Positions 1-64,000 of a stretch of 64,000 nucleotides of DNA are shown in pieces. The translations under genes were made by a program, and so were the position numbers. The stretch comes from an uncultured delta proteobacterium (lineage in GTDB: Bacteria > Desulfobacterota > Desulfobacteria > Desulfobacterales > B30-G6), in contig CAWGLD010000005.1 in assembly GCA_963823335.1 (NCBI GenBank), forward strand, positions 128,001-192,000, given 5' to 3'. Position 1 is the first letter of the stretch, and each line of letters opens with the position of its first letter. The notes beneath the pieces were generated by a model. It had not been told where the DNA came from and did no database searches. It saw only the letters and a list, made by a program, of their open reading frames with translations.

Positions 1-638
1 GAAACCTCCCGGCCCATATCCTTGTCAAGATAGTACTGGCCCATGGAGCCGAACATAAAGCAGGCTTCCAAGGTTTTTCCACAACCTTCATTTAAGACCT
101 TTTTCCTTTTGCGACAGATGCAGTCCGTTACAACGATACTGGGTTTGGTTTTAAGAATTTCAATGGCATCATCGTAGGTTGCCACCTGATGGGTCACCTC
201 AATCGATTGGTTGACGGGAATGGTGCGCAGAAAATATTGGGCATTCTCCAGCATGGCTTTGTCAAAGGCTTCTTCGAAATATTCCTCAACCATTTTGGCC
301 AGCTCAGGCTCGATATTCTTAACCTGGAACTCAAACAGACCGTGAACAAAGGGAATGGCGGCATACCTGGGGTTGTTCCCTTTGTTTACCCGGAAAACCA
401 ACCCTTTATCTGTCATATCTTCAAGTTGAGAAGCAACTTCCGCTGCGGGTCGGTTCAGGTCTGTAGCGATGGAAGATGCTGTTGCCAGGTTGTGTGTCAA
501 TGCCAAAAACATACGCGCGTTGTCTTCGGAAAAAAGATAGCGCAAGATTTTAATTTCGATACCCGATTCTGCCGCGGGAAAACCCATGGAGTACTGGTCG
601 AGTCTTTCCTGAAGCTGCCGATAGATGTTTTCTGTCAT
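1..638 (-). CDS. 4Fe-4S binding (ferredoxin-type) protein, N-terminal part; runs off the window edge
   Basis: Not in the ORF track because no stop lies in the window. Manual translation from ATG at 638 gives MTENIYRQLQERLDQYSMGFPAAESGIEIKIL...TDCICRKRKKVLNEGCGKTLEACFMFGSMGQYY, open to position 1. RBS AGAGGA upstream; Cys pattern typical of deltaproteobacterial 4Fe-4S proteins. Confidence 0.75.
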   Translation of the reverse strand, partial: MTENIYRQLQERLDQYSMGFPAAESGIEIKILRYLFSEDNARMFLALTHNLATASSIATDLNRPAAEVASQLEDMTDKGLVFRVNKGNNPRYAAIPFVHGLFEFQVKNIEPELAKMVEEYFEEAFDKAMLENAQYFLRTIPVNQSIEVTHQVATYDDAIEILKTKPSIVVTDCICRKRKKVLNEGCGKTLEACFMFGSMGQYYLDKDMGREV

Positions 639-942
639 AGGATCCTCTTTTGTTGTTAGTGATTTTCCGCCGCTGATGTTAGAAGCCCTTGAGGCGAGAT
701 CACACAGCGCCGGCGGATTATTGATTTCGTGTTCACTGAATTCAGAAAGCCGAGTTACACCAAAGTTGAGCGATTGTCGCGCTTGCCGACACTACAGTGC
801 CCATCTGCTTGATCCCTTGAAACCTCGAACCCTGGTCAGCCTTTTAGCAGTTCTGACTGTAGACTGTTAGGGGTTTTTAGCTCACTGCCGTCAACCACCC
901 TCCAACCCTTTTACCACCCTTGTATCACCCTTGAACCCTTTC

Positions 943-1287
943 CTACCAGGTGCCAATGTCTTGTTCGGGTGTCTTTTCCTTTAAGTCGCTGGCATCCGTT
1001 CCCATAAAATCGACGCTAAATACACTCTCAGAGATAGCGTGTATTTTTTTCAGAATGGTTTGATGGTCCGGGTGGACCTGGTAGCGTTGCAGGGATTCGA
1101 GATTGGCAAACAGGGATATGAGTGCAAAGTCATAAGATCGGTCGGAATGGATGATATCCCGTCCGAATTCATAACTGTGGATTTCTACTATCTTGTTAGG
1201 CAGTTCCTCGAGATGATTTTCAAGATCCTGGATATCTTTTTCGGGTGCGTCTTTCTTGAATTTTATCAGAACGATGTGGTTGAGCAT
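943..1287 (-). CDS. Dabb family (stress-responsive A/B barrel) protein
   Basis: MLNHIVLIKFK...YEFGRD...YDFALISLF...LQRYQVHPDHQ matches the Dabb pattern; start placed after RBS AAGGGAG. Confidence 0.85.
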   Translation of the reverse strand: MLNHIVLIKFKKDAPEKDIQDLENHLEELPNKIVEIHSYEFGRDIIHSDRSYDFALISLFANLESLQRYQVHPDHQTILKKIHAISESVFSVDFMGTDASDLKEKTPEQDIGTW

Positions 1288-1538
1288 GGTTTCTCCCTTG
1301 TGCAATGTCGGTTATATGTTCAATTACCTGATACGGGGCGGACTGACCCGGCTGAAAAGAGGGTGTTTTTGGTAGATTTAATAAAAAACTTGAGATTTTG
1401 GCCGTGTCATGGCATCTAAATGGCATATTTATAGTCCCTGTAAAAACCATCGATCGCGTCAGCTGTCTGTAAAAGCAGGCGACACAATAACACAGGATCC
1501 CGCAGCATTCACCTGAAAAGTGAAAAAGGTGCCTATTT

Positions 1539-2468
1539 GTGATGACAAAAAAAACCATGCTCTACGACCTTATTGATGTCAGCGACCCCGAGACTGTTTT
1601 AAATGAAATAAAACAAATTCTTGCGCTGACGGTTGAAGGGTTTGATCCATCAAGGCTTGAAATGATTTATGGGGATGTTGTCACCCTTTTCAAAGGGAAA
1701 TATCCGGGTTACCGGGCCAGCAACACCAAATACCATGACCTTGAGCACACCAATTCCGTGGCCTTAGCCGCAGCCCGTCTCATTCATGGCTGTACACTCG
1801 CCGGGATGGCGTTCCATGCGGACAACTTGCTGTTGGGTGTCTACTCGGCACTGTTTCACGATGTGGGATTGATTCAAACCAAAGATGACAAGGTGGGTTC
1901 CGGGGCAAAATACACAGTGGGTCATGAAAAACGGTCCATTCTGTTCATGCGAAAATACTTGTCGCAAAAAGGCTTTCCAGACCAACAGATCGATGATTGC
2001 TCCCACCTGATAATGTGTACCATTCTAAATCTCCCACCCAAAGAAATCCCCTTTAAATCACCGGAGATTGAAACACTCGGGAAAATTGTGGGTACGGCAG
2101 ACTTGATGGCCCAGATCGCGGACAGGTACTATATCGAGAAACTCCTGCTGCTGTTTCAAGAGTTCCAGGAGGCTGGGATTCCTGATTTTGCAACCGAACT
2201 CGATCTGCTAAAAAAGACGGAAGGGTTTTATAAGTATGTCGCTACACAGAGACTCGCCCATGATTTCAGCGGTGTCTCCATCAACATGCATGCCCATTTC
2301 AAACAGCGCTGGGGAGTAGAAAAGGACCTGTATTCGGAGTCAATTCAAAAAAATATCGAGTACCTAAGAACCCTGCTGGAGCGTGCGGGAGACAGCATTG
2401 TTTCTGTCAGGGAGAACCTGAAAAGAGGTGTCTCTAATATGAATGGAGACGATAGGTCCGAGATCTGA
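1539..2468 (+). CDS. HD-superfamily metal-dependent phosphohydrolase-like protein
   Basis: YHDLEHT, LFHDVG, GHEKRS and ADL motifs; the start may be ATG at 1557. Confidence 0.7.
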   Translation: MMTKKTMLYDLIDVSDPETVLNEIKQILALTVEGFDPSRLEMIYGDVVTLFKGKYPGYRASNTKYHDLEHTNSVALAAARLIHGCTLAGMAFHADNLLLGVYSALFHDVGLIQTKDDKVGSGAKYTVGHEKRSILFMRKYLSQKGFPDQQIDDCSHLIMCTILNLPPKEIPFKSPEIETLGKIVGTADLMAQIADRYYIEKLLLLFQEFQEAGIPDFATELDLLKKTEGFYKYVATQRLAHDFSGVSINMHAHFKQRWGVEKDLYSESIQKNIEYLRTLLERAGDSIVSVRENLKRGVSNMNGDDRSEI

Positions 2469-2512
2469 AAAATTCCTCCATTCCTAAAGACGAACGTCCA
2501 ACATCGAACCTC

Positions 2513-4159
2513 TCAACTTTCTGCCCGTCGACTTTCTTCGTCTCTGATCTCGCGTCGCAGGAGTTTTCCGACCTTGGATTTTGGAAGCATGTCTCTGAAC
2601 TCGATGTATTGGGGAACCTTATAACTCACCAGGGTTTTTCGGCACCAGGTAATCAGGTCGTAGCCGGTGATACCCTTGATGTCCTCCTTGAGTACCACGT
2701 AAGCCTTGATTCTTTCGCCCACCCGTTCGTCGGGAACTCCAACCACACACGCACTGATGACTGCCGTATGCTCTTGCAGGACCGATTCGATTTCGCTGGC
2801 GGAAATTCGGTATCCCTTGTGCTTGATGGTGTCGACGGTTCGATCGACAAAATATAGGTTCTCTTCTTCGTCCATCATCATAATATCAGCAGTGCGATAC
2901 CAGGTGGTCCCATCCAGTTTCACAAAGGACTGGTGGGTTTCTTCCGGTTTATTCAAATACTGGGCGACCATGGGGTCTGATGAGACGAGTAATTCCCCCG
3001 GTGTTCCTGTTTTTACAGGTTCCAGAAAGGCAGGGTCCACGATTTTAATCTGTTTGCTTGCTAAAACACGTCCAACACTTTTGGGTGGATTCTTGATATT
3101 TACAGGACACATGGCTACGCCACCGCAGGTTTCCGTGGCACCATAGCCTTGAAAAATATGTTGTCCAAAATGCTGGTGCCAGCGATTACCCACTTCCACC
3201 GGCAAGACATCACCGGCACTGAACCAGTATTTAACCGATTCCAGGTGATATTGATCCAGCCGTTCGTGTTCCAACATCATGCGGTAGAGTGCCGGGACCC
3301 CGATCATTGTTTTGGCCTTGAATCGGCCGATAGCGTCGAGGGTTGCGTCCAGATTGACACGCGGCTGCAGCATGAGTGTCCCGCCGACAAGGAGTGTCGC
3401 CAGGCCACAGGTCTGGCCGAGAATGTGAAAAAGGGGTGCATTGCCCATGATAACATTTTCCTGGGGAGGAAAAAGGGGGCTGGAAATTTGAATCTGCTCA
3501 AGGGCTGATTTCAGGAAAAGATGCTGACTCATGGGAACGCCTTTTGGAAATTTGGTGGTCCCACCGGTGTAGAGAATCTGGGCTGTAACGCCTCCCTTAA
3601 GCTCTTCAGGTGTCGTCCTCTTGAACTGATCGGGTGCATATTGTGCCAAAAGGTTTTTAAGGGAATAGGTATTTTTATCGAGCGCTATTTTCCCTCTGGG
3701 AACGATATCGAACAAATAACCGAAAAACCGCTTCCATATCGGTAGAAGGTCGGCCATCCTGGCGATGATCACGCGACTGATGTTGGTTTCCGGGAGTACC
3801 TGTTTGACATATCCGAAATTGGTATCCGCACAGACAATGGCATCTGCTTCGCTGTCCGTGGCGATATACCGGACGTCACTGGGGGTGTAAATGGGTGTTA
3901 TGGGAACACAGACGGCATTGACATGCTGAATTCCCAACCAGGCCACGACCCATTGGATACTATTGGGAAGATAGATCATTACCCGTTGCCCTTGTCTGAT
4001 GCCTATTTCCGTAAGGGCCGCTGCAAAGCTCCGGGACATCTGATCAAGCCTGCGATAAGAATAGCGCGTACCGAGATAGATGACGGCGGTATTGTTCCCG
4101 TATGTTTCAACTGTTTGGCGAAATTGATCGATGATGTGGTGCGTTGTTGTTGATTCCAT
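2513..4159 (-). CDS. AMP-forming acyl-CoA synthetase (fatty or aromatic acid CoA ligase)
   Basis: YTGGTTKFPKGV, QGYGATE, YRTAD and PKSKVGK ANL-family motifs; last gene of the Liv-type operon. Confidence 0.9.
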   Translation of the reverse strand: MESTTTHHIIDQFRQTVETYGNNTAVIYLGTRYSYRRLDQMSRSFAAALTEIGIRQGQRVMIYLPNSIQWVVAWLGIQHVNAVCVPITPIYTPSDVRYIATDSEADAIVCADTNFGYVKQVLPETNISRVIIARMADLLPIWKRFFGYLFDIVPRGKIALDKNTYSLKNLLAQYAPDQFKRTTPEELKGGVTAQILYTGGTTKFPKGVPMSQHLFLKSALEQIQISSPLFPPQENVIMGNAPLFHILGQTCGLATLLVGGTLMLQPRVNLDATLDAIGRFKAKTMIGVPALYRMMLEHERLDQYHLESVKYWFSAGDVLPVEVGNRWHQHFGQHIFQGYGATETCGGVAMCPVNIKNPPKSVGRVLASKQIKIVDPAFLEPVKTGTPGELLVSSDPMVAQYLNKPEETHQSFVKLDGTTWYRTADIMMMDEEENLYFVDRTVDTIKHKGYRISASEIESVLQEHTAVISACVVGVPDERVGERIKAYVVLKEDIKGITGYDLITWCRKTLVSYKVPQYIEFRDMLPKSKVGKLLRREIRDEESRRAES

Positions 4160-4162
4160 GAA

Positions 4163-4909
4163 TCATATCCCAAAGTAAGCAGCTTTGATTTCAGGGTTTT
4201 GCATGAGCTCTTCACCGGTTCCCATGAGGGTCAGCATACCGTTTTCCAGGATATAGCCGCGATCGATGACGGGGAAAACCGGGCGGGCAAATTGTTCGCA
4301 CAGGACGACGGTTATGCCACTCTGCCTGTTCAGGCAGACGATGGCATCGATCAGAGTGTTCTGCATCATGGGGCTCAAGCCCAGAAGCGGCTCATCGAGG
4401 AGCAGCAGTTCAGGTTTTACGATAAGCGCCATCCCGATGGCCAGCATCTGCTGTTCCCCGCCACTTAAAAACCCGGCCTTCTTTTTTTTGAGGGCCACCA
4501 GGGCCGGGAACAACTGAAACGCAAAATCAATACCATCCCTGACTTCCTGCTTGCGGCGAAGAAAACCGGCGATTTTAAGGTTTTCAAGAACACTGCTTTC
4601 CGGGAAGATGGGATGACGCTCACGTGAGAGCACAATACCTCTCTTGACACGTTCACTGGGCTTGGTTTGGGTAATATCCCGCCCCCGGTAGACAATATTC
4701 CCATATACAGTGATCCGTTCGCCGCCTTTTCTCTTTTCTTTGATCTGCATGTCGATAATGAGACCGGAAAGGGTGTTCATTAGGGTTGTTTTGCCGGCAC
4801 TGTTGGGCCCTACGACACCTACGAACTCGCCATCGTTTACCTGGAAACTGAAGTCATTCAAGGCAATGGCGTTTTCGAAAAAGACGATCAGATTTTTTAC
4901 GTCGAGCAT
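4163..4909 (-). CDS. Liv-type ABC transporter ATP-binding protein (LivF-like)
   Basis: Walker A GPNSAGKT, LSGGEQQ, LLLLDEP. Confidence 0.9.
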   Translation of the reverse strand: MLDVKNLIVFFENAIALNDFSFQVNDGEFVGVVGPNSAGKTTLMNTLSGLIIDMQIKEKRKGGERITVYGNIVYRGRDITQTKPSERVKRGIVLSRERHPIFPESSVLENLKIAGFLRRKQEVRDGIDFAFQLFPALVALKKKKAGFLSGGEQQMLAIGMALIVKPELLLLDEPLLGLSPMMQNTLIDAIVCLNRQSGITVVLCEQFARPVFPVIDRGYILENGMLTLMGTGEELMQNPEIKAAYFGI

Positions 4910-4911
4910 AT

Positions 4912-5664
4912 CTACCTTTCTGAGCCCAGATAGGCATTTTTGACCTCTTCGCTGGCCATGACTTCTTGTGCGGTTCCCTGGGCAATTTTGCGCCCGAAGT
5001 TAAGCACCATTATTCTGTCGGCAATACGAAAAAGTTCCTTCAGGCGGTGTTCAATCATGACGATGGTTTTGCCTTGTTGCCGCAGTTTTTCGATAATGGG
5101 AACAATGCTGGCGACTTCGGCAAGGCTGAGACCCGAAAACAGTTCATCGAGGATGATCAGATCAGGCTGCAGGGCAATGGCCTTTGCCAGTTCCAGGCGT
5201 TTTAAATAGCCCTGGGGCAGGGCGCCGGCCGGTTTGTAGGCCACATATGAATCTCTTTCAAAACCCACCTCCTCCAGCAGGTCCAGGGCAACGGCATCGC
5301 GGTCTCCATACCGGCCACCTATCATTTGTTTTACACGGGGCGAGTAGAGCGGTATGATCATGTTTTTGAATGCAGGCAACTGGTAAAACGGCCGAACCAT
5401 TTGAAACGTTCGGGCGATACCCAGCTGAATAATCTTGTGGGCCGCCATGCGGGTAATATTTTGACCGTTGCAGAGGATTTTTCCCGAAGTCGGTTTGACA
5501 AAACCTGTCATCAGGTTCACAAGGGTGGTTTTACCCGACCCATTGGGGCCGATAATGCCCAGAAGTTCACCGCGTTTTATGATACAGTCCAGTTCGAAAA
5601 CAGCTGTGACGCCGCCAAACACTTTGGTGAGTTTTTGAATTTCGATGATGTTACCTGTCGACAT
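4912..5664 (-). CDS. Liv-type ABC transporter ATP-binding protein (LivG-like)
   Basis: GPNGSGKT, GIARTFQ, IILDE, IEH, AYLG C-terminus. Confidence 0.9.
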   Translation of the reverse strand: MSTGNIIEIQKLTKVFGGVTAVFELDCIIKRGELLGIIGPNGSGKTTLVNLMTGFVKPTSGKILCNGQNITRMAAHKIIQLGIARTFQMVRPFYQLPAFKNMIIPLYSPRVKQMIGGRYGDRDAVALDLLEEVGFERDSYVAYKPAGALPQGYLKRLELAKAIALQPDLIILDELFSGLSLAEVASIVPIIEKLRQQGKTIVMIEHRLKELFRIADRIMVLNFGRKIAQGTAQEVMASEEVKNAYLGSER

Positions 5665-6655
5665 CGACCCACCTTTCTACCTGCTGATATTTTCGTTGAA
5701 GATAATGAAAGAGACCTTCGGGTATGGCAACGATAAAAACTACCAGACAGAGTCCATACAGCACGATTCGCAAGCCTCCGATACCGCGCAGCAACTCCGA
5801 CAACGGTACCAGAATGGTTGCTCCCAGCATGGCCCCGGCAAACGAGCCGACACCTCCGACAACGGCGGAAGCAATGGGCATGATGGAATAGTCCAGGGCA
5901 AAAACCGGCATACCCACAAACATGTATACATGGGTCATATATGCCCCGGCAAAGGCGCCCACCGCACTGGACAGAAAAAGCGCCTGGGCTTTGAACCAGT
6001 AAATATTGATGCCGGCATTGGTGACGGATCTGTCGTTGTCACGGATACCTTTGAGGACAAGTCCATAGTCCGAAGCCATCAGCCGGCGAAAACCGAACAG
6101 GACCGATAATGTGGCGATGATGATCAGATAGAGCTCCAGCCATCCGGACGGCAGCGGGCTCATACCGCTCAAACCCTCTGTGCCGCCGAAAACTTTGGTC
6201 GCTTCGATGGTCCGTACCAGCATCAGGGGCAGGATCAGCGTAAACATGGAGAAGTAGATGCCCCTCAAACGAAGAACCGGCAGAAGAATAAGTGTACAGA
6301 TGAGACCCCCGAATACCGTGGCCAGGGGTATGGCGATCAAGGGGTGAATTCCCCACGTGTGGTTGATGACGCCTGATATATAGGCTCCCATGCCGAAGAA
6401 AAGGGCTTGCCCTAAAGAAATCATACCGCTTTGCGCCAACAGGTCCCAGCTGATCGCCAGCATGGCGAAAACTGCCAGCGAGATCATGACACGCTGCCAA
6501 TAGGGGCTCAGAAAAAGCGGCAGCAGTAGAAAGAGAATGACCGGCAGCAGCCGTGGTCCTGCCACATAGAGCATTTCACGCCAGGAGCTGAGAGCGAAAA
6601 TATCTCCCGATCTGGCTTTGATACCCCGGTCGATCCGTTCCTTACGTTTTTTCAA
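5651..6655 (-). CDS. Liv-type ABC transporter permease (LivM-like)
   Basis: Hydrophobic; SLGQALFFGMGAY, LRLRGIYF, VVGGVGS; TTG start. Confidence 0.9.
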   Translation of the reverse strand: MKKRKERIDRGIKARSGDIFALSSWREMLYVAGPRLLPVILFLLLPLFLSPYWQRVMISLAVFAMLAISWDLLAQSGMISLGQALFFGMGAYISGVINHTWGIHPLIAIPLATVFGGLICTLILLPVLRLRGIYFSMFTLILPLMLVRTIEATKVFGGTEGLSGMSPLPSGWLELYLIIIATLSVLFGFRRLMASDYGLVLKGIRDNDRSVTNAGINIYWFKAQALFLSSAVGAFAGAYMTHVYMFVGMPVFALDYSIMPIASAVVGGVGSFAGAMLGATILVPLSELLRGIGGLRIVLYGLCLVVFIVAIPEGLFHYLQRKYQQVERWVDVDR

Positions 6656-6659
6656 GGTG

Positions 6660-7532
6660 TCATATCCTTTCTTCCAATTCCTTTTGTTGCCCGAACAGAC
6701 CGGATGGTTTTATCACTAGAACAATCAGAATAGCGATCAGACTGACGATCATGGTCCAGTGTGATCCGAAATAGGTATCGGTGAATCGCTCTGCGAAACC
6801 GATGAGAAAGCCAGCGGCAATAACACCGCCCGTACTTCCCAAGCCACCGATAATACAGACGGCCAGCGCTTTGATGAGGACATCGTACCCTTCGCTGGGT
6901 GAGATACTACCCAGGGGAATGATGATCGTGGCGGCGATTGCGGCAAGACCGGCCCCCAGGGAAACACTCAATGTTGCAATCCAGTCCGAATCGATGCCAA
7001 AGGTCAAAGCGGTTCGCTCATCCTGGGCAATCCCACGAAAGGCGAGGCCGATTGAGGTGTGGTGGGTGAAGAGCCACAGCGAGACAACGAGCAGGAAACC
7101 CAGGACGACAATGAAGATCCGTTGCATGTCGATATATGTTCCGGCAATCATAAAGCTGTGATCGAAAAACACCGGCAGGGTATATTCGAAACCAACAAAT
7201 CCGAGGTAGCGGAAAATCTCGAGGATCGCTAAACCGATGCCGAAGGTGGCGATGACTTCCGACAATGCCTGGCCGCGCACCCTCAGAAGGACCAGCCGAT
7301 ACATCAGCGCTCCGAAAAGGGTGGTGGCGAGTATGGACAATATAGCCGATGGGAAAAAGGGGAGCCCAATCAGATTCATCAACATCCAGCTCAGGTAGGC
7401 AGACAGGACATAGAGGGCGCCATAGGCAAAATTGGCAACACCACTGATACCAAACGTCAGATTGAATCCAATGGCCAGCAGTATCAGAGTGAAACTGTTG
7501 ACGATTGCGTAAACCAGGGTTCCTGTAAACAT
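6660..7532 (-). CDS. Liv-type ABC transporter permease (LivH-like)
   Basis: AIGFNLTFGISGVANFAYG, IIGGLGS, KPSGLFG. Confidence 0.9.
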   Translation of the reverse strand: MFTGTLVYAIVNSFTLILLAIGFNLTFGISGVANFAYGALYVLSAYLSWMLMNLIGLPFFPSAILSILATTLFGALMYRLVLLRVRGQALSEVIATFGIGLAILEIFRYLGFVGFEYTLPVFFDHSFMIAGTYIDMQRIFIVVLGFLLVVSLWLFTHHTSIGLAFRGIAQDERTALTFGIDSDWIATLSVSLGAGLAAIAATIIIPLGSISPSEGYDVLIKALAVCIIGGLGSTGGVIAAGFLIGFAERFTDTYFGSHWTMIVSLIAILIVLVIKPSGLFGQQKELEERI

Positions 7533-7583
7533 ATTTGAAATATTTCCGTGAAATATTTTAAAAACTTCAAAAATCTAAAAGCA

Positions 7584-7661
7584 ATCACGAAACCACGAAA
7601 TCTGAAACCACGAAAAATTTATGATCTTTTTCGTGGTTTCGTCTTTTCGTGTTTTCGTGAT
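7584..7661. repeat. Intergenic inverted array of CACGAAA/TTTCGTG units (long imperfect hairpin)
   Basis: ATCACGAAACCACGAAATCTGAAACCACGAAAAA pairs with TTTTTCGTGGTTTCGTCTTTTCGTGTTTTCGTGAT; lies between the SBP and permease genes. Confidence 0.85.
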
Positions 7662-7708
7662 AAGAGATCCTTTTTTCTTTCGGTTTATGCGGGTTGAGGC
7701 TCTGGTAT

Positions 7709-8989
7709 CTACTTCAATGATTTCAACCCCTCTGGGAGCTGGATTTTTCCTTCGGCGATACTTTCTGGAAAAACGATGACCCGGTTTCCATCCGCTGTCC
7801 ACTGGAATACGGTTGAAAGACATGTTTCTGCGGGATCGAATCCAAATACCGCCTGATGACCTTCATCGTATCGGATACGGCCCATGACGCCCATTCGATC
7901 TGTTTTTTCCAGTTCCGCCACGATAGCATCGGGATCGGTACTGCCTGCACGTTCAATGGCTTCCTTGAGAACATATACGGACTCATAAGCAGGCGCCGGT
8001 CCATGGCCGGCCTGAATTTTTTTCCCGTATTTTTTTTCGTAATTTGCATAAAAGGCTACGGAGGCCGGAATTTTATCCGAAGCGATGGCGCTGCCCATTT
8101 CAAAAATGGTATTCATGGAACCGGCTATTTTGCCGTCGAAGGTGTTCCATGCATCGGATCCAGCCAACGGTGAAATAAACCCGGCCAGAATCGCCGGTAC
8201 CTTCATGCTATTCCATTGTTTGACCAGGGTTCCGCTTTGGGGCATGTCGAATATGGGCATAATCACCTGGGCACCCATCGCCCTGGCTTTCATCAGACTC
8301 GACGAGAAATCAGATGTCCCGGTGGGAAAGCTTTCCTGTCCCACAATGGTCCATCCGGCCTTGTCGAAGAACATTTTCTGAGTAGCTCCGGCTGTGCCAC
8401 GCGCCCAGGCAACATCCTGGTGCATGACATAGACTTTGTCGAACCCGAACTCCTTGTTGATGGCGGTCATGGTGCCTGCCAGGTATTTGACGAGATGTAC
8501 GGCGTTGAGGCAGGTTCTGAAGACATATTTGTACTTTTCCGGGTTTTCCTTGATCATTTTTTCAGAATTGGGGGCCATGGCGATGGTTCCCAGAAGGGGA
8601 ACCTTGTATTTGGCGATAATTTCCATTCCGGCGAAGAGGGCCTCCGAACGGAACGGGCCCACCACGAGAGCCGCGGGTTTCTTTTCCAGAATAATTTTCT
8701 CCAGACCGAGTAAGGCCTCCGGCACGGGTACGCCGGGTGCGGCATCTCTGAGGTCGATGGATTCGACTTTGAGGTTTCTCTTGGTCGCGCCAACGGAGAC
8801 GCCACCGGCCGCATTAATCTCTTCCACGGCCATTTCCACGGCCTTGATGGACTCCTTGCCTTCCAAAAAGCCCAAAGAGGTGGGGACACCGACGACAATT
8901 GGTTCGGCCGCGTAAGCCATGGGAACACAGGTTGCAAAAATCAATAAAACCGCAATAGCGATACCTGGAAATTTTTTTTCTCTCTCCAT
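7709..8989 (-). CDS. Liv-type ABC transporter substrate-binding protein
   Basis: Signal peptide; AVEEINAAGGV; periplasmic binding protein type 1 features; first gene of the operon with RBS AGGAGG. Confidence 0.9.
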   Translation of the reverse strand: MEREKKFPGIAIAVLLIFATCVPMAYAAEPIVVGVPTSLGFLEGKESIKAVEMAVEEINAAGGVSVGATKRNLKVESIDLRDAAPGVPVPEALLGLEKIILEKKPAALVVGPFRSEALFAGMEIIAKYKVPLLGTIAMAPNSEKMIKENPEKYKYVFRTCLNAVHLVKYLAGTMTAINKEFGFDKVYVMHQDVAWARGTAGATQKMFFDKAGWTIVGQESFPTGTSDFSSSLMKARAMGAQVIMPIFDMPQSGTLVKQWNSMKVPAILAGFISPLAGSDAWNTFDGKIAGSMNTIFEMGSAIASDKIPASVAFYANYEKKYGKKIQAGHGPAPAYESVYVLKEAIERAGSTDPDAIVAELEKTDRMGVMGRIRYDEGHQAVFGFDPAETCLSTVFQWTADGNRVIVFPESIAEGKIQLPEGLKSLK

Positions 8990-9106
8990 GATGTCCTCCT
9001 TTGTTTTTGGGAAATTTCAGATGGTTTGATTTTAAGTCGTATTGAAGAGCTGAATGCGTTTTTTATCCCGGGTGAATCGTTTTGTCAATTGCATTTATCC
9101 GAAAAA

Positions 9107-9120
9107 TTGATTTAAGTCAA
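9107..9120. promoter_or_regulatory. FNR/Dnr/HcpR-like palindromic box upstream of cooS
   Basis: TTGATTTAAGTCAA fits TTGAY-N4-RTCAA, 75 bp upstream of the cooS ATG; a similar degenerate copy lies near 9026-9039. Confidence 0.6.
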
Positions 9121-9195
9121 TTGCTTTGTGTACTACAATGTCGTAATAGTAACTCATGCACCTAATAAACACAAACCAGTCAGGGAGGTAAGGAT

Positions 9196-11175
9196 ATGAA
9201 AGACAACAACCCTAAGAAGTCAAACCCTACGACAGTCAAAGATGTAGCGGATATCACCATCTGTGATTCCACCGCGCAGATGATTATCAAGGCTCGAAAT
9301 GACGGTGTTGAAACCGCTTTTGACCGGGCCGCCAACATGAAACCATGTCCCATTGGCGCCAAATCGGCCTGCTGTAAGCACTGTGCCATGGGGCCCTGCA
9401 GAATAAATGCCAATGACCCCTATGCCAAGGTGGGCATCTGTGGTGCCACCATCGACACCATACAATCCCGTAATCTGGCGCGGATGGTTGCCTGTGGAAC
9501 GGCCGCCCATGTGAGTCACGGGCGGAACATGTTAAATCTTTTCAGAGGGGTGGCAACGGGTGATATCACAGATTTCAAGATCAAAAACACCCTTAAACTG
9601 GAGACGTTTGCACAGGTTCTGAATATTGAGACAGCAGATCGGTCTGTGAAGGAAATTGCACTCGATCTTTGTGATGAACTCGAAAAAATATTTATTCAGA
9701 CCGATGGAGAAATGGCGTTGGTCAACCTGGTACCGGAAAAAACTCTTGAAGCCTGGCGGAAGCTGGATATCGTGCCACGTGGTGCCATGCTGGAAGTTAT
9801 GGAGCTCCTCCAGCGAACCCATGCCGGTATGGATCAGCACTACGAGAATCTGACCAAGCAGATAAGTCGTACGGCGCTGGTGGATGGCTGGGGAGGGTCC
9901 ATGGTTGCCACGGAACTATCGGATATCCTTTTCGGAACACCTTCACCGGTCGCCGCTGAGGTCGATATGGGATGCCTCAAGGAGGATGCGGTCAACATCA
10001 TTATCCACGGCCACGAACCCTATCTGGTGGAATCCATGGTGGCATCGGTGAACGACCCTTCTCTGATCAAAATCGCCAAAGAATACGGGGCCAATGGCAT
10101 CAACCTGGTGGGAATGTGCTGTTCGGGACTGGAAATGCTTTCCCGTCACGGTATTCCCCATGCCGGGAATTTTATGTCCACCGAGGCTGTGCTGGTTACC
10201 GGAGCTGTGGATGCCTTTGGTGTTGATGTACAGTGTATCCAGCAGTCCCTCGTAAGTGTCGGAAAGTGTTATGGCACACAAATATTTACGACGAATCAAA
10301 GCTGTCGGATCGAAGGAGCAGAACACATCGAATTTAATGAACATGATGCCAGGAGCTGCACCGACGCCATCGTGGAAAAAGCGATTGTTCGTTTTAAAAA
10401 CCGCAGTGCCAAGGTAGTAATCCCTAAAAACACGTCGGTCGGCATCCACGGATTTTCACATGAATACATCAACTACATGCTGGGCGGCTCCTTCAGGGGC
10501 AGCTACAGGCCCTTGAATGACAACATCATCAACGGCCGGATCAGAGGCGTTGCGGGTGTCGTTGGTTGTGTCAACCCAAGGATAAAACAAGACTGGGTAC
10601 ATGTGGAGCTGGTCAAGGAGTTGATCAAAAATGACGTGCTGGTGGTTCAGACCGGCTGTTCCCAGATTGCCCTGGCAAAAGCAGGCTTGTGCACGCCCGA
10701 GGCGGCACACTTTGCCGGGTCGGGGTTGAGGGAGGTCTGTGAAGCAGTCGGTATGCCGCCGGTACTGGGACTCGGGGCCTGTGTTGATAACAGCCGTATC
10801 CTGATCGCCTGTGCGGCAATGGTTCGTGAAGGCGGTCTCGGCGACGCCATTTCCGAATTGCCGGTGGCAGGTGCTGCACCGGAATGGTACAGCGAAAAGG
10901 CCATCGCCATCGGACAGTATTTTGTTGCTTCGGGTGTCTACACTGTCTTTGGTGTCACCTTCCCCATTGTGGAGGAAACCAAATTTCACCATCTCCTGTT
11001 TGACGCCATGGAGACACAGGGTCTCGGTAAATGGGGTTTTACCCAGGATCCCTATGAGATGGCCCGCATGATGATCGCCCACATCGATAAAAAGCGCCAG
11101 GCGCTTGGGATCGACAAGGCCAGGGAACGAACTCTGGTGGATATGGCCGACAGAAGAGAACTGGCGGCGGTATAA
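9196..11175 (+). CDS. cooS: Anaerobic Ni-dependent carbon monoxide dehydrogenase catalytic subunit
   Basis: D/B-cluster CPIGAKSACCKHCAMGPC and CGA; HVSH catalytic histidines; C-cluster ligands HGHEP, GMCCS, DVQC, VGC, TGC, GACVDNSR; SEKA lysine. Confidence 0.95.
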   Translation: MKDNNPKKSNPTTVKDVADITICDSTAQMIIKARNDGVETAFDRAANMKPCPIGAKSACCKHCAMGPCRINANDPYAKVGICGATIDTIQSRNLARMVACGTAAHVSHGRNMLNLFRGVATGDITDFKIKNTLKLETFAQVLNIETADRSVKEIALDLCDELEKIFIQTDGEMALVNLVPEKTLEAWRKLDIVPRGAMLEVMELLQRTHAGMDQHYENLTKQISRTALVDGWGGSMVATELSDILFGTPSPVAAEVDMGCLKEDAVNIIIHGHEPYLVESMVASVNDPSLIKIAKEYGANGINLVGMCCSGLEMLSRHGIPHAGNFMSTEAVLVTGAVDAFGVDVQCIQQSLVSVGKCYGTQIFTTNQSCRIEGAEHIEFNEHDARSCTDAIVEKAIVRFKNRSAKVVIPKNTSVGIHGFSHEYINYMLGGSFRGSYRPLNDNIINGRIRGVAGVVGCVNPRIKQDWVHVELVKELIKNDVLVVQTGCSQIALAKAGLCTPEAAHFAGSGLREVCEAVGMPPVLGLGACVDNSRILIACAAMVREGGLGDAISELPVAGAAPEWYSEKAIAIGQYFVASGVYTVFGVTFPIVEETKFHHLLFDAMETQGLGKWGFTQDPYEMARMMIAHIDKKRQALGIDKARERTLVDMADRRELAAV

Positions 11176-11188
11176 GGGGAAACAGAGT

Positions 11189-11395
11189 ATGGAAACCTTA
11201 GATCACTATCTGAACAGGGGGATCAAAGAAATCATCGACGGCCATCCGCAAGTCAAGGAGATCCTGAATGAATATGGTATCGGGTGTGGTGCCTGTGATG
11301 TCGGTACGTGTCTGTTGAAGGACATCCTGTCTCTGCACCCCATATCCAAAGAACAGGAACAAACGTTGATGAAAAGGATTGCAGCGGTGTTATAA
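11189..11395 (+). CDS. Small Cys-containing protein (DUF1858/ScdA N-terminal-like)
   Basis: METLDHYLNRGIKEIIDGHPQVKEILNEYGIGCGACDVGTC; true start is the ATG after RBS AAGGGG. Confidence 0.65.
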   Translation: METLDHYLNRGIKEIIDGHPQVKEILNEYGIGCGACDVGTCLLKDILSLHPISKEQEQTLMKRIAAVL

Positions 11396-11458
11396 GTACT
11401 GGTTTTTTCGCGGTGTCTTTGTACGTAAACAGATCACAATTTTTTCAGGAGAATTAAA

Positions 11459-11932
11459 ATGAACCAATTTCACGCTTGTCCGGGCAGCCGGATGATGGCA
11501 TTCAACAAAGAAAAGGAAAGTACGCCCGAATCAACCGTGGGGGCATTTCAGTCCCAGTTGCGGCAATGGCCGATTCAATTACATTTGATATCACCGGAGT
11601 CACCCTACTACCAGGACGCGGATGTGGTTTTGACGGCCGACTGCGTAGCATACGCCCTGGGGGATTATCATCGCGAGTACCTCAAAGGGCGGTCACTCGC
11701 CATTGCCTGCCCCAAGCTTGACACGGGTCAGGAAATCTATAGAGAGAAAATAACGTCCTGGGTCGATGATGCCAAAATAACGTCCTTGAACGTGATGATA
11801 ATGCAGGTGCCCTGCTGCACGGGATTGCTCAACCTGGCCAAGCAGGCTTTGCAGAAAGCGGAACGAAAGATACCGCTATCTTATACGGTTGTGGGCGTTC
11901 AGGGCGAAATACTGGAGCAGCAAATTGTTTGA
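11459..11932 (+). CDS. Iron-sulfur protein resembling the C-terminal domain of the Hcp-associated ferredoxin-like protein
   Basis: CPGS, SQLRQWPIQLHL, ADCVAYA, IACPKLD, MQVPCC motifs; lacks an N-terminal 2x[4Fe-4S] domain. Confidence 0.75.
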   Translation: MNQFHACPGSRMMAFNKEKESTPESTVGAFQSQLRQWPIQLHLISPESPYYQDADVVLTADCVAYALGDYHREYLKGRSLAIACPKLDTGQEIYREKITSWVDDAKITSLNVMIMQVPCCTGLLNLAKQALQKAERKIPLSYTVVGVQGEILEQQIV

Positions 11933-12095
11933 TGAAATCTCTTGGACACGCAGGACAAAATAATGTAAATATCATTCCATAACCGTAAAGCGGTAAAGGG
12001 TCAGGAGACGGCAGGTCTCCGAGTGTTTAAGTCCGGAACTGCCTTCTGGCACGCGGTTTATAGAACAATCAATTCCTTCATGGACAGGAGATGGT

Positions 12096-13052
12096 ATGGA
12101 CAAAAAACGATGGGACGACATACTTGTAAACGATCACGAAATGATTGAACGAGCGATGGATGTATTGAAAAATGAGCTCGGGAAACTGCCGCATAAATCT
12201 CCCGACCTGTTTTCATTGAAACGTACCATTGATTTCCTGCTGGAGTTTGGAGACCGGATTCACAACAAAAAAGAAGAGAACTGGCTGTTTCCCCTGCTGA
12301 TCAAAAGCGGTATCCCCGAAGATGGCCCCATACGGGTCATGGTAGGAGAGCACGCGTACGAAAGATCGCTTCTGGACCAGATGGCCGGGGACATTGACAG
12401 TCTCAGCGGCATGACCCCGGGGGCAAAAGACGATTTCAAAAACAAAGGCATGGAATATCTGGAAGTCCGCGCCAATCATATCTGGAAGGAAAACGATGTC
12501 CTGTATGCCATGGGCAGAAAGGCTTTTTCCGAGGCTGACAACACCTATCTTGTCAAGGCTTTTGACGATTTCAGCGCCAGTGTCTACGGAAATGACTTCG
12601 CGCAAAAAATATCGGCAATGCTTCATGAACTCGAGGGCGGGAAAGCTGCTAGAACCAGCCTTTTGACCAACCTGACGTATGAACAGATCGACGCTATCAT
12701 GGAGACCCTCCCTTTTGAAGTCACCTTTGTTGATGCGGAAGATTCAGTGGCCTATTTCAACCGCCTGGACAAGGAAAAGATATTTGTCCGCAGTCGTTCG
12801 GTAATCGGCCGAAAAGTCACCAAGTGTCATCCGGGCAAGAGCATCGACAAGGTTGAGCAGATCGTCAGCGGGTTCAAGAGCGGCGAACTGGACAAAGCGG
12901 AGTTCTGGATCGCCTTGGGCGGGCAAATGGTGTACATCCGTTATTTTCCGGTAAGGGATGATCAGGGGAACTATCTAGGGGTTCTGGAAGTGACCCAGGA
13001 GATCAGCGAAATACAGAAACTGACCGGTGAGAAGCGGTTGCTTGATTCGTAA
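12096..13052 (+). CDS. Hemerythrin-domain plus PAS (DUF438/PAS_10-like) protein
   Basis: N-terminal DHEMIER, HNKKEE..LFP, EH, HIWKENDVLY; C-terminal LPFEVTFVD..GRKVTKCHP..YIRYFPVRD..YLGVLEVTQ. Confidence 0.85.
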   Translation: MDKKRWDDILVNDHEMIERAMDVLKNELGKLPHKSPDLFSLKRTIDFLLEFGDRIHNKKEENWLFPLLIKSGIPEDGPIRVMVGEHAYERSLLDQMAGDIDSLSGMTPGAKDDFKNKGMEYLEVRANHIWKENDVLYAMGRKAFSEADNTYLVKAFDDFSASVYGNDFAQKISAMLHELEGGKAARTSLLTNLTYEQIDAIMETLPFEVTFVDAEDSVAYFNRLDKEKIFVRSRSVIGRKVTKCHPGKSIDKVEQIVSGFKSGELDKAEFWIALGGQMVYIRYFPVRDDQGNYLGVLEVTQEISEIQKLTGEKRLLDS

Positions 13053-13073
13053 GTATTCGTAAGCCAATCAGAA

Positions 13074-13120
13074 AAAAGAAAGGGAAACCAACCTGAAGTT
13101 GGCTTCCCTTTTGTCTTTTT
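13074..13120 (+). terminator. Rho-independent terminator, probably bidirectional
   Basis: AAAGGGAAACCAAC-CTGAA-GTTGGCTTCCCTTT with A- and T-rich flanks, between convergent genes. Confidence 0.7.
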
Positions 13121-13265
13121 ATACCGCTTGTCATAATAATGTTCCGAAAATAGGATGGCGGCATAAGGGGTTGTAGCAGAAAAAAGGTCCTCAATCGGAA
13201 CGTTTTTCTGACAACCCCTATAAGCGACAACGTCGCGTTTCATAAAATCGTCACCACGATTTTAT

Positions 13266-15539
13266 TTACAGTTCAATTCCAAGTTTTTCCCAGACCGACT
13301 CACCGTCTTTGATTTCAGTGGCTTTCAAATGCGGATAAGTGGTGATCAGAAAGTATGCCAGGGGCAGAACGCCCAGTACAATGATAATGGTATCTGGTAA
13401 CGCGCGAAATGTCCCCAGAATAACCACGGCATCCCGTTCAAAGAAGTCGGCACTCCTGGCGACCCACAATCCTTCCTTAAATGCCGTCCAAGTCTGCATG
13501 GCCCCCACCGGTAACAAGGTGAAAAAAGCCATCAGGAACAGACCCCCGTTGAGACCCCAGAAAGAAAGTTTGAGGATGCCATCCTTCCAGTAAGCTTTGT
13601 CCACCAGACCGCGCCAGGAAAAGAGCAGCAAGGCAACGGACAGCATGCCATACGTGCCGAACATGGCGGTGTGACCATGGTGCATGGTCAGATAGGTGCC
13701 GTGTTCATAGAAATTGATGATGGGCAGATTGATCAGGAACCCAAAGATACCTGCGCCTAAAAAATTCCAGAAGGAGGCGGCCACCAGAAAATACATGGGC
13801 CATTTGTAACTGAACGTTCGGCCTGCTTTCTGAATTTCGTTGAACTCCTTCAATCCACGCACCACCAGTGTTATGAGCGGCACCGGTTCCATGCTGGAGA
13901 AGATAGCCCCCCATCCGATCCAATACGCAGCCCCGCCATACCAGTAATAATGGTGCGCTGTCCCGATAATGCCGCTGATAAAGGTGATGGCCGCTGTAAA
14001 ATAGGCCACCCTGAGAGCCGACTTGGCTGTCGCCAGTCCCATGGCAACCATGAGAAGTGCGATGACGGCGATACCGAAAAACTCAAAAATGCTCTCCACC
14101 CAGAGGTGAACCACAAACCAGCGCCAGTAGTCTGCCATGGTAAGATGAGAACCCTTGCCGTAAAACAGGCCGAAACCGTAAAAGGCCACTACGAGAACGG
14201 CACTGAAGACATAGAACCATATCAAAGCGCTGAATTCATCTTTGTGCTTGCTCAAGTGTCCGCCGACTGCCCGATATACCACCAGCAGCCAGAAAATCAG
14301 TCCCACAAAGAGCAGAATCTGCCAGACACGTCCCAGTTCGAGAAATTCCCAGCCCTGATGACCAAACCAGAACCAAAGATCACCCAGGAATCCCTTGATT
14401 CCAAGCGCTTCACCGGCGAGACTGCCCACGGCAACGAGGAGGACCGCCCCGAAAAGCAGCTGAACCAGAAGGCCTTGCTTGACGGGTTCTTTGCCGCCGA
14501 TGATGGGTGCCAGGTAAATGGCAGAGGCCAGCCAGGTGGTGGCGATCCAGAAAACCATCAACTGCAGATGCCATGTTTTGGCCAGACTGTAGGGTATGAG
14601 CTTGGCCACAAAGGGCAGAAAAAAGGTGCCCGGATGGATGGTGTAGTGGGCCAGCAATCCACCGAAGGTCGTCTGCAGCAGAAACAGCAGAATCACCACC
14701 ACAAAAAACTTGGCCGCCTTGAATTGACTGGGGGTCAGGGGCATGTCCACTAGTTTTTCAGAAAGTGCCACCCCCTTGGGCGCTCCATACCATAATCCAT
14801 AGCGATGAATCCAGAAGACAAAAAGGCCCAGGACCACCAGCAGTGCCAGGATACCGGCGATGGAATAGAAGTAGGTCTCGGTACTGGCGACATTCCCAAC
14901 GCGTTTGTCCGCAGGCCAGTTGTTGGTGTAGGAAAAATCGGTTCCGGGACGAAGCGTCGAGGCGACCCAGGCAGACCAGAAGAAAAACCGCCCAACCTGC
15001 AGGCGCTGTTCTTCTTCGGGAATGGTGTTTGGTAAAAAGCCGTAGCGTTGCTCCCCTTTCTCGAAGGTGCTGCCCCAGTGCTGCACAACCCTTTCCAGTC
15101 CCTTGGTCTGAGCAGCGGTCAAGGTAAGCGTGTCCGTGGCCGGATCATAGCGGTTGGGTTTGATCTCATGGGTTGTTTTGACATCGATAAGACCTTTTTG
15201 GAGGTCGTCGAGGTCCTGGTACATTTTTCCGTAGTCATTTAAAGCCAGGGTGTCGCCGATAGCCTCAGCCAGAATGTGCAGGCTGGTGGCGGAAAATTCC
15301 GGCCCCCGTTGGGACCCGTGCCCCCAGACAGCGCCATGATCCATCAAACCATAGCGCTGGTAGACATCCTGTCCGGCAAGGATATCCGTTTTTAGCATCA
15401 GCAGCTTGCCGTTATTGTCGACTACTTTGCCCGGGTAGGGCGGCAGGTCTTTTTTCATGACAATACCGCCACCCAGCAAAACTCCCATGGCGACGATGAA
15501 ACAGAGAATGGCTGCCCACTTGAGTGTGTTGAGAGACAT
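13266..15539 (-). CDS. norB: Quinol-dependent nitric oxide reductase (qNor/NorZ type)
   Basis: GAVWGHGS, TNNWP, WHLQL, QGWEFLELGR, WFVVHLWVE, GTAHHYYW, HGHTAMFG; 757-aa single-subunit form. Confidence 0.95.
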   Translation of the reverse strand: MSLNTLKWAAILCFIVAMGVLLGGGIVMKKDLPPYPGKVVDNNGKLLMLKTDILAGQDVYQRYGLMDHGAVWGHGSQRGPEFSATSLHILAEAIGDTLALNDYGKMYQDLDDLQKGLIDVKTTHEIKPNRYDPATDTLTLTAAQTKGLERVVQHWGSTFEKGEQRYGFLPNTIPEEEQRLQVGRFFFWSAWVASTLRPGTDFSYTNNWPADKRVGNVASTETYFYSIAGILALLVVLGLFVFWIHRYGLWYGAPKGVALSEKLVDMPLTPSQFKAAKFFVVVILLFLLQTTFGGLLAHYTIHPGTFFLPFVAKLIPYSLAKTWHLQLMVFWIATTWLASAIYLAPIIGGKEPVKQGLLVQLLFGAVLLVAVGSLAGEALGIKGFLGDLWFWFGHQGWEFLELGRVWQILLFVGLIFWLLVVYRAVGGHLSKHKDEFSALIWFYVFSAVLVVAFYGFGLFYGKGSHLTMADYWRWFVVHLWVESIFEFFGIAVIALLMVAMGLATAKSALRVAYFTAAITFISGIIGTAHHYYWYGGAAYWIGWGAIFSSMEPVPLITLVVRGLKEFNEIQKAGRTFSYKWPMYFLVAASFWNFLGAGIFGFLINLPIINFYEHGTYLTMHHGHTAMFGTYGMLSVALLLFSWRGLVDKAYWKDGILKLSFWGLNGGLFLMAFFTLLPVGAMQTWTAFKEGLWVARSADFFERDAVVILGTFRALPDTIIIVLGVLPLAYFLITTYPHLKATEIKDGESVWEKLGIEL

Positions 15540-15636
15540 TTTGCACCTCCTTTAATAAAGATAAGTTCATCAAGATATCTACAATTTCCATATAGAGAAA
15601 ATAATTTCCCTGTTGGCTATTTTTCAATGAGGCAAC

Positions 15637-16023
15637 TTACAATATCTGATCAATGGTTGTATCGTGCAGAATTTTCTCAAATTGTTCGGAAACGATTCGC
15701 CAGCGCAAATGGAGTCCGCACTTTCCATCGCAGGTGTGCATGCCCAGTAAGCATTTTTTAAAATCATCGACCTTCATGAAGAGATTGACAATGTCAAAAA
15801 GAAGGATTTCAGACGCAGGATGGGATAGTTTTACTCCGCCACCCCTGCCGCGGACTGCTTCGATGATACCTGCCTGAGACAGGCGATTGAGAATTTTAGA
15901 AAGAAAATTGTGGGGAATATCCATTTCCTGTGAAATAAGGGCGGACTGGACAGGTTTGCCGGTGTTGTGGGCGGCTAAAAACCCCATGGCACGCAGCGCA
16001 TAGATGGCGGTTTGATTCAACAT
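15637..16023 (-). CDS. Rrf2 family transcriptional regulator with three Cys (NsrR/IscR-like)
   Basis: YALRAM, IPHNFLSKIL, RGRGGG, CLLGMHTCDGKC; directly upstream of qNor on the same strand. Confidence 0.9.
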   Translation of the reverse strand: MLNQTAIYALRAMGFLAAHNTGKPVQSALISQEMDIPHNFLSKILNRLSQAGIIEAVRGRGGGVKLSHPASEILLFDIVNLFMKVDDFKKCLLGMHTCDGKCGLHLRWRIVSEQFEKILHDTTIDQIL

Positions 16024-16143
16024 ACGGTCCTCTTTCCCCATTTGATCTTCATTCGATGATGGTACCCAATTAATTAAGATAACCGCATGAGCTTGTCAAC
16101 AAAAAAATAACGGTCACCAGAGGGACGGGACAAAAAAGGCAGT

Positions 16144-17205
16144 TTAGGTAAGCATGATCTTTCCGGCAGGTTCGGAAAGCACTTCGCCGATAATGGCGGC
16201 GTCTTCTATACCGGCGCTCTTTAAGCTATGCAGAAGATCTTCGGCCTTGTCATTGCCGACACCCATGAGCAGACCACCCGAGGTCTGCGGGTCGAAAAGA
16301 ATGTCGACTAGCACGCTATCCATGTGCGGGGCAAGAATTAACAGGGACGATCGAAAGGCTTTGTTTTTGAATGCGCCGCCGGGGATGAAGCCGCTCCTGG
16401 CATACTGAATGGCTTCGGGAATAATGGGGATGGCTTTTGATTCAAGACGGATACCGATGGATGGGCTGGACAGCATCTCCGCGAGGTGCCCTATAAGACC
16501 GAATCCGGTGATGTCGGTGCAGGCGCTCACCGGGTATGTCTTCATCACTTTGGCGGCGTCACGGTTCAATGTCGCCATGAGACGGCTGATGGATCCGATG
16601 ATTTCCTGGGAAGCGATGCCTCCTTTGATGGCCGTGTTGATGATACCTGTGCCGATGGGTTTGGTGAGGATCAGCTGATCCCCCGGCTGTAGACCCGTGT
16701 TTTGCACAATATGGTCCGGATGAACAAAACCGGTCACCGAGAGACCGTATTTCAACTCTTTGTCTTGAACGCTGTGGCCGCCGAGCAGAACAACACCGGC
16801 TTCCTTGATTTTTTCCAGCCCGCCTTCCAGAATGGCACGCAGGATGCTGATATCCATTTGATCGGAAGGAAAAGCCACCAGGTTCATGGCGGTTTTGGGT
16901 TCGCCGCCCATGGCATAGACATCGCTCAATGCATTTGCAGCGGCTATCTGGCCGAACCAGAAGGGATCGTCCACAATGGGTGTAAAGAAGTCCACCGTCT
17001 GAATGATAGCCAGATCATCCGATATCCGGTAAACACCGGCATCGTCAGCCCCATCGAGGCCTACCAGTACATTGGGGTCCTGCGGTAGTTTAAGACCACA
17101 GAGTGCTTTGTCCAGGTCCCCTGGAGCCAGTTTAGAGGCTCAGCCTGCACCGGAAACGGTCTGGGTCAAACGGACCGGGCCTTTGCCGCTCTGGATGGTT
17201 TTCAT
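16144..17205 (-). CDS. selD: Selenide, water dikinase; selenoprotein with in-frame UGA (Sec) at codon 22
   Basis: Reading from ATG at 17205 gives MKTIQSGKGPVRLTQTVSGAG-UGA(17142-17140)-ASKLAPGDL...DDAGVY...QTVDFFTP, in frame with ORF 16144..16995 (ANALSDVYAMGG, GGHS, TDITGFG, DPQTSGGLL). The UGA occupies the catalytic Cys/Sec position. Confidence 0.95.
17111..17125 (-). promoter_or_regulatory. Bacterial SECIS hairpin of selD
   Basis: mRNA UCCAGG-GGA-CCUGGA stem-loop with a G-containing loop, starting about 14 nt 3' of the UGA. Confidence 0.7.
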
Positions 17206-17300
17206 TTTACCTGGTTTCATCGGTTGGATCATTGTGGCTCTCCTGGATGATGTTTTTCCTTAATATAATCAATAAGTGCGATGTTTCAAGACCTAAACGA

Positions 17301-17352
17301 TTGAAGAACCCCGCAGCAAGTTACGGGGTTAGCGCTCGCTTTTTCGGTTCAA
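17301..17352. repeat. REP/MITE-like element, family A (short form)
   Basis: TTGAAGAACCCCGCAGCAAGTTACGGGGTTAGCGCTCGCTTTTTCGGTTCAA; TTGAA/TTCAA ends; its reverse complement matches the ends of 18749-18873 and 60199-60274. Confidence 0.85.
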
Positions 17353-17491
17353 AAAAACATCGGTTCGTTGGGTTTTTTGAGTTGCTTTAGTCTTAGATTT
17401 TAAGCGGCTTATCGCTTAAAGTTCAACTCACAGGTCAGGGCTTACCCTCCAAACCTACACCCCTCAACCCCTGCTTTGCCCCTCAGTTTGT

Positions 17492-17953
17492 TTATTTCCC
17501 TATCTCTGCTACGGTACACTTCAGCGCGGCCAGAATATCACCGGGTGACATTTTGAGCATCACACCTCTGCGGCCCCCATTGACCACCACTGTCTGATAA
17601 TTCATAATGGGGCTGTCTATAACGAATTCCATCGGGTGTTTCAACCCAAAAGGGCTGATACCACCCACCAAATAGCCGGTCAAGCGCTCGGCAAGGGTGG
17701 GGCTCGCCATGGATGCGTGTTTGATGTCAAAAAAACGGGCCAGTTTTTTTAAGTCCAGCTGCGTGTTGCCCGGCAGCAAGGCTGCGACATAGCGTTGCCC
17801 ACCCAGATCTGTGATAAGGGTTTTAACGATTCTTTCAAGAGGGAAGCCAATGGCCTGAGCTGCAAATTCAGCCCCTTTTTCTTTGTGGGTGTAGGTAATC
17901 ACCTCAAAGGAAATCTGCGCTTTTTTTAATGCCTGGATGGCTCTTGTGGGCAT
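17492..17953 (-). CDS. ybaK: YbaK/EbsC aminoacyl-tRNA deacylase
   Basis: MPTRAIQAL, IVKTL, AERLTGYLVGGISPFG, NGGRRG. Confidence 0.9.
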   Translation of the reverse strand: MPTRAIQALKKAQISFEVITYTHKEKGAEFAAQAIGFPLERIVKTLITDLGGQRYVAALLPGNTQLDLKKLARFFDIKHASMASPTLAERLTGYLVGGISPFGLKHPMEFVIDSPIMNYQTVVVNGGRRGVMLKMSPGDILAALKCTVAEIGK

Positions 17954-18174
17954 GATCTGTCCTATCGGACGTTATTTATCCTTTGGATGTCATTTGCACT
18001 TCGTGCGACATTAGCGCTATGCGCGTCATTTATTGTTGTATCGCCATCCCACATGATATACAGGATAACGTTCTTAATGACAACAACATGACATCCAAAG
18101 GTTTCCTGACGCATCAGGTGCAAAGGGAGCGAGGGATGTCAAAAACGCACTCAGGGCCGAATATGGAGGAGAAC

Positions 18175-18699
18175 ATGTCATACCAGAAAAGTGATTACAA
18201 AGAAGATCTCGACAGGGTTACAGCTGTCTTTCAAACCAATCTCGGGGAATTTGAAGCAGAGTTATATGCCCGGGAATGTCCCGAAACCGTATGGAACTTT
18301 ATCAACCTGGCAGAGGGTCGCCAGGAAGCCGACCGTCAGGGAAATTTTTACGATGGACTCACATTTCATCGGGTTATTGAAGGTTTCATGATTCAGGGCG
18401 GGTGTCCCCTCGGCTCCGGTACCGGTGGGCCCGGTTACCGCTTTAAGGACGAGTTCGATTCGTCATTACGACACGACAGCGAAGGCATCCTCTCCATGGC
18501 CAACGCAGGGCCCGGAACCAACGGGAGTCAGTTTTTTGTCACACTGGGCCCCACACCCCACCTGGATGACAGGCATTCGGTCTTTGGCAGGGTTGTCAAA
18601 GGAATGGAGGTCGTGAACAAAATCGGATCGGTTCAAACCGGATCGATGGACAAACCCGTGAAGCCGGTGTTGATGCAGGCTGTCACCATTAAGCGCTAA
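18175..18699 (+). CDS. Cyclophilin-type peptidyl-prolyl cis-trans isomerase
   Basis: FYDGLTFHRVIEGFMIQGGCP, SMANAGPGTNGSQFF, HLDDRHSVFG; start after RBS GGAGGAG. Confidence 0.95.
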   Translation: MSYQKSDYKEDLDRVTAVFQTNLGEFEAELYARECPETVWNFINLAEGRQEADRQGNFYDGLTFHRVIEGFMIQGGCPLGSGTGGPGYRFKDEFDSSLRHDSEGILSMANAGPGTNGSQFFVTLGPTPHLDDRHSVFGRVVKGMEVVNKIGSVQTGSMDKPVKPVLMQAVTIKR

Positions 18700-18712
18700 A
18701 ATCGTTACACGA

Positions 18713-18747
18713 TTAATAAATACGCGGCGAAGCCGCGTATTTATTAA
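18713..18747. repeat. Perfect 16-bp palindrome with GAA triloop
   Basis: TTAATAAATACGCGGC-GAA-GCCGCGTATTTATTAA, adjacent to a family A element. Confidence 0.9.
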
Positions 18748-18748
18748 A

Positions 18749-18873
18749 TTGAACCGAAATAGCGAGCGCATTCCCCGTAGGTTCTGCTGTCCGGCAGTGC
18801 TTCGCATGCTGCGGGGTTAGCGAGCGAATCTAAATTAGACAGAATTCCTTACGGTCGCTGCGAGGATCTTCAA
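18749..18873. repeat. REP/MITE-like element, family A (long form)
   Basis: TTGAACCGAAATAGCGAGCGCATTCCCCGTAG...GCTTCGCATGCTGCGGGG...GCTGCGAGGATCTTCAA. Confidence 0.85.
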
Positions 18874-18916
18874 TGATTGTCAACCTTGTCGTTCTAATAC
18901 ACTGAAAAGTATATAT

Positions 18917-18958
18917 AAAAAAATCCGGATCCTCTTTTAAAGGATCCGGATTTTTTTT
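18917..18958. terminator. Bidirectional intrinsic terminator between the PPIase gene and dnaK
   Basis: AAAAAAATCCGGATCCT-CTTTTAA-AGGATCCGGATTTTTTTT. Confidence 0.85.
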
Positions 18959-19029
18959 GATGGTTAAAACTGTTTTTTAGAGCCCGCAGTTATTTTGCTG
19001 GCGTCAGATAAAATCGCGCAGCGATTTTA

Positions 19030-20922
19030 TTAGGCTACCTCTTTGTATTCAGCGTCCACCACATCATCCTCAGGAATGTCGCCGGGAGATGCATTCTCAT
19101 GTTGTGAACCGGTACCGGCTGACTGTTGATAGGCTGTGGTTGCCATCTGCTGGGCAGCCTGGGTCAGGGCGTCGGTGAGGCGCTTGATTTCATGTATATC
19201 CCCACCGTTCATGGCTTGCTTCAGGCTGCTGATAGTTGCTTCAATCCCGGATTTCGTGGACGGATCCAGTTGGCCCCCCATTTCCGCCATGGATTTCTGA
19301 GTCTGGTAAATCAGGGCGTCGGCCTGGTTTCGCGCTTCCACAAGGACTTTCTTGCTTTTGTCCTCTTCTGCATGCAATGCCGCGTCATTCACCAGACGAT
19401 CGATTTCTTCCTTGGTAAGTCCGGAAGATGCCGTGATGCGTATGGATTGGGCTTTTCCAGTGGCCTGGTCTTTGGCGGAAACTTCCACGATGCCATTGGC
19501 GTCGATATCAAACGAGACCTCAATCTGTGGTGCCCCTCTGGGCGCAGGTGATATCCCCGTTAATTCAAAACGGCCCAGGGTCTTGTTGCCAGAGGCCATT
19601 TCCCGTTCACCCTGCAGCACATGAACGCTGACTGCCGGCTGGTTGTCTTCGGCCGTGGAAAAAACCTGACTTTTTTTTGCCGGAATGGTGGTATTTTTTT
19701 CGATGAGCCTGGTCATCACGCCTCCCAGTGTTTCGATACCGAGTGACAGGGGGGTAACATCCAGGAGCAGGACATCCTTGATGTCCCCTTTGAGTACCGC
19801 GCCTTGAATAGAAGCTCCCAGTGCAACGACTTCATCCGGATTGACACCCTTATTGGGCTCTTTCCCGAAAATCGTTTTGACCCGTTCCTGGACTGCAGGC
19901 ATGCGGGTCATACCCCCCACCAGGATGACTTCGTCTACGTCGCCGGTCGATAGGCCTGCATCCTTCAGAGCGGCCCGGCAGGGCCCCTCCAGTTTGGTCA
20001 GCAGATCTGCCACAAGCGATTCGAGTTTGGCACGGGTGATCTTGACGTTCAAATGCTTGGGCCCCGTGGCATCGGCCGTGATAAAAGGAAGATTGACATC
20101 TGTCTCAAGGGAGTTCGACAGTTCCATTTTGGCTTTTTCTGCGGCCTCTTTCAGACGTTGGAGCGCCATCTTGTCTTTACGTATGTCGATGCCCTGATCC
20201 TTTCTGAACTCATCGGCGATATAATCGATGATCCTGAGATCGAAATCCTCGCCCCCCAGATGGGTGTCCCCATTGGTGGCCTTGACTTCAAACACGCCAT
20301 CGCCGATTTCAAGTATGGACACATCGAAGGTACCGCCGCCCAGGTCGAATACGGCAATTTTTTCTTCGGTTTTTTTATCCATGCCATAGGCCAGGGAAGC
20401 CGCCGTAGGCTCGTTGACAATACGCAGGACATTCAAACCGGCGATCTTGCCGGCATCCTTGGTAGCCTGCCGTTGGCTGTCATTAAAGTAGGCCGGTACG
20501 GTAATGACGGCATCAATGATTTTTTCACCCAGAAACGCTTCGACCGACTTTTTGATGTCTGCCAGAATAAACGATGATATTTCCGCCGGGCTGTATTGTT
20601 TTCCTCGTATATTGAGTTGAACATCCCCATTGGGGGCTTTTTCAATGTTAAAGGGCAGATTTCGTATATCCGCCTGGATTTCCGGGGAGTCGAATTTCCG
20701 GCCGATGAGGCGTTTGACGCCGAAGATGGTGTTTTCGGGATTGGTGATGGCCTGGCGCTTGGCGATCTGTCCCACCAGTCGCTCTCCTTTGTCGGTGACC
20801 GCAACGACAGAGGGTGTGGTTCGGCCGCCCTCTTGATTATTGACAACTTTAGCCTCACCGCCCTCCATTATGGAAACACACGAGTTGGTGGTTCCCAGAT
20901 CGATACCAATTATTTTGCTCAT
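19030..20922 (-). CDS. dnaK: Molecular chaperone DnaK (Hsp70), stand-alone copy
   Basis: [45 protein letters not shown]-terminus; RBS AAGGAGG. Confidence 0.97.
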
Positions 20923-21244
20923 TTTCAGTTCCTCCTTTGATGCATGACCGCCCGGCAAGAGAAAAAGTGCAGGTTTCAGCTGTCGACCGTCATGCAGTCA
21001 GAATGATGTATATGGGCAAAAAAATAAACACCCTGGCAAAATAGTCAATAATGAACATAAAATATTTCATTACTAATTATGATATTATAACAAAAAGTAA
21101 TGAATCTGTTGAAAGTTAGAATGAAGAACCGTTTGCATACGCACGGATGGGAATAGACAATCAAAAGTGCAAAAGATTCTTGACGCTGACTAAAGGCCGT
21201 CCCATCCGTAAAAAATCAAGACATTCTGTATCTGATTGCCGGGC

Positions 21245-23245
21245 TCAAATTAATCCGAACTTTTTCATTTTATGATACAGTGTTCGACGTGGAATATTCA
21301 GTAATCTTAAGGTCTTATTACGGTTCCAATTGGATTTGTTGAGTGCATCGAGAAGAAGATTCTTTTCATAAGACGCCACTTTATGTTTAAGATTAAGGTC
21401 TGAAGGATCCATCGCGATTGATGTTTTAGGGCGGTTATCTGCGGGGGTGTTGAAGAGACGATAACTTTCCAAAAAATCGAGATTGCCTATGGCGATATAT
21501 CGTTGCAATGTATTTTGTAGTTCTCTGACATTTCCAGGCCAGTGGAAGTTATAAATTGCCTCCATGTATTTAGCCGGCAGAACGTGCGGTTGCTTTCCCT
21601 TGCTGAAGATTGAAAGGAAATGATCGACAAGTAGTTGAATGTCTTCCTTTCGATCCCTTAACGGCGGTAACGTTATAGGGACTATATGGATTCGATAATA
21701 GAAATCTTCTCGCATACTTCCCTTCTGCACGGCTTCGGTTATGTCTCTATTGGTGGCGGCAATGATCCGAAAATTTGAATGGCATATCTCATTGCTTCCA
21801 ACAGGTGAGTAGCCGCCTCCCTCAATGGCCCTCAACAGCTTACCCTGCATTCCCAGATCGATGCCGCCTACTTCATCAAGAAATAAATCACCCTCATTTG
21901 CTTTCTCAAGAAAGCCGGGTTTGTCCATATGGGCTCCGGTGAAAGCACCTTTTTTATGGCCAAAAAAAGAACTTTCCAACAAAGACTCTGGAATCGCCTG
22001 GCAATTGACGGTCACAAAAGCTTTTTCTGAACGAGCGCTCATGTTATGTATAGCTTTGGCCACCAGTTCTTTTCCCGTGCCCGATTCACCATAGATAACA
22101 ACGTTTGCATCAGAACTTGCTGCACGGATAATCAATTCATACACTTTTTGCATGGCCGGGCTTTTGCCGATAATATCAGCGAATCTAAAGCGATCTTTAA
22201 TGCTGGAGCGGAGTTTGATATTTTCCAGATGAAGATTTTCAGCATGTTCCTGGGTAGCTATTTCATTGAGCTTTCTTTCATTGATATCTCTCATGGTACA
22301 TAGAATTGCAGGTTTTCCATCCCATTGAATCCAGGAGTTATGCCCTTCAACCCAAAATTTTCGCCCATCCTTTGAAATGCATATTCCTTGAAAAATTTCC
22401 ATTCTGGGACTGTTTTTCTGATACGTATCACCGAGGGCTTCGAAGTGTTCTTTAATCTTTTGATAACGCGCTTTAAATTCATCGGATATCAAGTCCAAAA
22501 CATTTTTGCCAATCACCTGGCGTTTGTCTGAATATCGGAACATAATCAAAAAGGCGTCATTGACAAAAAGCAATTTGTTATCCCGGGATAGCATGATTCC
22601 GTCCGCAACATGGTTAGCCAGGAGTCGATATCGTTCCTCGCTTTCACCATACATCTTTTCAGCGCCTTTGCGTTCTTCTATTTCTTTGTTCAAAAGAATG
22701 TTTATCGCATTTAGGTCAGCGGTTCGTTTTTCAACCCTGTGCTCCAAGTCTTCATTGAGCCTGCGAACATTATCCTCGGCTTGGCTACGTACAGCAATTT
22801 CTTTTATGAGTAGGTCATTATTTTCTTTCAACTTCCTTTGCATCAAGCGAAAGGATAGATGAGTTCGAACCCGTGCCAATACTTCATCTCGCTGAAAAGG
22901 CTTGGTGATGAAGTCAACTCCCCCGGCTTCAAATCCTTTAACTTTATCTTTTATTGCCGTCAGGGCAGTCATAAATATTACAGGTATATCTTTTGTTGCT
23001 TCTTCTGCTTTCAAACGGCTGCATATCTCAAACCCATTTTGGCCAGGCATGAGCACATCCAGTAAAATAAGGCCCGGCCGGGTATAAGAGGCTTTTTGGA
23101 GTCCACTTTCACCGTCGCGGGCAACGAGTGCTTGAAATCCATTGTCTTCCAGAGTAGCCGAAATGAGGCCTATATTGATAGGATCATCATCGATTATCAG
23201 AATTGAATTGGATTCCTGATCGTGATATTGCAGGGATGCTTTCAT
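21245..23245 (-). CDS. Sigma54-dependent enhancer-binding response regulator (REC-PAS-AAA-Fis HTH)
   Basis: REC (IIDDD, LLDVLMP, KP), PAS, GESGTGKE, GAFTGA, FLDEV, WPGNVRELQN, C-terminal HTH. Confidence 0.95.
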   Translation of the reverse strand: MKASLQYHDQESNSILIIDDDPINIGLISATLEDNGFQALVARDGESGLQKASYTRPGLILLDVLMPGQNGFEICSRLKAEEATKDIPVIFMTALTAIKDKVKGFEAGGVDFITKPFQRDEVLARVRTHLSFRLMQRKLKENNDLLIKEIAVRSQAEDNVRRLNEDLEHRVEKRTADLNAINILLNKEIEERKGAEKMYGESEERYRLLANHVADGIMLSRDNKLLFVNDAFLIMFRYSDKRQVIGKNVLDLISDEFKARYQKIKEHFEALGDTYQKNSPRMEIFQGICISKDGRKFWVEGHNSWIQWDGKPAILCTMRDINERKLNEIATQEHAENLHLENIKLRSSIKDRFRFADIIGKSPAMQKVYELIIRAASSDANVVIYGESGTGKELVAKAIHNMSARSEKAFVTVNCQAIPESLLESSFFGHKKGAFTGAHMDKPGFLEKANEGDLFLDEVGGIDLGMQGKLLRAIEGGGYSPVGSNEICHSNFRIIAATNRDITEAVQKGSMREDFYYRIHIVPITLPPLRDRKEDIQLLVDHFLSIFSKGKQPHVLPAKYMEAIYNFHWPGNVRELQNTLQRYIAIGNLDFLESYRLFNTPADNRPKTSIAMDPSDLNLKHKVASYEKNLLLDALNKSNWNRNKTLRLLNIPRRTLYHKMKKFGLI

Positions 23246-26200
23246 TTATTGATCTTCTTATATGTCTTGATAAATCTCAGGATTTTACCTTCCTCAAAGT
23301 GTTCGGCTAAAGTGCACAGCGTACGGGCAAAGGGGCCATATTCAGGTGCCATTTTATCGATTTGTTTTGCTTTATTTAGGATTCCGCGCATATCTCCGCG
23401 CAAGGCCAGGTCATACAAAAAATCTATCTCGGATGGCGGTGCAGGATTGGTTATAGATTTTGTTTGTCCTTCAACGAACGCGTTTGTGGCCGCTTCATCA
23501 TAAATCCATTCCAGCCTCAAATATTTTTCTATCATGGCGGCAAGTTTAGTCCAGTTAATGGGTTTCGGTAGAAAACCATCATAGCCCATCTCTTTGCTCA
23601 ACGCCTGATCTTTTTCCGAAACGCTGGCTGAAACAGCGATGATGGTCGTCGATTTGCATTCGGCCATGTTGCGTATTTGTTTCACCGCTTCAAGGCCATC
23701 CATTACCGGCATCCAACGGTCCATTAGTATGAGATCAAAGCACATTTCCTTTGCGAATTGTACTGCCTGTAAACCATTTTTCGCTTGAACAACCTTAAAT
23801 CCCACCGGCTCCAGCAGGTCAACCAATATATCCCGGTTGGACGAAATGTCATCAACGACCAACACCTTCCGTTGGGGTCCCTTGTATCCTTTCATAATAC
23901 GACCTGAGGACCGGACCTCTTCTTCCGCCAACGCGGCCACCTGTAATACGAGTTCAAACCAGAAGCGGCTACCTGTGCCAACACGGCTTTCAACGGACAG
24001 GTTGCCACCCATTACCTTTACCAGTTGGTTACTGATTGCCAAACCCAGGCCTGTTCCACCGATTTGATAATCCTTATTTCTAACCTGCTCGAAAGGTTTA
24101 AAAATGCGTTCATACTGATCGTGAGAGATCCCGATACCTGTATCCTCTATTTCGAAACGAAGCCGGACATGTGATTCCAGCGGATTGGGATTTATTGGTT
24201 TAGGAACGTCCTTATTGATAATGCGCAAGACCACATGACCGGTTTCGGTGTACTTGATGGCATTGTCCAGTAAATTGAGCAAAATCTGGCGAAGACGGGT
24301 CTCATCAGCAAGCAGGAAGGGCGGAGTGGTGTTCGATTTTTCAAGATTGACTTTTAGGCCTTTGGTTTCAGCACGAGAGTGCGTGACCGCGACGATGTTT
24401 TCAATGAAGCTCGGTAAATGGATGGGGGTAACCTGAAGTTCAACCTTGCCGGACTCAATCCTGGCAATATCCAGGATATCGTTTATCAGTGTCAAAAGAT
24501 GTTCGCCGCTGCTGTGGATGATATGAAGTCGTTCCTTTTGCCTCTTGGTCAGGTTTTTCTTCTCTTTAAGGATCTGGGCATATCCTATTACCGCATTTAG
24601 CGGCGTGCGTAACTCATGGCTCATGCTGGCCAAAAATTCGCTTTTCGCCCGGCTCGCAGCCTCAGCTTGATCCTTGGCGACAGATAACTCCGCGGTTCTT
24701 TCTATAACCTTTGTTTCGAGATCGTCATGCGCTTTCTTTAATATCTCTTGAGTCTGTCTGCGATCGGTGATATCGGTCAGAATTCCTTCTATACATATCA
24801 GTCGACCATCATTGTTTCGGATGGCTCTCGAGTTGAGAGAGGTCCAAATGATGTTCTTGTCTTTTTTATACAATTGAACTTCAAAGCTTTCAACTACGTC
24901 ATTCTCCTCAAACCGCTTTAAGAGTTCTTCCCGACGCGTATAATCGACATAAGTCTGCTTTCCGATATCGGAGACGCTTGTTACCAGATCGGTGGGGTCG
25001 TCATATCCCAGGATCGAAGCCATGGAGGGGTTGGCATTGAAAATTCTGCCATCGGGGGTTGTTTGATAAATACCCTCCACGGCATTTTCGAAAATACCAC
25101 GATATTTCTCTTCGGCTTCTTTGAGTTCATCAAGTTGTTCCCTGAGTTTGTTGGTCATTTCATTGAACGATTTGGAAAGCTGTCCGACCTCGTCATTGCC
25201 CTTGATATGAATCGTTTTGTCCAGATTGCCTTTCCGGATCTCGTTGGCGACCCTCGTCAATTTTTTTATCGGTGAGACCGCGGAGATCCAAATGACAAAG
25301 ATCACAATGGTAAATAAGAGAAGGCTGGCACCAATGGCACCGAAAATGAAGTTTATGCGAAAGCGTGGGAGAAATTCGATTATTTCCTGCCTGGGTACGA
25401 CAATTGCGAAATACCAATCAAGAATATTCAATTTGTACGAAAATAAGTAATGAATATTTTCGTTTTGATAAAACCGGCGAATATCGAATCTGCTGCTGTC
25501 GTTTCTATTCTGGGCGATTTCGGCGATGACACGTGTAAGCTCCTTGTCCTCCAACTCGGAACTGCTGAGCAAGGTGCCCATTTTTGCGCTTTTTAACAAA
25601 TTAATTAGATACTTGGGGTGGACGATAATGTTTTTTTGGGCATCGAAAATAAATCCATAACCCGAGTTGAAGTATTTTTTATCTAAAATTTCCGAGTAAA
25701 TATCGTCGAGAATAACATCGTGTCCTACAATACCGAGAAATTCCCGGTCTATATAGATGGGTGTAATCAGGCTGGTCATCCAATGCTTCCATATGGAATC
25801 GTAATAGGGTTTGGTCCATTTGGCCTTGCCTTGAGGACTGTGTTGGGGATCCGCGATATAGTAAAATATGTCCTGATTGAAATCGTGGTTCGCTTCGATC
25901 TGTAGCGCCCAGTCTTTCTCATAAATGCGGATAAGCTGGTGCCTGGTGATCAAATACATGTTGAATACAAACGGCTTGACTCCCTTGGCATAATTTTCGA
26001 ATTTTTCCTCGGTTGCAGATATTATTTGCCGGATCTCGTCATCCAATTCACTGCGATTGGATAAAAAAACACCGGAGATATCTTGATCGGAATAGGCCGC
26101 AAGATTGGTGCGAAGCGCACCGTCAATATATTGAAATTTATAATTAAAATTCATGTTTGATTTCAAGGGACTCTGAAGCCAATTTTGAATGATCTTTTCC

Positions 26201-26466
26201 GATTTTTGACCCAAGGCTTCCAACCACTTGAAATGCTCATCGATATCTTTGGCTTCATCGATGGTGAGAATGCTGATGGACTCTTCCATGTTTTCAAGGA
26301 TTTGGATTTCAAGAATTCTTTCAGCTACGAGACCGATTACGAGAAAAAAACATAAAAAAACAGGAGCGACCGCATATGTTACCTTCTGAATCAGGTTCAG
26401 CCTGCCCCAAACAAAACTGATTTTTTGTTGAAATATCCTCAATATGTTTATACTATCTGTCGACAT
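23242..26466 (-). CDS. Hybrid sensor histidine kinase (dCache-HAMP-PAS-HisKA-HATPase-REC)
   Basis: Two TM segments flank a Cache-like domain (WTKPYYD..GIVGHD); HAMP DEVGQL; PAS; SHELRTPLN; NAIKYT; DTGIG; GTGLGL; C-terminal REC. Confidence 0.93.
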   Translation of the reverse strand: MSTDSINILRIFQQKISFVWGRLNLIQKVTYAVAPVFLCFFLVIGLVAERILEIQILENMEESISILTIDEAKDIDEHFKWLEALGQKSEKIIQNWLQSPLKSNMNFNYKFQYIDGALRTNLAAYSDQDISGVFLSNRSELDDEIRQIISATEEKFENYAKGVKPFVFNMYLITRHQLIRIYEKDWALQIEANHDFNQDIFYYIADPQHSPQGKAKWTKPYYDSIWKHWMTSLITPIYIDREFLGIVGHDVILDDIYSEILDKKYFNSGYGFIFDAQKNIIVHPKYLINLLKSAKMGTLLSSSELEDKELTRVIAEIAQNRNDSSRFDIRRFYQNENIHYLFSYKLNILDWYFAIVVPRQEIIEFLPRFRINFIFGAIGASLLLFTIVIFVIWISAVSPIKKLTRVANEIRKGNLDKTIHIKGNDEVGQLSKSFNEMTNKLREQLDELKEAEEKYRGIFENAVEGIYQTTPDGRIFNANPSMASILGYDDPTDLVTSVSDIGKQTYVDYTRREELLKRFEENDVVESFEVQLYKKDKNIIWTSLNSRAIRNNDGRLICIEGILTDITDRRQTQEILKKAHDDLETKVIERTAELSVAKDQAEAASRAKSEFLASMSHELRTPLNAVIGYAQILKEKKNLTKRQKERLHIIHSSGEHLLTLINDILDIARIESGKVELQVTPIHLPSFIENIVAVTHSRAETKGLKVNLEKSNTTPPFLLADETRLRQILLNLLDNAIKYTETGHVVLRIINKDVPKPINPNPLESHVRLRFEIEDTGIGISHDQYERIFKPFEQVRNKDYQIGGTGLGLAISNQLVKVMGGNLSVESRVGTGSRFWFELVLQVAALAEEEVRSSGRIMKGYKGPQRKVLVVDDISSNRDILVDLLEPVGFKVVQAKNGLQAVQFAKEMCFDLILMDRWMPVMDGLEAVKQIRNMAECKSTTIIAVSASVSEKDQALSKEMGYDGFLPKPINWTKLAAMIEKYLRLEWIYDEAATNAFVEGQTKSITNPAPPSEIDFLYDLALRGDMRGILNKAKQIDKMAPEYGPFARTLCTLAEHFEEGKILRFIKTYKKINK

Positions 26467-26496
26467 GGTCCTGCTTTACCTAAATTGAACGGAAAG

Positions 26497-26606
26497 TATG
26501 CGCAATAACCGGCATAAAATACACTTATATTGCCCAAACATATTATGTCAATAAAAATCAGATAGTAAGAAAATAAATAGTATTATTGTGGGCAAATAGT
26601 TGCACA
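26497..26606. promoter_or_regulatory. Two candidate enhancer (UAS) sites for the sigma54 activator
   Basis: TATGCGCAATAACCGGCATA (26497-26516) and TGTGGGCAAATAGTTGCACA (26587-26606) are related imperfect palindromes upstream of the -24/-12 promoter. Confidence 0.45.
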
Positions 26607-26670
26607 TAGAGTAGTCACGTCTAAATGAAATATCACATATTTCATAGTCATGTAGACACTGCATCTAATT

Positions 26671-26686
26671 TGGCACACTCATTGCT
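26671..26686 (+). promoter_or_regulatory. Sigma54 (-24/-12) promoter
   Basis: TGGCAC-ACTCA-TTGCT matches the consensus, 78 bp upstream of the permease ATG and divergent from a GAFTGA activator. Confidence 0.9.
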
Positions 26687-26764
26687 TTATTTGTGCTCAT
26701 TGTGTTAATGACATTCATTGCATTAATCATATTCAATGTGTTGTTTAAAGGGGAGTGAAACGTA

Positions 26765-27623
26765 ATGAAAGAAAAAAGTCCAGGGTTTCTATTGGCGTTA
26801 CCGAGCATCATCTTGCTGGTTGTTTGTTTTATTCTTCCGCTATTGCTGGTTGTTCTCTATTCGTTTCAGCAACCTTATTCATTTGAAATCTCGACAGACT
26901 TTAGCCTCCTAAATTTTATAGATTTTTTTGGCGAAGGATACTATTCTTCGCTTGGATGGTCAGTCCTGTTGGCTTTTTTGACCACTGTCATCCTTTTTCT
27001 GCTATGTTACCCATGTGCTTATGGTATGGCGAAAGGTTTTCCCCAAAGCATCCATCTGGATCACCCTTTTGCTCGTAATGCCGATTTTTGTCACAAGTAA
27101 TATCCGGCTGTTCGGCTGGACCCTGATCCTGATTAAAGGGGGATATCTCAGTTTTTTGACCAGCTGGATTCCAGGTATGGAGAATGCTGAGTTTCTGTAT
27201 AATTTTCCCATAATCCTGATGGGGATGGTCTATATTTATTTTCCTTTTATGTTGTTCCCCATGGAATTGGGGATATTTATGGTTGATGACGAAGCAGTTG
27301 AGGCTGCCATAGATCTCGGGGCCAGTCGCTGGCAGGTTTTAAAGGAGGTGGAGCTTCCCATGGCTTCAGCCGGTATTTTTATCGGATCTCTGCTGGTCTT
27401 CGTGTTATCGTTGGGCGCTATGGTTGAGGCCCAAGTGTTGGGCGGCAGCACGGTTGTACCATTTGCCGATGATATTCACCACGCCTTTTCATTTCAGCAG
27501 AACTGGCCTTTGGGATCAGCTCTCGCGGTTATTCTCTTGGCCATTACACTTGTCTTAATAGCTGTGGTATTACGCTATGTGGATCTGGACAAATTACTTG
27601 GCTCCAGAGCAAAGCTAGGTTAG
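26765..27623 (+). CDS. Pot-type ABC permease (PotB-like); apparent +1 frameshift near 27033
   Basis: ORFs 26765..27100 and 27015..27623 join as ...AYGMAK/VFPKASIW... if one A is removed; EAAIDLGAS motif. Confidence 0.8.
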
Positions 27624-27668
27624 AGGTAGCTCGAGCAATTTAGCGGTATTTTGAGGGAGACTATTATT

Positions 27669-28458
27669 ATGAAAAAAAAACTAAGTTATAGAAAACCTTT
27701 GCTGGCCGTCTACATCTTGTCGCTTATAGTGTTTTTGCAGGCACCGGCCATGTCATTGCTGGTGAGTTCATTTTCGGCTGATAAATACTTTCACTTTCCC
27801 TTCGAAGAACTTACTGCACGATGGTTCATTGAAATGTTTCATTCCGGCGGTATCAGGCATGCACTTGGAAACAGTGTTGATGACGGCACTTGTGACCATG
27901 ATACCTACGACCTTGCTCGGTTTTCTGGGAGCACTTGCTTTTGCAAGATTCAAATGGCGTGGGCGCGGTATTTACCAGAAATTTCTGCTGTTGCCGATTT
28001 TTTTCCCGCAATTGGTTTTGGCCCTTGCCCAGTTACTGATGTGCAATTACTTCAAGATTAATACTTCCTGGATCGTGGCCGGCATTTCTCATATGGTATG
28101 GATGCTACCGATCGTGACAATGGTTATTGCCATCCAGATTTATGGGTATGACGTAACCATGGAAGAGGCCGCCTATGACCTGGGTGCTTCGACGTGGCAG
28201 GTGTTTAAGGAAGTGACGCTGCCGGTATTGATGCTGGGGATTGTGTCGGGAGCGCTTTTTGCATTTCTGCTTTCCTGGAGCGATTTTGAATTGTCCCTGT
28301 TCTTACAGGGTACCGACCAGATGCTTCCGGTATACATATACGGAAAAATGACCGGAGGCTTTTCTCCTACGGCACCGGCTCTCTCGGCGACAGTTTATAT
28401 TTTTTCAGCAGCAGCTTTGTTTATTCCCTTTTGGTTTTTGAATAAAGCGAATGATTAA
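27669..28458 (+). CDS. Pot-type ABC permease (PotC-like); apparent +1 frameshift near 27876
   Basis: Joins as ...ALGNS/LMTALV...; EEAAYDLGAS motif. Confidence 0.8.
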
Positions 28459-28481
28459 AATCTGAAATAAGTGAGGCAGGT

Positions 28482-29273
28482 ATGGGGAAGTTAGACCAAA
28501 AAGTGGCCGTGGTCACAGGCGCAGCCATGGGAAACGGTGAGGGGATTGCGAGGGTATTTGCAAAACATGGGGCACAGGTTTTGCTGTGGGATATAGCTGA
28601 CAAGGTTGTTGATACGGCAAAATCCATTGAAGACGCCGGGGGTAAAGCAGACAGCTTCATGGTGGACGTCACGAATTACGCCCAATGCGATAAAGCCGCA
28701 AAGGAGGCGGTCGCCAAGTTCGGGCGAATTGATATTCTGTGTGCCAATGCCGGTATTATCCGCCTGGGAAGCTTTATGGATATGAGCGATGAAGTGCGTG
28801 ATTTTCATTTCGATGTCAACATAAAGGGCGTGTGGAACTCATGTAAAGCGGTGTTGCCCAGCATGCTCCAAATGGGTGATGGGCGGATTGTTGTTTTATC
28901 ATCCGTAACCGGCCCAATGGTGGCAGATCCCGGCGAGGTGGCATATGCCACCACAAAAGCCGCTCTGTGGGGTTTTACGAAGGCTTTAGCACGGGAATAC
29001 GCGGAAAAACAAATAAGAGTCAATGCTATTTGTCCCGGCTATATTCACACTCCCATGGCCGACCAGATCGCCACTGACTCCCAGCCCGATGATCCCGAAT
29101 CAGTTCTCGAGGGTATCCGTCGAGGTGTGCCCATTGGCCGGCTTGGTCAAATCTCTGAAGTCGGGGAACTGGCTGCCTTCTTGGCATCGGACGAATCCAG
29201 TTACATCAGCGGTACATCGGTGGTGATTGATGGCGGCAGCACGCTGCCAGAGACGGTCAGTGTGGGTGCCTGA
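28482..29273 (+). CDS. ucpA: SDR family oxidoreductase, UcpA-like
   Basis: TGAAMGNG, SSVTGPMVADPGEVAYATTK, IDGGSTLPETVSVG C-terminus characteristic of UcpA. Confidence 0.8.
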   Translation: MGKLDQKVAVVTGAAMGNGEGIARVFAKHGAQVLLWDIADKVVDTAKSIEDAGGKADSFMVDVTNYAQCDKAAKEAVAKFGRIDILCANAGIIRLGSFMDMSDEVRDFHFDVNIKGVWNSCKAVLPSMLQMGDGRIVVLSSVTGPMVADPGEVAYATTKAALWGFTKALAREYAEKQIRVNAICPGYIHTPMADQIATDSQPDDPESVLEGIRRGVPIGRLGQISEVGELAAFLASDESSYISGTSVVIDGGSTLPETVSVGA

Positions 29274-29380
29274 AGGAAATGTTAAAATTTCATTTGGATA
29301 CATTTTATTAACATAATATTTGGCTTTAACATTGAGTATTAGTCGCAAAGTCGGGGACAATTTTTGAGAGGAGAAGCGTA

Positions 29381-30499
29381 ATGCCGGAATATGATGTTGA
29401 ATGTGAAAATCTCTGCAAGAATTTTGGGGACTTCGAAGCCGTAAAAAATTTTAACCTTAAGGTTGAAAAAGGAGAATATATCGCGTTTCTTGGTCCCAGC
29501 GGATGCGGGAAGAGCACAACCTTAAGATGCATCGCGGGGCATAATGACATAACCTCCGGTGATGTTCTTTTAAGGGGAAAACGGGTTAATGACCTGCCCC
29601 CCGGGCAGAGGGATACATCCATGATGTTTCAAAGCTTTGCGTTGTTTCCGCACAAGACAGTGAATGACAACGTCGGGTTTGGCTTGAAAATGAGAGGCGT
29701 TCCTACAGGCGAATTGCATAAACGTGTTGAAGACATGCTTGACATTGTCGGGTTGGAAGGCATGGGGGAGCGAAAACCAGGAGATCTGAGCGGGGGACAA
29801 CAGCAGCGTGTTGCTTTAGCACGAGCACTTATAACGGAACCGGCCGTGTTGCTGCTTGATGAGCCGCTGGGGCATCTGGATGAATTGTTGAGAATTAAAC
29901 TCAGGGGAGAATTAAAGAATCTGCAGAGGCGGCTTGGCATCACTTCTATTCATGTGACCCATAACCAGGATGAATGTCTCACCATGGGAGATCGTCTTGT
30001 CGTTATGAATGAGGGTATCATTGAGCAGATCGGAACGCCGCAGGATATTTACATTAGACCGGCCACTTTTTTTGTGGCCACCTTCGTGGGTGACAATTTT
30101 GTTTTAAGAGGTGAGATTGAATCCGTTGAAAATACAATTGTAACCCTCAAAACGGCGATTGGCAGCTTTAAAATTAACACCCGCCGGGCGCTTCCAAACA
30201 AAGGAGAGGACGTTGGTTTCAGTATACGTGCAGACTTGATTCACGTCTTAAGGGAAGGGCAGAAAGCGGATAATCAACTCATCGGCATTGTTGAATTTGT
30301 TGAGTATGTTGGCTATGTGGTGAAGGTTAGGGTTCGGATTGAGTCGGGGGATGAAATAATTATAAAACAAACACAGGACGAATATTTTGAAACCCCTCCC
30401 AGAGAGGGAGACAAGATCAAACTCGGGTGGGCGGCAGATGAGGCTATCTTACTGACCGGACCCTATACAGTTGGAGGAAAATCCATATATGGAGAATAA
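29381..30499 (+). CDS. Pot-type ABC ATP-binding protein (PotA-like)
   Basis: [41 protein letters not shown]-like tail. Confidence 0.92.
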   Translation: MPEYDVECENLCKNFGDFEAVKNFNLKVEKGEYIAFLGPSGCGKSTTLRCIAGHNDITSGDVLLRGKRVNDLPPGQRDTSMMFQSFALFPHKTVNDNVGFGLKMRGVPTGELHKRVEDMLDIVGLEGMGERKPGDLSGGQQQRVALARALITEPAVLLLDEPLGHLDELLRIKLRGELKNLQRRLGITSIHVTHNQDECLTMGDRLVVMNEGIIEQIGTPQDIYIRPATFFVATFVGDNFVLRGEIESVENTIVTLKTAIGSFKINTRRALPNKGEDVGFSIRADLIHVLREGQKADNQLIGIVEFVEYVGYVVKVRVRIESGDEIIIKQTQDEYFETPPREGDKIKLGWAADEAILLTGPYTVGGKSIYGE

Positions 30500-30597
30500 G
30501 ATTTATCTAAATGGTATTCAAAGAAAGGAGGTGACTTGGTAAACCGGATTTGACAACGGAATAAAAAATTAACCGTTCGTTAAAAAGGAGTGGAGGT

Positions 30598-31816
30598 GTG
30601 ATGATGTCAAATGAAAAAGAGACTAATCGGCGAGAGTTTTTGAAGCGTATGGGGTACATGGGTGCAGCGGGCATGGGGGGTATGATGTTGGGACCGTACC
30701 TGACCGGCCGGGCATTGGCGGCAACAGATATTGAGGGAGGACAGGAAATCTTTGTAGCCGACAAGGACGAACTCGGCCAGGAGTTAAACTTGTTTGTCTG
30801 GAATGGTTATGATGCAGACGGCGTTCTCAATCCTTTCCGCAAACGTTATGATTGTAAGATTAACGTGGAGCTTTTGACGGACGATCCGGATGCGATCATG
30901 AAGCTCAAAGCCGGTGCAACCCGGCAATTTCACATCCTGGTTTTGAACAACTGCTGGTCCAGAGGCATGTATAAGGATGGCCTGATCAAACCGTTGGACA
31001 AGAACACATTCGAACCCTTTTTTAAAGATTATCCATCACGGTATCCAATGGCCATACAAATGGGCCATGGCCGATGATGGCAACCTGCTTGGCATGCCCC
31101 AACGCTACGGGCCTTTCAATTTTGTAATCAACAACAAGGGCATTTCGAAAAAAACCGCCGAGGATGAAGGCTGGAACCTGTTTTCGGATCCCAAAAACAA
31201 AGGTCGATGGGCATTGTTGAATTGGGATAACTGGGTCCTCTATCAAATGTGCCAGGGAGCCGGTGTTTATCCGTTTAAAAAGCACAGCAATGATGAAATG
31301 AAGAAGGTTGAGGATGTTGCGTTCAAGTGGTTTAAAAATGCAAAATTTGTGACCGAGAGCGAGGTTGAAGCTAACAACGCCCTGATAAACGGTGAAATCG
31401 ACTTTTACGTCTGCGGTGGAAATTATACGGCATCACCGCCTCGGCGCGAGGGACGTTTGGAAGTTGAAGCAGTAACACCCAGAAAGGGCGCCATGAAGAA
31501 CGGTGTCGGGGGAATTGTTTGGATGGAGTTGACCAATGTCATCAACAACCCCAAACCCAGCCCCTTGGCCGATGATTTTCTCGCATATTTGCAGGAGCCG
31601 GAAGTTGCCTATTTGGTGGCTATGGCGGATAGCACGCATAATCCTGTCGCAAACATGAGCGATCCGAATGTCTATAAGCGGTTCTCCAAAAACGACCTGC
31701 TTTCTATTCAATGGGATTCTCTAGAAGATGATCTTAATTACTGTGAGGATTATGCCGAAAATCCGGATTACCACAACATGATGCGTTTTTATCGCAAAGC
31801 AAAGGCGTCGAGATAA
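30598..31816 (+). CDS. Tat-exported PotD/PotF-family substrate-binding protein; apparent +1 frameshift near 31045
   Basis: Twin-arginine NRREFLK signal, LNLFVWNGY; joins as ...SRY/QWPYKWAMADDG... Confidence 0.8.
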
Positions 31817-31823
31817 CAAAATG

Positions 31824-31866
31824 GGATAAAGGTTTTCTGCTTGCAGATTACCCTTATCCCTTTTCC
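31824..31866 (+). terminator. Stem-loop after the SBP gene
   Basis: GGGATAAAGG...CCCTTATCCC followed by a T run. Confidence 0.55.
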
Positions 31867-31914
31867 TGAGTCCATCCAAACACGGGTTCGATAACTGCTG
31901 TTGGAGTTAAAAAC

Positions 31915-32361
31915 ATGCTGAAAAAAATCTTGTTAGCAACAGATGGGTCCGCTGATTCGAGGAAAGCGCTGGCTTTTGCTGTTGATATGGCTTCGCGATA
32001 TGATTCCGAGTTGTATGTTGTGCATGTGATATCCAGTATGAAAATCCCGGTGGAAATACTCGACTACTTGTCTGCTGAAGATATCGATGCGTCACCGGCA
32101 AGTTTCTATTTAGAAAAAGTCGGTCAAATGATCATTAAACAAAGTGAGAGCGAGTGCCAAATTACTGGATGCAAAAATGTGCATACGATCGTGCTGCGAG
32201 GCGATCCCGCGGATATGATTGTTAAATGGGCCAAAGAAAAACAAATGGACATCATTGTAATAGGTAGCCGCGGATATCATGGGATCAAGGGCAAGCTATT
32301 GGGCAGTGTTTCAAGGAAGGTAAGCCACGCGTCGGAATGCTCCTGCATCATCGTAAAATAG
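31915..32361 (+). CDS. Universal stress protein (UspA family)
   Basis: KILLATDGS, GDPA, DIIVIGSRG, LLGSVSRKV. Confidence 0.92.
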   Translation: MLKKILLATDGSADSRKALAFAVDMASRYDSELYVVHVISSMKIPVEILDYLSAEDIDASPASFYLEKVGQMIIKQSESECQITGCKNVHTIVLRGDPADMIVKWAKEKQMDIIVIGSRGYHGIKGKLLGSVSRKVSHASECSCIIVK

Positions 32362-32374
32362 GACACCTTTTCAA

Positions 32375-32397
32375 TCCCTGCAGCTTGCTGCAGGGTA
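32375..32397. repeat. Core palindrome of family A element
   Basis: CCCTGCAGCTTGCTGCAGGG shares the GCAGC-AA-GCTGC core. Confidence 0.6.
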
Positions 32398-32523
32398 CTC
32401 TTTGTGATGAACGTATTTGTTGAAAATACCACTCAAGAATTTTTATGGAATAGGTGTTGCCTGGTGTTGTGTGGAGGGCACTACTTCCCGTGGGGGATAT
32501 AACCATCTAATTAGGAGGTTCCA

Positions 32524-33300
32524 ATGGGCAGGTTGGATAATAAAGTCGCAATTATTACCGGCAGTGCTGAGGGAATTGGTGAAGCTACAGCCAAATTATT
32601 TTCAAAAGAGGGGGCTAAGGTGGTTGTGGCCGATATCAACGAAAAGAAAGGACAACAGGTTGCCAATGAAATTGGGGGATCAGGAGGTGATGCATTTTTC
32701 TTTTTGCTGGATGTGACGAAGGAAGAACAATGGAAGTCTTTAATGGATATGACCACTCAAAAATACGGCAAATTAAACGTCATTGTCAACAATGCAGGCA
32801 TCTCAAGGGCAAAGGATATCGAGAATACAAGCCTTAAGGATTGGAACGATATCATGAACGTTAACGCCACGGGTGTATTTCTTGGCACAAAATATGCGAT
32901 TGAAACCATGAAAGACAATGGCGAGCTTTGCTCGATTATCAACCGGTCGTCCATTGATGGTCAAATTGCGGAATCGGGATTGTTCGCATATTGCGCATCC
33001 AAAGGTGCCGTTACAATATTGACGAAATCCGCTGCATTATGCTGTGGTGAGAAAGGGTATAAAATTCGTGTAAACTCTGTTCATCCCGGATATATTCACA
33101 CGGCATTGACTGAAGAAGAGGCAAGGGGATACGGTTTAGAGCCTGAAGAATATTTCGCCAAAGTCGGCAAGCAGCATCCTCTGGGCTGCATCGGGGAACC
33201 GGATGATATTGCCTTCATTGATGTTTATTTGGCATCCGATGAATCAAAATGGACGACCGGGGCGGAGTTTGTCGTAGATGGTGGATGGACGGCCCAATGA
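32524..33300 (+). CDS. SDR family NAD-dependent dehydrogenase (cyclopentanol/hydroxysteroid dehydrogenase-like)
   Basis: TGSAEGIG, NNAG, YCASK, RVNSVHPGYI, VDGGWTAQ. Confidence 0.9.
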   Translation: MGRLDNKVAIITGSAEGIGEATAKLFSKEGAKVVVADINEKKGQQVANEIGGSGGDAFFFLLDVTKEEQWKSLMDMTTQKYGKLNVIVNNAGISRAKDIENTSLKDWNDIMNVNATGVFLGTKYAIETMKDNGELCSIINRSSIDGQIAESGLFAYCASKGAVTILTKSAALCCGEKGYKIRVNSVHPGYIHTALTEEEARGYGLEPEEYFAKVGKQHPLGCIGEPDDIAFIDVYLASDESKWTTGAEFVVDGGWTAQ

Positions 33301-33347
33301 TATCCAGTAAATCTAATTAGACCCAAAGAAGCTATTGTTGGCAGTTT

Positions 33348-34304
33348 ATGAATGGAGATGTGATGTATCGAGTTAATAGAAAAAATATTTCTTTCTTTGT
33401 CGGGTCCGATGTTGAACCGGTCATGGAGGTGCCAAACGGAGCTACGGTAATATTTGAGACTGCTGACTGTTTCGTTGATACGGTAAAAAGCACAAAAGAC
33501 TGTTTTTCTTCTTACGGAGAATGCCTGGAAGCCATTGAAGTGCCATGTCTGAATCCAGTTGCTGGTCCTGTCGCTGTTCAAGGGGCGATGCCAGGGAACT
33601 TTTTGGAGATTGAAATCTTGGATATAAAGCTTCCTGATAGCGGCGTTACTTCCTACATTCCAAGACTCGGTATGTTCGCCTCCTCTTATCAGCTGAGTGA
33701 CGATTTACTGCCCGACACAAGAATTTGCAGGATTGAAGACAATATTGTCTATTTACCTACAAGTCGTGGTGACATCAAGATACCTGTATCACCCATGATC
33801 GGTACAATATGCACATCTCCTGGAAAGGAGAAGATTGCGAGTTTTAAGTTTGGTGCCGAACATCTGGGCAATGTTGACTGCAAGGAAATAACTTCAGGCA
33901 ATAAATTGATACTGCCAATAAATACAAAAGGCGGTCTCTTATCGATGGGTGATGTCCACGCTGCTCAAGGAGATGGAGAGATCTCGTGTGTGGCTGTTGA
34001 AATTGCAGCGGATGTTACCGTGAAAGTAAATGTTCTGACGATGAAAGAGGCCCAATTTGAAAGTTGTCCGCAAATCAACGGAGATGATTTTATCGGTTCC
34101 ATTGGATGTCATTTCGGGAACCTCGTATCAGAGAATATAAAATTTGCTTATTTCGATCTGATTCAAAGGCTAAAAAATCATTTTGGTTTCTCTACCATGG
34201 ATGCCTATCATTTGCTGAGTCAGGTGGGAGAGGTGAGGGTTTGCCAGGTTTTGGGAAATCATCAAGCTGCATTGGCAAAAGTGAAAAAGAGGTTTATCGA
34301 ATGA
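33348..34304 (+). CDS. Acetamidase/formamidase family protein
   Basis: NPVAGPVAVQGAMPG, PMIGTI, GNVD, MGDVHAAQGDGEI..AVE. Confidence 0.88.
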   Translation: MNGDVMYRVNRKNISFFVGSDVEPVMEVPNGATVIFETADCFVDTVKSTKDCFSSYGECLEAIEVPCLNPVAGPVAVQGAMPGNFLEIEILDIKLPDSGVTSYIPRLGMFASSYQLSDDLLPDTRICRIEDNIVYLPTSRGDIKIPVSPMIGTICTSPGKEKIASFKFGAEHLGNVDCKEITSGNKLILPINTKGGLLSMGDVHAAQGDGEISCVAVEIAADVTVKVNVLTMKEAQFESCPQINGDDFIGSIGCHFGNLVSENIKFAYFDLIQRLKNHFGFSTMDAYHLLSQVGEVRVCQVLGNHQAALAKVKKRFIE

Positions 34305-34422
34305 TAAGATTATGATGAAGAATAGGGATTGTTTATTCTCATTTTTATTAAGGTAGTTTGAGGAAAGAACAATGGGCGGTTAGCGCCCGATGTATAACAA
34401 ATAAAACGGAAGGAGGAATACA

Positions 34423-35817
34423 ATGGTTAATGGCAAAGTGCACCCATATATACCCAATTCGGAGGAAAGCGTCAAAAAAGAGATGCTTAAGGAATTGGGG
34501 ATGAAGAGTGCAGAGGATATTTTCAAGGCTATCCCCGAGCACCTTCGTTTTCGTGGCAAGATGAACCTTCCCGAACCTATTCTTTCGGAAGCCCGGCTAC
34601 GACAGCATGTTGAAAGGATGCTGGCAAAAAATAGAAATTGTAAGGAGAACGTAAGCTTTCTCGGCGGCGGGTGCTGGCAGCACCACGTACCATCTGTTTG
34701 TGACACCATTGCCGGACGAGATGAATTTCTCACCGCCTACGTGGGCGACGCCTACTCCGATCATGGTAAGTTCCAGGCCCTTTTCGAGACGGCAAGCATG
34801 CTCGGGGATCTCACAGGGTTTGATGCCTGCAATACGCCGACCTACGATTGGGCTTCGGCTATTGCGATGGCAGGTAGAATGGCCTGCAGAACCCAGGGTC
34901 GACAGCAAATTCTTGTGGGTGGAGATATAAGTCCCGGGCGATTCATGGTCATTCAGAATTACTGGAAACCCGAAATCGAAATCGTCAAGGTGAAGTACGA
35001 TTACGAAAAGTGCGGTATGGATCTCAGCGATCTCAAGAAAAAGATTTCAAAAAAGACCACAGCCGTCTATTTCGAAAATCCCTCCTACCTCGGTTTCATT
35101 GAAACCGGAGTCAACGACATTGTCAAAATCGCACACAAAGCAGGTGCTTTCGTTATCGCAGGGGTCGACCCCTCATCTCTCGGCGTGCTGGAAGGCCCGG
35201 GAAACTATGGAGCAGACTACGCGGTGGGCGATTTCCAGCCTCTGGGGCTGCACCTCGGATTCGGTGGGAATCAGGGCGGTTGGGTCGCAACCAAGGATAA
35301 AAAGGAAATGATCGCCGAGTACCCCTCACTGCTCTTTGGTCTCACACATACAAAGCAGGAGGGTGAGTGGGGTTTCGGTGAAGTTTTCTATGAAAGGACA
35401 TCCTATGCCTCCCGTGAAAAGGGAAAGGATTTCGTGGGCACGACCACGGCTTTGTTTGGTATTGTGGCCGGGGTCTACATGGCACTCATGGGACCACAGG
35501 GCTTTCAGGAACTCGGCGAGGGAATCATGCAGAAGGTTGCCTATGCCAAACAAAAAATTGCATCGGTTCCCAAGGTCAAGATAGCCTCTCCCGATGCCTA
35601 TACATTTAAAGAGTTCATTGTTGATTTCAATGGAACCGGAAAGACGGTCAAAGAAATTAATAAGGCTCTCCTCGCAGCAAATATCTTTGGCGGGATGGAC
35701 ATCAGTCGTGAATTTCCGGTTTTTGGACAGAGCGCTCTTTATTGCATCACGGAAATGCACACCAAGGAAGACATCGACAATTTTGTTACTGTGCTCGCCA
35801 ACGTCTGCGCGGTCTAA
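34423..35817 (+). CDS. gcvPA: Glycine-cleavage P protein subunit A homolog (divergent type)
   Basis: HPYIPNS, FLGGGCWQHHVP, EFLTAY, FQALFE, YFENPSYLG, REK. Confidence 0.88.
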   Translation: MVNGKVHPYIPNSEESVKKEMLKELGMKSAEDIFKAIPEHLRFRGKMNLPEPILSEARLRQHVERMLAKNRNCKENVSFLGGGCWQHHVPSVCDTIAGRDEFLTAYVGDAYSDHGKFQALFETASMLGDLTGFDACNTPTYDWASAIAMAGRMACRTQGRQQILVGGDISPGRFMVIQNYWKPEIEIVKVKYDYEKCGMDLSDLKKKISKKTTAVYFENPSYLGFIETGVNDIVKIAHKAGAFVIAGVDPSSLGVLEGPGNYGADYAVGDFQPLGLHLGFGGNQGGWVATKDKKEMIAEYPSLLFGLTHTKQEGEWGFGEVFYERTSYASREKGKDFVGTTTALFGIVAGVYMALMGPQGFQELGEGIMQKVAYAKQKIASVPKVKIASPDAYTFKEFIVDFNGTGKTVKEINKALLAANIFGGMDISREFPVFGQSALYCITEMHTKEDIDNFVTVLANVCAV

Positions 35818-35843
35818 CGATAATAGCATAGGAGGAAGATACA

Positions 35844-37412
35844 ATGGCTATCAGTAAAGTGAGAAAAAACTTTCACCAGGCTCGTTGGGATGAGCCGATT
35901 ATATACGAGCTCTCCACACCTGGCGTGCGAGGTATTCTGACCCCGGAAGTGGAAGATGAAATATCCGCCAGTGTCGGTGATGTGGCAGGTGGGCTCCCCA
36001 AGTCAATCAAGCGCAAGAAAGCCCCGGCGTTGCCTGAAGTTGATCAGAAGAGTGTTCTTGAACACTGGCTGCATCTATCCCAGGAAACCATGGGGTCGAA
36101 TCTGTCAAATGACATCTCTGAGGGAACCTGCACGATGAAGTATAATCCCAGGGTCAATGAAGAAATGGTAGCATTGCCGGATTTTGCCGAAGTGCACCCT
36201 CTCCAGGACGAAAGCACGATGCAAGGCGCCCTGGAGTGTCTGTACAAGTTCGAGCAGATGATCAAGGAAATCTCCGGTATGGATCGTGTGTCCTTTCAGC
36301 CTGGTGGTGGTAACCATGCCGTGTACACGGCTGCATCCATTATGCGGGCTTATCATGCAAGCAGGAACGACTCCAAGCGTGACACCATTATTACGACCAT
36401 ATTTTCTCACCCCTGCGATGCCGCGACTCCGGCAACGGCAGGGTACAAGATCATAACGATTTATCCCGACAAATACGGAATTCCCGACCTCGAAGCCTTC
36501 AAGGCTGCCGTAAAGGATGCGGGTGACCACTTCGCCGGCATTTTCATGACCAATCCCGAGGACATCGGAATTTTTAATCCCAGGATCGATGAATTCGTAA
36601 AGATATCTCATGAAGCCGGTGCCCTGTGTTTCTACGACCAGGCGAATGCCAATGCTTTTTTGGGCGTAACAAGGGCGCGAGAGGCGGATTTCGATATGTG
36701 CCACTTCAATATTCATAAAACATTCGGAACTCCGCATGGGTGTTGCGGCCCTGCCAACGGAGCCATCTGTGTGAGGGATTACCTGGCCAAATTCCTGCCG
36801 GTGCCCACCGTCGAGTTTGACGGCAAGAAATACTGGCTGGATTATGACCGGGCTGAGTCGATCGGAAAAATCAGAGATTTCTACGGAACCACCGGTGTTA
36901 TTCTCAAGGCATATACCTGGACCATGAATATGGGTGCCGAGGGCCTGCGGGAGTGCGCGGACGTGTCTGTGATAAACAACAATTACATGCGCCAGAAAAT
37001 GATGACGATCAAGGGGCTCGGCGAAGCTTATGCCGGAAACGGCATCATGCGAATGGAGCAGATTCGTTATACCTGGGAGAAGCTCCAGAAGGACACCGGC
37101 GTTGGAACAGAAGACGTTAATTGCAGACTCATCGACTTTGGGATTCCCTGGTTCTGGTCCTCCCACCATCCATGGGTGATTCCCGAACCCATGACCCTGG
37201 AGCCCTGCGAAACCTTCAGCAAGGCCAATATCGATTCCTATGTTGATACGCTCAAGCATATCGCAAAGGAGGCATATAAGGATCCCAAGATTGCAAAGAG
37301 CGCTCCGCACAACAGCTGTATCCACAGGGTGAAAAACCCTGAGGAGCTGGATGACCCGGGTAAGTGGGCACTCACCTGGAGAGCCTATCTTAAGAAAAAG
37401 GGTAAAAAGTAA
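35844..37412 (+). CDS. gcvPB: Glycine-cleavage P protein subunit B homolog (divergent type)
   Basis: GTCTMKYNPRVNE, HPLQD, TNP, YDQANAN, HFNIHKTFGTPHG (PLP lysine). Confidence 0.88.
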   Translation: MAISKVRKNFHQARWDEPIIYELSTPGVRGILTPEVEDEISASVGDVAGGLPKSIKRKKAPALPEVDQKSVLEHWLHLSQETMGSNLSNDISEGTCTMKYNPRVNEEMVALPDFAEVHPLQDESTMQGALECLYKFEQMIKEISGMDRVSFQPGGGNHAVYTAASIMRAYHASRNDSKRDTIITTIFSHPCDAATPATAGYKIITIYPDKYGIPDLEAFKAAVKDAGDHFAGIFMTNPEDIGIFNPRIDEFVKISHEAGALCFYDQANANAFLGVTRAREADFDMCHFNIHKTFGTPHGCCGPANGAICVRDYLAKFLPVPTVEFDGKKYWLDYDRAESIGKIRDFYGTTGVILKAYTWTMNMGAEGLRECADVSVINNNYMRQKMMTIKGLGEAYAGNGIMRMEQIRYTWEKLQKDTGVGTEDVNCRLIDFGIPWFWSSHHPWVIPEPMTLEPCETFSKANIDSYVDTLKHIAKEAYKDPKIAKSAPHNSCIHRVKNPEELDDPGKWALTWRAYLKKKGKK

Positions 37413-37422
37413 CCATTCGTTC

Positions 37423-37478
37423 GAATGGATCCTGCCTCGGCACTGGTTTCAAGCGTAAAGCCGGGCGGGATCCATTCT
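37423..37478 (+). terminator. Stem-loop after gcvPB
   Basis: GAATGGATCCTGCC...GGCGGGATCCATTC. Confidence 0.5.
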
Positions 37479-37485
37479 TCATCTT

Positions 37486-37530
37486 CCGAACAGGCAATAG
37501 CTATCGCATTCCCCTTAGCTTGCTGCGGTG
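37486..37530. repeat. Degenerate family A element
   Basis: AATAGCTATCGCATTCCCCTTAGCTTGCTGCGG resembles AATAGCGAGCGCATTCCCCGTAG..TTGCTGCGGGG. Confidence 0.6.
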
Positions 37531-37592
37531 CAATAGTCAATTAACATGCTGTTATTAGCACTATCCATAAAATAATAGAGGTTCATAAACGG

Positions 37593-38727
37593 ATGAAACG
37601 TATCGGTCTAATTGTCAATCCAATAGCAGGAATGGGCGGTCGCGTCGGGCTGAAGGGTAGTGATGGAAAAGAAACCCTTGAGCTCGCAAGAAAACTCGGT
37701 GCGGTACCCGAGTGCCCAGGGAAGGCCATAACCGCCCTGCAGCAGGTTAAAAACAATTTCAGCGGTGATGTTCAGATAATTACCTATCCTGCCAGTATGG
37801 GTGAGAATGAGGCGCTTGAGTGCTGGATTTCAGCCGAAGGTGATCGGTGACATAAATCTCGAGGAAACGACTGCAGAGGATACCATTCAGGCGGCCAGGG
37901 ACTTGAGGAAAGCCGGGGTTGACCTGATTCTCTTTGCAGGTGGTGATGGTACGGCCCGCAATATTTTCGACGCTCTCGGGGAAGAGAAGGTTGCAGTTTT
38001 AGGTATACCCGGTGGATGCAAGATCCATTCTGCTGTTTACGCCATCAACCCGAAAACTGCCGGCGATCTCGTGGTCCAGTATTTGGAGGGAAAGGTCAAG
38101 GACCTGAAGGTGTCCGAAGTGATGGACATCGATGAGGAGGCGTTCAGGCGGAACGTCGTGACTGCCAAACTCTATGGATATCTGTACGTTCCTAACGAGA
38201 GAAGAATGGTACAGAATATGAAGAGTGGGCGTGGGTACAGCGAAGAGGCAGCCCTTGAACAACTTTCGAGATACGTTGCAGACATTATGGATCCAAACAC
38301 CCTATACGTTGTTGGAACGGGCAGTACCACAAAAAAGATACTGGATAAACTTGGAGAAGAAGGTACACTCCTCGGTGTTGATCTTGTGTACGGGAAGAAG
38401 ATTGTAGCTAAAGACGTAAATGAAAAAGGGATCTTGGACTTCCTGTCAACTACAAACGGAAATGTGAAGATGATCGTCACGGTTATCGGGGGGCAGGGTT
38501 ACATATTCGGGCGTGGAAACCAGCAGCTCAGTCCCGATGTTATTCGACGGGTCGGGTTAGATAATATTATTATCGTGGCATCCAAACCCAAAATGCTTTC
38601 CCTTTTCGGAAAAGCCCTCCTCGTGGATACGGGTGATGAGAAACTGAATGCGGAACTGACGGGCTATCGACGCGTATATGTTGGCTACGAAGACAGCGTT
38701 ATGTTCAAGGTAACAAACACACCATGA
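37593..38727 (+). CDS. ATP-NAD kinase family protein; apparent +1 frameshift near 37821
   Basis: IVNPIAGMGGRVGLKGSDG, FAGGDGTARN, GIPGGCKIHS, GGQGYIFGRGNQQ; joins as ...EALE/AGFQPK... Confidence 0.85.
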
Positions 38728-38767
38728 AAACCCGGTCAAACATGTCCGTGGGAAAGAAATGTAAAAA

Positions 38768-39854
38768 ATGGATTGGAGAGAATTAAGTCCAGGAAATGCG
38801 GGAAGCCCTGAACAGGGCGATCAAACGAGAGGACTTCGTCCTTGGCGAGGACGTACAGTCCTTTGAGACCGAGGTGGCTGCTTATCTGGGGGTCAAGCAT
38901 GCGATCGGGCTCAATTCGGGTACGGATGCCTTCAGGATAGCACTGATCGCGATTGATTTGCAGGAGGGTGATGAGGTCATCACCACCCCATTTTGCTTTG
39001 CATCCGATGCTGCGGCAGTGGTCATGGAAGGCGGGAAACCGGTCTTTGCTGATATCGACCCCCGCACTTGCAACATCGATATCGACCGGGTAGCAGAAAA
39101 AATATCGGAGAAAACCAAGGCGATTATTCCTGCCCACATGTATGGTGTTCCCGTCGATATGGATCCACTTATGGCACTTGCCAAGGAACCACGGTATCTA
39201 TGTTATTGAGGATGTGTGTCAGGCTTTCGGCGCAACCTACAAGGGAAAGAAGGTGGGCAGCTTCGGGGAATTTGCCGGGTATTCTTTCTACCCTACCAAA
39301 CCCCTTGGCTCCTACGGTGACGCCGGTCTTATTACAACGGACAGCGATGCATTCTCAGAAAAAATCAAAATGATAAGAAACCATGGAAGCAGGAAAAAGT
39401 ACTATCATGAATTCATCGGATTTTCGAGCAGGCTGGACACCATACAAGCCGCGATTCTCAGAGTAAGATTGAAGTACGTCGATCATATTCTCGATAGCCT
39501 ATCCAGATGCAAGTTGCTTATGACAAAGGATTAAAAGGGATAGGGGACATTATTTTACCACCCAGGTCGACGGAGGTGACCGAAGGTTTCTCTCTCTATA
39601 CGATCAGAACAAAGAGACGTTCCGAACTTCTCGACCACCTTGCTTCCAAAGGCATCAAAGCCGGTGTCTACTATCCGCTTTCCATACACCTGCAGAAAGC
39701 GTTCAGCTTTCTCGGCCACCGCCCGGGAGATTTCCCCGAAAGTGAAAAAGCCCAGGAGGAAGTGCTGTCCCTTCCCTTCGATATTTATACAACCAAAGAG
39801 CAGGTAGATAGTGTTTGCGATGCTATACGTCGGTTTTTCATCAATTTCTATTGA
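38768..39854 (+). CDS. DegT/DnrJ/EryC1/StrS sugar aminotransferase, split by apparent frameshifts near 38790, 39190 and 39505
   Basis: Three consecutive ORFs carry NSGTDA, GDEVITTP, IEDVCQAFGA, SFYPTKPLGSYGDAG, SRLDTIQAA, VYYP, LSLP. Confidence 0.8.
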
Positions 39855-39869
39855 TCAAAAGGGGGGGGT

Positions 39870-42230
39870 ATGACGCTATCCATTGGCCCAAGGCGCGGAT
39901 TATTTGTCGATATCAGTCAGGATATGGGCGCTGTAAAAAATATTGTTCAAGATGATGAATTGAAGCAATTTGAAAAATTTGATTTAATTTATCGGACATT
40001 GTGTGCCCTCCTATTCAATTATGCTCCCATGTCAGGCCATCCCGGCGGTTCCATATCTTCCGGACGGTTTGTCGCCGGTATTGTTTTCAATTCCATGGAT
40101 TATGATGTCTCGAATCCCGATCGGGAAGAATCGGACCAAATATCCTATGCGGCAGGTCATAAAGCGCTGGGACTCTATGCCATGTGGGCCCTGAGGAATG
40201 AAATCATGCGGATCGGTTCGGCAGGGTTGCTGCCGGGTAATAAAAAATACCAACTCAGATTGGAAGATCTCTTAGGGTTCAGACGGAATCCGATTACAGA
40301 TACACCTTTATTTACAGAATTTAATTCAAAGCCACTGGATGGTCATCCGACCCCGGCAACACCGTTCTTAAAATTATCCACGGGCGCGTCCGGAGTTGGT
40401 ATCGCTACATCTCTCGGACTGGCATTCGGGGCTCTGGATTATTATGGATCTGACTCGCCGAAAGTCCATATCATCGAAGGCGAAGGCGGTCTTACTCCTG
40501 GACGTGCCGCGGAAGCTTTTGCAGCGGCAGGAACGGCGTCCCTTAAAAATGCGGTTGTCCACCTTGACTGGAATCAATCATCCATCGACTCGGACCGGGT
40601 ATGCAGAAATGGTGATGACCCGGGGGACTATGTTCAGTGGAACCCGCTCGAATTCGGGTATTTGCATGACTGGAATGTCATTTTTGTTCCTGACGGTAAG
40701 GATATTGTCCAGATCATGGCCGCTCAGAATCAGGCCTTGAAAATGGGAAATGACCAACCCACACTGATTGTCTATCGTACAATCAAAGGTTGGCAGTATG
40801 GAATGGAAGGAAGACAGTCCCATGGGGCCGGGCACAAACTTTGCAGCGATCCTTTCTATGATGCACTCAATCCTCTTATGGCTGAGAATGGTCTTGAATT
40901 AAATAAATGTGATCCTGAAGACCAGCGATGCAATAAAGGGAAGGATAAAGTCATCCTGGAATCCTGTTTTTGGGATGCTTTACTATCTATTCGAAACGTG
41001 CTGGAGAACGATGCGGACCTGATCAGTCTGTTGGAACAAAAACTGGTTCAGGCAAAAACAAGATTGGGAAAAAGGAATCGAAAACCGAGAGAGAACGCTC
41101 CTGTCGTGGATATGGTTTATAAGACAGCCAAGGAACAAAGCGATATTTTACCGGATGACCTGAAATTGCTCCCCGGAACCGCAACCACACTCAGAGGAGA
41201 ACTGGGACGGGTCCTGCAATATTTAAACAAGGTGAGCAATGGCTCGATTCTGGCTGCTTCTGCCGATCTTATGGGATCCACCAGTGTAGCTAAAGCAGCC
41301 GCAGATTTTCCGGGAGGATATTATCATTCCAAAAACAATCCGGATTCCAGGGCGCTTTCAATAGGGGGGATCTGTGAGGATGCCATGTCCGGAATTCTTA
41401 CCGGTCTTTCCTCTTATGGCCGGCATATTGGTGCTGGATCATCCTATGCCGCATTTTATGCACCATTGGGTCATATCGCCTCAAGACTTCATGCCATCGG
41501 CGGCCAGGCCAGGCAGGCCATAGCAGAAGAACCATTTAAGACATCTTTTTTGATCTGTGCCCACGCAGGTGTCAAAACGGGTGAAGACGGACCCACACAC
41601 GCAGATCCGCAGGCATTGCAGCTTCTCCAGGAGAACTTCCCCTTAGGCACCATGATTACACTGACCCCATGGGATCCGCATGAAATGTGGCCCCTGGTAG
41701 CCACGGCTCTCAGCAAACGGCCGGCAATCATCGCCCCTTTTGTGACCAGACCGACTGAAACCATTTTGGACCGTGATGCCCTGGGTCTGCCGCCGGTAAG
41801 CAGTGCGGCCAAAGGGCTTTACCTTTTGCGAAAACTGAAAGGAAAAAGCGATGGTACCATCGTACTCCAGGGAAGTGAGGTGGCCTATGCTTTCATAGGG
41901 GAGGCTATGCCTCTCCTGGACAAGGAAGGTATTGAACTGAATGTATATTATATCGCCAGTGCCGAGCTTTTCGATCTTTTGCCAAAAGCTGAACAGGAAA
42001 AAATATTTCCCGAAGAACACGCCATGGAAGCTATGGGGATCAGTGGTTTTACCTTAGCGACCATGTATCGCTGGATCCGTTCAGATTTCGGAAGACAGAT
42101 GACACTACATCCATTTCAGAAAAACCATTATCTGGGAAGCGGTCAGGCAGAGATGGTACTAAAGGAAGCAGGTCTCGATGGCAAGAGCCAATTTAAGCGG
42201 ATCGTTCAATATGTCAAAGAAAGAAAATGA
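39870..42230 (+). CDS. Transketolase-like ThDP enzyme (divergent, 786 aa)
   Basis: SGHPGGS, GHK, DGHP, TIKG..HG, ADL, GEDGPTH; the ThDP motif reads GEG rather than GDG. Confidence 0.8.
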   Translation: MTLSIGPRRGLFVDISQDMGAVKNIVQDDELKQFEKFDLIYRTLCALLFNYAPMSGHPGGSISSGRFVAGIVFNSMDYDVSNPDREESDQISYAAGHKALGLYAMWALRNEIMRIGSAGLLPGNKKYQLRLEDLLGFRRNPITDTPLFTEFNSKPLDGHPTPATPFLKLSTGASGVGIATSLGLAFGALDYYGSDSPKVHIIEGEGGLTPGRAAEAFAAAGTASLKNAVVHLDWNQSSIDSDRVCRNGDDPGDYVQWNPLEFGYLHDWNVIFVPDGKDIVQIMAAQNQALKMGNDQPTLIVYRTIKGWQYGMEGRQSHGAGHKLCSDPFYDALNPLMAENGLELNKCDPEDQRCNKGKDKVILESCFWDALLSIRNVLENDADLISLLEQKLVQAKTRLGKRNRKPRENAPVVDMVYKTAKEQSDILPDDLKLLPGTATTLRGELGRVLQYLNKVSNGSILAASADLMGSTSVAKAAADFPGGYYHSKNNPDSRALSIGGICEDAMSGILTGLSSYGRHIGAGSSYAAFYAPLGHIASRLHAIGGQARQAIAEEPFKTSFLICAHAGVKTGEDGPTHADPQALQLLQENFPLGTMITLTPWDPHEMWPLVATALSKRPAIIAPFVTRPTETILDRDALGLPPVSSAAKGLYLLRKLKGKSDGTIVLQGSEVAYAFIGEAMPLLDKEGIELNVYYIASAELFDLLPKAEQEKIFPEEHAMEAMGISGFTLATMYRWIRSDFGRQMTLHPFQKNHYLGSGQAEMVLKEAGLDGKSQFKRIVQYVKERK

Positions 42231-42295
42231 TATTTTTTAAATTTGTAAACGGTCTTTCAAAGAATCGATAAACAATCGGTTAGCGGAGGGAATAT

Positions 42296-43489
42296 ATGCG
42301 AATAGCAAAACGTATCGATCGATTGGGGACGGAGACAGCCTTTGCAGTTTCAGCCGAAGCCGCGGCATTTGCCAACGAGGGCAATAAGGTATACCCGTTT
42401 CATCTGGGTGACATCAATATCAAAACCCCGGCCAATGTAATGGAAGCGGCCATCAAAGCCATGAAAGACGGAAAGACCGGATACTGCCCCAATGTGGGTA
42501 TCCCCCAATTGAGAGAGCTTCTGGCAGAAGATATCAACAGGTCCCGCAATACCTTGTATAAGATCGAGAATGTCGCGATCCAACCCGGGGGCAAACCGAC
42601 CATTGGCAAATTCATTCAGACCTTGATGAATCCGGGAGACGAGGTCCTTTATCCCAATCCCGGGTATCCCATCTACGAATCTCAGATTGAGTTCCATGGA
42701 GGCGTGGCCCTGCCATACGGATTTATAGAGGGAGAAGAAAATTTCGAACTGGATATGGCGTCCATCGAGCGTCAAATCACACCCAGGACAAGGCTGTTGA
42801 TTTTGAACGATCTTCAGAATCCGACCGGTGCCGAGTGCCAGCATTTTGAGTATGAAAAGCTGGCGGAACTGGTACTGAAACACGATCTGCATGTCCTTTG
42901 TGATGAAGCGTATTTCGATATCCGGTACCAGGGGGAAAGTGCATCTTTTACCAGCATGCCGGAAATGGTAGATCGGTGTGTCATACTCTATACCTTTTCA
43001 AAAAAATTCGCCATGACAGGCTGGCGTCTGGGAGCTGTTGTAGGCCCGAGTGAGATCATCGACGTGATTGCAAAATTGAATGTAAATGACGAGTCGTGTT
43101 CAAACCATTTTATCCAGTATGGCGCAATAGAAGGATTGACAGGAGACCAGACCGAACCCAGAAAGATTCTTGAAATTCTGAAAGAAAGGAGAGACGTGGC
43201 TGTCGAAATTCTGAATTCAATAGAGGGGATCAGGTGTTACAGACCGAATGCCACCTTCTACCTGTTTCCAAATGTGACAGGAGCAATGAAGAAAAAAAAG
43301 ATTTTGGATTACGACACATTCCGCAAGGATGCACTCCATAAAACAGGGGTCTCTTTTTGCACCCGCCTCCATTTTGGCCGTCCCATGGAAGAAGAGAAAA
43401 ATATGTATATCAGGCTCGCATATTCCGGGATAGACACTCCCCAGATAAAGGAAGGACTGAATTTATTTAAAACGTATATCGAAGCCTAG
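42296..43489 (+). CDS. PLP-dependent aminotransferase class I/II (AspC-like)
   Basis: GIPQLRE, NPGYPIY, NPTG, DEAY, FSKKFAMTGWRLG, IRLAYS. Confidence 0.92.
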   Translation: MRIAKRIDRLGTETAFAVSAEAAAFANEGNKVYPFHLGDINIKTPANVMEAAIKAMKDGKTGYCPNVGIPQLRELLAEDINRSRNTLYKIENVAIQPGGKPTIGKFIQTLMNPGDEVLYPNPGYPIYESQIEFHGGVALPYGFIEGEENFELDMASIERQITPRTRLLILNDLQNPTGAECQHFEYEKLAELVLKHDLHVLCDEAYFDIRYQGESASFTSMPEMVDRCVILYTFSKKFAMTGWRLGAVVGPSEIIDVIAKLNVNDESCSNHFIQYGAIEGLTGDQTEPRKILEILKERRDVAVEILNSIEGIRCYRPNATFYLFPNVTGAMKKKKILDYDTFRKDALHKTGVSFCTRLHFGRPMEEEKNMYIRLAYSGIDTPQIKEGLNLFKTYIEA

Positions 43490-43705
43490 GTCGGCATTTT
43501 AACAATCATATTCTTTTAGCAGTTCGGCGCATAAAACCCTCAGAATTTCGATTCTTGGAATTCTTTTTCCCAATGTCAGTTGCAATAATCCGCCTATATT
43601 ACCTGTTGACATAATAGTTATTTTAAATCATATTTTCTATTCTGGAAATCTATGGCCGCCGTATTTCTCTGCCCAGAACCCTAATCTTAAAAAAAGGAGA
43701 TCGAC

Positions 43706-44869
43706 ATGAAAAGAGGCGTCTTTTTCATCTTATCATTGGCAATGGTTGTTTTATTGCTTTCACCTGCTGTATGGGCTGCAAACGAGATCAAACTGGGATT
43801 CAATATCCCCCTTACAGGTGACAACCCGGATGTGGGTGGCTCATCTAAAAACGCAGCGGAAATGTTCCTGAAAAACAACCCAACCATCGATGTTGGCGGG
43901 AAAGCGTATACCCTGAAATTCGTCTATGAGGACAACGAGTACAAACCTGAATCAGCTGTTAAAATCAACACCAAGCTGATCACGGAAGAAGGTGTTCTCG
44001 GTATTGTCGGCCCGCAGTCTTCCAGCCAGGCGGTTCCGGCCGGTGAGGTTGCCAACAACATGGCCACCCCCATGATCAGCCCCTGGTCCACCAACCCGAA
44101 CACGACCCTGGATCGGCCTTATGTTTTCCGGGGCTGTTTTCTCGATCCCTTCCAGGGGCCGGTGCTTGCCAATTTCGCCACCGAGGAGCTTGGGGCCAAG
44201 AAAGCGGCCGTTATCTATGATATCGCGGCCGACTATCCCAAAGGGCTGGCTGAAAACTTTAAAGAAGCCTTTGAAAAACTGCATGGGTCCGGCTCCGTGG
44301 TTGCCTTTGAATCCTTCACCACCGGTGACAAAGATTTTTCAGCCCAGATGACCAATATCGTCATGTCCAAGGCCGATGTGCTGTTCGTTCCCCAATATTA
44401 CTCTGAAGTCCCCCTGATCATCCGCTCCGCCAAAGAGATGGGCTGGAAAAAGGATATCCTGGGTGCAGATGCCTGGGGTGGTGGCGACTTGATGGGTCTT
44501 TGCGGCGATGACTGCAAGGGCTTGTTCTTTTCTACGCATTATGCTGCAGCGGGCGCCAAAGGGGCCACCAAGGCGTTTATCGATGCCTACACTGCTGCCT
44601 ATGGGAAAACCCCTGACGATGTTGCCGCCCTGACCTGGGACACCATCGGGGTGATGGTTCAGGCCATCAAGGATACCGGCGGTCTGTCCGGGGACATCAA
44701 GGCCGATCGCATGAAAGTTAAAGATGCCCTGGCCGTTGTTAACAATTTTCCGGGAATTACCGGTGCAATGACATTCACCCCTGATGGTGACCCGAAAAAA
44801 TGTGCCGTGATCGTTCAGATTAACGACGACGGTCAATTTGCCTTTCATAAATCCGTGTGTCCAAAATAA
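43706..44869 (+). CDS. Branched-chain amino acid ABC substrate-binding protein (LivK-like)
   Basis: Signal peptide, PLTG, SPWSTNP, FRGCFLDPFQG, DFSAQMT. Confidence 0.92.
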   Translation: MKRGVFFILSLAMVVLLLSPAVWAANEIKLGFNIPLTGDNPDVGGSSKNAAEMFLKNNPTIDVGGKAYTLKFVYEDNEYKPESAVKINTKLITEEGVLGIVGPQSSSQAVPAGEVANNMATPMISPWSTNPNTTLDRPYVFRGCFLDPFQGPVLANFATEELGAKKAAVIYDIAADYPKGLAENFKEAFEKLHGSGSVVAFESFTTGDKDFSAQMTNIVMSKADVLFVPQYYSEVPLIIRSAKEMGWKKDILGADAWGGGDLMGLCGDDCKGLFFSTHYAAAGAKGATKAFIDAYTAAYGKTPDDVAALTWDTIGVMVQAIKDTGGLSGDIKADRMKVKDALAVVNNFPGITGAMTFTPDGDPKKCAVIVQINDDGQFAFHKSVCPK

Positions 44870-44915
44870 AATCGTTTTACGATTATATTTTCAATGGACT
44901 GGGGATTCATAATTC

Positions 44916-44948
44916 ATTCACCCACCGTGCACAGGCACGGTGGGTGAA
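44916..44948 (+). other. Intercistronic stem-loop after the SBP gene
   Basis: TTCACCCACCGTGC-ACAG-GCACGGTGGGTGAA, perfect 14-bp stem. Confidence 0.75.
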
Positions 44949-45112
44949 CCTATTATCAGCCCGCACCCGTGGTTTTCATAAAGGCTGTATCCACATTATA
45001 CCCGAGTGTTTCAACTGGGCTTGGATTCGTGTTGTGCAGTCGGATAAAAGCAGCTCGGATTTCGCAGGAAAACCAATGCTTGTGTGCGGTTTTTTATCTG
45101 GGAGAGCACCGC

Positions 45113-46078
45113 ATGACCTTTAATTTTATCATGCAGAACCTCATCAATGCTTTGCAGTGGGGGAGTTTTTACGCCCTCATCGCTTTAGGCTACTCCATGG
45201 TTTACAGTATTCTCATGCTGTTCAACTTTGCCCATGGGGACATTTTTATGGTGGGCGCCTATATCGGTTTAGGTGTTGCAACCGGCCTGCTTGCATTGGC
45301 GGGAACCGGGGCCGCCGCTGTTTTGCCGGGGTGGTTTATTCTGGTGTTGACGATTCTGATATCCATGTTCCTGACCGGTTTTGTGGGCATCATCGTGGAA
45401 AGGGTAGGGTACCGCCCCCTGCGGGATGCCCCGCGTGCTTCTGCCGCCATCACCGGTCTGATGATCGGGATCATTCTGGAAACATCCAACATCCTTTTTC
45501 TGGGAGGATCGCGGCTGAAATTTCCACAGCTCATTCAATCGACCACCTACAATATCGGTGGTGTCTTTGTAACCAATAAAAAAATAATGATCGTACTGGT
45601 TTCCTTGGGATTGATGCTGGCTCTGCACCAGTTCGTGACCCGTACCAAGTACGGCATGGCCATGCGCGCCATGGCATATGATTATCTTGTCATTCCCCTG
45701 ATGGGCGTGTCCATAAATCGAGTAGCCGCCATGACATTTGCCATCGGGTCTGCACTGGCCGCAGCAGCGGGGATTCTGTTCGGGTTGGCATACCCGGTTC
45801 TCGATCCATACATGGGCGTCAGTTTTGGCTGGAAAGCATTTGTAGCGGCAATCCTGGGGGGGCGCGGTTCGATTATGGGAGCCTGTATTGCCGGTTTTAT
45901 GCTCGGATTTATCGAAATCATGACGGTGCCTGCGATCCAGATCGTCAACCGATTGTTTGATTTTAATATCGGCTCTAATCTGCGCGATCTAATTGCCTAT
46001 TCCATCGTGCTGTTGATTCTCATATTCAAACCCCATGGATTGTTCGGCGAAGCGTACAGCGCAAAACTGCGATTGTAA
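45113..46078 (+). CDS. Liv-type ABC permease (LivH-like)
   Basis: YALIALGYSMVY..FNFAHG, KAFVAAILGG, KPHGLFG; start after RBS GGAG. Confidence 0.92.
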   Translation: MTFNFIMQNLINALQWGSFYALIALGYSMVYSILMLFNFAHGDIFMVGAYIGLGVATGLLALAGTGAAAVLPGWFILVLTILISMFLTGFVGIIVERVGYRPLRDAPRASAAITGLMIGIILETSNILFLGGSRLKFPQLIQSTTYNIGGVFVTNKKIMIVLVSLGLMLALHQFVTRTKYGMAMRAMAYDYLVIPLMGVSINRVAAMTFAIGSALAAAAGILFGLAYPVLDPYMGVSFGWKAFVAAILGGRGSIMGACIAGFMLGFIEIMTVPAIQIVNRLFDFNIGSNLRDLIAYSIVLLILIFKPHGLFGEAYSAKLRL

Positions 46079-46151
46079 AATGACACTTATTGTAATTTTT
46101 ATGCAATGTGTGAGTAAAAATTCTCGATTTCTAAGAGATTTGATCCAAATG

Positions 46152-46278
46152 AAGGGTTCAAGGAGTCAAGGGTTCGAGGGGTCAAGGTGGATGCTTAGAG
46201 GCAATAAGCAGTTAACTGTTTGACAAAGTATTGCCCTTGGACCCTCGAATCCTCGAACCCGCGGACCCTGGTCCCTTC
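46152..46278. repeat. Inverted 8-mer arrays flanking a short relic of a probable four-helix-bundle gene
   Basis: AGGGTTCA AGGAGTCA AGGGTTCG AGGGGTCA, then ATG(46191) MLRGNKQLTV*Q, then CCCTTGGA CCCTCGAA TCCTCGAA CCCGCGGA. Confidence 0.75.
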
Positions 46279-46344
46279 AATCGGGAGAAGAACCATCTTC
46301 ATTGATTCCGTTTTGTCGGAAATAGTAAATTAAGGATTTTATTC

Positions 46345-47689
46345 ATGGCCGCTACAACACAATCGAAACAACAAACGGGCGTAAGGGGAAGTATCCGCCG
46401 TTTTTTTGAGGGCGCCCCCCTGCTGGCAATCTTGTTGGGATTTCTGGCCTGCACACTTTGGGAAAGGATAATCGGTGAGGTGCTGGCATCTGTCTTGCTA
46501 CTGCCTAAAATGCCCATCCTTTTCGGTCTCGTGACCATGTTCAAGGTGATCGCCGGGATGATCAACCTGGTTCTCAAGGACACGCCCTTTGCGTTCAATA
46601 CACTGCTGCATATCCCCATGGCCCTGCTCTACTTTATTTTCGTCTATACGCTGCCATTTGCTATCGTTGTCCGACTGACGGCCCGACCGGCCAATGCCAT
46701 TGCCCGCTCTTTGCAGCAATTGCCTCTAATCATCACCGCCCTGGTTCATCTTGGATTTCTTTATGCCATATTTCACTTCTGGGCTGAAATGAGTGATTAT
46801 CGATTGATTTCTCTGAAGCTGACCCTCATCGCGGTGCTGCTGACCCTCAGTCTGAACATTATCAATGGTTATATGGGGGAATTTTCATGCTCTCATCCCG
46901 GTTTTATGGGCATTGGAGCTTATATGTCCTCGCTCTTCACGGTGGGTCTGTTTGTCAACGACAAGGTTCTGGGAGACGCCTTGCTGGGAATTCCCATGGC
47001 GTATCTGACCTTCCCGTTCGCACTGATTTTCGGTGGATTGTGTGCGTCTGTGTGTGCTTTGATCGTGGCCATTCCGTCATTCAGGACCCGGGGTGACTAT
47101 CTGGCGATTATCAGTCTGGCATTTCTATTTATCGTCAAGAGCTTCTTTGAAAATATGCAGATCCCTGGGTGGTGCCAGGGGTATTATGGGACAACCGGAC
47201 TGGGCGACCCTGCCGGTCATTTTCATCGTGGTGATCATCGGTATATGGGCCATCAATAATTTTGTCACTTCAACTCTCGGCAAGGCCTTGAACGCCGTAC
47301 GGGATGATGAGATGGCTGCCGATGCCATGACCGTGGATACCCGCAAAACCAAAATGGTCGCGTTTCTTTTCGGTGCTTTCTGGGCAGGTCTGGCAGGGGG
47401 CCTGTTGGCTCACGTGCTGCGGTTTATCAACCCGGCCATGTTCGGCATTCAAAAATTGGCTGAAGTTCTGGCAATGGTATACTTCGGCGGACTCAACTCC
47501 GTATATGGCTCCATCGTGGGGGCCGTCTCCATCAGTCTTCTGGGAGAAGTGCTGCGGCCGCTGGAAATATTGAAATGGATTTTTATACCCCTGCTGCTCA
47601 TTCTGGTGATGATCTACAGACCTACCGGTCTGGTTGCATTCAAGGAACTCAATGTACGCACAGTGTTCGGCCCCAAGGAGGAGACGTAA
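46345..47689 (+). CDS. Liv-type ABC permease (LivM-like, N-terminal extension); apparent +1 frameshift near 47164
   Basis: SLNIINGYMGEFS, RTRGDYLAI; joins as ...MQI/LGGARG...; AVRDDE; YRPTGL. Confidence 0.85.
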
Positions 47690-47690
47690 G

Positions 47691-48465
47691 ATGCCGCTTC
47701 TCGAAGTCATTCAAATGAGTCATAATTTTGGCGGTCTTCAAGCCGTGTCCAACTATAATCTGCAATTGGACCCCGGTCAGATTAAAGGTCTGATCGGCCC
47801 CAATGGTGCAGGCAAAACAACCATATTCAACCTGCTCACCGGTATTTATCAACCGGCAGAAGGTGAAGTTCGACTGAACGGTACCAATCTTGTGGGGCAA
47901 CGGCCAAACCAGATCGCAGCACTGGGCATCGGGCGCACGTTTCAGGAGATGCGTCTGTGGCGGCACATGTCTGTGTTGGAGCATGTGAAAATGGCGCGTT
48001 ATTCAAAGCTCACCTATGGGCTTTTCGGTGCTTTCCTGGACAGCCCCAGACGACGTCACGAAGAAAAGGAGTCCACTGCCAAGGCCATGGATTACCTGGA
48101 ACTGTTCGGTGTAGACCAGTTTGCAGACCAGCTGGTGACCAATTTGCCTTATGGTGCCCAGCGGCGGGTTGAAATGGCCCGCGCCCTGGCCACGGAGCCC
48201 AAGGTGCTGCTGCTCGATGAGCCGACCGTCGGTATGACCCCCGAAGAACTGATGGACATGATTCTGGTGGTGCGCAAGGCGCATGAGCGATTCAATCTGG
48301 CAATTTTTCTGATCGAACATCGATCTACGGGTGGTGCGGGAGTTGTGCCAGAACGTCCAGACGCTGGTATTCGGTGAGGTGATTGTTGAAGGAACGCCGG
48401 AGGAAGTGCAGAATAACCCCAAGGTCATCGAGGCCTATATCGGCGATAAGGAGATAGACTTCTAA
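47691..48465 (+). CDS. Liv-type ABC ATP-binding protein (LivG-like); apparent +1 frameshift near 48324
   Basis: GPNGAGKT, LPYGAQRR, LLDEP; joins as ...IEHR/LRVVRELC...VIEAYIG; stop TAA overlaps the next ATG. Confidence 0.85.
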
Positions 48466-49182
48466 TGCTGTTAGATGTAAAAAACCTCCAGGTTGCATAT
48501 GGCAAAATCAAAGCCCTGCACGGCATTGATTTCCATATAAACGACGGCGAGATCGTGACGATCATCGGCGCCAATGGCGCCGGGAAAAGCTCCACCCTGC
48601 GCGCCATCTCACGACTGGTTCCATCAGGGGCCGACACGGAAATGACGTTTTCCGGTGAAGATCTGTTGAAATACCCTCCCGAAAAAGTTGTCAGCAAGCT
48701 GGGTATTACCCACGTGCCGGAAGGCCGACGGCTGTTCGGTAATTTGACCGTTCTTGAAAATCTGCAACTGGCAGCTTTTGCACGCAAGGACAAGGACGGT
48801 ATCCAGCGTGACATCGAGCGAGTCTTTGCTATTTTCTCGCGGCTCGAGGAACGCAAGACCCAAAAAGCGGGTACCATGTCCGGCGGTGAACAGCAAATGC
48901 TGGCCGTGGGCCGTGCTTTCTGTTGCAGGGCGCCGCCTGATGCTTCTGGACGAACCCTCCATGGGGCTGTCGCCGCTGTTGATGAAACGCGTATTTCACT
49001 CTTTGAAAGAAATCAACCAGTCAGAGGGAACGGCCATCCTGCTGGTGGAGCAGAATGCCCGTCTGGCATTAAAATTTGCCAAGCGTGGCTATGTCCTGGA
49101 AAATGGCAACATGGTGCTTCATGGCCCTTCAGAAGAACTGCTGGATAACGAAGAGGTGAAGAAAGCTTACCTGGGCGGTTAG
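48465..49182 (+). CDS. Liv-type ABC ATP-binding protein (LivF-like); apparent +1 frameshift near 48921
   Basis: GANGAGKS, VPEGRR, MSGGEQQMLA; joins as ...GRAF/VAGRRLMLLDEPSMG... Confidence 0.85.
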
Positions 49183-49395
49183 CCTTTTATGAACAATAGG
49201 GGACGTCCTTGACTAATTAGACAAATTAGCTCCTTTTCTTTTACACTCACCGGTGGTTGTAGACCTGTAAATCAACCGGCATACCGCCACCTCCATTGGC
49301 AGCCATCGATAAACAATTCGGCTACGTAAGTTTTTCGTGATCTTGTTGAGAGATTCTTAAATCCTTTTTCAAGAGGTCAATAAGGATAAACATCT

Positions 49396-51765
49396 ATGAC
49401 AGCTAGTATGATCCTGGTCCTATGCATTTTAGCGACAGCGGTTGTTTTTCTGGTTTCGGAATGGCTGCCCATGGAGGTGGTGGCACTGCTTGTCCTGGGA
49501 AGCGTGGCGATAACCGGCCTGGTCGATCCGATAAGTGCTTTGGCCGGGTTCAGCAATCCTGCCGTGATTACGGTAGGCGCTGTATTCATTCTGAGCAGTG
49601 GGCTTACCAAGACAGGTGTTGCCAACTGGGTCGGCAAGATAGTGTTGAAACTGTCCGGCAAGAGTGAAGCATCTATTATCGGCGTGATTATGGTTAGCGC
49701 CGGCGTCATGTCCGCTTTTATGAATAACGTGGCCGTGGCGGCGCTGATGCTTCCGGTCATTATGGATATCTCCCGTCAAACCAACAATGCGCCATCCCGC
49801 TTGATGATGCCTCTGGCATATGGTTCGCTATTGGGGGGGCTGACCACTAAAATTGGTACACCGCCCAATCTCTTGGTGAGCGGTGTGTTGAGCGAAAACA
49901 ACCTTGAAGGGTTTGCATTGTTCGATTTTACACCGGTGGGTATTGTGGTCATGGGTTCAGGCGTCCTGTTTATGGTCCTGATAGGCCGTCATCTTCTGCC
50001 CCGTCGAAATATCTCGGAAATGGATCGCAGGGAGAGAGCCCTCGATTATGAAGCACAATACAAGCTCAAAGATCGAATTTATCAACTGAAGATCCCCCTT
50101 GGCTCTCAGCTGGCCGGAAAATCCATTGCCGAAACCCGGATGGGAACACTGCTGGGTTTCACGATTATCAGCATCACCCGGAATGATAAGACCCTGTTGT
50201 CGCCCTCACCATCCGAAACTCTTTCAATATCCGACATATTGACCGTTGAAGGTGGAAAGAAACAGATGCAAATCCTGGAGATGCTGGTTCGAAACTGGAA
50301 TACATTGAGTTTTCAGGTGACGGGAGATTTGTCTCAGTGGCTTTTCTCCAAAAAAACCAGGATGGCGGAAATACGATTGAAGCCGGAAACGGAACTGACG
50401 GCAACCACACTCAAGAAGGCACAGTTTCGTAATCGATTTCAGGTTGTGGTGATGGCCATCAAACGAAAGGATGAAATTTTTCGCACCCGGCTTCAGAATG
50501 TTGTGTTGCAGGCGGGAGATCTCCTCTTTGTTCAGGGAAGCCAGGCGAACATTGAGTCATTGAGCCATCAGCCCATGTTTGAGGAATTCCGATACAGTGA
50601 GCCGGATAGCATCTTGGACATGGTTCGTTCGGATAAAAACCTCATGGTGGTGGGTATTTCCAAAGATTCGGTTCTGCATGAACAGACCCTTGCTGAGAGT
50701 AGGCTCGGGGCTGCTCTCGGTATTCGTGTACTATCCATCAAACGTGGCGAGACTATCTTTAATTTACCCGACTCTGAGCATCAGCTGTTGTCCGGCGACG
50801 TTGTTCTGCTGGAGGGCAGTCCGGATGAATTGGATATTCTCAAACAGCTTTCCGAGCTTGAGGTTCTCCCATATGAAGCGTCGAATCTTGACTGGCTGGA
50901 AACGGAAGATGTCGGTATGGTCGAAGCGATCTTGCATCCTCACTCAACTCTGGCAGGAAAAACCCTGGGCGAGCTTCGGTTTCGTGAAAAATACGGCCTG
51001 AATGTCTTGTCCATATGGCGGGGAGGCAAGGCTTATCGATCTGAAAACTTAGGCGAAATGGCGATCCAGATTGGTGACGCGTTGCTGTTATATGGAAAGC
51101 GGGCAAAATTCAATCTTCTTGGGAGTGAACCGGACTTTATGGTACTGACGGAATCCGCTCAGGAAATTCCGGATTTTAAAAAAGCCAAATTGTCATTGGG
51201 TATCATGCTGGGAGTGCTTTTCCCGGTCTTGATGGGCTGGGTTCCCATTTATATTTCGGCATTATTCGGTGCGGCATTTATGGTGATTACCGGTTGTCTG
51301 ACCACGGAGGAAGCCCACCAGTCCATAGAATGGAAAGGTATTATTCTCATCGCGGGCATGCTGCCGCTGGGGTCGGCCCTTGATGCCACCGGGGCAGCCG
51401 CTTTTCTGGCCGACGGGGTCGTGACCCTGGTGGGACCTTTCGGGCCTGTGGCCGTGATGGGCGGGTTGATGGCGCTTACATTTCTTGCAACCTGCGTTAT
51501 TCCCACGGCCGCTTTGGTGGTTTTGCTGGGACCGATTGTACTGAATACGGCTGCAACCATGGGAATTTCACCCTATGCACTCATGATGGCCATTGCCATG
51601 GCAGCATCCTCAAGCTTTATGACCCCGATTTCCCACCCGGCCAATATTATGGTCATGGGGCCGGGCGGATACAGGTTCAGCGATTATTTAAAGGTTGGCG
51701 TACCCTTGACAATCACCGTTTTTGTCGTGCTGATGCTCGTTCTGCCACTCTTGTGGCCTTTTTAA
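49396..51765 (+). CDS. SLC13/CitMHS-type anion permease with multiple TrkA-C (RCK-C) domains
   Basis: SAFMNN, GTPPNL, four repeated LAG.T/S..E.R segments, FMTPISHPANIMVMGPGGYRFSDY. Confidence 0.88.
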   Translation: MTASMILVLCILATAVVFLVSEWLPMEVVALLVLGSVAITGLVDPISALAGFSNPAVITVGAVFILSSGLTKTGVANWVGKIVLKLSGKSEASIIGVIMVSAGVMSAFMNNVAVAALMLPVIMDISRQTNNAPSRLMMPLAYGSLLGGLTTKIGTPPNLLVSGVLSENNLEGFALFDFTPVGIVVMGSGVLFMVLIGRHLLPRRNISEMDRRERALDYEAQYKLKDRIYQLKIPLGSQLAGKSIAETRMGTLLGFTIISITRNDKTLLSPSPSETLSISDILTVEGGKKQMQILEMLVRNWNTLSFQVTGDLSQWLFSKKTRMAEIRLKPETELTATTLKKAQFRNRFQVVVMAIKRKDEIFRTRLQNVVLQAGDLLFVQGSQANIESLSHQPMFEEFRYSEPDSILDMVRSDKNLMVVGISKDSVLHEQTLAESRLGAALGIRVLSIKRGETIFNLPDSEHQLLSGDVVLLEGSPDELDILKQLSELEVLPYEASNLDWLETEDVGMVEAILHPHSTLAGKTLGELRFREKYGLNVLSIWRGGKAYRSENLGEMAIQIGDALLLYGKRAKFNLLGSEPDFMVLTESAQEIPDFKKAKLSLGIMLGVLFPVLMGWVPIYISALFGAAFMVITGCLTTEEAHQSIEWKGIILIAGMLPLGSALDATGAAAFLADGVVTLVGPFGPVAVMGGLMALTFLATCVIPTAALVVLLGPIVLNTAATMGISPYALMMAIAMAASSSFMTPISHPANIMVMGPGGYRFSDYLKVGVPLTITVFVVLMLVLPLLWPF

Positions 51766-51803
51766 ATTGTTTTTTGCACCACGTCCTTTTTTTGAGATGG
51801 CCT

Positions 51804-53522
51804 TTACTTAAAAAGACTCAGGAAATTAATGATTTTAATTGTGCCACCCTCCTTGTCCACGTCTTTAACCAGTGCAACGGCCGGGTTCCGAAACCCGGTA
51901 ACCACCTCTTTCCACACAATCGAATCGACCGTGAGAGAAATGTCCGGGTTGTCTGGAAATTTAGGCTGAATTTCTGCAACACCGTGGCGCACGTGCACGG
52001 TAAAGGCTTCTCCGGTATCGGGAAATCGAAAGCCGGCGATCATGTCCACGTCGGCGCTTTTATCAGGATTGAGGCTCACCGCCATACCCTCGAATAGACC
52101 TTCTAAAGTGATCCTGGAAAGTATTTTCCTGTCTTTGAGTTTCATCGTACCGATGTAAAGTTTGTTTTCTATTTCAAGAGCCTGGGTCAAATAGTAATTC
52201 CTGGCAGTCGATGCGATCTGCCGGTTGCCCAGGGATCTCAACGCCACAGCCTTGAGCTGGCGAACCTCTTCGGATTCCGGACTGATCCGCAGTAACTGAT
52301 CGGAAAGTTCCAGGGCCCACTGGTAATCCTTTTCGGCCACAGCCTGCCGGGTATGTGCCAGCAGATTTTGCTCACTTCCCGCCAGGGAAATGAATCGTCT
52401 GGCCTTCTCATCCGGGGACAGGGGAAAAAGATCGGTAGCGTTTCCGCCGAACCATCCGAGGTAACCGTCAAAAATAGCCCGTACCGACCACGACACCGTT
52501 CCATAATACTCCTTCAGATAGGGTTGTCGCACCAAGTGGGGAGGCAAGGTCACCTGTTGCGCAATTTCCAGGGGAGCCAGGCCCTGGTTTATCAGGCGTA
52601 TGGTCTGGTCGTGGACAAACTGGATGGCATCCCGATAATTGGTGAGGGTTTCGTGTACCGTGTCTGCGCCTGTGAGCGGTCTGGTATGATGCGGAACCAG
52701 ATACGCGGCTTTCAGTTCACGCATTGTATCCAGGCTTTTCACCCACTGGGTCACATCCCGGTAGGCGGTCCCGCGGATGGCATAAAGATTTGGAAAGGAT
52801 TTGTAGAAATTGTCGGCCGGCAGGAGTACCTTTTTTTGCGGCAGCCAGATAAAAATCTGGTCAGGCGTTTCTCCCGGGGCATGAACCAGAACCATCTCGA
52901 TGCCGGCGATCTCAAGTTCAAGGGGGGTCGAACCAAAAGTACGGGTGGGCGTTAATATCGCAAGGGTACTGTCCTCGTTAAACCGGAGTTCCGGCCCGAT
53001 ACCGCAATTTACAAGCCCGCCTTCAGGCAGCAGGGTTCCGAATTGGCGCATGGCCCGGCGATAGGTTGTATCCCGGGTGATATTCGCAATGCGATTCAAA
53101 TAATGTCCGGTGCTTTCATGGGAATACACTTCCGGGTCGTCATTACCGGCCATGACAGCGGCGCCACCTGTATGATCCGAATGAAAGTGCGTGTAGATGA
53201 TGCCCTTGACCGGCTTGGTGGAAATTTTGTCAAAAGCCTCTTTGACCGGAAGGGCAGCTTCAGCGCTTTCCATGGTGTCCACGATAACGACACCGTCATC
53301 GCCAACCAGCAGGACAGCGTTGGCGAGCCCGAACCCAACAGCCACATAAACACCGTCGGTAACTTCGATCACGTCTTGGGTGAATTCCGCTGAATGGGCG
53401 GCAAGATCCGGGTGGCTCTCGACCGCGGAATGCTCAGGGGGCTGAGATTGCGAGCAGGCCGCCACGACGATAAGCGCCATCATGCTGCAAAGCAGATGTG
53501 TCCAGGATTTTATTTTTCTCAT
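51804..53522 (-). CDS. Alkyl/aryl-sulfatase (SdsA1/BDS1-type metallo-beta-lactamase fold), probable lipoprotein
   Basis: THFHSDH, APGET, PNLYAIRG, EYYGTV, GWFGGN, RNYYL, SCP2-like C-terminus; lipobox-like VAAC. Confidence 0.88.
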   Translation of the reverse strand: MRKIKSWTHLLCSMMALIVVAACSQSQPPEHSAVESHPDLAAHSAEFTQDVIEVTDGVYVAVGFGLANAVLLVGDDGVVIVDTMESAEAALPVKEAFDKISTKPVKGIIYTHFHSDHTGGAAVMAGNDDPEVYSHESTGHYLNRIANITRDTTYRRAMRQFGTLLPEGGLVNCGIGPELRFNEDSTLAILTPTRTFGSTPLELEIAGIEMVLVHAPGETPDQIFIWLPQKKVLLPADNFYKSFPNLYAIRGTAYRDVTQWVKSLDTMRELKAAYLVPHHTRPLTGADTVHETLTNYRDAIQFVHDQTIRLINQGLAPLEIAQQVTLPPHLVRQPYLKEYYGTVSWSVRAIFDGYLGWFGGNATDLFPLSPDEKARRFISLAGSEQNLLAHTRQAVAEKDYQWALELSDQLLRISPESEEVRQLKAVALRSLGNRQIASTARNYYLTQALEIENKLYIGTMKLKDRKILSRITLEGLFEGMAVSLNPDKSADVDMIAGFRFPDTGEAFTVHVRHGVAEIQPKFPDNPDISLTVDSIVWKEVVTGFRNPAVALVKDVDKEGGTIKIINFLSLFK

Positions 53523-53571
53523 ATGGCAAAAAAAAGGTGATAAAATTAACTATACCCTACCATCTGGCCTG

Positions 53572-54390
53572 TCAATACAGGCCCTCTACTTCACGGCGGA
53601 AGAAAACAGCGATGACAATCACCGTAATGGTCGGGAATAAAATGATCAAAACCGCTGCAGCATTTACTGCCGGCGTGAAGGTAAAGCGCATGAGGCTGTA
53701 AAGGTACACGGGCAGTGTCAATTCGTGTCCGATCAGGAAGAAAGACAGCAAAAATTCCCCCATGGAGATCGTAAAACAAAAGAGCGCAGCGGCCAGGACG
53801 GAGGGAATTATCAACGGCAACGTGATGTCCAGAAAGGTTCGCAGCCGGGTTGCGCCAAGATCCATGGCAGCTTCTTCCATTTCGAGATCGAAGTTGAGCA
53901 ACCTGTCACGAATAACCATGACAGCAAAGGGCATAATAAAGGTCGTGTGACCTAAAATAGTGGGCCAGATTCCACCCGGGATACCCAGAAAGCGAAACCA
54001 GAGCAGGACCGAGATAGCCGAAACAACCCCGTAGGTGATAATTGCCAGGATGTTGAGAGTCTCGATCAATGATTTGCCTTTGAACTTGAATCTGACCAGG
54101 CCATAGGCCAGCCCGCCTCCGATGAGAGTCGAGAAAAAGGTTGCTACCAGCCCGATGAAGACCGAATTTTTAAGGGCTAGTATTAGTCTGGAATCATCAA
54201 AGGCTTTCTGGAACCAATGGAAGGTCAAGCCCTTCAGGGGCCAGGTCAGATATTCCGACGCGTTGAAAGCATAGAGCACCAGTACTGCCAACGGTAAAAA
54301 AATATAACAAAGGAACAGAATGAAATAAATCTGGAAAGCCTTGTCGCCCCAGTCCTTTACCAGCCAATCAGGCCAACGGGAGTCAGGCAT
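53572..54390 (-). CDS. Pot-type ABC permease (PotC-like)
   Basis: EEAAMDLGAT, TLPVYLYS, PAVNA. Confidence 0.9.
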   Translation of the reverse strand: MPDSRWPDWLVKDWGDKAFQIYFILFLCYIFLPLAVLVLYAFNASEYLTWPLKGLTFHWFQKAFDDSRLILALKNSVFIGLVATFFSTLIGGGLAYGLVRFKFKGKSLIETLNILAIITYGVVSAISVLLWFRFLGIPGGIWPTILGHTTFIMPFAVMVIRDRLLNFDLEMEEAAMDLGATRLRTFLDITLPLIIPSVLAAALFCFTISMGEFLLSFFLIGHELTLPVYLYSLMRFTFTPAVNAAAVLIILFPTITVIVIAVFFRREVEGLY

Positions 54391-55282
54391 ATTCGGCCTC
54401 CTTTCCCAGGCGGACAATTACGGCCGCCAGCATCAACAGGGCCAGAAAGACAACCACCGAAAGCGCACTGCCGGTGGTCCAGTTTGCGCCGCCCATGAAT
54501 GTTTCAAAGATCACCGAGGATATCATCAGCGTATTGGCGCCGCCTAACAACTGCGATGATAACACGTCCCCGAAGCTGGCCAGCAGTACCAGAACAACTC
54601 CGGACACGGTTCCGGAGCTGGTCAGCGGAATCGTTATCCTGATCAATGTTTGCAATTTATTGGCGCCAAGATCCTCGGAGGCCTCCAATAATTTATTGGG
54701 CACCTTGCCCAAACTGGCATAAAGCGGAAGGACCATATAAGGGGTATAGGTGTAGACCAGACCGAAGACAATGCCGGTTCCCGAATATAAAAACCGGATA
54801 GGAGTGTCGAAAAGGCCTAAGGACATCAGCGCCCAATTGAGAATCCCGCTTGAACCCAGAATAATCTTCCAGGCAAAGACGCGCAGAATCACACTGGTCC
54901 AAAATGGGATCAGGAGGGCCAGCAATAGCAAGCTGCCACGCCTGGTTATACGCGACAGATAATAGGCCACCGGATAGGAAATCAGCAGAGAGATGATCGT
55001 TGCCGTGGCGGCATAGCCGGCGGTTCGCATAAAGGCATTGCGATAAATCGGCTCGACGAGGACACGCAGATAGTTGTCAAACGTATAGTGGGGATGGGGA
55101 TCGAAGAAGGGCATGCTGGACAACAGACTGTACCGCAGGGCCACAAACATCGGAATCAGAAAGAAGAGGATCAACAGGATGGCAGCCGGACATATGGTGA
55201 GAATGGGAACGGTCAGTTCATCGAGTCGATCCCGCCACGGCAATGCCCGGTATGTGTTTGTTTGGACTGCGGATTCCTGCAT
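54383..55282 (-). CDS. Pot-type ABC permease (PotB-like)
   Basis: IPFWTSVILRVFAW, PYMVLPLY, LEASEDLGA. Confidence 0.9.
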   Translation of the reverse strand: MQESAVQTNTYRALPWRDRLDELTVPILTICPAAILLILFFLIPMFVALRYSLLSSMPFFDPHPHYTFDNYLRVLVEPIYRNAFMRTAGYAATATIISLLISYPVAYYLSRITRRGSLLLLALLIPFWTSVILRVFAWKIILGSSGILNWALMSLGLFDTPIRFLYSGTGIVFGLVYTYTPYMVLPLYASLGKVPNKLLEASEDLGANKLQTLIRITIPLTSSGTVSGVVLVLLASFGDVLSSQLLGGANTLMISSVIFETFMGGANWTTGSALSVVVFLALLMLAAVIVRLGKEAEYA

Positions 55283-55302
55283 TTGTCGACTCCCTGATTC
55301 CC

Positions 55303-55352
55303 GGAAGCAAGATGCGGTTTCTGATTATCTGAAACACACATCTTGCTTTCCA
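55303..55352 (-). other. Intercistronic stem-loop after the SBP gene
   Basis: GGAAGCAAGATG..GTTTC...GAAAC...CATCTTGCTTTCC. Confidence 0.65.
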
Positions 55353-55365
55353 GTATTGTAGCTCT

Positions 55366-56442
55366 TTATTTACCACGCACGTCCTGGTAGGCCCTCACCA
55401 TTTTTTCGGATGTTTCCGGTTTCAGGGTGGGGTACGGTACCAACCGTTTTGTTTCCTCATCGGAGTAGGTCATAATATCGGCCATTTCCTTTGGCAAGGC
55501 ACTGGCGGCTTCTGCATTGACTACCATATAGCCCATCTTCTTGATCATCTGGGAGGCAACTTTCGGAGATAGCATGTGATTGATCCATTTGTTGGCCGCA
55601 TCCTTGTGGGGGGCATCGGACATGATGCAGAATTGGTCGATCCAGGCCGCGGCCCCTTCTTTAGGAAGCACGAATTTCACCGGTTGCCCGTCGAGCTGCA
55701 TCTTGTGGACCATGCCGTCATCTGCCGACGTGAGCCATATTTCACCCGAAGCCAGGAGATTTTTCATTTCTTCAAGGCTTTCGATGCGCTTCAGCAACAG
55801 GGGATTTTGCTCGGCCAGCTTCTTCTTGATGGGGATCAGTTTGGCGTCGGTGTCGACATCGAGCTGGGTGATATCCATACCGAGATATTTGCCAACGGCA
55901 AAACAGGCATCCACGGGGTTCCGGGAAAAAGCGATACGGCCCTTATAACGCTCATCCCAGAGGGCACCCCAGGAAGTAGGCGCTTCCTTGACCAGGTCGG
56001 AACGATAGGCAATTCCCATGATCCCAAAAGTGTAAGGCACACTGTATTGCTTGCCATCGACCGTATTGTAATCCGCCTTTTTGAAACCTTCCGACAAGCC
56101 TTCATAGTTGGGAATCTTGCTCTTTTCAATGGGCGACAAGAGGCCGGCCTTGGCAAATCGTTGGATCATATGGTTACTGGGCTGAATGATATCGAGGCCC
56201 TTGTGCCCGGCCTGAATCTTGGACCACAGTTCCTCGTTGCCGTGATAGAATGTGCAATTTACCTTGATGCCATACTCTTCTTCGAAGGATTGGGTCGCAA
56301 AATCAGGGCAGTAGATACCCCAGGTCCAGATGTTGAGCTCTGTATCTTCAGCGGCCAACACTCCCTGCAATGGGAATAGTAGACCTAAGAGGAACAAAAA
56401 TACCGCCAACCTGACTGCGATTGAACATTTTGGGTGTTTCAT
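55366..56442 (-). CDS. PotD/PotF-family substrate-binding protein
   Basis: Signal peptide, LNIWTWGIY, DIIQPS, VPYTFG, PKEGAAAWID; RBS AAGGAG before ATG 56442. Confidence 0.9.
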   Translation of the reverse strand: MKHPKCSIAVRLAVFLFLLGLLFPLQGVLAAEDTELNIWTWGIYCPDFATQSFEEEYGIKVNCTFYHGNEELWSKIQAGHKGLDIIQPSNHMIQRFAKAGLLSPIEKSKIPNYEGLSEGFKKADYNTVDGKQYSVPYTFGIMGIAYRSDLVKEAPTSWGALWDERYKGRIAFSRNPVDACFAVGKYLGMDITQLDVDTDAKLIPIKKKLAEQNPLLLKRIESLEEMKNLLASGEIWLTSADDGMVHKMQLDGQPVKFVLPKEGAAAWIDQFCIMSDAPHKDAANKWINHMLSPKVASQMIKKMGYMVVNAEAASALPKEMADIMTYSDEETKRLVPYPTLKPETSEKMVRAYQDVRGK

Positions 56443-56612
56443 GATAGTCTCCTTCTCTTTGTAATGCTGCATAGGTCCTTGCCGGATTTTGATTTTTTCA
56501 GTCAGTCAAATTTTCTCTGTCCACCCCCTTTCAATTCGGATGTAAGGGTATTACCCACCGTCACTGTTTTTTCACAGATGGAAACCTTCGCCTGCAATAA
56601 GCGAAAGCCGGC

Positions 56613-57722
56613 TTACGTGTTTTCTGAACCCGTTATCTTTACGGCCAGCAGCGCTGCGTCTTTGGCAAACCAACCAATCCGTGTCTTGTCTCCAATCCGG
56701 AAATCAGCGGTAGATTTTGCATCCAAATCCGCTTTAAACTGGACCTTGTTGGGCAACTCGACGATGCAGCGTCGCATGGGTCCGGAATAGATCAAGTTAA
56801 TGATATGGGCCGGGTGTTGGGTGTCGCACCTGTCGGCACTTTCACCGAGCACGATCCTTTCCGGGCGGATACAGAGTGTGACCATCTCACCCACGTCAAA
56901 GCGGTCCGCTTTCTTGGCATGGAACACCAAACCGTCGGCTTCGATTTTGGAAGCGCTTTCTTCGTATCTATAAACCTTGCCGTCCAAAAAATTCGTGTCA
57001 CCGATGAAATCGGCGATAAACCGGGTTCGCGGGCGTTCATAGATCTCCTCGGCGGTGCCGATCTGTTCGATTTTGCCCTGGTTCATGATGGCGATCCGAT
57101 CGCACATATTGAGGGCTTCTTGTTGATCGTGGGTCACGTAGACAAACGTGGTGCCCAAGCGGCGCTGGATGTTTTTGATTTCGATCTGCATTTCCCGGCG
57201 TAGTTTAAGGTCAAGGGAACCCAGAGGTTCGTCAAATAAAACCACGCTGGGCTCAAGAATCAGGGCCCGGGCAAGGGCGACCCGTTGCTGTTGGCCACCA
57301 CTGAGTTGTTTCGGATACCGCTCCCCAAAGCCCTCTAAATGAACGACCTCCAGGGCATCAGCTACCCTGGCTCTGATCTCTTTGGCAGCTACTTTTCGGA
57401 TTTTTAAACCATAGGCCAAATTGGAGAAGACTGACATGTGAGGAAACAGTGCCAGATGCTGGAAAACCATCGTGGTGTTGCGACGATAAGCGGGCCGACG
57501 CCCCATCAGCTCATTCTGGAGATAGACCTCCCCTATATCAGGAATGATAAATCCCCCGATAATACGCATGGTAGTGGTTTTACCGGAACCGCTGGGGCCT
57601 AAAATACCAAAAAATTCACCCTTTTGAATGGCAAGAGAAACATCATGAAGCACCTGGTTGGGTCCGAAATAGTGCGAGATGTTGTGCAGCACACAATCGT
57701 ATGGGGTCTCATTTATCGCCAC
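56613..57722 (-). CDS. Pot-type ABC ATP-binding protein (PotA-like)
   Basis: [28 protein letters not shown]; likely GTG start at 57722 after AGGAAGG. Confidence 0.9.
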
Positions 57723-57784
57723 ATGCTTTTCCTTCCTCACATAACTGATCCAAAAAAAAGTTTTCAGCAAGAGGTGTATGTTTA

Positions 57785-57960
57785 TTGACGACAGTGTGTG
57801 TGTATATCGGAAACACAGTAACGGAATAAACACTAAAATGTCAAGCAAAATAATTCCTCATTCTTGCCCTTTCCGGAAGCCAGGAAAATGATATTTTTTT
57901 GCTTGACATTTTTGCAAAAATCTCTGTATGAATGTTTCCTATCCGAATACAAAGCGTCAA
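57785..57960. promoter_or_regulatory. Mirror-image divergent sigma70-type promoters, each with a TGTTTCC operator-like motif
   Basis: Plus strand: GCTTGACATTTT..TATGAA-TGTTTCCTATCCGAATACA. Minus strand: GCTTGACATTTT..TACTG-TGTTTCCGATATACACA. Both have an 18-nt spacer. Confidence 0.6.
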
Positions 57961-58021
57961 CGATAAGCATACGATATTTTCTAACCCGACCTTGTACCCT
58001 AACGCGCCATGTGGAGGTTAT

Positions 58022-59887
58022 ATGAATACTGAAAAAATATTTGGAAGTCATGGCCGGCTGCTCAGAATTGACCTCACCCACCAGGTTGTTCAAACAGAAC
58101 AATTGCCCTTAAATGATTTGCGCCTTTATTTGGGCGGAAGAGGGCTGGGTGCTGCAATCATGCTCAGAGAACTTCCGGCCGGAATCGACCCCCTTGGCGA
58201 AGAGAACCTCCTCATTTTTTCTACGGGTCCTCTGGTAGACTCACCTGTTCCTGGGAGCAACCGGTATGTTTTGCACACGAAATCCCCCCAAACGGGTCTC
58301 TATTCCTTTTCCGTGTCAGGCGGCCGTTTTGGTGACATGCTGAAAAAAACGGGTAACGACGTGATCATCATCAAGGGAAAAGCCTCCAGGCCGGTTTATC
58401 TCTTTGTGAAAGATGATGGCCGGGTTGAATTCAAAGACGCGTCACACCTGTGGGGTAAGGATACCGAAAAGACCCAGGAAAGCATCTTGTCGGAAACCGA
58501 CCCGGATGCCAGGGTTACCTGTATCGGTCCCGCCGGGGAGAATCTTGTGCCCTATGCTTGTCTTATCAATGAGCGACGGGCACTGGGGCGTGGTGGTGCA
58601 GGTGCTGTCATGGGATCTAAAAATCTGAAAGCCGTGGCCGTGTTGGGCCGGACCAGTGTTACTTTGGCCGATTCCGAAACCATGAAAACGGCCATAAAAA
58701 ACGGCTATCAGGAGCTTAAACAGAATCCTATGACGGCGAAAATTCTGAAGACCTACGGCAGTTCGAATATGCTCCGGGGCCTGATGAACCACGGTGCGCT
58801 GCCCGGAAATAACTGGGCAGAGGCTGCTCTTGACGAAGCCGAGTCGATTACCGCCGAACAGATGCGGGAGCATTTCCATGTCAAGGATCTGGCCTGTTCG
58901 GCCGGATGCCCGGTCAAGTGCTCGAAGATGTTCGCGGTAAAAGAAGGGGACTATCGCGGTGCGCAAAGCGAGGGTCCTGATTACGAAACCGTTTATGCCT
59001 TTGGGTCCTGTTGCGGTGTTTACGACCTGGCGCCCATCATTAGGGCGGATGAACTTTGCGATCTGTTAGGTCTCGATACAATCAGTACCGGCGTAAGTAT
59101 TGCCTTTGCAATGGAATGCCTGGAAAAAGGCATCATCGATGCCGGTGATGCCGATGCGGGCGATCTGGCATTTGGAAATGCCAAGGCCATGCTCAAGCTT
59201 GTTGAAGATGTGGCTTACAAAAGAGGCTTTGGCGTGGTGGTGGCAGAAGGAACCCGTGCTATGGCAGGCCGTTTTGGACGTGATTCACACAAATTTGCCA
59301 TGCATGCCAAGGGCATGGAGCTGGGGGGCTACGATCCGAGGGGTATGAAAGGGATGGGGCTCGTTTATGCCTGCGGCCCGAGGGGCGGGTGCCACCATGC
59401 CGGCGGCTATACAGCCATTGCTGAAATGATGAACCCCCAGATAGACCGATTTTCAGAAAAGGGTAAGGCCCCACTTGTGGCCGGAACCCGAAACAGACGT
59501 GCTTCTCTTTGCGACTCAGGTCTCATCTGTGCTTTCGTGGCCATCGGGCTCAGCGATGAAACCGTAATCGGTATGCTAAACAGCGCCACCGGGTTCAATT
59601 ACCAGCCAAGTGATCTGCACACCATTGGAGACAGAATCAGCCAGATCGAAAGGGCTTTTAACTGCCGGGAAGGGCTGACACGTGGTGATGACGTGCTCCC
59701 TGAACGGTTGTTGTCAGAAAGTGTCACCCGCGGACCCAGTCAGGGAGGGAAAATGGAGGATTTTGAGGCCATGAAAGACGAGTTCTACACGCTGTGTGGC
59801 TGGGACCTCACTTCAGGTGCTCCTCTGGAAGAAAGACTAGAAGCACTGGATATCGGCTGGGTGAAAGACATTCTCAAAACAAAATAA
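58022..59887 (+). CDS. aor: Aldehyde:ferredoxin oxidoreductase (W/Mo-pterin AOR family)
   Basis: GGRGLG, KSPQTG, IGPAGE, GRGGAGAVMGSKNLKA, CSAGCPVKC, EGPDYET, GLDTIS, YDPRG, RGGCH. Confidence 0.92.
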   Translation: MNTEKIFGSHGRLLRIDLTHQVVQTEQLPLNDLRLYLGGRGLGAAIMLRELPAGIDPLGEENLLIFSTGPLVDSPVPGSNRYVLHTKSPQTGLYSFSVSGGRFGDMLKKTGNDVIIIKGKASRPVYLFVKDDGRVEFKDASHLWGKDTEKTQESILSETDPDARVTCIGPAGENLVPYACLINERRALGRGGAGAVMGSKNLKAVAVLGRTSVTLADSETMKTAIKNGYQELKQNPMTAKILKTYGSSNMLRGLMNHGALPGNNWAEAALDEAESITAEQMREHFHVKDLACSAGCPVKCSKMFAVKEGDYRGAQSEGPDYETVYAFGSCCGVYDLAPIIRADELCDLLGLDTISTGVSIAFAMECLEKGIIDAGDADAGDLAFGNAKAMLKLVEDVAYKRGFGVVVAEGTRAMAGRFGRDSHKFAMHAKGMELGGYDPRGMKGMGLVYACGPRGGCHHAGGYTAIAEMMNPQIDRFSEKGKAPLVAGTRNRRASLCDSGLICAFVAIGLSDETVIGMLNSATGFNYQPSDLHTIGDRISQIERAFNCREGLTRGDDVLPERLLSESVTRGPSQGGKMEDFEAMKDEFYTLCGWDLTSGAPLEERLEALDIGWVKDILKTK

Positions 59888-59972
59888 TTCTGTGGGCATC
59901 CTAAAAGTGTGAGCGATTGCTTGTGTGCTTTTTTCGACGGCATAAACCAACCTGCGATGAAAGGAGGTAGAT

Positions 59973-60185
59973 GTGACTACGTTCGTCAAGAAAAATCGAC
60001 AATGGTGGATTACGTGGTTAATTGTCTGGATCGTCATGTATCTGCTGGCAATTCTGATATATCCGGACGCCCCCTCGATTTGGTTTGGATGGCTGCCAAG
60101 TTCGGTGGTAACCACTTTCGGGTTGATGGTCGCTTCCCTGATCTTTGGATATCTATTTGCCAAACAGCGGTTCAGCCAGAAATAG
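59973..60185 (+). CDS. Small two-TM membrane protein, probable accessory partner of the Na+/solute symporter
   Basis: Two hydrophobic helices with FGWLP between them; GTG start after AAGGAGG; position upstream of an SSS gene. Confidence 0.7.
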   Translation: MTTFVKKNRQWWITWLIVWIVMYLLAILIYPDAPSIWFGWLPSSVVTTFGLMVASLIFGYLFAKQRFSQK

Positions 60186-60198
60186 TCCTGGTGTCAGT

Positions 60199-60274
60199 GT
60201 AAACCGCAACAGCGAGCGCATTCCCCATAGGTTCTGCCGTTCGGCAGTGCTTCGCATGCTGCGAGGTTCTTCAA
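60199..60274. repeat. REP/MITE-like element, family A (intermediate form)
   Basis: AAACCGCAACAGCGAGCGCATTCCCCATAGGTTCTGCCGTTCGGCAGTGCTTCGCATGCTGCGAGGTTCTTCAA is nearly identical to the first part of 18749-18873. Confidence 0.88.
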
Positions 60275-60327
60275 AACCGTATCTGATCTGGAAATATAAT
60301 TTTCCAGACGCTGGAAAGGAGGCCAAA

Positions 60328-61815
60328 TTGATTCTGAAAGTCATCCCTATCTTAATAATCGTTGCTTACATGGTGGTCTGTCTTGTGGTCGGTTATACTG
60401 TTTTCCGTTCTAAAGCCAAAATGAAATCCGGAGATTATTTTATCGGAGATCGAACCAGCGGTTCTTTTGTGGGACCCATGTCCTACATATCCACGGTATT
60501 CAGCGCTCTTGTCTTCATGGGTGCCGTAGGTATTTATTTTGCCCTCGGTATTGGTTTCAATATCTTTCTTATCAGTGAAATGTTTCTCCTGGCTGTGTTT
60601 GTCCCCACGGTGGGATATCTCTTCTGGCGGCTGGCCCACCAACACCAATACGTAACACCAGCGGACCTGATGACCCATCGCTACGGAAACGGACGGACTG
60701 TCCGGATCATCGTGGGCTTGAACACCGTCGGTTTTATGATATTCTTCATGGCCACCCAAATCGTCGGCATTTCTTACATCATGGAAACCATTACCGGCGG
60801 GCTGATGAGCTATGGTGCCTCGGTTATCCTTATTTCGGTCGTTCTGGCCTTTTATATCGTTTTGGGTGGATTCCGTGCCATAGAGTACACCGACACCTTC
60901 CAGGTGATTATTCTCATGACCTGTGTCGTGGGTACCTTTTTATTTTTAAGCACGAGTATTGACTGGACGGCTGCTTTCGTCCAGGCGCAACAGATCCGTC
61001 CGGCACTTTTCAAGGCTCCGGGCCCGATACCCATCTACACGACCAAGCTTTATATGTCTCAACTCTTTGTCATCGGTCTCGGGTTTGCACTGATGCCGCA
61101 ACTCTGGGTACGGATATACGCCGTCAAGAACGAAAAAGGCCTGCAGAATATCGTGACCTATTTTATCGGGAGCACGATCATCCTGTTCATTATTTCGTTT
61201 TTCCTGGCTGTGGCTGCTGCGCCAATTATTGGCAAACTGTTCGCCGAAGGAGAAAAACTTGTCCCGGCCAAAATTGTCATGAAGCTCATGTTCAGCAACA
61301 TGCCTTCCTGGCTGGCAGCTACGCTGCTTACCGGAGCTATCGCGGCGACCATGTCAACCGTGGACTCGGCGGTGCTGGCCCTCAGTTCCATCCTGACCAT
61401 CGATCTTTACCGCAAGCCGTTCAATCCCGAAATGAACCCGGCAAAAGAGGCCACTGTCGGGCGGATTGTCAGTGTATTGCTGATAGCCATCATGGCAGTT
61501 CTGGCCTTTTATCCACCGCAGTTGCTATTCAATTCGCTCATAGACATGGCCTATCCCGGATTGGTAACCCTTGCACCGGCTGCCATCTTGGGTATGTTCT
61601 GGAAAAAAGCCGGAACCGCTGCCGCGATCTCCAGTATTGTGTCGGGCTCTGTCCTGGCCGTGTATCTGATTTTTCATAAAAACCCAATGGGGCTCTACTC
61701 AGGTTTCTGGACCCTGCTGCTCAGTTTGGCGGTCTTCGGGGCAGTGACGTTTCTTATGCCATCAAAAGACGCAAGCTTTTTCAGGGATGTCGAGCGTGTC
61801 AGTGTTCATGAGTAA
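60328..61815 (+). CDS. Sodium:solute symporter (SSS family)
   Basis: DYFIGDR, GGFRAIEYTDTFQ, AATMSTVDS, many TM helices; TTG start after AAGGAGG. Confidence 0.9.
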   Translation: MILKVIPILIIVAYMVVCLVVGYTVFRSKAKMKSGDYFIGDRTSGSFVGPMSYISTVFSALVFMGAVGIYFALGIGFNIFLISEMFLLAVFVPTVGYLFWRLAHQHQYVTPADLMTHRYGNGRTVRIIVGLNTVGFMIFFMATQIVGISYIMETITGGLMSYGASVILISVVLAFYIVLGGFRAIEYTDTFQVIILMTCVVGTFLFLSTSIDWTAAFVQAQQIRPALFKAPGPIPIYTTKLYMSQLFVIGLGFALMPQLWVRIYAVKNEKGLQNIVTYFIGSTIILFIISFFLAVAAAPIIGKLFAEGEKLVPAKIVMKLMFSNMPSWLAATLLTGAIAATMSTVDSAVLALSSILTIDLYRKPFNPEMNPAKEATVGRIVSVLLIAIMAVLAFYPPQLLFNSLIDMAYPGLVTLAPAAILGMFWKKAGTAAAISSIVSGSVLAVYLIFHKNPMGLYSGFWTLLLSLAVFGAVTFLMPSKDASFFRDVERVSVHE

Positions 61816-61856
61816 GATGACCTGTTTCACCACACATGGGTCTGGAGAGAAGCATT

Positions 61857-62468
61857 ATGATGGTTGAAGAGTATGTTAGTAAAATCGCCCAGCGGATAAA
61901 AAACCGCCGGATCGAACTGGGTCTTTCTATTCGGGAAGCAGCGAGGTTAACTGACACGTCTCCCTCGACGATCCAGAAAATCGAATCGAACGAGATGGTC
62001 CCATCCATAGCGATTCTAATGAAGATTGCCCGTGGTCTCAATCAAAAGGTCACCTCTTTTTTTGAGAACGCGTCCGAACCCCGGAAAGTAGTGTTGGTGC
62101 GCCATGATGAGCGAAGGTCGACGACAATCCCCGCCTCCGGTCTCAAGGTTGAGGACTTGGGCTCATCGATAGAAGACGCTCGGCTGGAAGCATCGATCCT
62201 GACCATAGAAAAAGGGGGCAGCAGTGGGAAGGATCCCCTCATCCACGAGGGAGAGGAAATCAAGTTCTGTATGAAAGGCAAAATCGGTTACACAATCAGT
62301 GATGAAGAGTATGTGCTCGAAGCTGGAGACTGTATCCATTTTAAATCAGGAAACCCTCACTACTGGAAGAACGAAGATGCCGGAACCACGCGGGTTTTCT
62401 CTGTTGTGTTCAACGGTCCCTATTCCCAGCCGGCAAGAACAAAAAATGGGCGGGTAAAAAAAAGATAG
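61857..62468 (+). CDS. XRE-family HTH plus cupin transcriptional regulator (PuuR/SutR-like)
   Basis: RIKNRRIELGLS..SPSTIQKIES..PSI; HEGEE; GDCIHFKSGNPH. Confidence 0.9.
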   Translation: MMVEEYVSKIAQRIKNRRIELGLSIREAARLTDTSPSTIQKIESNEMVPSIAILMKIARGLNQKVTSFFENASEPRKVVLVRHDERRSTTIPASGLKVEDLGSSIEDARLEASILTIEKGGSSGKDPLIHEGEEIKFCMKGKIGYTISDEEYVLEAGDCIHFKSGNPHYWKNEDAGTTRVFSVVFNGPYSQPARTKNGRVKKR

Positions 62469-62554
62469 TCACAACCGGAAAACACTGCAGGACAATTAAA
62501 AAATCTGAACAAATTCATTGGTATGTGAAACAAAGCCGAAAAGGAGGAAAACCC

Positions 62555-63718
62555 ATGAGAGAACATGCCCTTTTTAATATGAGCTCCGGACCTGTCCAGG
62601 GAAGTGCCCGGACACTCCGGGCGCTATCCCAGCAAATTCTTTACCATCACGATCCTGAGTTTGCTGAGATATTTGATGCCTGCACCGAAAAACTGCAACG
62701 GTTTTTCAAGACATCAGGAGATGTCATTATCATGCAGGGTGAGGCACTCCTGGGCTTGGAAGCTGCGGCGTTCTGTACGATCGAACCCGGTGACAAATGT
62801 CTCAATTTAGTGTCCGGGATATACGGTCATCTATATGCCTGGTACATAGAGGCCTTCGGCGGCCAGATAGTTGAAGTGAGGACCGATTACAACAAGGCTA
62901 TCGATCCGGCCGAGGTGGAGAAGGCTTTTGCTGAGAACCCGGACATCAAGATCATGGCGGTTGTACACAGTGAGACACCTTCGGGAACTGTCAACCCCAT
63001 CGAGGACCTCTGCCCCATCGCTAAGAAATACGGCGCAATAACTATCGTCGATGCAGTTTCTTCCATTGGTGGGACAGAAGTGAATGTAGACGACTGGGGG
63101 ATCGACATCTGTTGTATCGGCCCGCAGAAGTGCCTGGCGTCGTCCCCGGGACTTGCACCAGTGGCTGTGAGTGAAGATGCCTGGGAAAAGATGCGCACTA
63201 AATCCAAGCCAGTGAGGTACTCCTACATGAGCATGCTCGATTTTAAAGAGCAATGGCTGTGTGAGAAAGAAAAGCGCAGTTTTCCGTATACCATGTTTAC
63301 CAATGAAGTCGTGGCCCTTGACGAAACCCTGGATCAGGTGTTTGAGGAAGGTCTGGAAAATATGATCGCTCGACACAAAACGGCGGCCAGAATGGCGCGT
63401 GCCGGGGTTAAGGGGATGGGACTTTCACTCTGGGCAGACACGGAAGACATCTGCGGGCCCTGCGCCACGGCGGTCAGAGCGCCGGACGGTGTCGACGAAG
63501 TCAAATTGCGGCGGCATCTTTATGATAAATATCGGATAACCATTTCCGGTGGATTCCGCGAACTTAAAGGAAAACTTTTCCGACTGGGCCATATGGGGCC
63601 GACGGCCAACCCTGCCTATGTCGCCATGCAGTTGGCAATGGTGGAAAAATCACTCCACGATATGGGCTACCCGGTTAAACTCGGCAGCGGTGTTGGGGCG
63701 GCTCTGGAAGCGATTTAA
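62555..63718 (+). CDS. Class V aminotransferase, pyridoxamine-pyruvate transaminase-like
   Basis: SGPV, YHHDP, QGEALLGLEAAA, ETPSGTVNP, DAVSS, GPQKCL, TAVRAPDGVDE, RLGHMGPTA. Glu replaces the usual Ser/Thr of the phosphate-binding loop. Confidence 0.8.
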   Translation: MREHALFNMSSGPVQGSARTLRALSQQILYHHDPEFAEIFDACTEKLQRFFKTSGDVIIMQGEALLGLEAAAFCTIEPGDKCLNLVSGIYGHLYAWYIEAFGGQIVEVRTDYNKAIDPAEVEKAFAENPDIKIMAVVHSETPSGTVNPIEDLCPIAKKYGAITIVDAVSSIGGTEVNVDDWGIDICCIGPQKCLASSPGLAPVAVSEDAWEKMRTKSKPVRYSYMSMLDFKEQWLCEKEKRSFPYTMFTNEVVALDETLDQVFEEGLENMIARHKTAARMARAGVKGMGLSLWADTEDICGPCATAVRAPDGVDEVKLRRHLYDKYRITISGGFRELKGKLFRLGHMGPTANPAYVAMQLAMVEKSLHDMGYPVKLGSGVGAALEAI

Positions 63719-63746
63719 TTTAAACAGGATGCAAGGGAGGCAAAAA

Positions 63747-64000
63747 ATGCTGAATTTTGCAAACGAGAAATGCGTTAACTGTCGACTCTGTGAGGAGGTC
63801 TGCTCTTTCAGACTTACCAATGCGGTTTATCCCGGTGTTGCGGCTATTCGCATCGGTCGGGAGGAAGGCAGGTGGGGGACACCCTATGCCATGGTTTGTA
63901 ATCTGTGTGAGGGTTTGGAAGAACAGAAATGCATAACGGCATGTCCGGAAGATGCGCTCAACCTTGGTAACGGGGTGATCGTTTGGGATGATGAAAAATG
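63747..64000 (+). CDS. 4Fe-4S dicluster (ferredoxin-like) protein; runs off the window edge
   Basis: Manual translation MLNFANEKCVNCRLCEEVCS...VCNLCEGLEEQKCITACPEDAL...; RBS GGGAGG. Confidence 0.85.
   Translation, partial: MLNFANEKCVNCRLCEEVCSFRLTNAVYPGVAAIRIGREEGRWGTPYAMVCNLCEGLEEQKCITACPEDALNLGNGVIVWDDEK

Follow-up and report, generated by a model that had tools for sequence, protein, structure and literature searches.

Aerobic degradation of vitamin B6 by pathway I, as described for Mesorhizobium loti and Pseudomonas MA-1, proceeds through pyridoxamine-pyruvate transaminase (PPAT), pyridoxal dehydrogenase, a lactonase and 4-pyridoxate dehydrogenase, and is completed by FHMPC dehydrogenase, HMPDC decarboxylase, MHPC oxygenase and AAMS hydrolase. 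In nicotinate fermentation, Eubacterium barkeri uses a Mo/Se nicotinate dehydrogenase, a ferredoxin-dependent 6-hydroxynicotinate reductase and an enamidase. The earlier note on the DNA described below had proposed an oxygen-independent entry into B6 catabolism that was not known to be described, and our literature search found no anaerobic B6 pathway.

The locus under study occupies positions 51804-64000 of the window, that is the whole 64,000-nucleotide stretch that was analysed. The end of the window cuts the cluster: since the operon with PPAT continues some 11 kb past that point and is followed by a linked transporter operon (downstream genes within about 15 kb), the right edge of the feature is a window artefact. 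The region is probably the left third of a vitamin B6 catabolic cluster of about 28 kb, which would begin at 53.6 kb and, by extrapolation of the window coordinates, end at about 79.8 kb. The host is a dsrA-positive, sulfate-reducing sediment bacterium of deltaproteobacterial type; dsrA scores above its cut-off and the genome carries one copy of the gene for UbiX, which provides the UbiD cofactor. Tool results show which genes are present, which families they belong to and where their synteny is conserved. All genes named in the earlier note are present in both arms, by Pfam and open reading frames (ORFs), and the features are as follows (coordinates downstream of 64000 are extrapolated window coordinates):

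51804-53522, minus strand: MBL-fold protein of 572 aa with alkyl-sulfatase architecture (Pfam Lactamase_B, Alkyl_sulf_dimr, Alkyl_sulf_C), last gene of the minus arm
53572-57848, minus strand: PotABCD-type ABC importer (Pfam), with two permeases (53572-54417 and 54383-55282), a PotD/PotF-type substrate-binding protein (SBP; 55366-56472) and an ABC ATPase (56613-57848)
57835-57912, unstranded: divergent control region with a 20-nt inverted repeat (57835-57854 / 57893-57912) and TTGACA in both arms
57932-59887, plus strand: ORF of AOR1, a tungsten-type aldehyde:ferredoxin oxidoreductase (AFOR_N and AFOR_C), likely start 58022
59973-60185, plus strand: two-helix membrane protein of 70 aa, partner of the symporter (ribosome-binding site, two hydrophobic stretches, conservation)
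60328 (likely start) to 61815, plus strand: PanF-like sodium:solute symporter (SSS; Pfam SSF)
61836-62468, plus strand: PuuR-like XRE-HTH and cupin regulator (Pfam HTH_3, Cupin_2)
62555-63718, plus strand: PPAT-type transaminase, a class V aminotransferase of 387 aa (profile scores, tree, active-site residues)
63747-64145, plus strand: polyferredoxin of 132 aa with four Cys clusters, 4x[4Fe-4S] (PDB matches), cut by the window end at 64000
64170-65982, plus arm, past the window end: AOR2
66014-67204: PreA-like FMN/Fe-S reductase
67260-68714: UbiD decarboxylase
68690-69679: FHMPC-dehydrogenase homologue
69688-70722: NicX-fold (M29-like) protein
70739-71101: cupin
71175-74799: XDH-type Mo hydroxylase with FAD, FeS and Mo subunits
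75161-79842: BMP-B6 ABC importer

By its sequence the aminotransferase is a relative of PPAT and a member of the PPAT clade. Since its homologues are 387 aa long, 62555 and not 62525 is the likely start. Its best PDB match is M. loti PPAT (2z9u; phmmer, 312 bits), ahead of PucG, the next family, at 175 bits; among NCBIfam models it scores 396 bits with NF046070 and 214 with BhcA. The PPAT motifs listed in the earlier note proved to be real, and the phmmer alignment pairs all five with 2z9u (here/2z9u): GEPVLGLEAAA/GEALLGLEAAA, TPSGTINP/TPSGTVNP, GPNKCL/GPQKCL, TAVRTPDGVDE/TAVRAPDGVDE and RIGHMGPTA/RLGHMGPTA. The tree that had been proposed as a check bears the family placement out: the protein shares a clade with a RefSeq-annotated PPAT that exceeds the curated cut-off (645 bits), and three of four AGT-type outgroups lie outside this clade (SH-aLRT 100). 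The Schiff-base Lys, the Asp, the Thr and the C-terminal Arg are kept, and a Glu stands where AGT-type PLP enzymes have the phosphate-binding Ser/Thr; it belongs to a QGE motif that is at least 95% conserved across 84 PPAT-clade rows, while in two AGT-type outgroups the same position reads GSGT or GTGS. Against the B6 reading counts the Phe at the position of M. loti Arg336, with an Arg one position further on.

PPAT is not the only B6-specific family in the cluster; such families are the best match for three independent genes, namely PPAT, the FHMPC dehydrogenase and the BMP-type SBP. The FHMPC-dehydrogenase homologue reaches 262 bits with 4om8 and 216 with 3-hydroxybutyryl-CoA dehydrogenase, and the sole NCBIfam match of the SBP is NF047927, 'putative B6 ABC transporter SBP'. 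A plasmid of Rhizobium daejeonense has a BMP SBP beside a PPAT annotated as such in RefSeq, and the two SBPs share 49% identity. Three points count against the B6 reading here: all scores fall under the curated NCBIfam cut-offs (PPAT 396/600, FHMPC dehydrogenase 328/500, BMP SBP 331/400); within the anaerobe lineage the FHMPC-dehydrogenase match leads that to ordinary 3-hydroxyacyl-CoA dehydrogenases by a modest margin (NF042925 328 vs 268; in genome G327 315 vs 283); and XDH genes that neighbour PPAT in aerobic lineages reach no more than 30-35% identity, so that their orthology is putative.

The linkage of the transaminase to an AOR, which the earlier note had pointed out, is real, but the AOR concerned is AOR2 and not AOR1. 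Both enzymes match AOR proper with 350-440 bits, the best PDB matches of AOR1 being 9mqx (441 bits), 1aor (408) and 8c0z (352); its likely start at 58022 is preceded by GGAGG. AOR2 carries a frameshift in assembly GCA_963823335.1, and the extra base is absent from the contigs of all three runs that cover the site. The small protein between PPAT and AOR2, formerly called a ferredoxin, matches over its full length the Fe-S subunits that accompany tungsten AORs in the PDB (6x1o_B 66 bits, 8c0z_C 60, 9mqx_E 59); on these matches it is the AorA/WOR5-beta-type electron-transfer subunit of AOR2. Such partners are known from the Aromatoleum AorAB(C) (8c0z), WOR5 (6x1o) and 9mqx complexes. Unlike Aromatoleum AorAB(C), the cluster has no AorC-like FAD subunit that we could see, and unlike in bacterial tungsten AOR complexes the AOR gene is tied to a transaminase gene.

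How far is this linkage conserved? The context survey comprised 80 PPAT loci from genomes, among which a BMP SBP lies within 10 kb in 45, an FHMPC-dehydrogenase homologue in 24, a pair of NicX-fold and cupin genes in 9 and an AOR in 4. The order PPAT-polyferredoxin-AOR2 occurs at four genome loci (G000, L002, L007, L063) and, among the nine metagenome contigs that carry an AOR2 orthologue (at least 59% identity), on eight; the polyferredoxin is directly upstream of AOR2 at all nine of these metagenome loci as well as in L002, L007 and L063. Contigs with other AORs (at most 41% identity) show the order in none of 71 cases and carry no cluster gene. Of the two AORs it is thus AOR2 that has the tighter link to the transaminase, and such hard-wiring points to one dedicated aromatic aldehyde, not to broad detoxification. 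The linkage extends over Thermodesulfobacteriota/SAR324-type MAGs, one Thermoleophilia MAG and one Peptococcaceae MAG, which answers the survey proposed in the earlier note, and the entire cluster is syntenic in L007, L100, L102 and L104. The Thermoleophilia locus L063 has orthologues of both AOR1 and AOR2 with the polyferredoxin, UbiD (41%) and the PreA-like protein (63%), which would fit a substrate whose breakdown includes two aldehyde oxidations. For AOR1 we propose that it turns FHMPC, the second aldehyde of the B6 route, into the 4,5-dicarboxylate, and perhaps acts on pyridoxal too. Elsewhere AOR1 is paired with alcohol dehydrogenases; its orthologue adjoins the FHMPC-dehydrogenase homologue in G327 (60%) and an Fe-ADH in L063 (49%).

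The genes beyond 64000, which had been named as worth inspecting, include, besides the FHMPC-dehydrogenase homologue and the 'B6' BMP-type SBP, oxygen-independent enzyme types that could replace aerobic steps. The cluster shares with pathway I the PPAT-clade entry enzyme and the FHMPC-dehydrogenase homologue, with the annotated rhizobial PPAT neighbourhood the BMP-type 'B6' importer, and presumably also the logic of two side-chain oxidations, decarboxylation and ring opening. Unlike pathway I, it has by domain search no SDR, small lactonase, GMC/FAD dehydrogenase or oxidase, aldolase-type decarboxylase, flavin monooxygenase or alpha/beta hydrolase, and instead holds two tungsten-type AORs with the polyferredoxin, UbiD, the XDH-type Mo enzyme, the PreA-like reductase and the NicX-fold protein. 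It looks made for import and breakdown of B6 by oxygen-sensitive tungsten enzymes, not by the oxygen-using enzymes of soil bacteria. All computational tests proposed in the earlier note came out favourably and support the B6 reading.

We infer substrates, direction of flux and the step of each AOR as follows. The Pot-type ABC system would take up pyridoxamine; for other vitamers or 4-pyridoxate the SSS symporter and the BMP-'B6' ABC system would serve. The transaminase would convert pyridoxamine and pyruvate to pyridoxal and alanine, and AOR2, together with the four-cluster polyferredoxin as its own subunit, would oxidise pyridoxal directly to 4-pyridoxate, standing in for the aerobic pair of NAD-dehydrogenase and lactonase. 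The 5'-hydroxymethyl group would be oxidised by the FHMPC-dehydrogenase homologue and the resulting aldehyde by AOR1, giving 3-hydroxy-2-methylpyridine-4,5-dicarboxylate, from which UbiD, in place of the aerobic aldolase-type decarboxylase, would remove one carboxyl group. Ring hydroxylation with water by the Mo enzyme, ring reduction by the PreA-like protein with electrons from the AOR steps, and ring opening by the NicX-fold metalloprotein and cupin would jointly replace the O2-dependent MHPC oxygenase. The strategy would equal that of E. barkeri (XDH-family hydroxylation with water, low-potential reduction, hydrolytic opening of the pyridine ring), but the reductase here is of the PreA/dihydroorotate-dehydrogenase family and the candidate ring-opener has a NicX/M29 fold, not that of an amidohydrolase-type enamidase.

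It is unlikely, though the strongest competing explanation, that only the upper part of the B6 route is oxygen-independent: the AORs and UbiD would give a hydroxypyridine carboxylate, the Mo enzyme a 2,5-dihydroxypyridine-type ring, and the NicX-fold protein would cleave it with O2 under microoxic conditions. The best structural matches of this protein are indeed the O2-dependent Pseudomonas putida 2,5-dihydroxypyridine 5,6-dioxygenase NicX (7cn3, 7cup; TM 0.72-0.75, equal length), which counts against B6 breakdown without O2, and both belong to a pyridine-ring context; identity is only 17-19%, and a PDB sequence search gave no match at E up to 0.01. A NicX-annotated gene lies inside an aerobic rhizobial PPAT cluster, the NicX-fold and cupin pair (48-53%) recurs in PPAT clusters of Gaiellales/Thermoleophilia-type MAGs, and the two heme-copper oxidase (COX1-family) genes of the host genome mean that ring cleavage could need O2. 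Against this, the subfamily's invariant E275 and H299 align with His and Leu of the rhizobial NicX-like protein (24% identical), a pair reminiscent of the Glu/His metal ligands in M29 peptidases; the PreA-like reductase, 63-85% conserved with AOR-type clusters, would be left without a role; and AORs are normally oxygen-labile.

Less probable still is a substrate other than B6, i.e., another aminomethyl or hydroxymethyl N-heteroaromatic or furan, such as a thiamine-derived aminomethyl-pyrimidine or an HMF/furandicarboxylate-like compound, taken from amine to aldehyde to acid, then decarboxylated by UbiD, hydroxylated by the Mo enzyme and reduced in its ring. Among PDB entries UbiD comes closest to 6h6x/6h6v (230 bits), presumably HmfF, a decarboxylase of furandicarboxylate (a name missing from the entry title), PreA is a pyrimidine-ring reductase family, and the B6-family scores under cut-off also suit this view. 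Genome G327 has AOR1, FHMPC dehydrogenase, PreA-like, UbiD, NicX-fold, cupin and XDH genes, and no PPAT orthologue was found there (best match 33%), so the lower module need not be tied to pyridoxamine. However, the B6-specific models score highest for three unrelated proteins whose families co-occur in many aerobic lineages, and the CoA ligase needed by the furoate route is absent from the cluster. Very improbable is a role in salvage instead of catabolism, in which the Pot-type importer and the transaminase would provide the pyridoxal from which PLP is made, and the AORs, which are reversible, might work backwards and reduce 4-pyridoxate to pyridoxal with low-potential ferredoxin: an importer-transaminase pair can stand alone, as in the close relative G401 (locus L003; Pot-type operon and PPAT at 83-94%, no PreA-like match or AOR2 orthologue, best AOR 36% identical), yet the transaminase of G000 sits in an operon with UbiD, Mo hydroxylase, ring reductase and hydrolase-type genes that have no salvage role, in an order kept in L007, L100, L102 and L104.

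Returning to B6 catabolism, membership of the MBL-fold gene, which the earlier note had listed in the divergent arm, is doubtful, and nothing ties it to the system. It is not kept beside the Pot-type operon (in L003 a HAD hydrolase takes its place, in L101 permC abuts AOR2), and in four Acidobacteriota loci the matches reach no more than 22-24% and cover just the MBL domain. The Pot-type system is a candidate pyridoxamine importer; its SBP scores far under the cut-offs for PotD (126 bits) and PotF (111 bits), and orthologues are divergent beside PPAT in L003 and adjoin polyferredoxin-AOR2 and XDH genes in metagenome contig L101 (67-76%). The symporter is a second candidate importer and might take up 4-pyridoxate or a B6 vitamer; its top NCBIfam match is PanF (163 bits, cut-off 328), and it is syntenic in L002, L007, L100, L102, L104 and L105. 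A small partner of the symporter exists, as had been noted, but not as the 97-aa ORF 59909-60202; this was rejected in favour of the 70-aa ORF in another frame, which has a ribosome-binding site and, in five related loci (L002, L100, L102, L104, L007), codon-wise conservation with wobble-type changes. It matches no Pfam family. The regulator (70 bits to PuuR, under cut-off) lies immediately 5' of PPAT in L002, L007, L099, L100, L102, L104 and L105, and a homologue (46%) is found in the PPAT-less cluster of G327. The arms of the inverted repeat in the control region are 95% complementary; the window has exactly two copies of the 16-mer TTTTGCTTGACATTTT, one per strand and both inside this region, and L001 has only a 3-mismatch match to it. 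The repeat may represent paired -35 boxes or an operator.

The divergent gene cluster at the right end of the window is reasonably likely to belong to a new version of the vitamin B6 catabolic pathway, one of anaerobic type. To our knowledge, just two pathways of B6 catabolism are known, both aerobic and reliant on oxidases and on a monooxygenase that opens the ring, and the full-text literature gave no account of B6 breakdown under anaerobic conditions or of pyridoxal as an AOR substrate (most subscription journals lie outside this search). A paper from 2026 on the anaerobic degradation of riboflavin calls the catabolism of vitamins in anaerobes little studied (PMC13492142). The B6 reading was put forward in an earlier note on this DNA, and every computational test named there supported it, with corrections that concern the second AOR, the AOR subunit and the MBL gene. 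All genes listed in that note for the two divergent arms were found by ORF listing and Pfam scans.

Genes of the two arms within the window (the five minus-strand genes and AOR1 from ORF listing and Pfam)
56613-57848, minus strand, ABC ATPase
55366-56472, minus strand, PotD/PotF-type solute-binding protein
54383-55282 and 53572-54417, minus strand, two permeases
51804-53522, minus strand, MBL protein with alkyl-sulfatase architecture, 572 aa
ORF from 57932, likely start 58022 after GGAGG, plus strand, tungsten-type AOR (AOR1)
59973-60185, plus strand, small membrane protein, 70 aa
likely 60328-61815, plus strand, PanF-like sodium:solute symporter
61836-62468, plus strand, XRE-cupin regulator
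62555-63718, plus strand, class V aminotransferase (Pfam Aminotran_5)
from 63747, plus strand, Fe-S protein, cut by the window end

The 97-aa ORF at 59909-60202 was rejected as the small partner of the symporter, since it lacks hydrophobicity and its neighbours are better conserved; that role belongs to the gene at 59973-60185, in another frame. The MBL gene, previously counted as a member of the system, has no apparent tie to it and is not conserved with the PotABCD-type (Pot-type) importer operon. Convergent with it lies a gene of a CitMHS/DASS-type anion transporter of 789 aa with four TrkA-C domains (49396-51765, plus strand), for which no link to the cluster was seen in the Pfam scan.

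Judged by its sequence, the class V, fold-type I aminotransferase is a relative of pyridoxamine-pyruvate transaminase (PPAT). Its best match in the PDB is 2z9u (312 bits; PucG follows with 175 and AGT enzymes with about 150), which we take to be the Mesorhizobium loti pyridoxamine-pyruvate aminotransferase (the file is labelled aspartate aminotransferase). The top NCBIfam model is NF046070 (pyridoxamine--pyruvate transaminase; EC 2.6.1.30) with 396 bits, below the curated equivalog cut-off of 600, followed by BhcA (214) and PhnW (173). All non-rhizobial clade members tested reach 363-453 bits on NF046070; the Rhizobium daejeonense protein, with 645, is above the cut-off. The name pyridoxamine-pyruvate transaminase is carried in JGI by many of the 120 homologues among the matches listed.

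The PpaT motifs named in the earlier note align residue for residue with 2z9u, and in this alignment the catalytic Lys, the ring-N Asp, a Thr and a Glu are identical at all four positions, presumably Lys197, Asp171, Thr146 and Glu68 of the M. loti enzyme, numbers that fit the alignment; the C-terminal Arg is kept as well. The position of M. loti Arg336, which we assume to be the second carboxylate-binding Arg, is occupied here by Phe, the next residue being an Arg (SGGFRE versus SSGRAE), and by Gly in most clade members. At least 95% conserved in 84 clade rows are the Q and E of QGE, the K of GPQKCL and the D of IVDAVSS. The QGE position reads GSGT or GTGS in two AGT-type outgroups, where it is the PLP-phosphate site of AGT-type enzymes, so that a Glu in place of the phosphate-binding Ser/Thr would be consistent with free B6 bound as substrate. 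PM-ATs are stated in one source (PMC9309667) to function without PLP. The class V placement proposed earlier as a check was borne out in a tree of 88 rows (row L054, with an in-frame stop, was dropped; M. loti PPAT is not among the rows). The annotated R. daejeonense PPAT, a RefSeq name, is nested within the ingroup in one clade with the transaminase and its homologues; three of the four AGT-type outgroups fall outside it with SH-aLRT 100, and the remaining one, L092, forms a long branch within the basal polytomy.

The cluster continues on the same strand after the window end, where the Fe-S gene is completed and followed by AOR2, a second AOR whose gene a frameshift splits. Next are encoded an FMN protein of the PreA/dihydroorotate-dehydrogenase-like type, which has a ferredoxin domain at its C-terminus, and a UbiD decarboxylase. 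Further downstream a 3-hydroxyacyl-CoA-dehydrogenase-family protein, an M29-like protein, a small cupin and a three-subunit XDH-type molybdenum enzyme are encoded, and after a gap of 360 bp a BMP/PnrA-type ABC importer. Two of these genes, found when the stretch beyond 64000 was inspected as a check on the B6 reading, bear directly on it. FHMPC dehydrogenase is an enzyme of aerobic B6 catabolism, and the 3-hydroxyacyl-CoA-dehydrogenase-family protein is its homologue (NF042925, 328 bits versus 268 for the next model; PDB 4om8, 262 versus 216). The 328 bits lie below the curated cut-off of 500, as do the 379-412 bits of PPAT-adjacent homologues in other phyla. The solute-binding protein (SBP) of the BMP importer matches a single model, NF047927 ('putative B6 ABC transporter substrate-binding protein'), with 331 bits against a cut-off of 400, and is 49% identical to the SBP encoded beside the annotated R. 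daejeonense PPAT. Since PPAT, the FHMPC dehydrogenase homologue and the BMP SBP are unrelated proteins that all score best on B6 models, they provide three pointers to B6, all below curated cut-offs.

Relatives of the transaminase were collected from one-genome-per-species contigs (575), and the best 80 loci were compared by tblastn with 26 cluster proteins. The flank is incomplete in half of these loci, so the neighbour counts are minima.

Homologues of cluster genes within 10 kb of PPAT in the best 80 loci
BMP SBP, at least 45 of 80
FHMPC dehydrogenase homologue, at least 24 of 80
XDH large subunit, only 30-35% identical, at least 16 of 80
M29-like plus cupin pair, at least 9 of 80
AOR, at least 4 of 80
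Fe-S protein, at least 3 of 80
PreA-like protein, at least 2 of 80
UbiD, at least 2 of 80
neighbouring M20 amidohydrolase, 0 of 80

The carriers belong mostly to Chloroflexota, Thermomicrobia, Actinomycetota and Acidobacteriota. Thus, the B6 core (PPAT, BMP importer and FHMPC dehydrogenase homologue) is widely distributed, and its AOR-type version is rare. The M20 amidohydrolase (extrapolated 79928-81274, minus strand) was rejected as a pathway member on its count. The whole cluster, in unchanged order, is present in a SAR324-labelled MAG (L007). A Thermoleophilia MAG (L063) carries the BMP importer, PPAT, the Fe-S protein, an AOR2 orthologue (49% and 63% on two halves), UbiD (41%), the PreA-like protein (63%) and a third AOR. 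In a Peptococcaceae MAG two ECF S-components, two PPAT paralogues, EcfA, EcfA' and EcfT are followed by an AOR (L077:7665-17777), a minimal unit of vitamin transporter, transaminase and AOR in a Firmicute.

Both AORs have the AFOR_N plus AFOR_C architecture (Pfam) and are nearest to AOR sensu stricto, not to FOR, WOR5 or BamB: AOR1 scores 441 bits with 9mqx, 408 with 1aor, 310 with FOR, 251 with WOR5 and 195 with BamB, and AOR2, scored as the intact L007 copy, 438 bits with 1aor. The Fe-S protein matches tungsten-AOR partner subunits over its full length (6x1o_B, 8c0z_C and 9mqx_E) and is therefore a predicted AOR subunit; the gene that the earlier note listed as a ferredoxin is present, and only its reading as a free ferredoxin falls. 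The pairing of transaminase and AOR also stands, but the partner is AOR2, past the window end, and not AOR1, since the conserved triad consists of PPAT, the Fe-S protein and AOR2. Where the gene order differs, AOR1 adjoins an alcohol-oxidising enzyme, which is the FHMPC dehydrogenase homologue in G327 (a genome of the same phylum) and Fe-ADH in the Thermoleophilia locus, whose AOR1 orthologue (49%) also adjoins a small MBL protein. Therefore pyridoxal was assigned to AOR2 and the second aldehyde to AOR1: AOR2 would oxidise pyridoxal, the dehydrogenase would oxidise the 5'-hydroxymethyl group of 4-pyridoxate, and AOR1 would then oxidise the resulting second aldehyde. The M. loti FHMPC dehydrogenase catalyses this oxidation of the 5'-hydroxymethyl group in reverse, as a dismutase. 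The conservation of two AORs across phyla is consistent with a substrate that requires two aldehyde oxidations.

The AOR2 gene is divided into two ORFs in the source assembly by one extra base (L001:3290, extrapolated window 65290). This base is missing from L002, from L007 and from contigs of all three public runs covering the site (a fourth run leaves it uncovered), and it probably reflects a mistake in the assembly or variation between strains. RNA-library contigs of run X14 include parts of PPAT, the Fe-S gene and AOR2 at 90-99% likeness, such contigs being no proof of transcription.

A metagenome scan with AOR2 retained 80 loci, of which 9 hold orthologues at 59% identity or more and the other 71 at most 41%. 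The Fe-S gene lies directly upstream of AOR2 in all nine orthologue loci, and PPAT directly before the Fe-S gene in eight; among the 71 other loci no match was found to PPAT, the PreA-like protein, UbiD, the FHMPC dehydrogenase homologue, the M29-like protein, the BMP SBP or the XDH large subunit. Co-occurrence of PPAT and AOR, which the earlier note had made a test of its reading, is thus conserved, in at least 4 of the 80 genome loci and in 8 of the 9 metagenome loci, where L105 (identical) and L100 and L102 (97% on PPAT) are not independent of the source genome. The ninth orthologue locus (L101) has the Fe-S-AOR2 pair between XDH genes and Pot-type importer orthologues (67-76% identity).

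In a search of 401 genomes, the source genome included, G327 is the only other one with a match to the PreA-like protein; it shares the phylum of the source genome but not its family. Its locus (L096, G327:C33:1-20000) has the order AOR1, FHMPC dehydrogenase homologue, Liv-type ABC importer, XRE-cupin regulator, PreA-like protein, UbiD, M29-like protein, cupin, XDH and TctBAC. No PPAT orthologue was found in G327 (best match 33% identical), so the lower module is not tied to pyridoxamine, and the cluster there may degrade 4-pyridoxate or another pyridine carboxylate. Genome G401 (locus L003) encodes PPAT and the Pot-type importer at 83-94% identity, with no PreA-like match and no AOR2 orthologue (best AOR 36% identical), which ties the Pot-type importer to the transaminase. 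From these two gene sets, there seem to be three modules: the importer-transaminase pair, the Fe-S-AOR2 unit attached to it, and a lower module that possibly starts from 4-pyridoxate. Downstream of the stand-alone PPAT of G401 (L003:11981-16242) are genes for YqeC, two MobA/MocA-like nucleotidyltransferases and a MoCF-biosynthesis protein, which are typical accessory genes for the maturation of XDH-family molybdoenzymes.

The aerobic B6 pathway I of the M. loti type uses proteins of the GMC, MHPC oxygenase, SDR, small MBL lactonase, aldolase-type decarboxylase and AAMS hydrolase families. Neither the types of its O2- or flavin-dependent steps, GMC 4-pyridoxate dehydrogenase and MHPC oxygenase, nor its SDR pyridoxal dehydrogenase, small MBL lactonase, aldolase-type decarboxylase and AAMS hydrolase types were found among the 26 cluster proteins scanned, which also contain no oxygenase-type Pfam domain; their sole MBL protein is the one with alkyl-sulfatase architecture. 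The source genome (G000, in which the window is C5:128001-192000) encodes a single UbiX and has dsrA above cut-off. It also carries two genes of the heme-copper oxidase (COX1) family, at window 13485-14714, minus strand, and at G000:C1:327787-329034.

In the route proposed here the two tungsten AORs would take the place of four aerobic enzymes, and the prFMN-dependent UbiD would decarboxylate a pyridine dicarboxylate. The pyridine ring would then be hydroxylated by the molybdenum enzyme, reduced by the PreA-like flavo-Fe-S protein fed by the AORs, and possibly opened by a NicX-fold protein acting as a hydrolase and not as a dioxygenase. A dehydroxylase of the 4-hydroxybenzoyl-CoA-reductase type was rejected for the molybdenum enzyme on its FAD subunit, which scores 223 bits as XdhB versus 100, in two pieces, as the reductase beta subunit; the alpha subunit is slightly higher on the reductase model (631 versus 588 bits).

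The last step concerns the M29-like protein, which had no match in the PDB by sequence and was modelled instead. The predicted structure (pLDDT 83.8) has NicX entries 7cn3 and 7cup as its top Foldseek matches (E 1e-20 to 4e-19, TM 0.72-0.75), followed by M29 aminopeptidases. NicX is an O2-dependent, ring-cleaving dioxygenase with His, His and Asp as metal ligands, and this best fold match is in keeping with the alternative, less likely in our reading, that the ring is opened with O2 under microoxic conditions. The invariant residues of the M29-like protein include E205, E275, H299, H319 and D321, with H319-x-D321 as an invariant motif, and in a rhizobial NicX-like protein (the aligned reference, not P. 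putida NicX) E275, at the first-ligand position, is His and H299 is Leu. By these residues the site looks more like a peptidase metal site than like that of NicX, and a hydrolase is possible.

With hydrolytic opening, the cluster could give sulfate-reducing bacteria of sediments a complete, strictly O2-independent route for the mineralisation of vitamin B6, one that has relatives in Thermoleophilia and Peptococcaceae; this broader claim we advance tentatively and consider doubtful. 4-Pyridoxate is the main B6 excretion product, and vitamins are traded among auxotrophs in sediments and guts; if true, such an anoxic route would explain the turnover of B6 and 4-pyridoxate in these habitats. It would also give physiological substrates to two bacterial tungsten AORs, a UbiD enzyme, a PreA-like reductase and a NicX-fold protein, and would be the second case, after nicotinate fermentation, of a pyridine ring dismantled without O2.

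The annotated PPAT of R. daejeonense lies on plasmid NZ_CP048425.1 (L082, 118797-149936) together with a BMP ABC importer, a NicX-annotated dioxygenase, a GMC oxidoreductase, a lactonase-type MBL protein, SDRs and amidases. Its gene content is unlike that of M. loti pathway I, and the locus may represent a third aerobic variant.

The control region of the cluster (170 bp) contains a 20-nt inverted repeat with TTGACA in each arm, which occurs nowhere else in the window. The operator-like 16-mer is absent upstream of other operons, with just one match, at three mismatches, in the source-genome locus (L001), and an Rfam scan of 57000-64000 detected no known riboswitch at E up to 1. Dispersed over the 4.37-Mb genome are 94 exact copies of a REP-like element containing GCGAGCGCATTCCCC. 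Two of them, at window 60212 and extrapolated 74809, occupy intergenic gaps of the cluster, and the copy at 60212 lies inside about 75 nt that are missing from the aligned stretches of relatives.

Follow-up and report, generated by a model that had tools for sequence, protein, structure and literature searches.

Near the end of the window, by which we mean the whole 64,000-nt stretch of DNA that was analyzed, an uncultured delta proteobacterium carries a gene for a class V aminotransferase with a glutamate in its phosphate-binding loop. The locus raises the question of whether this enzyme, like the pyridoxamine--pyruvate transaminase (PPAT) of M. loti, would take unphosphorylated vitamin B6 as a substrate instead of holding PLP as a cofactor, and of what the genes around it would then do with the product. 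The gene, its ribosome-binding site and the codons that align with functional positions of PPAT are the following:

62543..62547, + strand: GGAGG ribosome-binding site, 7 nt ahead of the ATG at 62555 (read in the sequence)
62555..63718, + strand: PPAT-like class V aminotransferase gene, 387 aa (P0001; ORF and translation, Pfam, NCBIfam, PDB)
62732..62770, + strand: altered phosphate loop, with Glu63 encoded by GAG 62741-62743 (sequence reading; aligned with the PPAT loop)
62822..62824, + strand: Tyr90 codon, counterpart of PPAT Tyr95 (30 of the 31 rows of the Glu clade have Y or F)
63050..63052, + strand: Asp166 codon, aligned with PPAT Asp171, the partner of pyridine N1 (invariant in alignment A1)
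63128..63130, + strand: Lys192 codon, aligned with PPAT Lys197, the Schiff-base lysine (29 of the 31 rows of the Glu clade have K)
63581..63583, + strand: Arg343 codon, aligned with PPAT Arg345, the carboxylate-binding arginine of the fold

The product carries a Pfam PF00266 domain (E 4.5e-26) and, judged by that domain together with Lys192 and Asp166, is a member of the class V superfamily by descent. An earlier note on this DNA, made from the letters alone, had placed a glutamate codon in the phosphate loop and had claimed that the Schiff-base lysine is retained. Direct reading bore out both statements: codons 62732-62770 (ATG CAG GGT GAG GCA CTC CTG GGC TTG GAA GCT GCG GCG) translate to MQGEALLGLEAAA, which makes the glutamate residue 63 of 387, and GGC CCG CAG AAG (63119-63130) encodes GPQK, of which the last codon is that of Lys192.

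A search against solved structures returned M. loti PPAT (2z9u) as the best relative (E 6.3e-92, 311.6 bits, residues 6-386), the next match being PucG at E 2.3e-50. Identity to 2z9u was about 40% when counted on the alignment and 39% by Foldseek. Among NCBIfam models, NF046070 ('pyridoxamine--pyruvate transaminase') led with 396.4 bits, 182 bits ahead of the next model, BhcA (214), while missing its equivalog cut-off of 600 bits. Superposition of a predicted structure on PpaT, a check that the earlier note had called for, gave the same picture for the overall fold: the AlphaFold model (pLDDT 96.8) found its best fold match in 2z9u_A (TM 0.96, rmsd 1.3 A, 385 columns). Column for column, Glu63, Tyr90, Thr141, Asp166, Lys192 and Arg343 align with PPAT Glu68, Tyr95, Thr146, Asp171, Lys197 and Arg345, and the two enzymes share the same loop, HGEPVLGLEAAA in PPAT (EC 2.6.1.30; 2z9u, 2z9v, 2z9w and 2z9x) and QGEALLGLEAAA in the query. 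PPAT Arg336 is replaced; it aligns with Phe334, with Arg335 adjoining, and the column holds R in 4 of 31 Glu-clade rows.

Passages of a review (PMC9309667) state that PPAT operates without PLP, that K197 forms a Schiff base with pyridoxal and that D171 contacts pyridine N1. By sequence, the transaminase described here is a divergent member of this known kind of enzyme, and at its level of identity the substrate could differ from that of PPAT. Glu68 of PPAT reportedly keeps phosphate out, and Arg336 is said to be a second carboxylate-binding arginine; the position of Tyr95 we take to be the ring-stacking one. To our knowledge, M. loti PPAT is the single sequenced enzyme for which PLP-independent transamination, with free pyridoxamine as substrate, is known biochemically, and our literature search found no other assayed member of the Glu clade.

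Reading the residues by their PPAT counterparts suggests a specific chemistry. Unphosphorylated pyridoxamine would donate the amino group, a 2-oxo acid (probably pyruvate) would accept it, and pyridoxal would leave as a product rather than being held as a cofactor. Lys192 would form a Schiff base with pyridoxal and perform the 1,3-proton shift; Asp166 would hold the ring nitrogen, Tyr90 would stack on the ring, and Arg343 would bind the oxo or amino acid by its carboxylate. Glu63 and the non-polar residues Ala64, Leu65, Pro142 and Phe243 may jointly fill or remove the 5'-phosphate pocket of ordinary class V enzymes. The PpaT-like, PLP-independent mechanism put forward in the earlier note thus draws its support from homology and gene context: PPAT is the closest relative by a wide margin, the glutamate aligns with that of PPAT, and neighboring genes point to vitamin B6.

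Of the 118 closest full-length homologs, 117 have glutamate at position 63 and the other has Asp. We extended the comparison to 135 rows, made up of the query and 134 full-length representatives of 50%-identity clusters, in which position 63 was Glu in 31 rows and S (67), T (19), P (11), A (4), G (2) or C (1) in the other 104. The Glu rows lie together on one side of one branch (31 of 31 inside, 0 of 104 outside), with a single change along the tree; support for this branch was 98 by FastTree SH-like values and 85 by IQ-TREE SH-aLRT with loop columns 61-66 omitted. Because nearly all of the closest homologs carry the residue and its bearers form a single clade, Glu63 is no chance substitution. 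No other column combines conservation of at least 80% in the PPAT-like clade with a share of 15% or less among the rows outside.

Outside the clade the loop has the form that the earlier note had given as usual for class V enzymes, G-S/T-G, with S or T in 86 of the 104 rows and G at the next position, 64, in 93, whereas position 64 is A in 22 of 31 rows inside (query Ala64). Three further positions differ in the same manner. At position 65, 98 of the 104 rows outside have T, S, R or H, and 27 of the 31 inside have I, M, L or V (query Leu65); at 142 the counts are 92 with S outside and 23 with P inside (query Pro142), and at 243 they are 67 with T or Y outside and 20 with F inside (query Phe243). 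As read from the alignment, the surroundings of the phosphate site turn non-polar together with the glutamate in the PPAT-like clade. Arginine fills the Arg343 column in 27 of the 31 rows of the Glu clade and in all 104 others. Set beside the PLP-dependent class V group of AGT, SPT and PucG (3isl, 6pk1, 1h0c), the query has the same fold (TM 0.90-0.94), shares the Asp, Lys and Arg, and is 25-31% identical, but it differs in the loop (G-E-A-L against G-S/T-G-T/S/R), at 142-143 (P-S against S-T) and at 243 (F against T/Y).

Homologs among the matches listed were 387 aa long and covered 100% of the query; 31 of 120 close homologs among these matches bore the JGI name 'pyridoxamine--pyruvate transaminase', and organisms labelled Anaerolineae were present among the close homologs. 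Alignment A1 comprised 52 rows and the closer alignment A2, used for the metagenome scan, 32 rows. Ordinary class V paralogs at 31-38% identity, which made up most matches of the single-protein scan of genome contigs, served as the control set.

What the enzyme might do in its host is suggested by the genes around it:

53572..57848, - strand: PotABCD-like ABC importer (ATPase, binding protein, two permeases; NCBIfam)
57932..59887, + strand: first aldehyde:ferredoxin oxidoreductase, AOR1, 651 aa (Pfam AFOR_N 2.7e-73, AFOR_C 4.2e-120)
60145..61815, + strand: sodium:solute symporter (best NCBIfam match PanF-like, below cut-off)
61836..62468, + strand: XRE-type HTH and cupin regulator, PuuR-like (Pfam HTH_3 and Cupin_2; NCBIfam PuuR 69.9 bits, below cut-off)
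63747..64000, + strand: 4Fe-4S polyferredoxin gene, 132 aa, 28 nt past the transaminase stop and continuing beyond the window end (L004:4748-5146)
outside the window, L004:5171-6983: tungsten-type aldehyde:ferredoxin oxidoreductase (AOR) gene, next after the ferredoxin

The AOR gene after the ferredoxin has a 1-nt frameshift in this assembly. Seven genes downstream of the transaminase lies a HAD-family gene whose best PDB match was FHMPC dehydrogenase from the B6 pathway of M. loti (4om8, 8.2e-77; next match 9.9e-63) and whose best NCBIfam model was NF042925 (328.5 bits; next model 268.7). All four parts of a downstream ABC importer matched NCBIfam 'putative B6 ABC transporter' models best, at 562.8, 335, 282.3 and 331.4 bits. 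Members of the cluster also include two tungsten-type AORs, a UbiD decarboxylase, a NicX-like protein, a cupin and a selenium-type Mo hydroxylase, as well as the selenium maturation genes YqeB and YqeC and a PreA-like Fe-S flavoprotein (reductase). A phmmer search of the NicX-like protein against PDB gave no match; its nearest fold was NicX, an O2-dependent dioxygenase, and because the model was poor (pLDDT 60.9, from 7 sequences) we treat this match as a lead only.

The symporter ORF is listed from 60145, its likely start being TTG 60329 behind a GGAGG. An RNA depth spike at 60144-60347, considered as a possible riboswitch, was rejected as a dispersed genomic repeat. Rfam gave no match in 59700-62700, a region that includes the symporter 5' region, and a promoter and terminator scan found sites no more numerous than in shuffled sequence. 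Contigs from four estuary RNA libraries spanned the transaminase gene at 95-99% identity and bridged into the ferredoxin gene, contaminating DNA being possible in such contigs, whose depth and gaps we do not read as level or absence.

Neighborhoods were counted at 64 Glu-type loci, all flanked by 3 kb of DNA or more, and at 64 ordinary class V loci as controls. At least one partner gene stood beside the transaminase at 32 of the Glu-type loci, compared with 1 of the ordinary loci; the partners at Glu-type loci were FHMPC-dehydrogenase-like genes (14), B6-type binding proteins (14), AORs (11), Mo hydroxylases (10) and NicX-like genes (8). The order transaminase, ferredoxin, AOR was kept in 11 related loci, and in five of them the whole island was syntenic, with transaminases 74-97% identical. 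In an archaeal locus (L011, 43% identity), the Glu-type gene occurs with a NicX-like gene, a cupin, a Mo hydroxylase and an ECF transporter; in a Syntrophomonas locus (L010), Asp replaces Glu and an ECF vitamin-type transporter adjoins. More distant Glu-type loci (L128 and L159) hold an SDR weakly matching pyridoxal 4-dehydrogenase and a class II aldolase-type decarboxylase. A Pot-like importer directly adjoins the transaminase gene in two congeners (the L007 and L009 layouts; tblastn PotD and PotA matches). In congeners G004 and G007, whose genomes are 95-96% complete, the gene is 93-94% identical and a Pot-like importer is its sole island companion; neither a NicX-like gene nor a close FHMPC dehydrogenase ortholog was found genome-wide in these two.

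Considering the evidence as a whole, we favor, with fair though far from full confidence, the view that the product is an aminotransferase of the PPAT type, PLP-independent, and forms the entry step of a B6 utilization island. From the gene context we infer that imported pyridoxamine would be converted to pyridoxal by the transaminase, and that the ferredoxin and the tungsten-type AOR encoded next would carry pyridoxal to 4-pyridoxate. Oxidation at the 5' position may fall to the FHMPC-dehydrogenase homolog and a second AOR, and decarboxylation to the UbiD/prFMN enzyme; ring hydroxylation by the selenium-dependent Mo hydroxylase would then be followed by reduction (PreA-like reductase) and ring opening by the NicX-like/cupin pair. 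The neighboring genes, in short, probably import vitamin B6 and degrade it without oxygen. The more far-reaching proposal, that an undescribed pathway of B6 degradation without oxygen starts with this transaminase and proceeds by AOR, FHMPC-dehydrogenase, UbiD, Mo hydroxylase and NicX-like steps, in hosts unable to make B6, we advance tentatively and would hesitate to call likely. Against a catabolic role stand the importer-only loci of G004 and G007, the failure to find PdxJ and PdxS in 15 genomes of the family, the O2 dependence of the dioxygenase nearest in fold to the poor NicX-like model, and the frameshift in the AOR gene.

Two known systems put the proposed route in perspective. The first is B6 degradation pathway I of M. 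loti and Pseudomonas MA-1. The PPAT-like protein, the FHMPC-dehydrogenase-like protein and the four transporter parts all find their best match in the NCBIfam B6 set (NF046070 PPAT, NF042925 FHMPC_DH, NF047927-NF047930 'putative B6 ABC transporter' and NF047923 pyridoxal 4-dehydrogenase), although every match of this cluster to the B6 models is below equivalog cut-off. PPAT and the query gene each lie near an FHMPC dehydrogenase homolog. The host of PPAT is an aerobic rhizobium, whereas the query host appears to be an anaerobic relative of sulfate reducers; the M. loti pathway uses NAD- and O2-dependent enzymes, whereas the neighbors here encode a tungsten-type AOR, UbiD and a selenium-type Mo hydroxylase. 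Ferredoxin-linked AORs, a UbiD-type decarboxylase, the Mo hydroxylase and the PreA-like flavoprotein seem to stand in for the O2- and NAD-dependent steps. The second is the anaerobic nicotinate fermentation of Eubacterium barkeri, which employs a Se/Mo nicotinate dehydrogenase, 6-hydroxynicotinate reductase and enamidase. Going by the proposed roles, the enzyme logic of the island's lower half would be alike (Se/Mo hydroxylation, Fe-S flavoprotein reduction, hydrolysis), but the substrate there is nicotinate and here would be B6-derived 5-hydroxy-6-methylnicotinate.

The same chemistry might instead serve salvage, a B6-auxotrophic anaerobe turning imported pyridoxamine into pyridoxal without oxygen for phosphorylation to PLP. 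None of 15 genomes from the family yielded PdxJ, compared with 15 of 26 genomes of other families in the order, and none of the 15 yielded PdxS, compared with 4 of 16; the family as a whole seems to lack PLP synthesis, which favors salvage. (PF01243 was dropped as a marker of PdxH, being too broad to inform.) That G004 and G007 keep importer and transaminase only, and that the L010 and L011 genes adjoin ECF transporters of vitamin type, is also in keeping with it. We nevertheless judge salvage unlikely, though it is still a serious competitor. A PdxK/PdxY-type kinase was not found in this genome (TIGR00687, no match; PF08543, 23.8 bits, below cut-off), and the ferredoxin and AOR encoded next, here and in the 11 related loci, would oxidize pyridoxal to 4-pyridoxate, for which no reuse is known. 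The same cluster holds homologs of two dedicated B6 breakdown enzymes, and the transaminase gene occurs in just 5 of 10 genomes of the genus, though PdxJ and PdxS are missing from all ten.

It is less probable still that a PLP-independent transaminase acts here on another B6-like substrate, such as an oxidized vitamer with a 5'-carboxyl or 5'-formyl group, or with oxaloacetate or 2-oxoglutarate as acceptor (EC 2.6.1.31-like). The replacement of PPAT Arg336, at a position that varies across the clade, would allow for this, as would the modest identity to PPAT and a model score below the equivalog level; yet all ring-binding residues are retained, and the gene order of transaminase, ferredoxin and AOR suits an aldehyde product that is oxidized next. 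Least probable of the four readings weighed, and quite improbable by our estimate, is that the enzyme belongs with the ordinary PLP-dependent aminotransferases of class V (alanine-glyoxylate or serine-pyruvate type), tolerates the glutamate and keeps PLP as cofactor: the class V fold with all general catalytic residues, the retention of Thr246 (counterpart of the phosphate-binding Thr of the neighboring subunit, and a point against the PPAT-type reading) and the NCBI name of the homologs, 'alanine--glyoxylate aminotransferase family protein', would fit it, but the Glu clade is one branch holding the nearest relatives of the only characterized PLP-independent member, four more phosphate-site positions change jointly, a second class V paralog in the same genome has a canonical SGTGS loop, and partner genes stand beside 32 of 64 Glu-type loci compared with 1 of 64 ordinary ones.

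We return, then, to a probable PPAT-type transaminase at the head of a proposed B6 utilization island, in which the enzyme is of a known kind and the newer point is the probable island for oxygen-independent B6 breakdown. The PPAT signature marks a large, coherent clade that takes in anaerobic Desulfobacterales-like bacteria, organisms labelled Anaerolineae and an archaeon, and because one residue and four co-varying positions split this clade cleanly from ordinary class V enzymes, they could be used as an annotation rule. If the island does break down B6 under anoxic conditions, it would constitute a new vitamin catabolic pathway, would supply new substrates for tungsten AORs, UbiD and Se/Mo hydroxylases, and would be a sink for B6 in anoxic sediments. 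Since its hosts seem to depend on external B6, the island may also have a bearing on vitamin cross-feeding in anoxic sediment communities.

The Glu in the phosphate-binding loop, from which the earlier note proposed that this transaminase works independently of PLP, is present, and so is the Schiff-base Lys that the note saw retained. Window positions 62732-62770 (ATG CAG GGT GAG GCA CTC CTG GGC TTG GAA GCT GCG GCG) translate as MQGEALLGLEAAA, with GAG (Glu) at 62741-62743, and in the translation read AAG at 63128-63130 closes GPQK. The transaminase gene occupies the ORF at 62525-63718, whose start is likely the ATG at 62555, seven bases past a GGAGG, for a product of 387 aa (P0001), where the two residues are numbered Glu63 and Lys192; close homologues are likewise 387 aa, at 100% query coverage. 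P0001 is a class V aminotransferase (PF00266, E 4.5e-26, Pfam). Of the NCBIfam models, NF046070 ('pyridoxamine--pyruvate transaminase') scores highest, its 396.4 bits lying under the curated cut-off of 600, and BhcA is runner-up at 214 bits. Against all solved structures, M. loti pyridoxamine-pyruvate aminotransferase (PPAT, PDB 2z9u) came first (E 6.3e-92, residues 6-386) and PucG second (2.3e-50). Identity to PPAT is about 40% (152 of 381 aligned columns, counted from the alignment; 39% by Foldseek), and P0001 is a divergent member of an enzyme kind already known. The second class V gene of this genome is 33% identical and has an ordinary SGTGS loop. Among the matches listed, 31 of 120 close homologues carry the JGI label 'pyridoxamine--pyruvate transaminase'; NCBI labels P0001 homologues 'alanine--glyoxylate aminotransferase family protein'.

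The loop (...MQGEALLGLEAAA) aligns onto that of PPAT (...LHGEPVLGLEAAA). By sequence alignment, E63, Y90, T141, D166, K192 and R343 correspond to PPAT Glu68, Tyr95, Thr146, Asp171, Lys197 and Arg345 (2z9u chain positions are the published numbering minus one), and PPAT Arg336 is replaced by F334, with R335 adjacent. Glu68 of PPAT reportedly blocks the phosphate. The PPAT comparison also held for the fold: a P0001 model from a 52-row clade alignment (mean pLDDT 96.8, pTM 0.94) had 2z9u_A as its top PDB match (TM 0.96, rmsd 1.3 A, 385 columns), with PucG and enzymes of the AGT type next (TM 0.89-0.94). According to a review, pyridoxamine aminotransferases function without PLP, and in PPAT K197 forms a Schiff base with pyridoxal while D171 hydrogen-bonds to N1 (PMC9309667). 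By analogy with PPAT, the pyridoxamine ring would stack on Tyr90 with N1 held by Asp166, and the bound pyridoxamine would react with an oxo acid held by Arg343; Lys192 would shuttle the proton and finish joined to the newly formed pyridoxal as a Schiff base; this pyridoxal would then be displaced and passed on. The loss of Arg336 makes the identity of the acceptor uncertain: it may be pyruvate or another oxo acid. Glu63, with A64, L65, P142 and F243, would leave neither room nor partners for a 5'-phosphate, and we propose that PLP and PMP would thereby be excluded and the vitamer turned over as a substrate.

Among the best 118 full-length homologues (50-93% identity), position 63 is Glu in 117 and Asp in one. 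Searching 1.84 billion cluster representatives, we kept 134 of the best 150 matches (340-520 aa), making 135 rows with the query; in these best matches position 63 is Glu in 31 rows and S, T, P, A, G or C in 104. The Glu rows form one side of a single branch in a FastTree phylogeny (SH-like 98), implying one change, and one change still suffices in a short IQ-TREE search with loop columns 61-66 removed (SH-aLRT 85). Position 63 is the sole column that is conserved to 80% or more within the clade while being shared by no more than 15% outside it; four others shift with it, yet fall under this threshold.

Positions shifting with position 63
Position 64: outside, G in 93 of 104; clade, A in 22 of 31; P0001, A
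Position 65: outside, T/S/R/H in 98 of 104; clade, I/M/L/V in 27 of 31; P0001, L
Position 142: outside, S in 92 of 104; clade, P in 23 of 31; P0001, P
Position 243: outside, T or Y in 67 of 104; clade, F in 20 of 31; P0001, F

We take positions 63-65 to match the human AGT phosphate contacts Ser81-Gly82-His83, and 243/246 to match Tyr260*/Thr263*, so that polar contacts would give way to one acidic residue and several hydrophobic ones; P0001 retains Thr246. Three transaminases of 34-37% identity (loci L012, L041 and L051, hosted by one Fusobacteriaceae MAG and two Methanimicrococcus genomes) have the same G-E-G loop and unrelated neighbours; the Glu signature therefore extends past loci with B6 gene clusters.

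The window is C5:128001-192000 of an 11-contig genome, 93.9% complete, and we followed the neighbourhood to 26 kb beyond the window end. Genes downstream of the transaminase lie on its strand with short gaps. L004 denotes this genome's own locus.

Genes around the transaminase
53572-57848, minus strand, upstream: PotABCD-like ABC importer
57932-59887, upstream: aldehyde:ferredoxin oxidoreductase (AOR)
Upstream: sodium:solute symporter
Upstream: XRE-cupin regulator
Begins 63747, downstream, transaminase strand: 4Fe-4S polyferredoxin
After the polyferredoxin: second AOR
Downstream of the second AOR: PreA/dihydroorotate-dehydrogenase-like Fe-S flavoprotein
Downstream: UbiD-family decarboxylase, top PDB matches 6h6x/6h6v (structures of a furandicarboxylate decarboxylase)
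Downstream: 3-hydroxyacyl-CoA-dehydrogenase-family protein (FHMPC-DH-like), top PDB match 4om8 (8.2e-77; next 9.9e-63)
L004:10722-11723, outside the window: M29-like (NicX-like) protein, 333 aa
L004:11740-12102, outside the window, after the M29-like gene: cupin, 120 aa
Downstream: xanthine-dehydrogenase-family Mo hydroxylase, three subunits
Downstream: ABC importer (ATPase, two permeases, binding protein), all with NCBIfam 'putative B6 ABC transporter' models as top match
Downstream, past the B6-type importer: M20 amidohydrolase
L165:4300-6648, about 19-21 kb past the window end, just after the island: YqeB, YqeC and MocA-type cytidylyltransferase

The structure 4om8 is FHMPC 5-dehydrogenase, from the B6 pathway of M. 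loti, and FHMPC_DH is also the first NCBIfam model for the FHMPC-DH-like protein, at 328.5 bits (cut-off 500; next 268.7). The ATPase, two permeases and binding protein of the downstream importer score 562.8, 335, 282.3 and 331.4 against cut-offs of 670, 400, 465 and 400; every B6-specific model match scores under its curated cut-off. YqeB, YqeC and MocA are maturation genes for selenium-dependent molybdenum hydroxylases, and their place beside the island suggests that it encodes a selenium-type Mo hydroxylase.

The M29-like protein matched none of the PDB sequences; its low-confidence model (pLDDT 60.9) is nearest to NicX (7cn3, E 1.6e-12, TM 0.62), the pyridine-ring enzyme 2,5-dihydroxypyridine dioxygenase, and H288, H308 and D310 are invariant in a 7-row alignment. 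Paired with the cupin, it accompanies Glu-type transaminase genes in bacteria and on a Bathyarchaeia contig (L011, L096, L159). Both proteins could require oxygen. In this assembly the second AOR gene, the one following the polyferredoxin, has an additional A (AAAA at L004:6285-6295, or about 65284-65294 when window numbering is continued past the window end) that breaks its frame into 387 aa and 223 aa. This base is missing at the aligned site in L005, L086, L093 and L008, and AAA is likewise found in L085, a contig of metagenomic origin whose transaminase is 100% identical; the extra base is probably an assembly error or strain variant.

Just 5' of the symporter gene, a 70-aa ORF (window 59973-60185) with its own GGAGG and two predicted hydrophobic stretches may encode a small subunit of the symporter. 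The 5' region of the symporter gene also holds a repeat, about 73 nt long and dispersed through the genome (window 60202-60274), with at least 40 copies of 91-100% identity (243 first-look candidates), no Rfam match and a fold that does not improve on shuffled controls (z -1.16). In the RNA-library contigs, whose flanks differ, this repeat makes the depth spike 170-fold. Parts of the stretch occur in 20 public runs, six of them estuary RNA libraries. Contigs from four of the latter cover the transaminase gene at 95-99% match, and each of these four runs has a contig that crosses from the transaminase into the ferredoxin gene (in X12, record 8 runs from 62863 to 63985). Contigs are no proof of a single transcript, and DNA carry-over is possible.

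Across genomes, we compared 80 loci from species genomes (protein query) and 80 from metagenomes (32-row alignment query), which sorted by loop into 90 Glu-type (one with Asp) and 70 ordinary class V. The entire island recurs in L005, L008, L086, L089 and L093 (transaminase 74-97% identical), and the transaminase-ferredoxin-AOR order is seen down to 62% identity (L091, L094, L096). At L134 (51% identity) AOR and ferredoxin are convergent; the gene there is preceded by a ThiL/HypE-like ATP-binding protein and a phosphonate-type ABC importer. At more distant Glu-type loci (L128, L132, L146, L150) the transaminase gene is accompanied by one that is FHMPC-DH-like and one for a B6-type binding protein, L128 having an extra SDR whose top model, pyridoxal 4-dehydrogenase, barely exceeds generic SDRs. 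The Glu-type locus L159 combines FHMPC-DH-like, class II aldolase-type decarboxylase, NicX-like, cupin and Mo-hydroxylase-subunit genes; the archaeal L011 (Bathyarchaeia by title, 43% identity) has a NicX-like gene, cupin, Mo hydroxylase and ECF transporter. ECF-type vitamin transporters adjoin distant Glu- or Asp-type genes at L010:59-4662 and L011:11291-14507 (S component PF07155, T component and ATPases) and at L096:14326-16871 (two ATPases). Counting FHMPC-DH-like, NicX-like, cupin, Mo subunit, AOR and B6 binding protein or its ATPase as partners, and considering only loci flanked by 3 kb or more of sequence, we found at least one partner at 32 of 64 Glu-type loci versus 1 of 64 ordinary loci (L037, Mo hydroxylase); several Glu-type loci are near-copies of one another, so the 32 are not independent events.

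Among 60 relatives, the gene is present (93-97% identical) in four of nine other genomes of the genus; none of five genomes representing the family's other genera has it, whereas a single further genome of the order does (73% identical). Genomes G002 and G006 carry the island; in G004 and G007 (95-96% complete) the gene adjoins the Pot-like importer only, no NicX-like gene was found, and the HAD-family members are just generic paralogues (39-43%). PdxJ was found in 0 of 15 family genomes versus 15 of 26 genomes from the order's other families, and PdxS in 0 of 15 versus 4 of 16; those other families have PdxJ or PdxS. In this genome no model matched a PdxK/PdxY-type kinase (PF08543 only sub-threshold), and a PdxH-like frame scored 165 against a cut-off of 180.

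Our literature search, conducted largely outside subscription journals, found no anaerobic B6 degradation pathway, and nothing relevant on pyridoxamine with aldehyde ferredoxin oxidoreductase or on an anaerobic 4-pyridoxic acid degradation gene cluster. All steps of the B6 breakdown pathway proposed here are putative, assigned from family membership. A role for the transaminase in B6 salvage is kept alive by the apparent auxotrophy of the lineage, in which PdxJ and PdxS were not found, but the ferredoxin and AOR genes directly after it, the lack of a recognisable kinase in this genome and two dedicated catabolic homologues within the cluster speak against it. We rank breakdown above salvage, and both may apply in what looks to be a lineage of vitamin B6 auxotrophs without a recognisable pyridoxal kinase.
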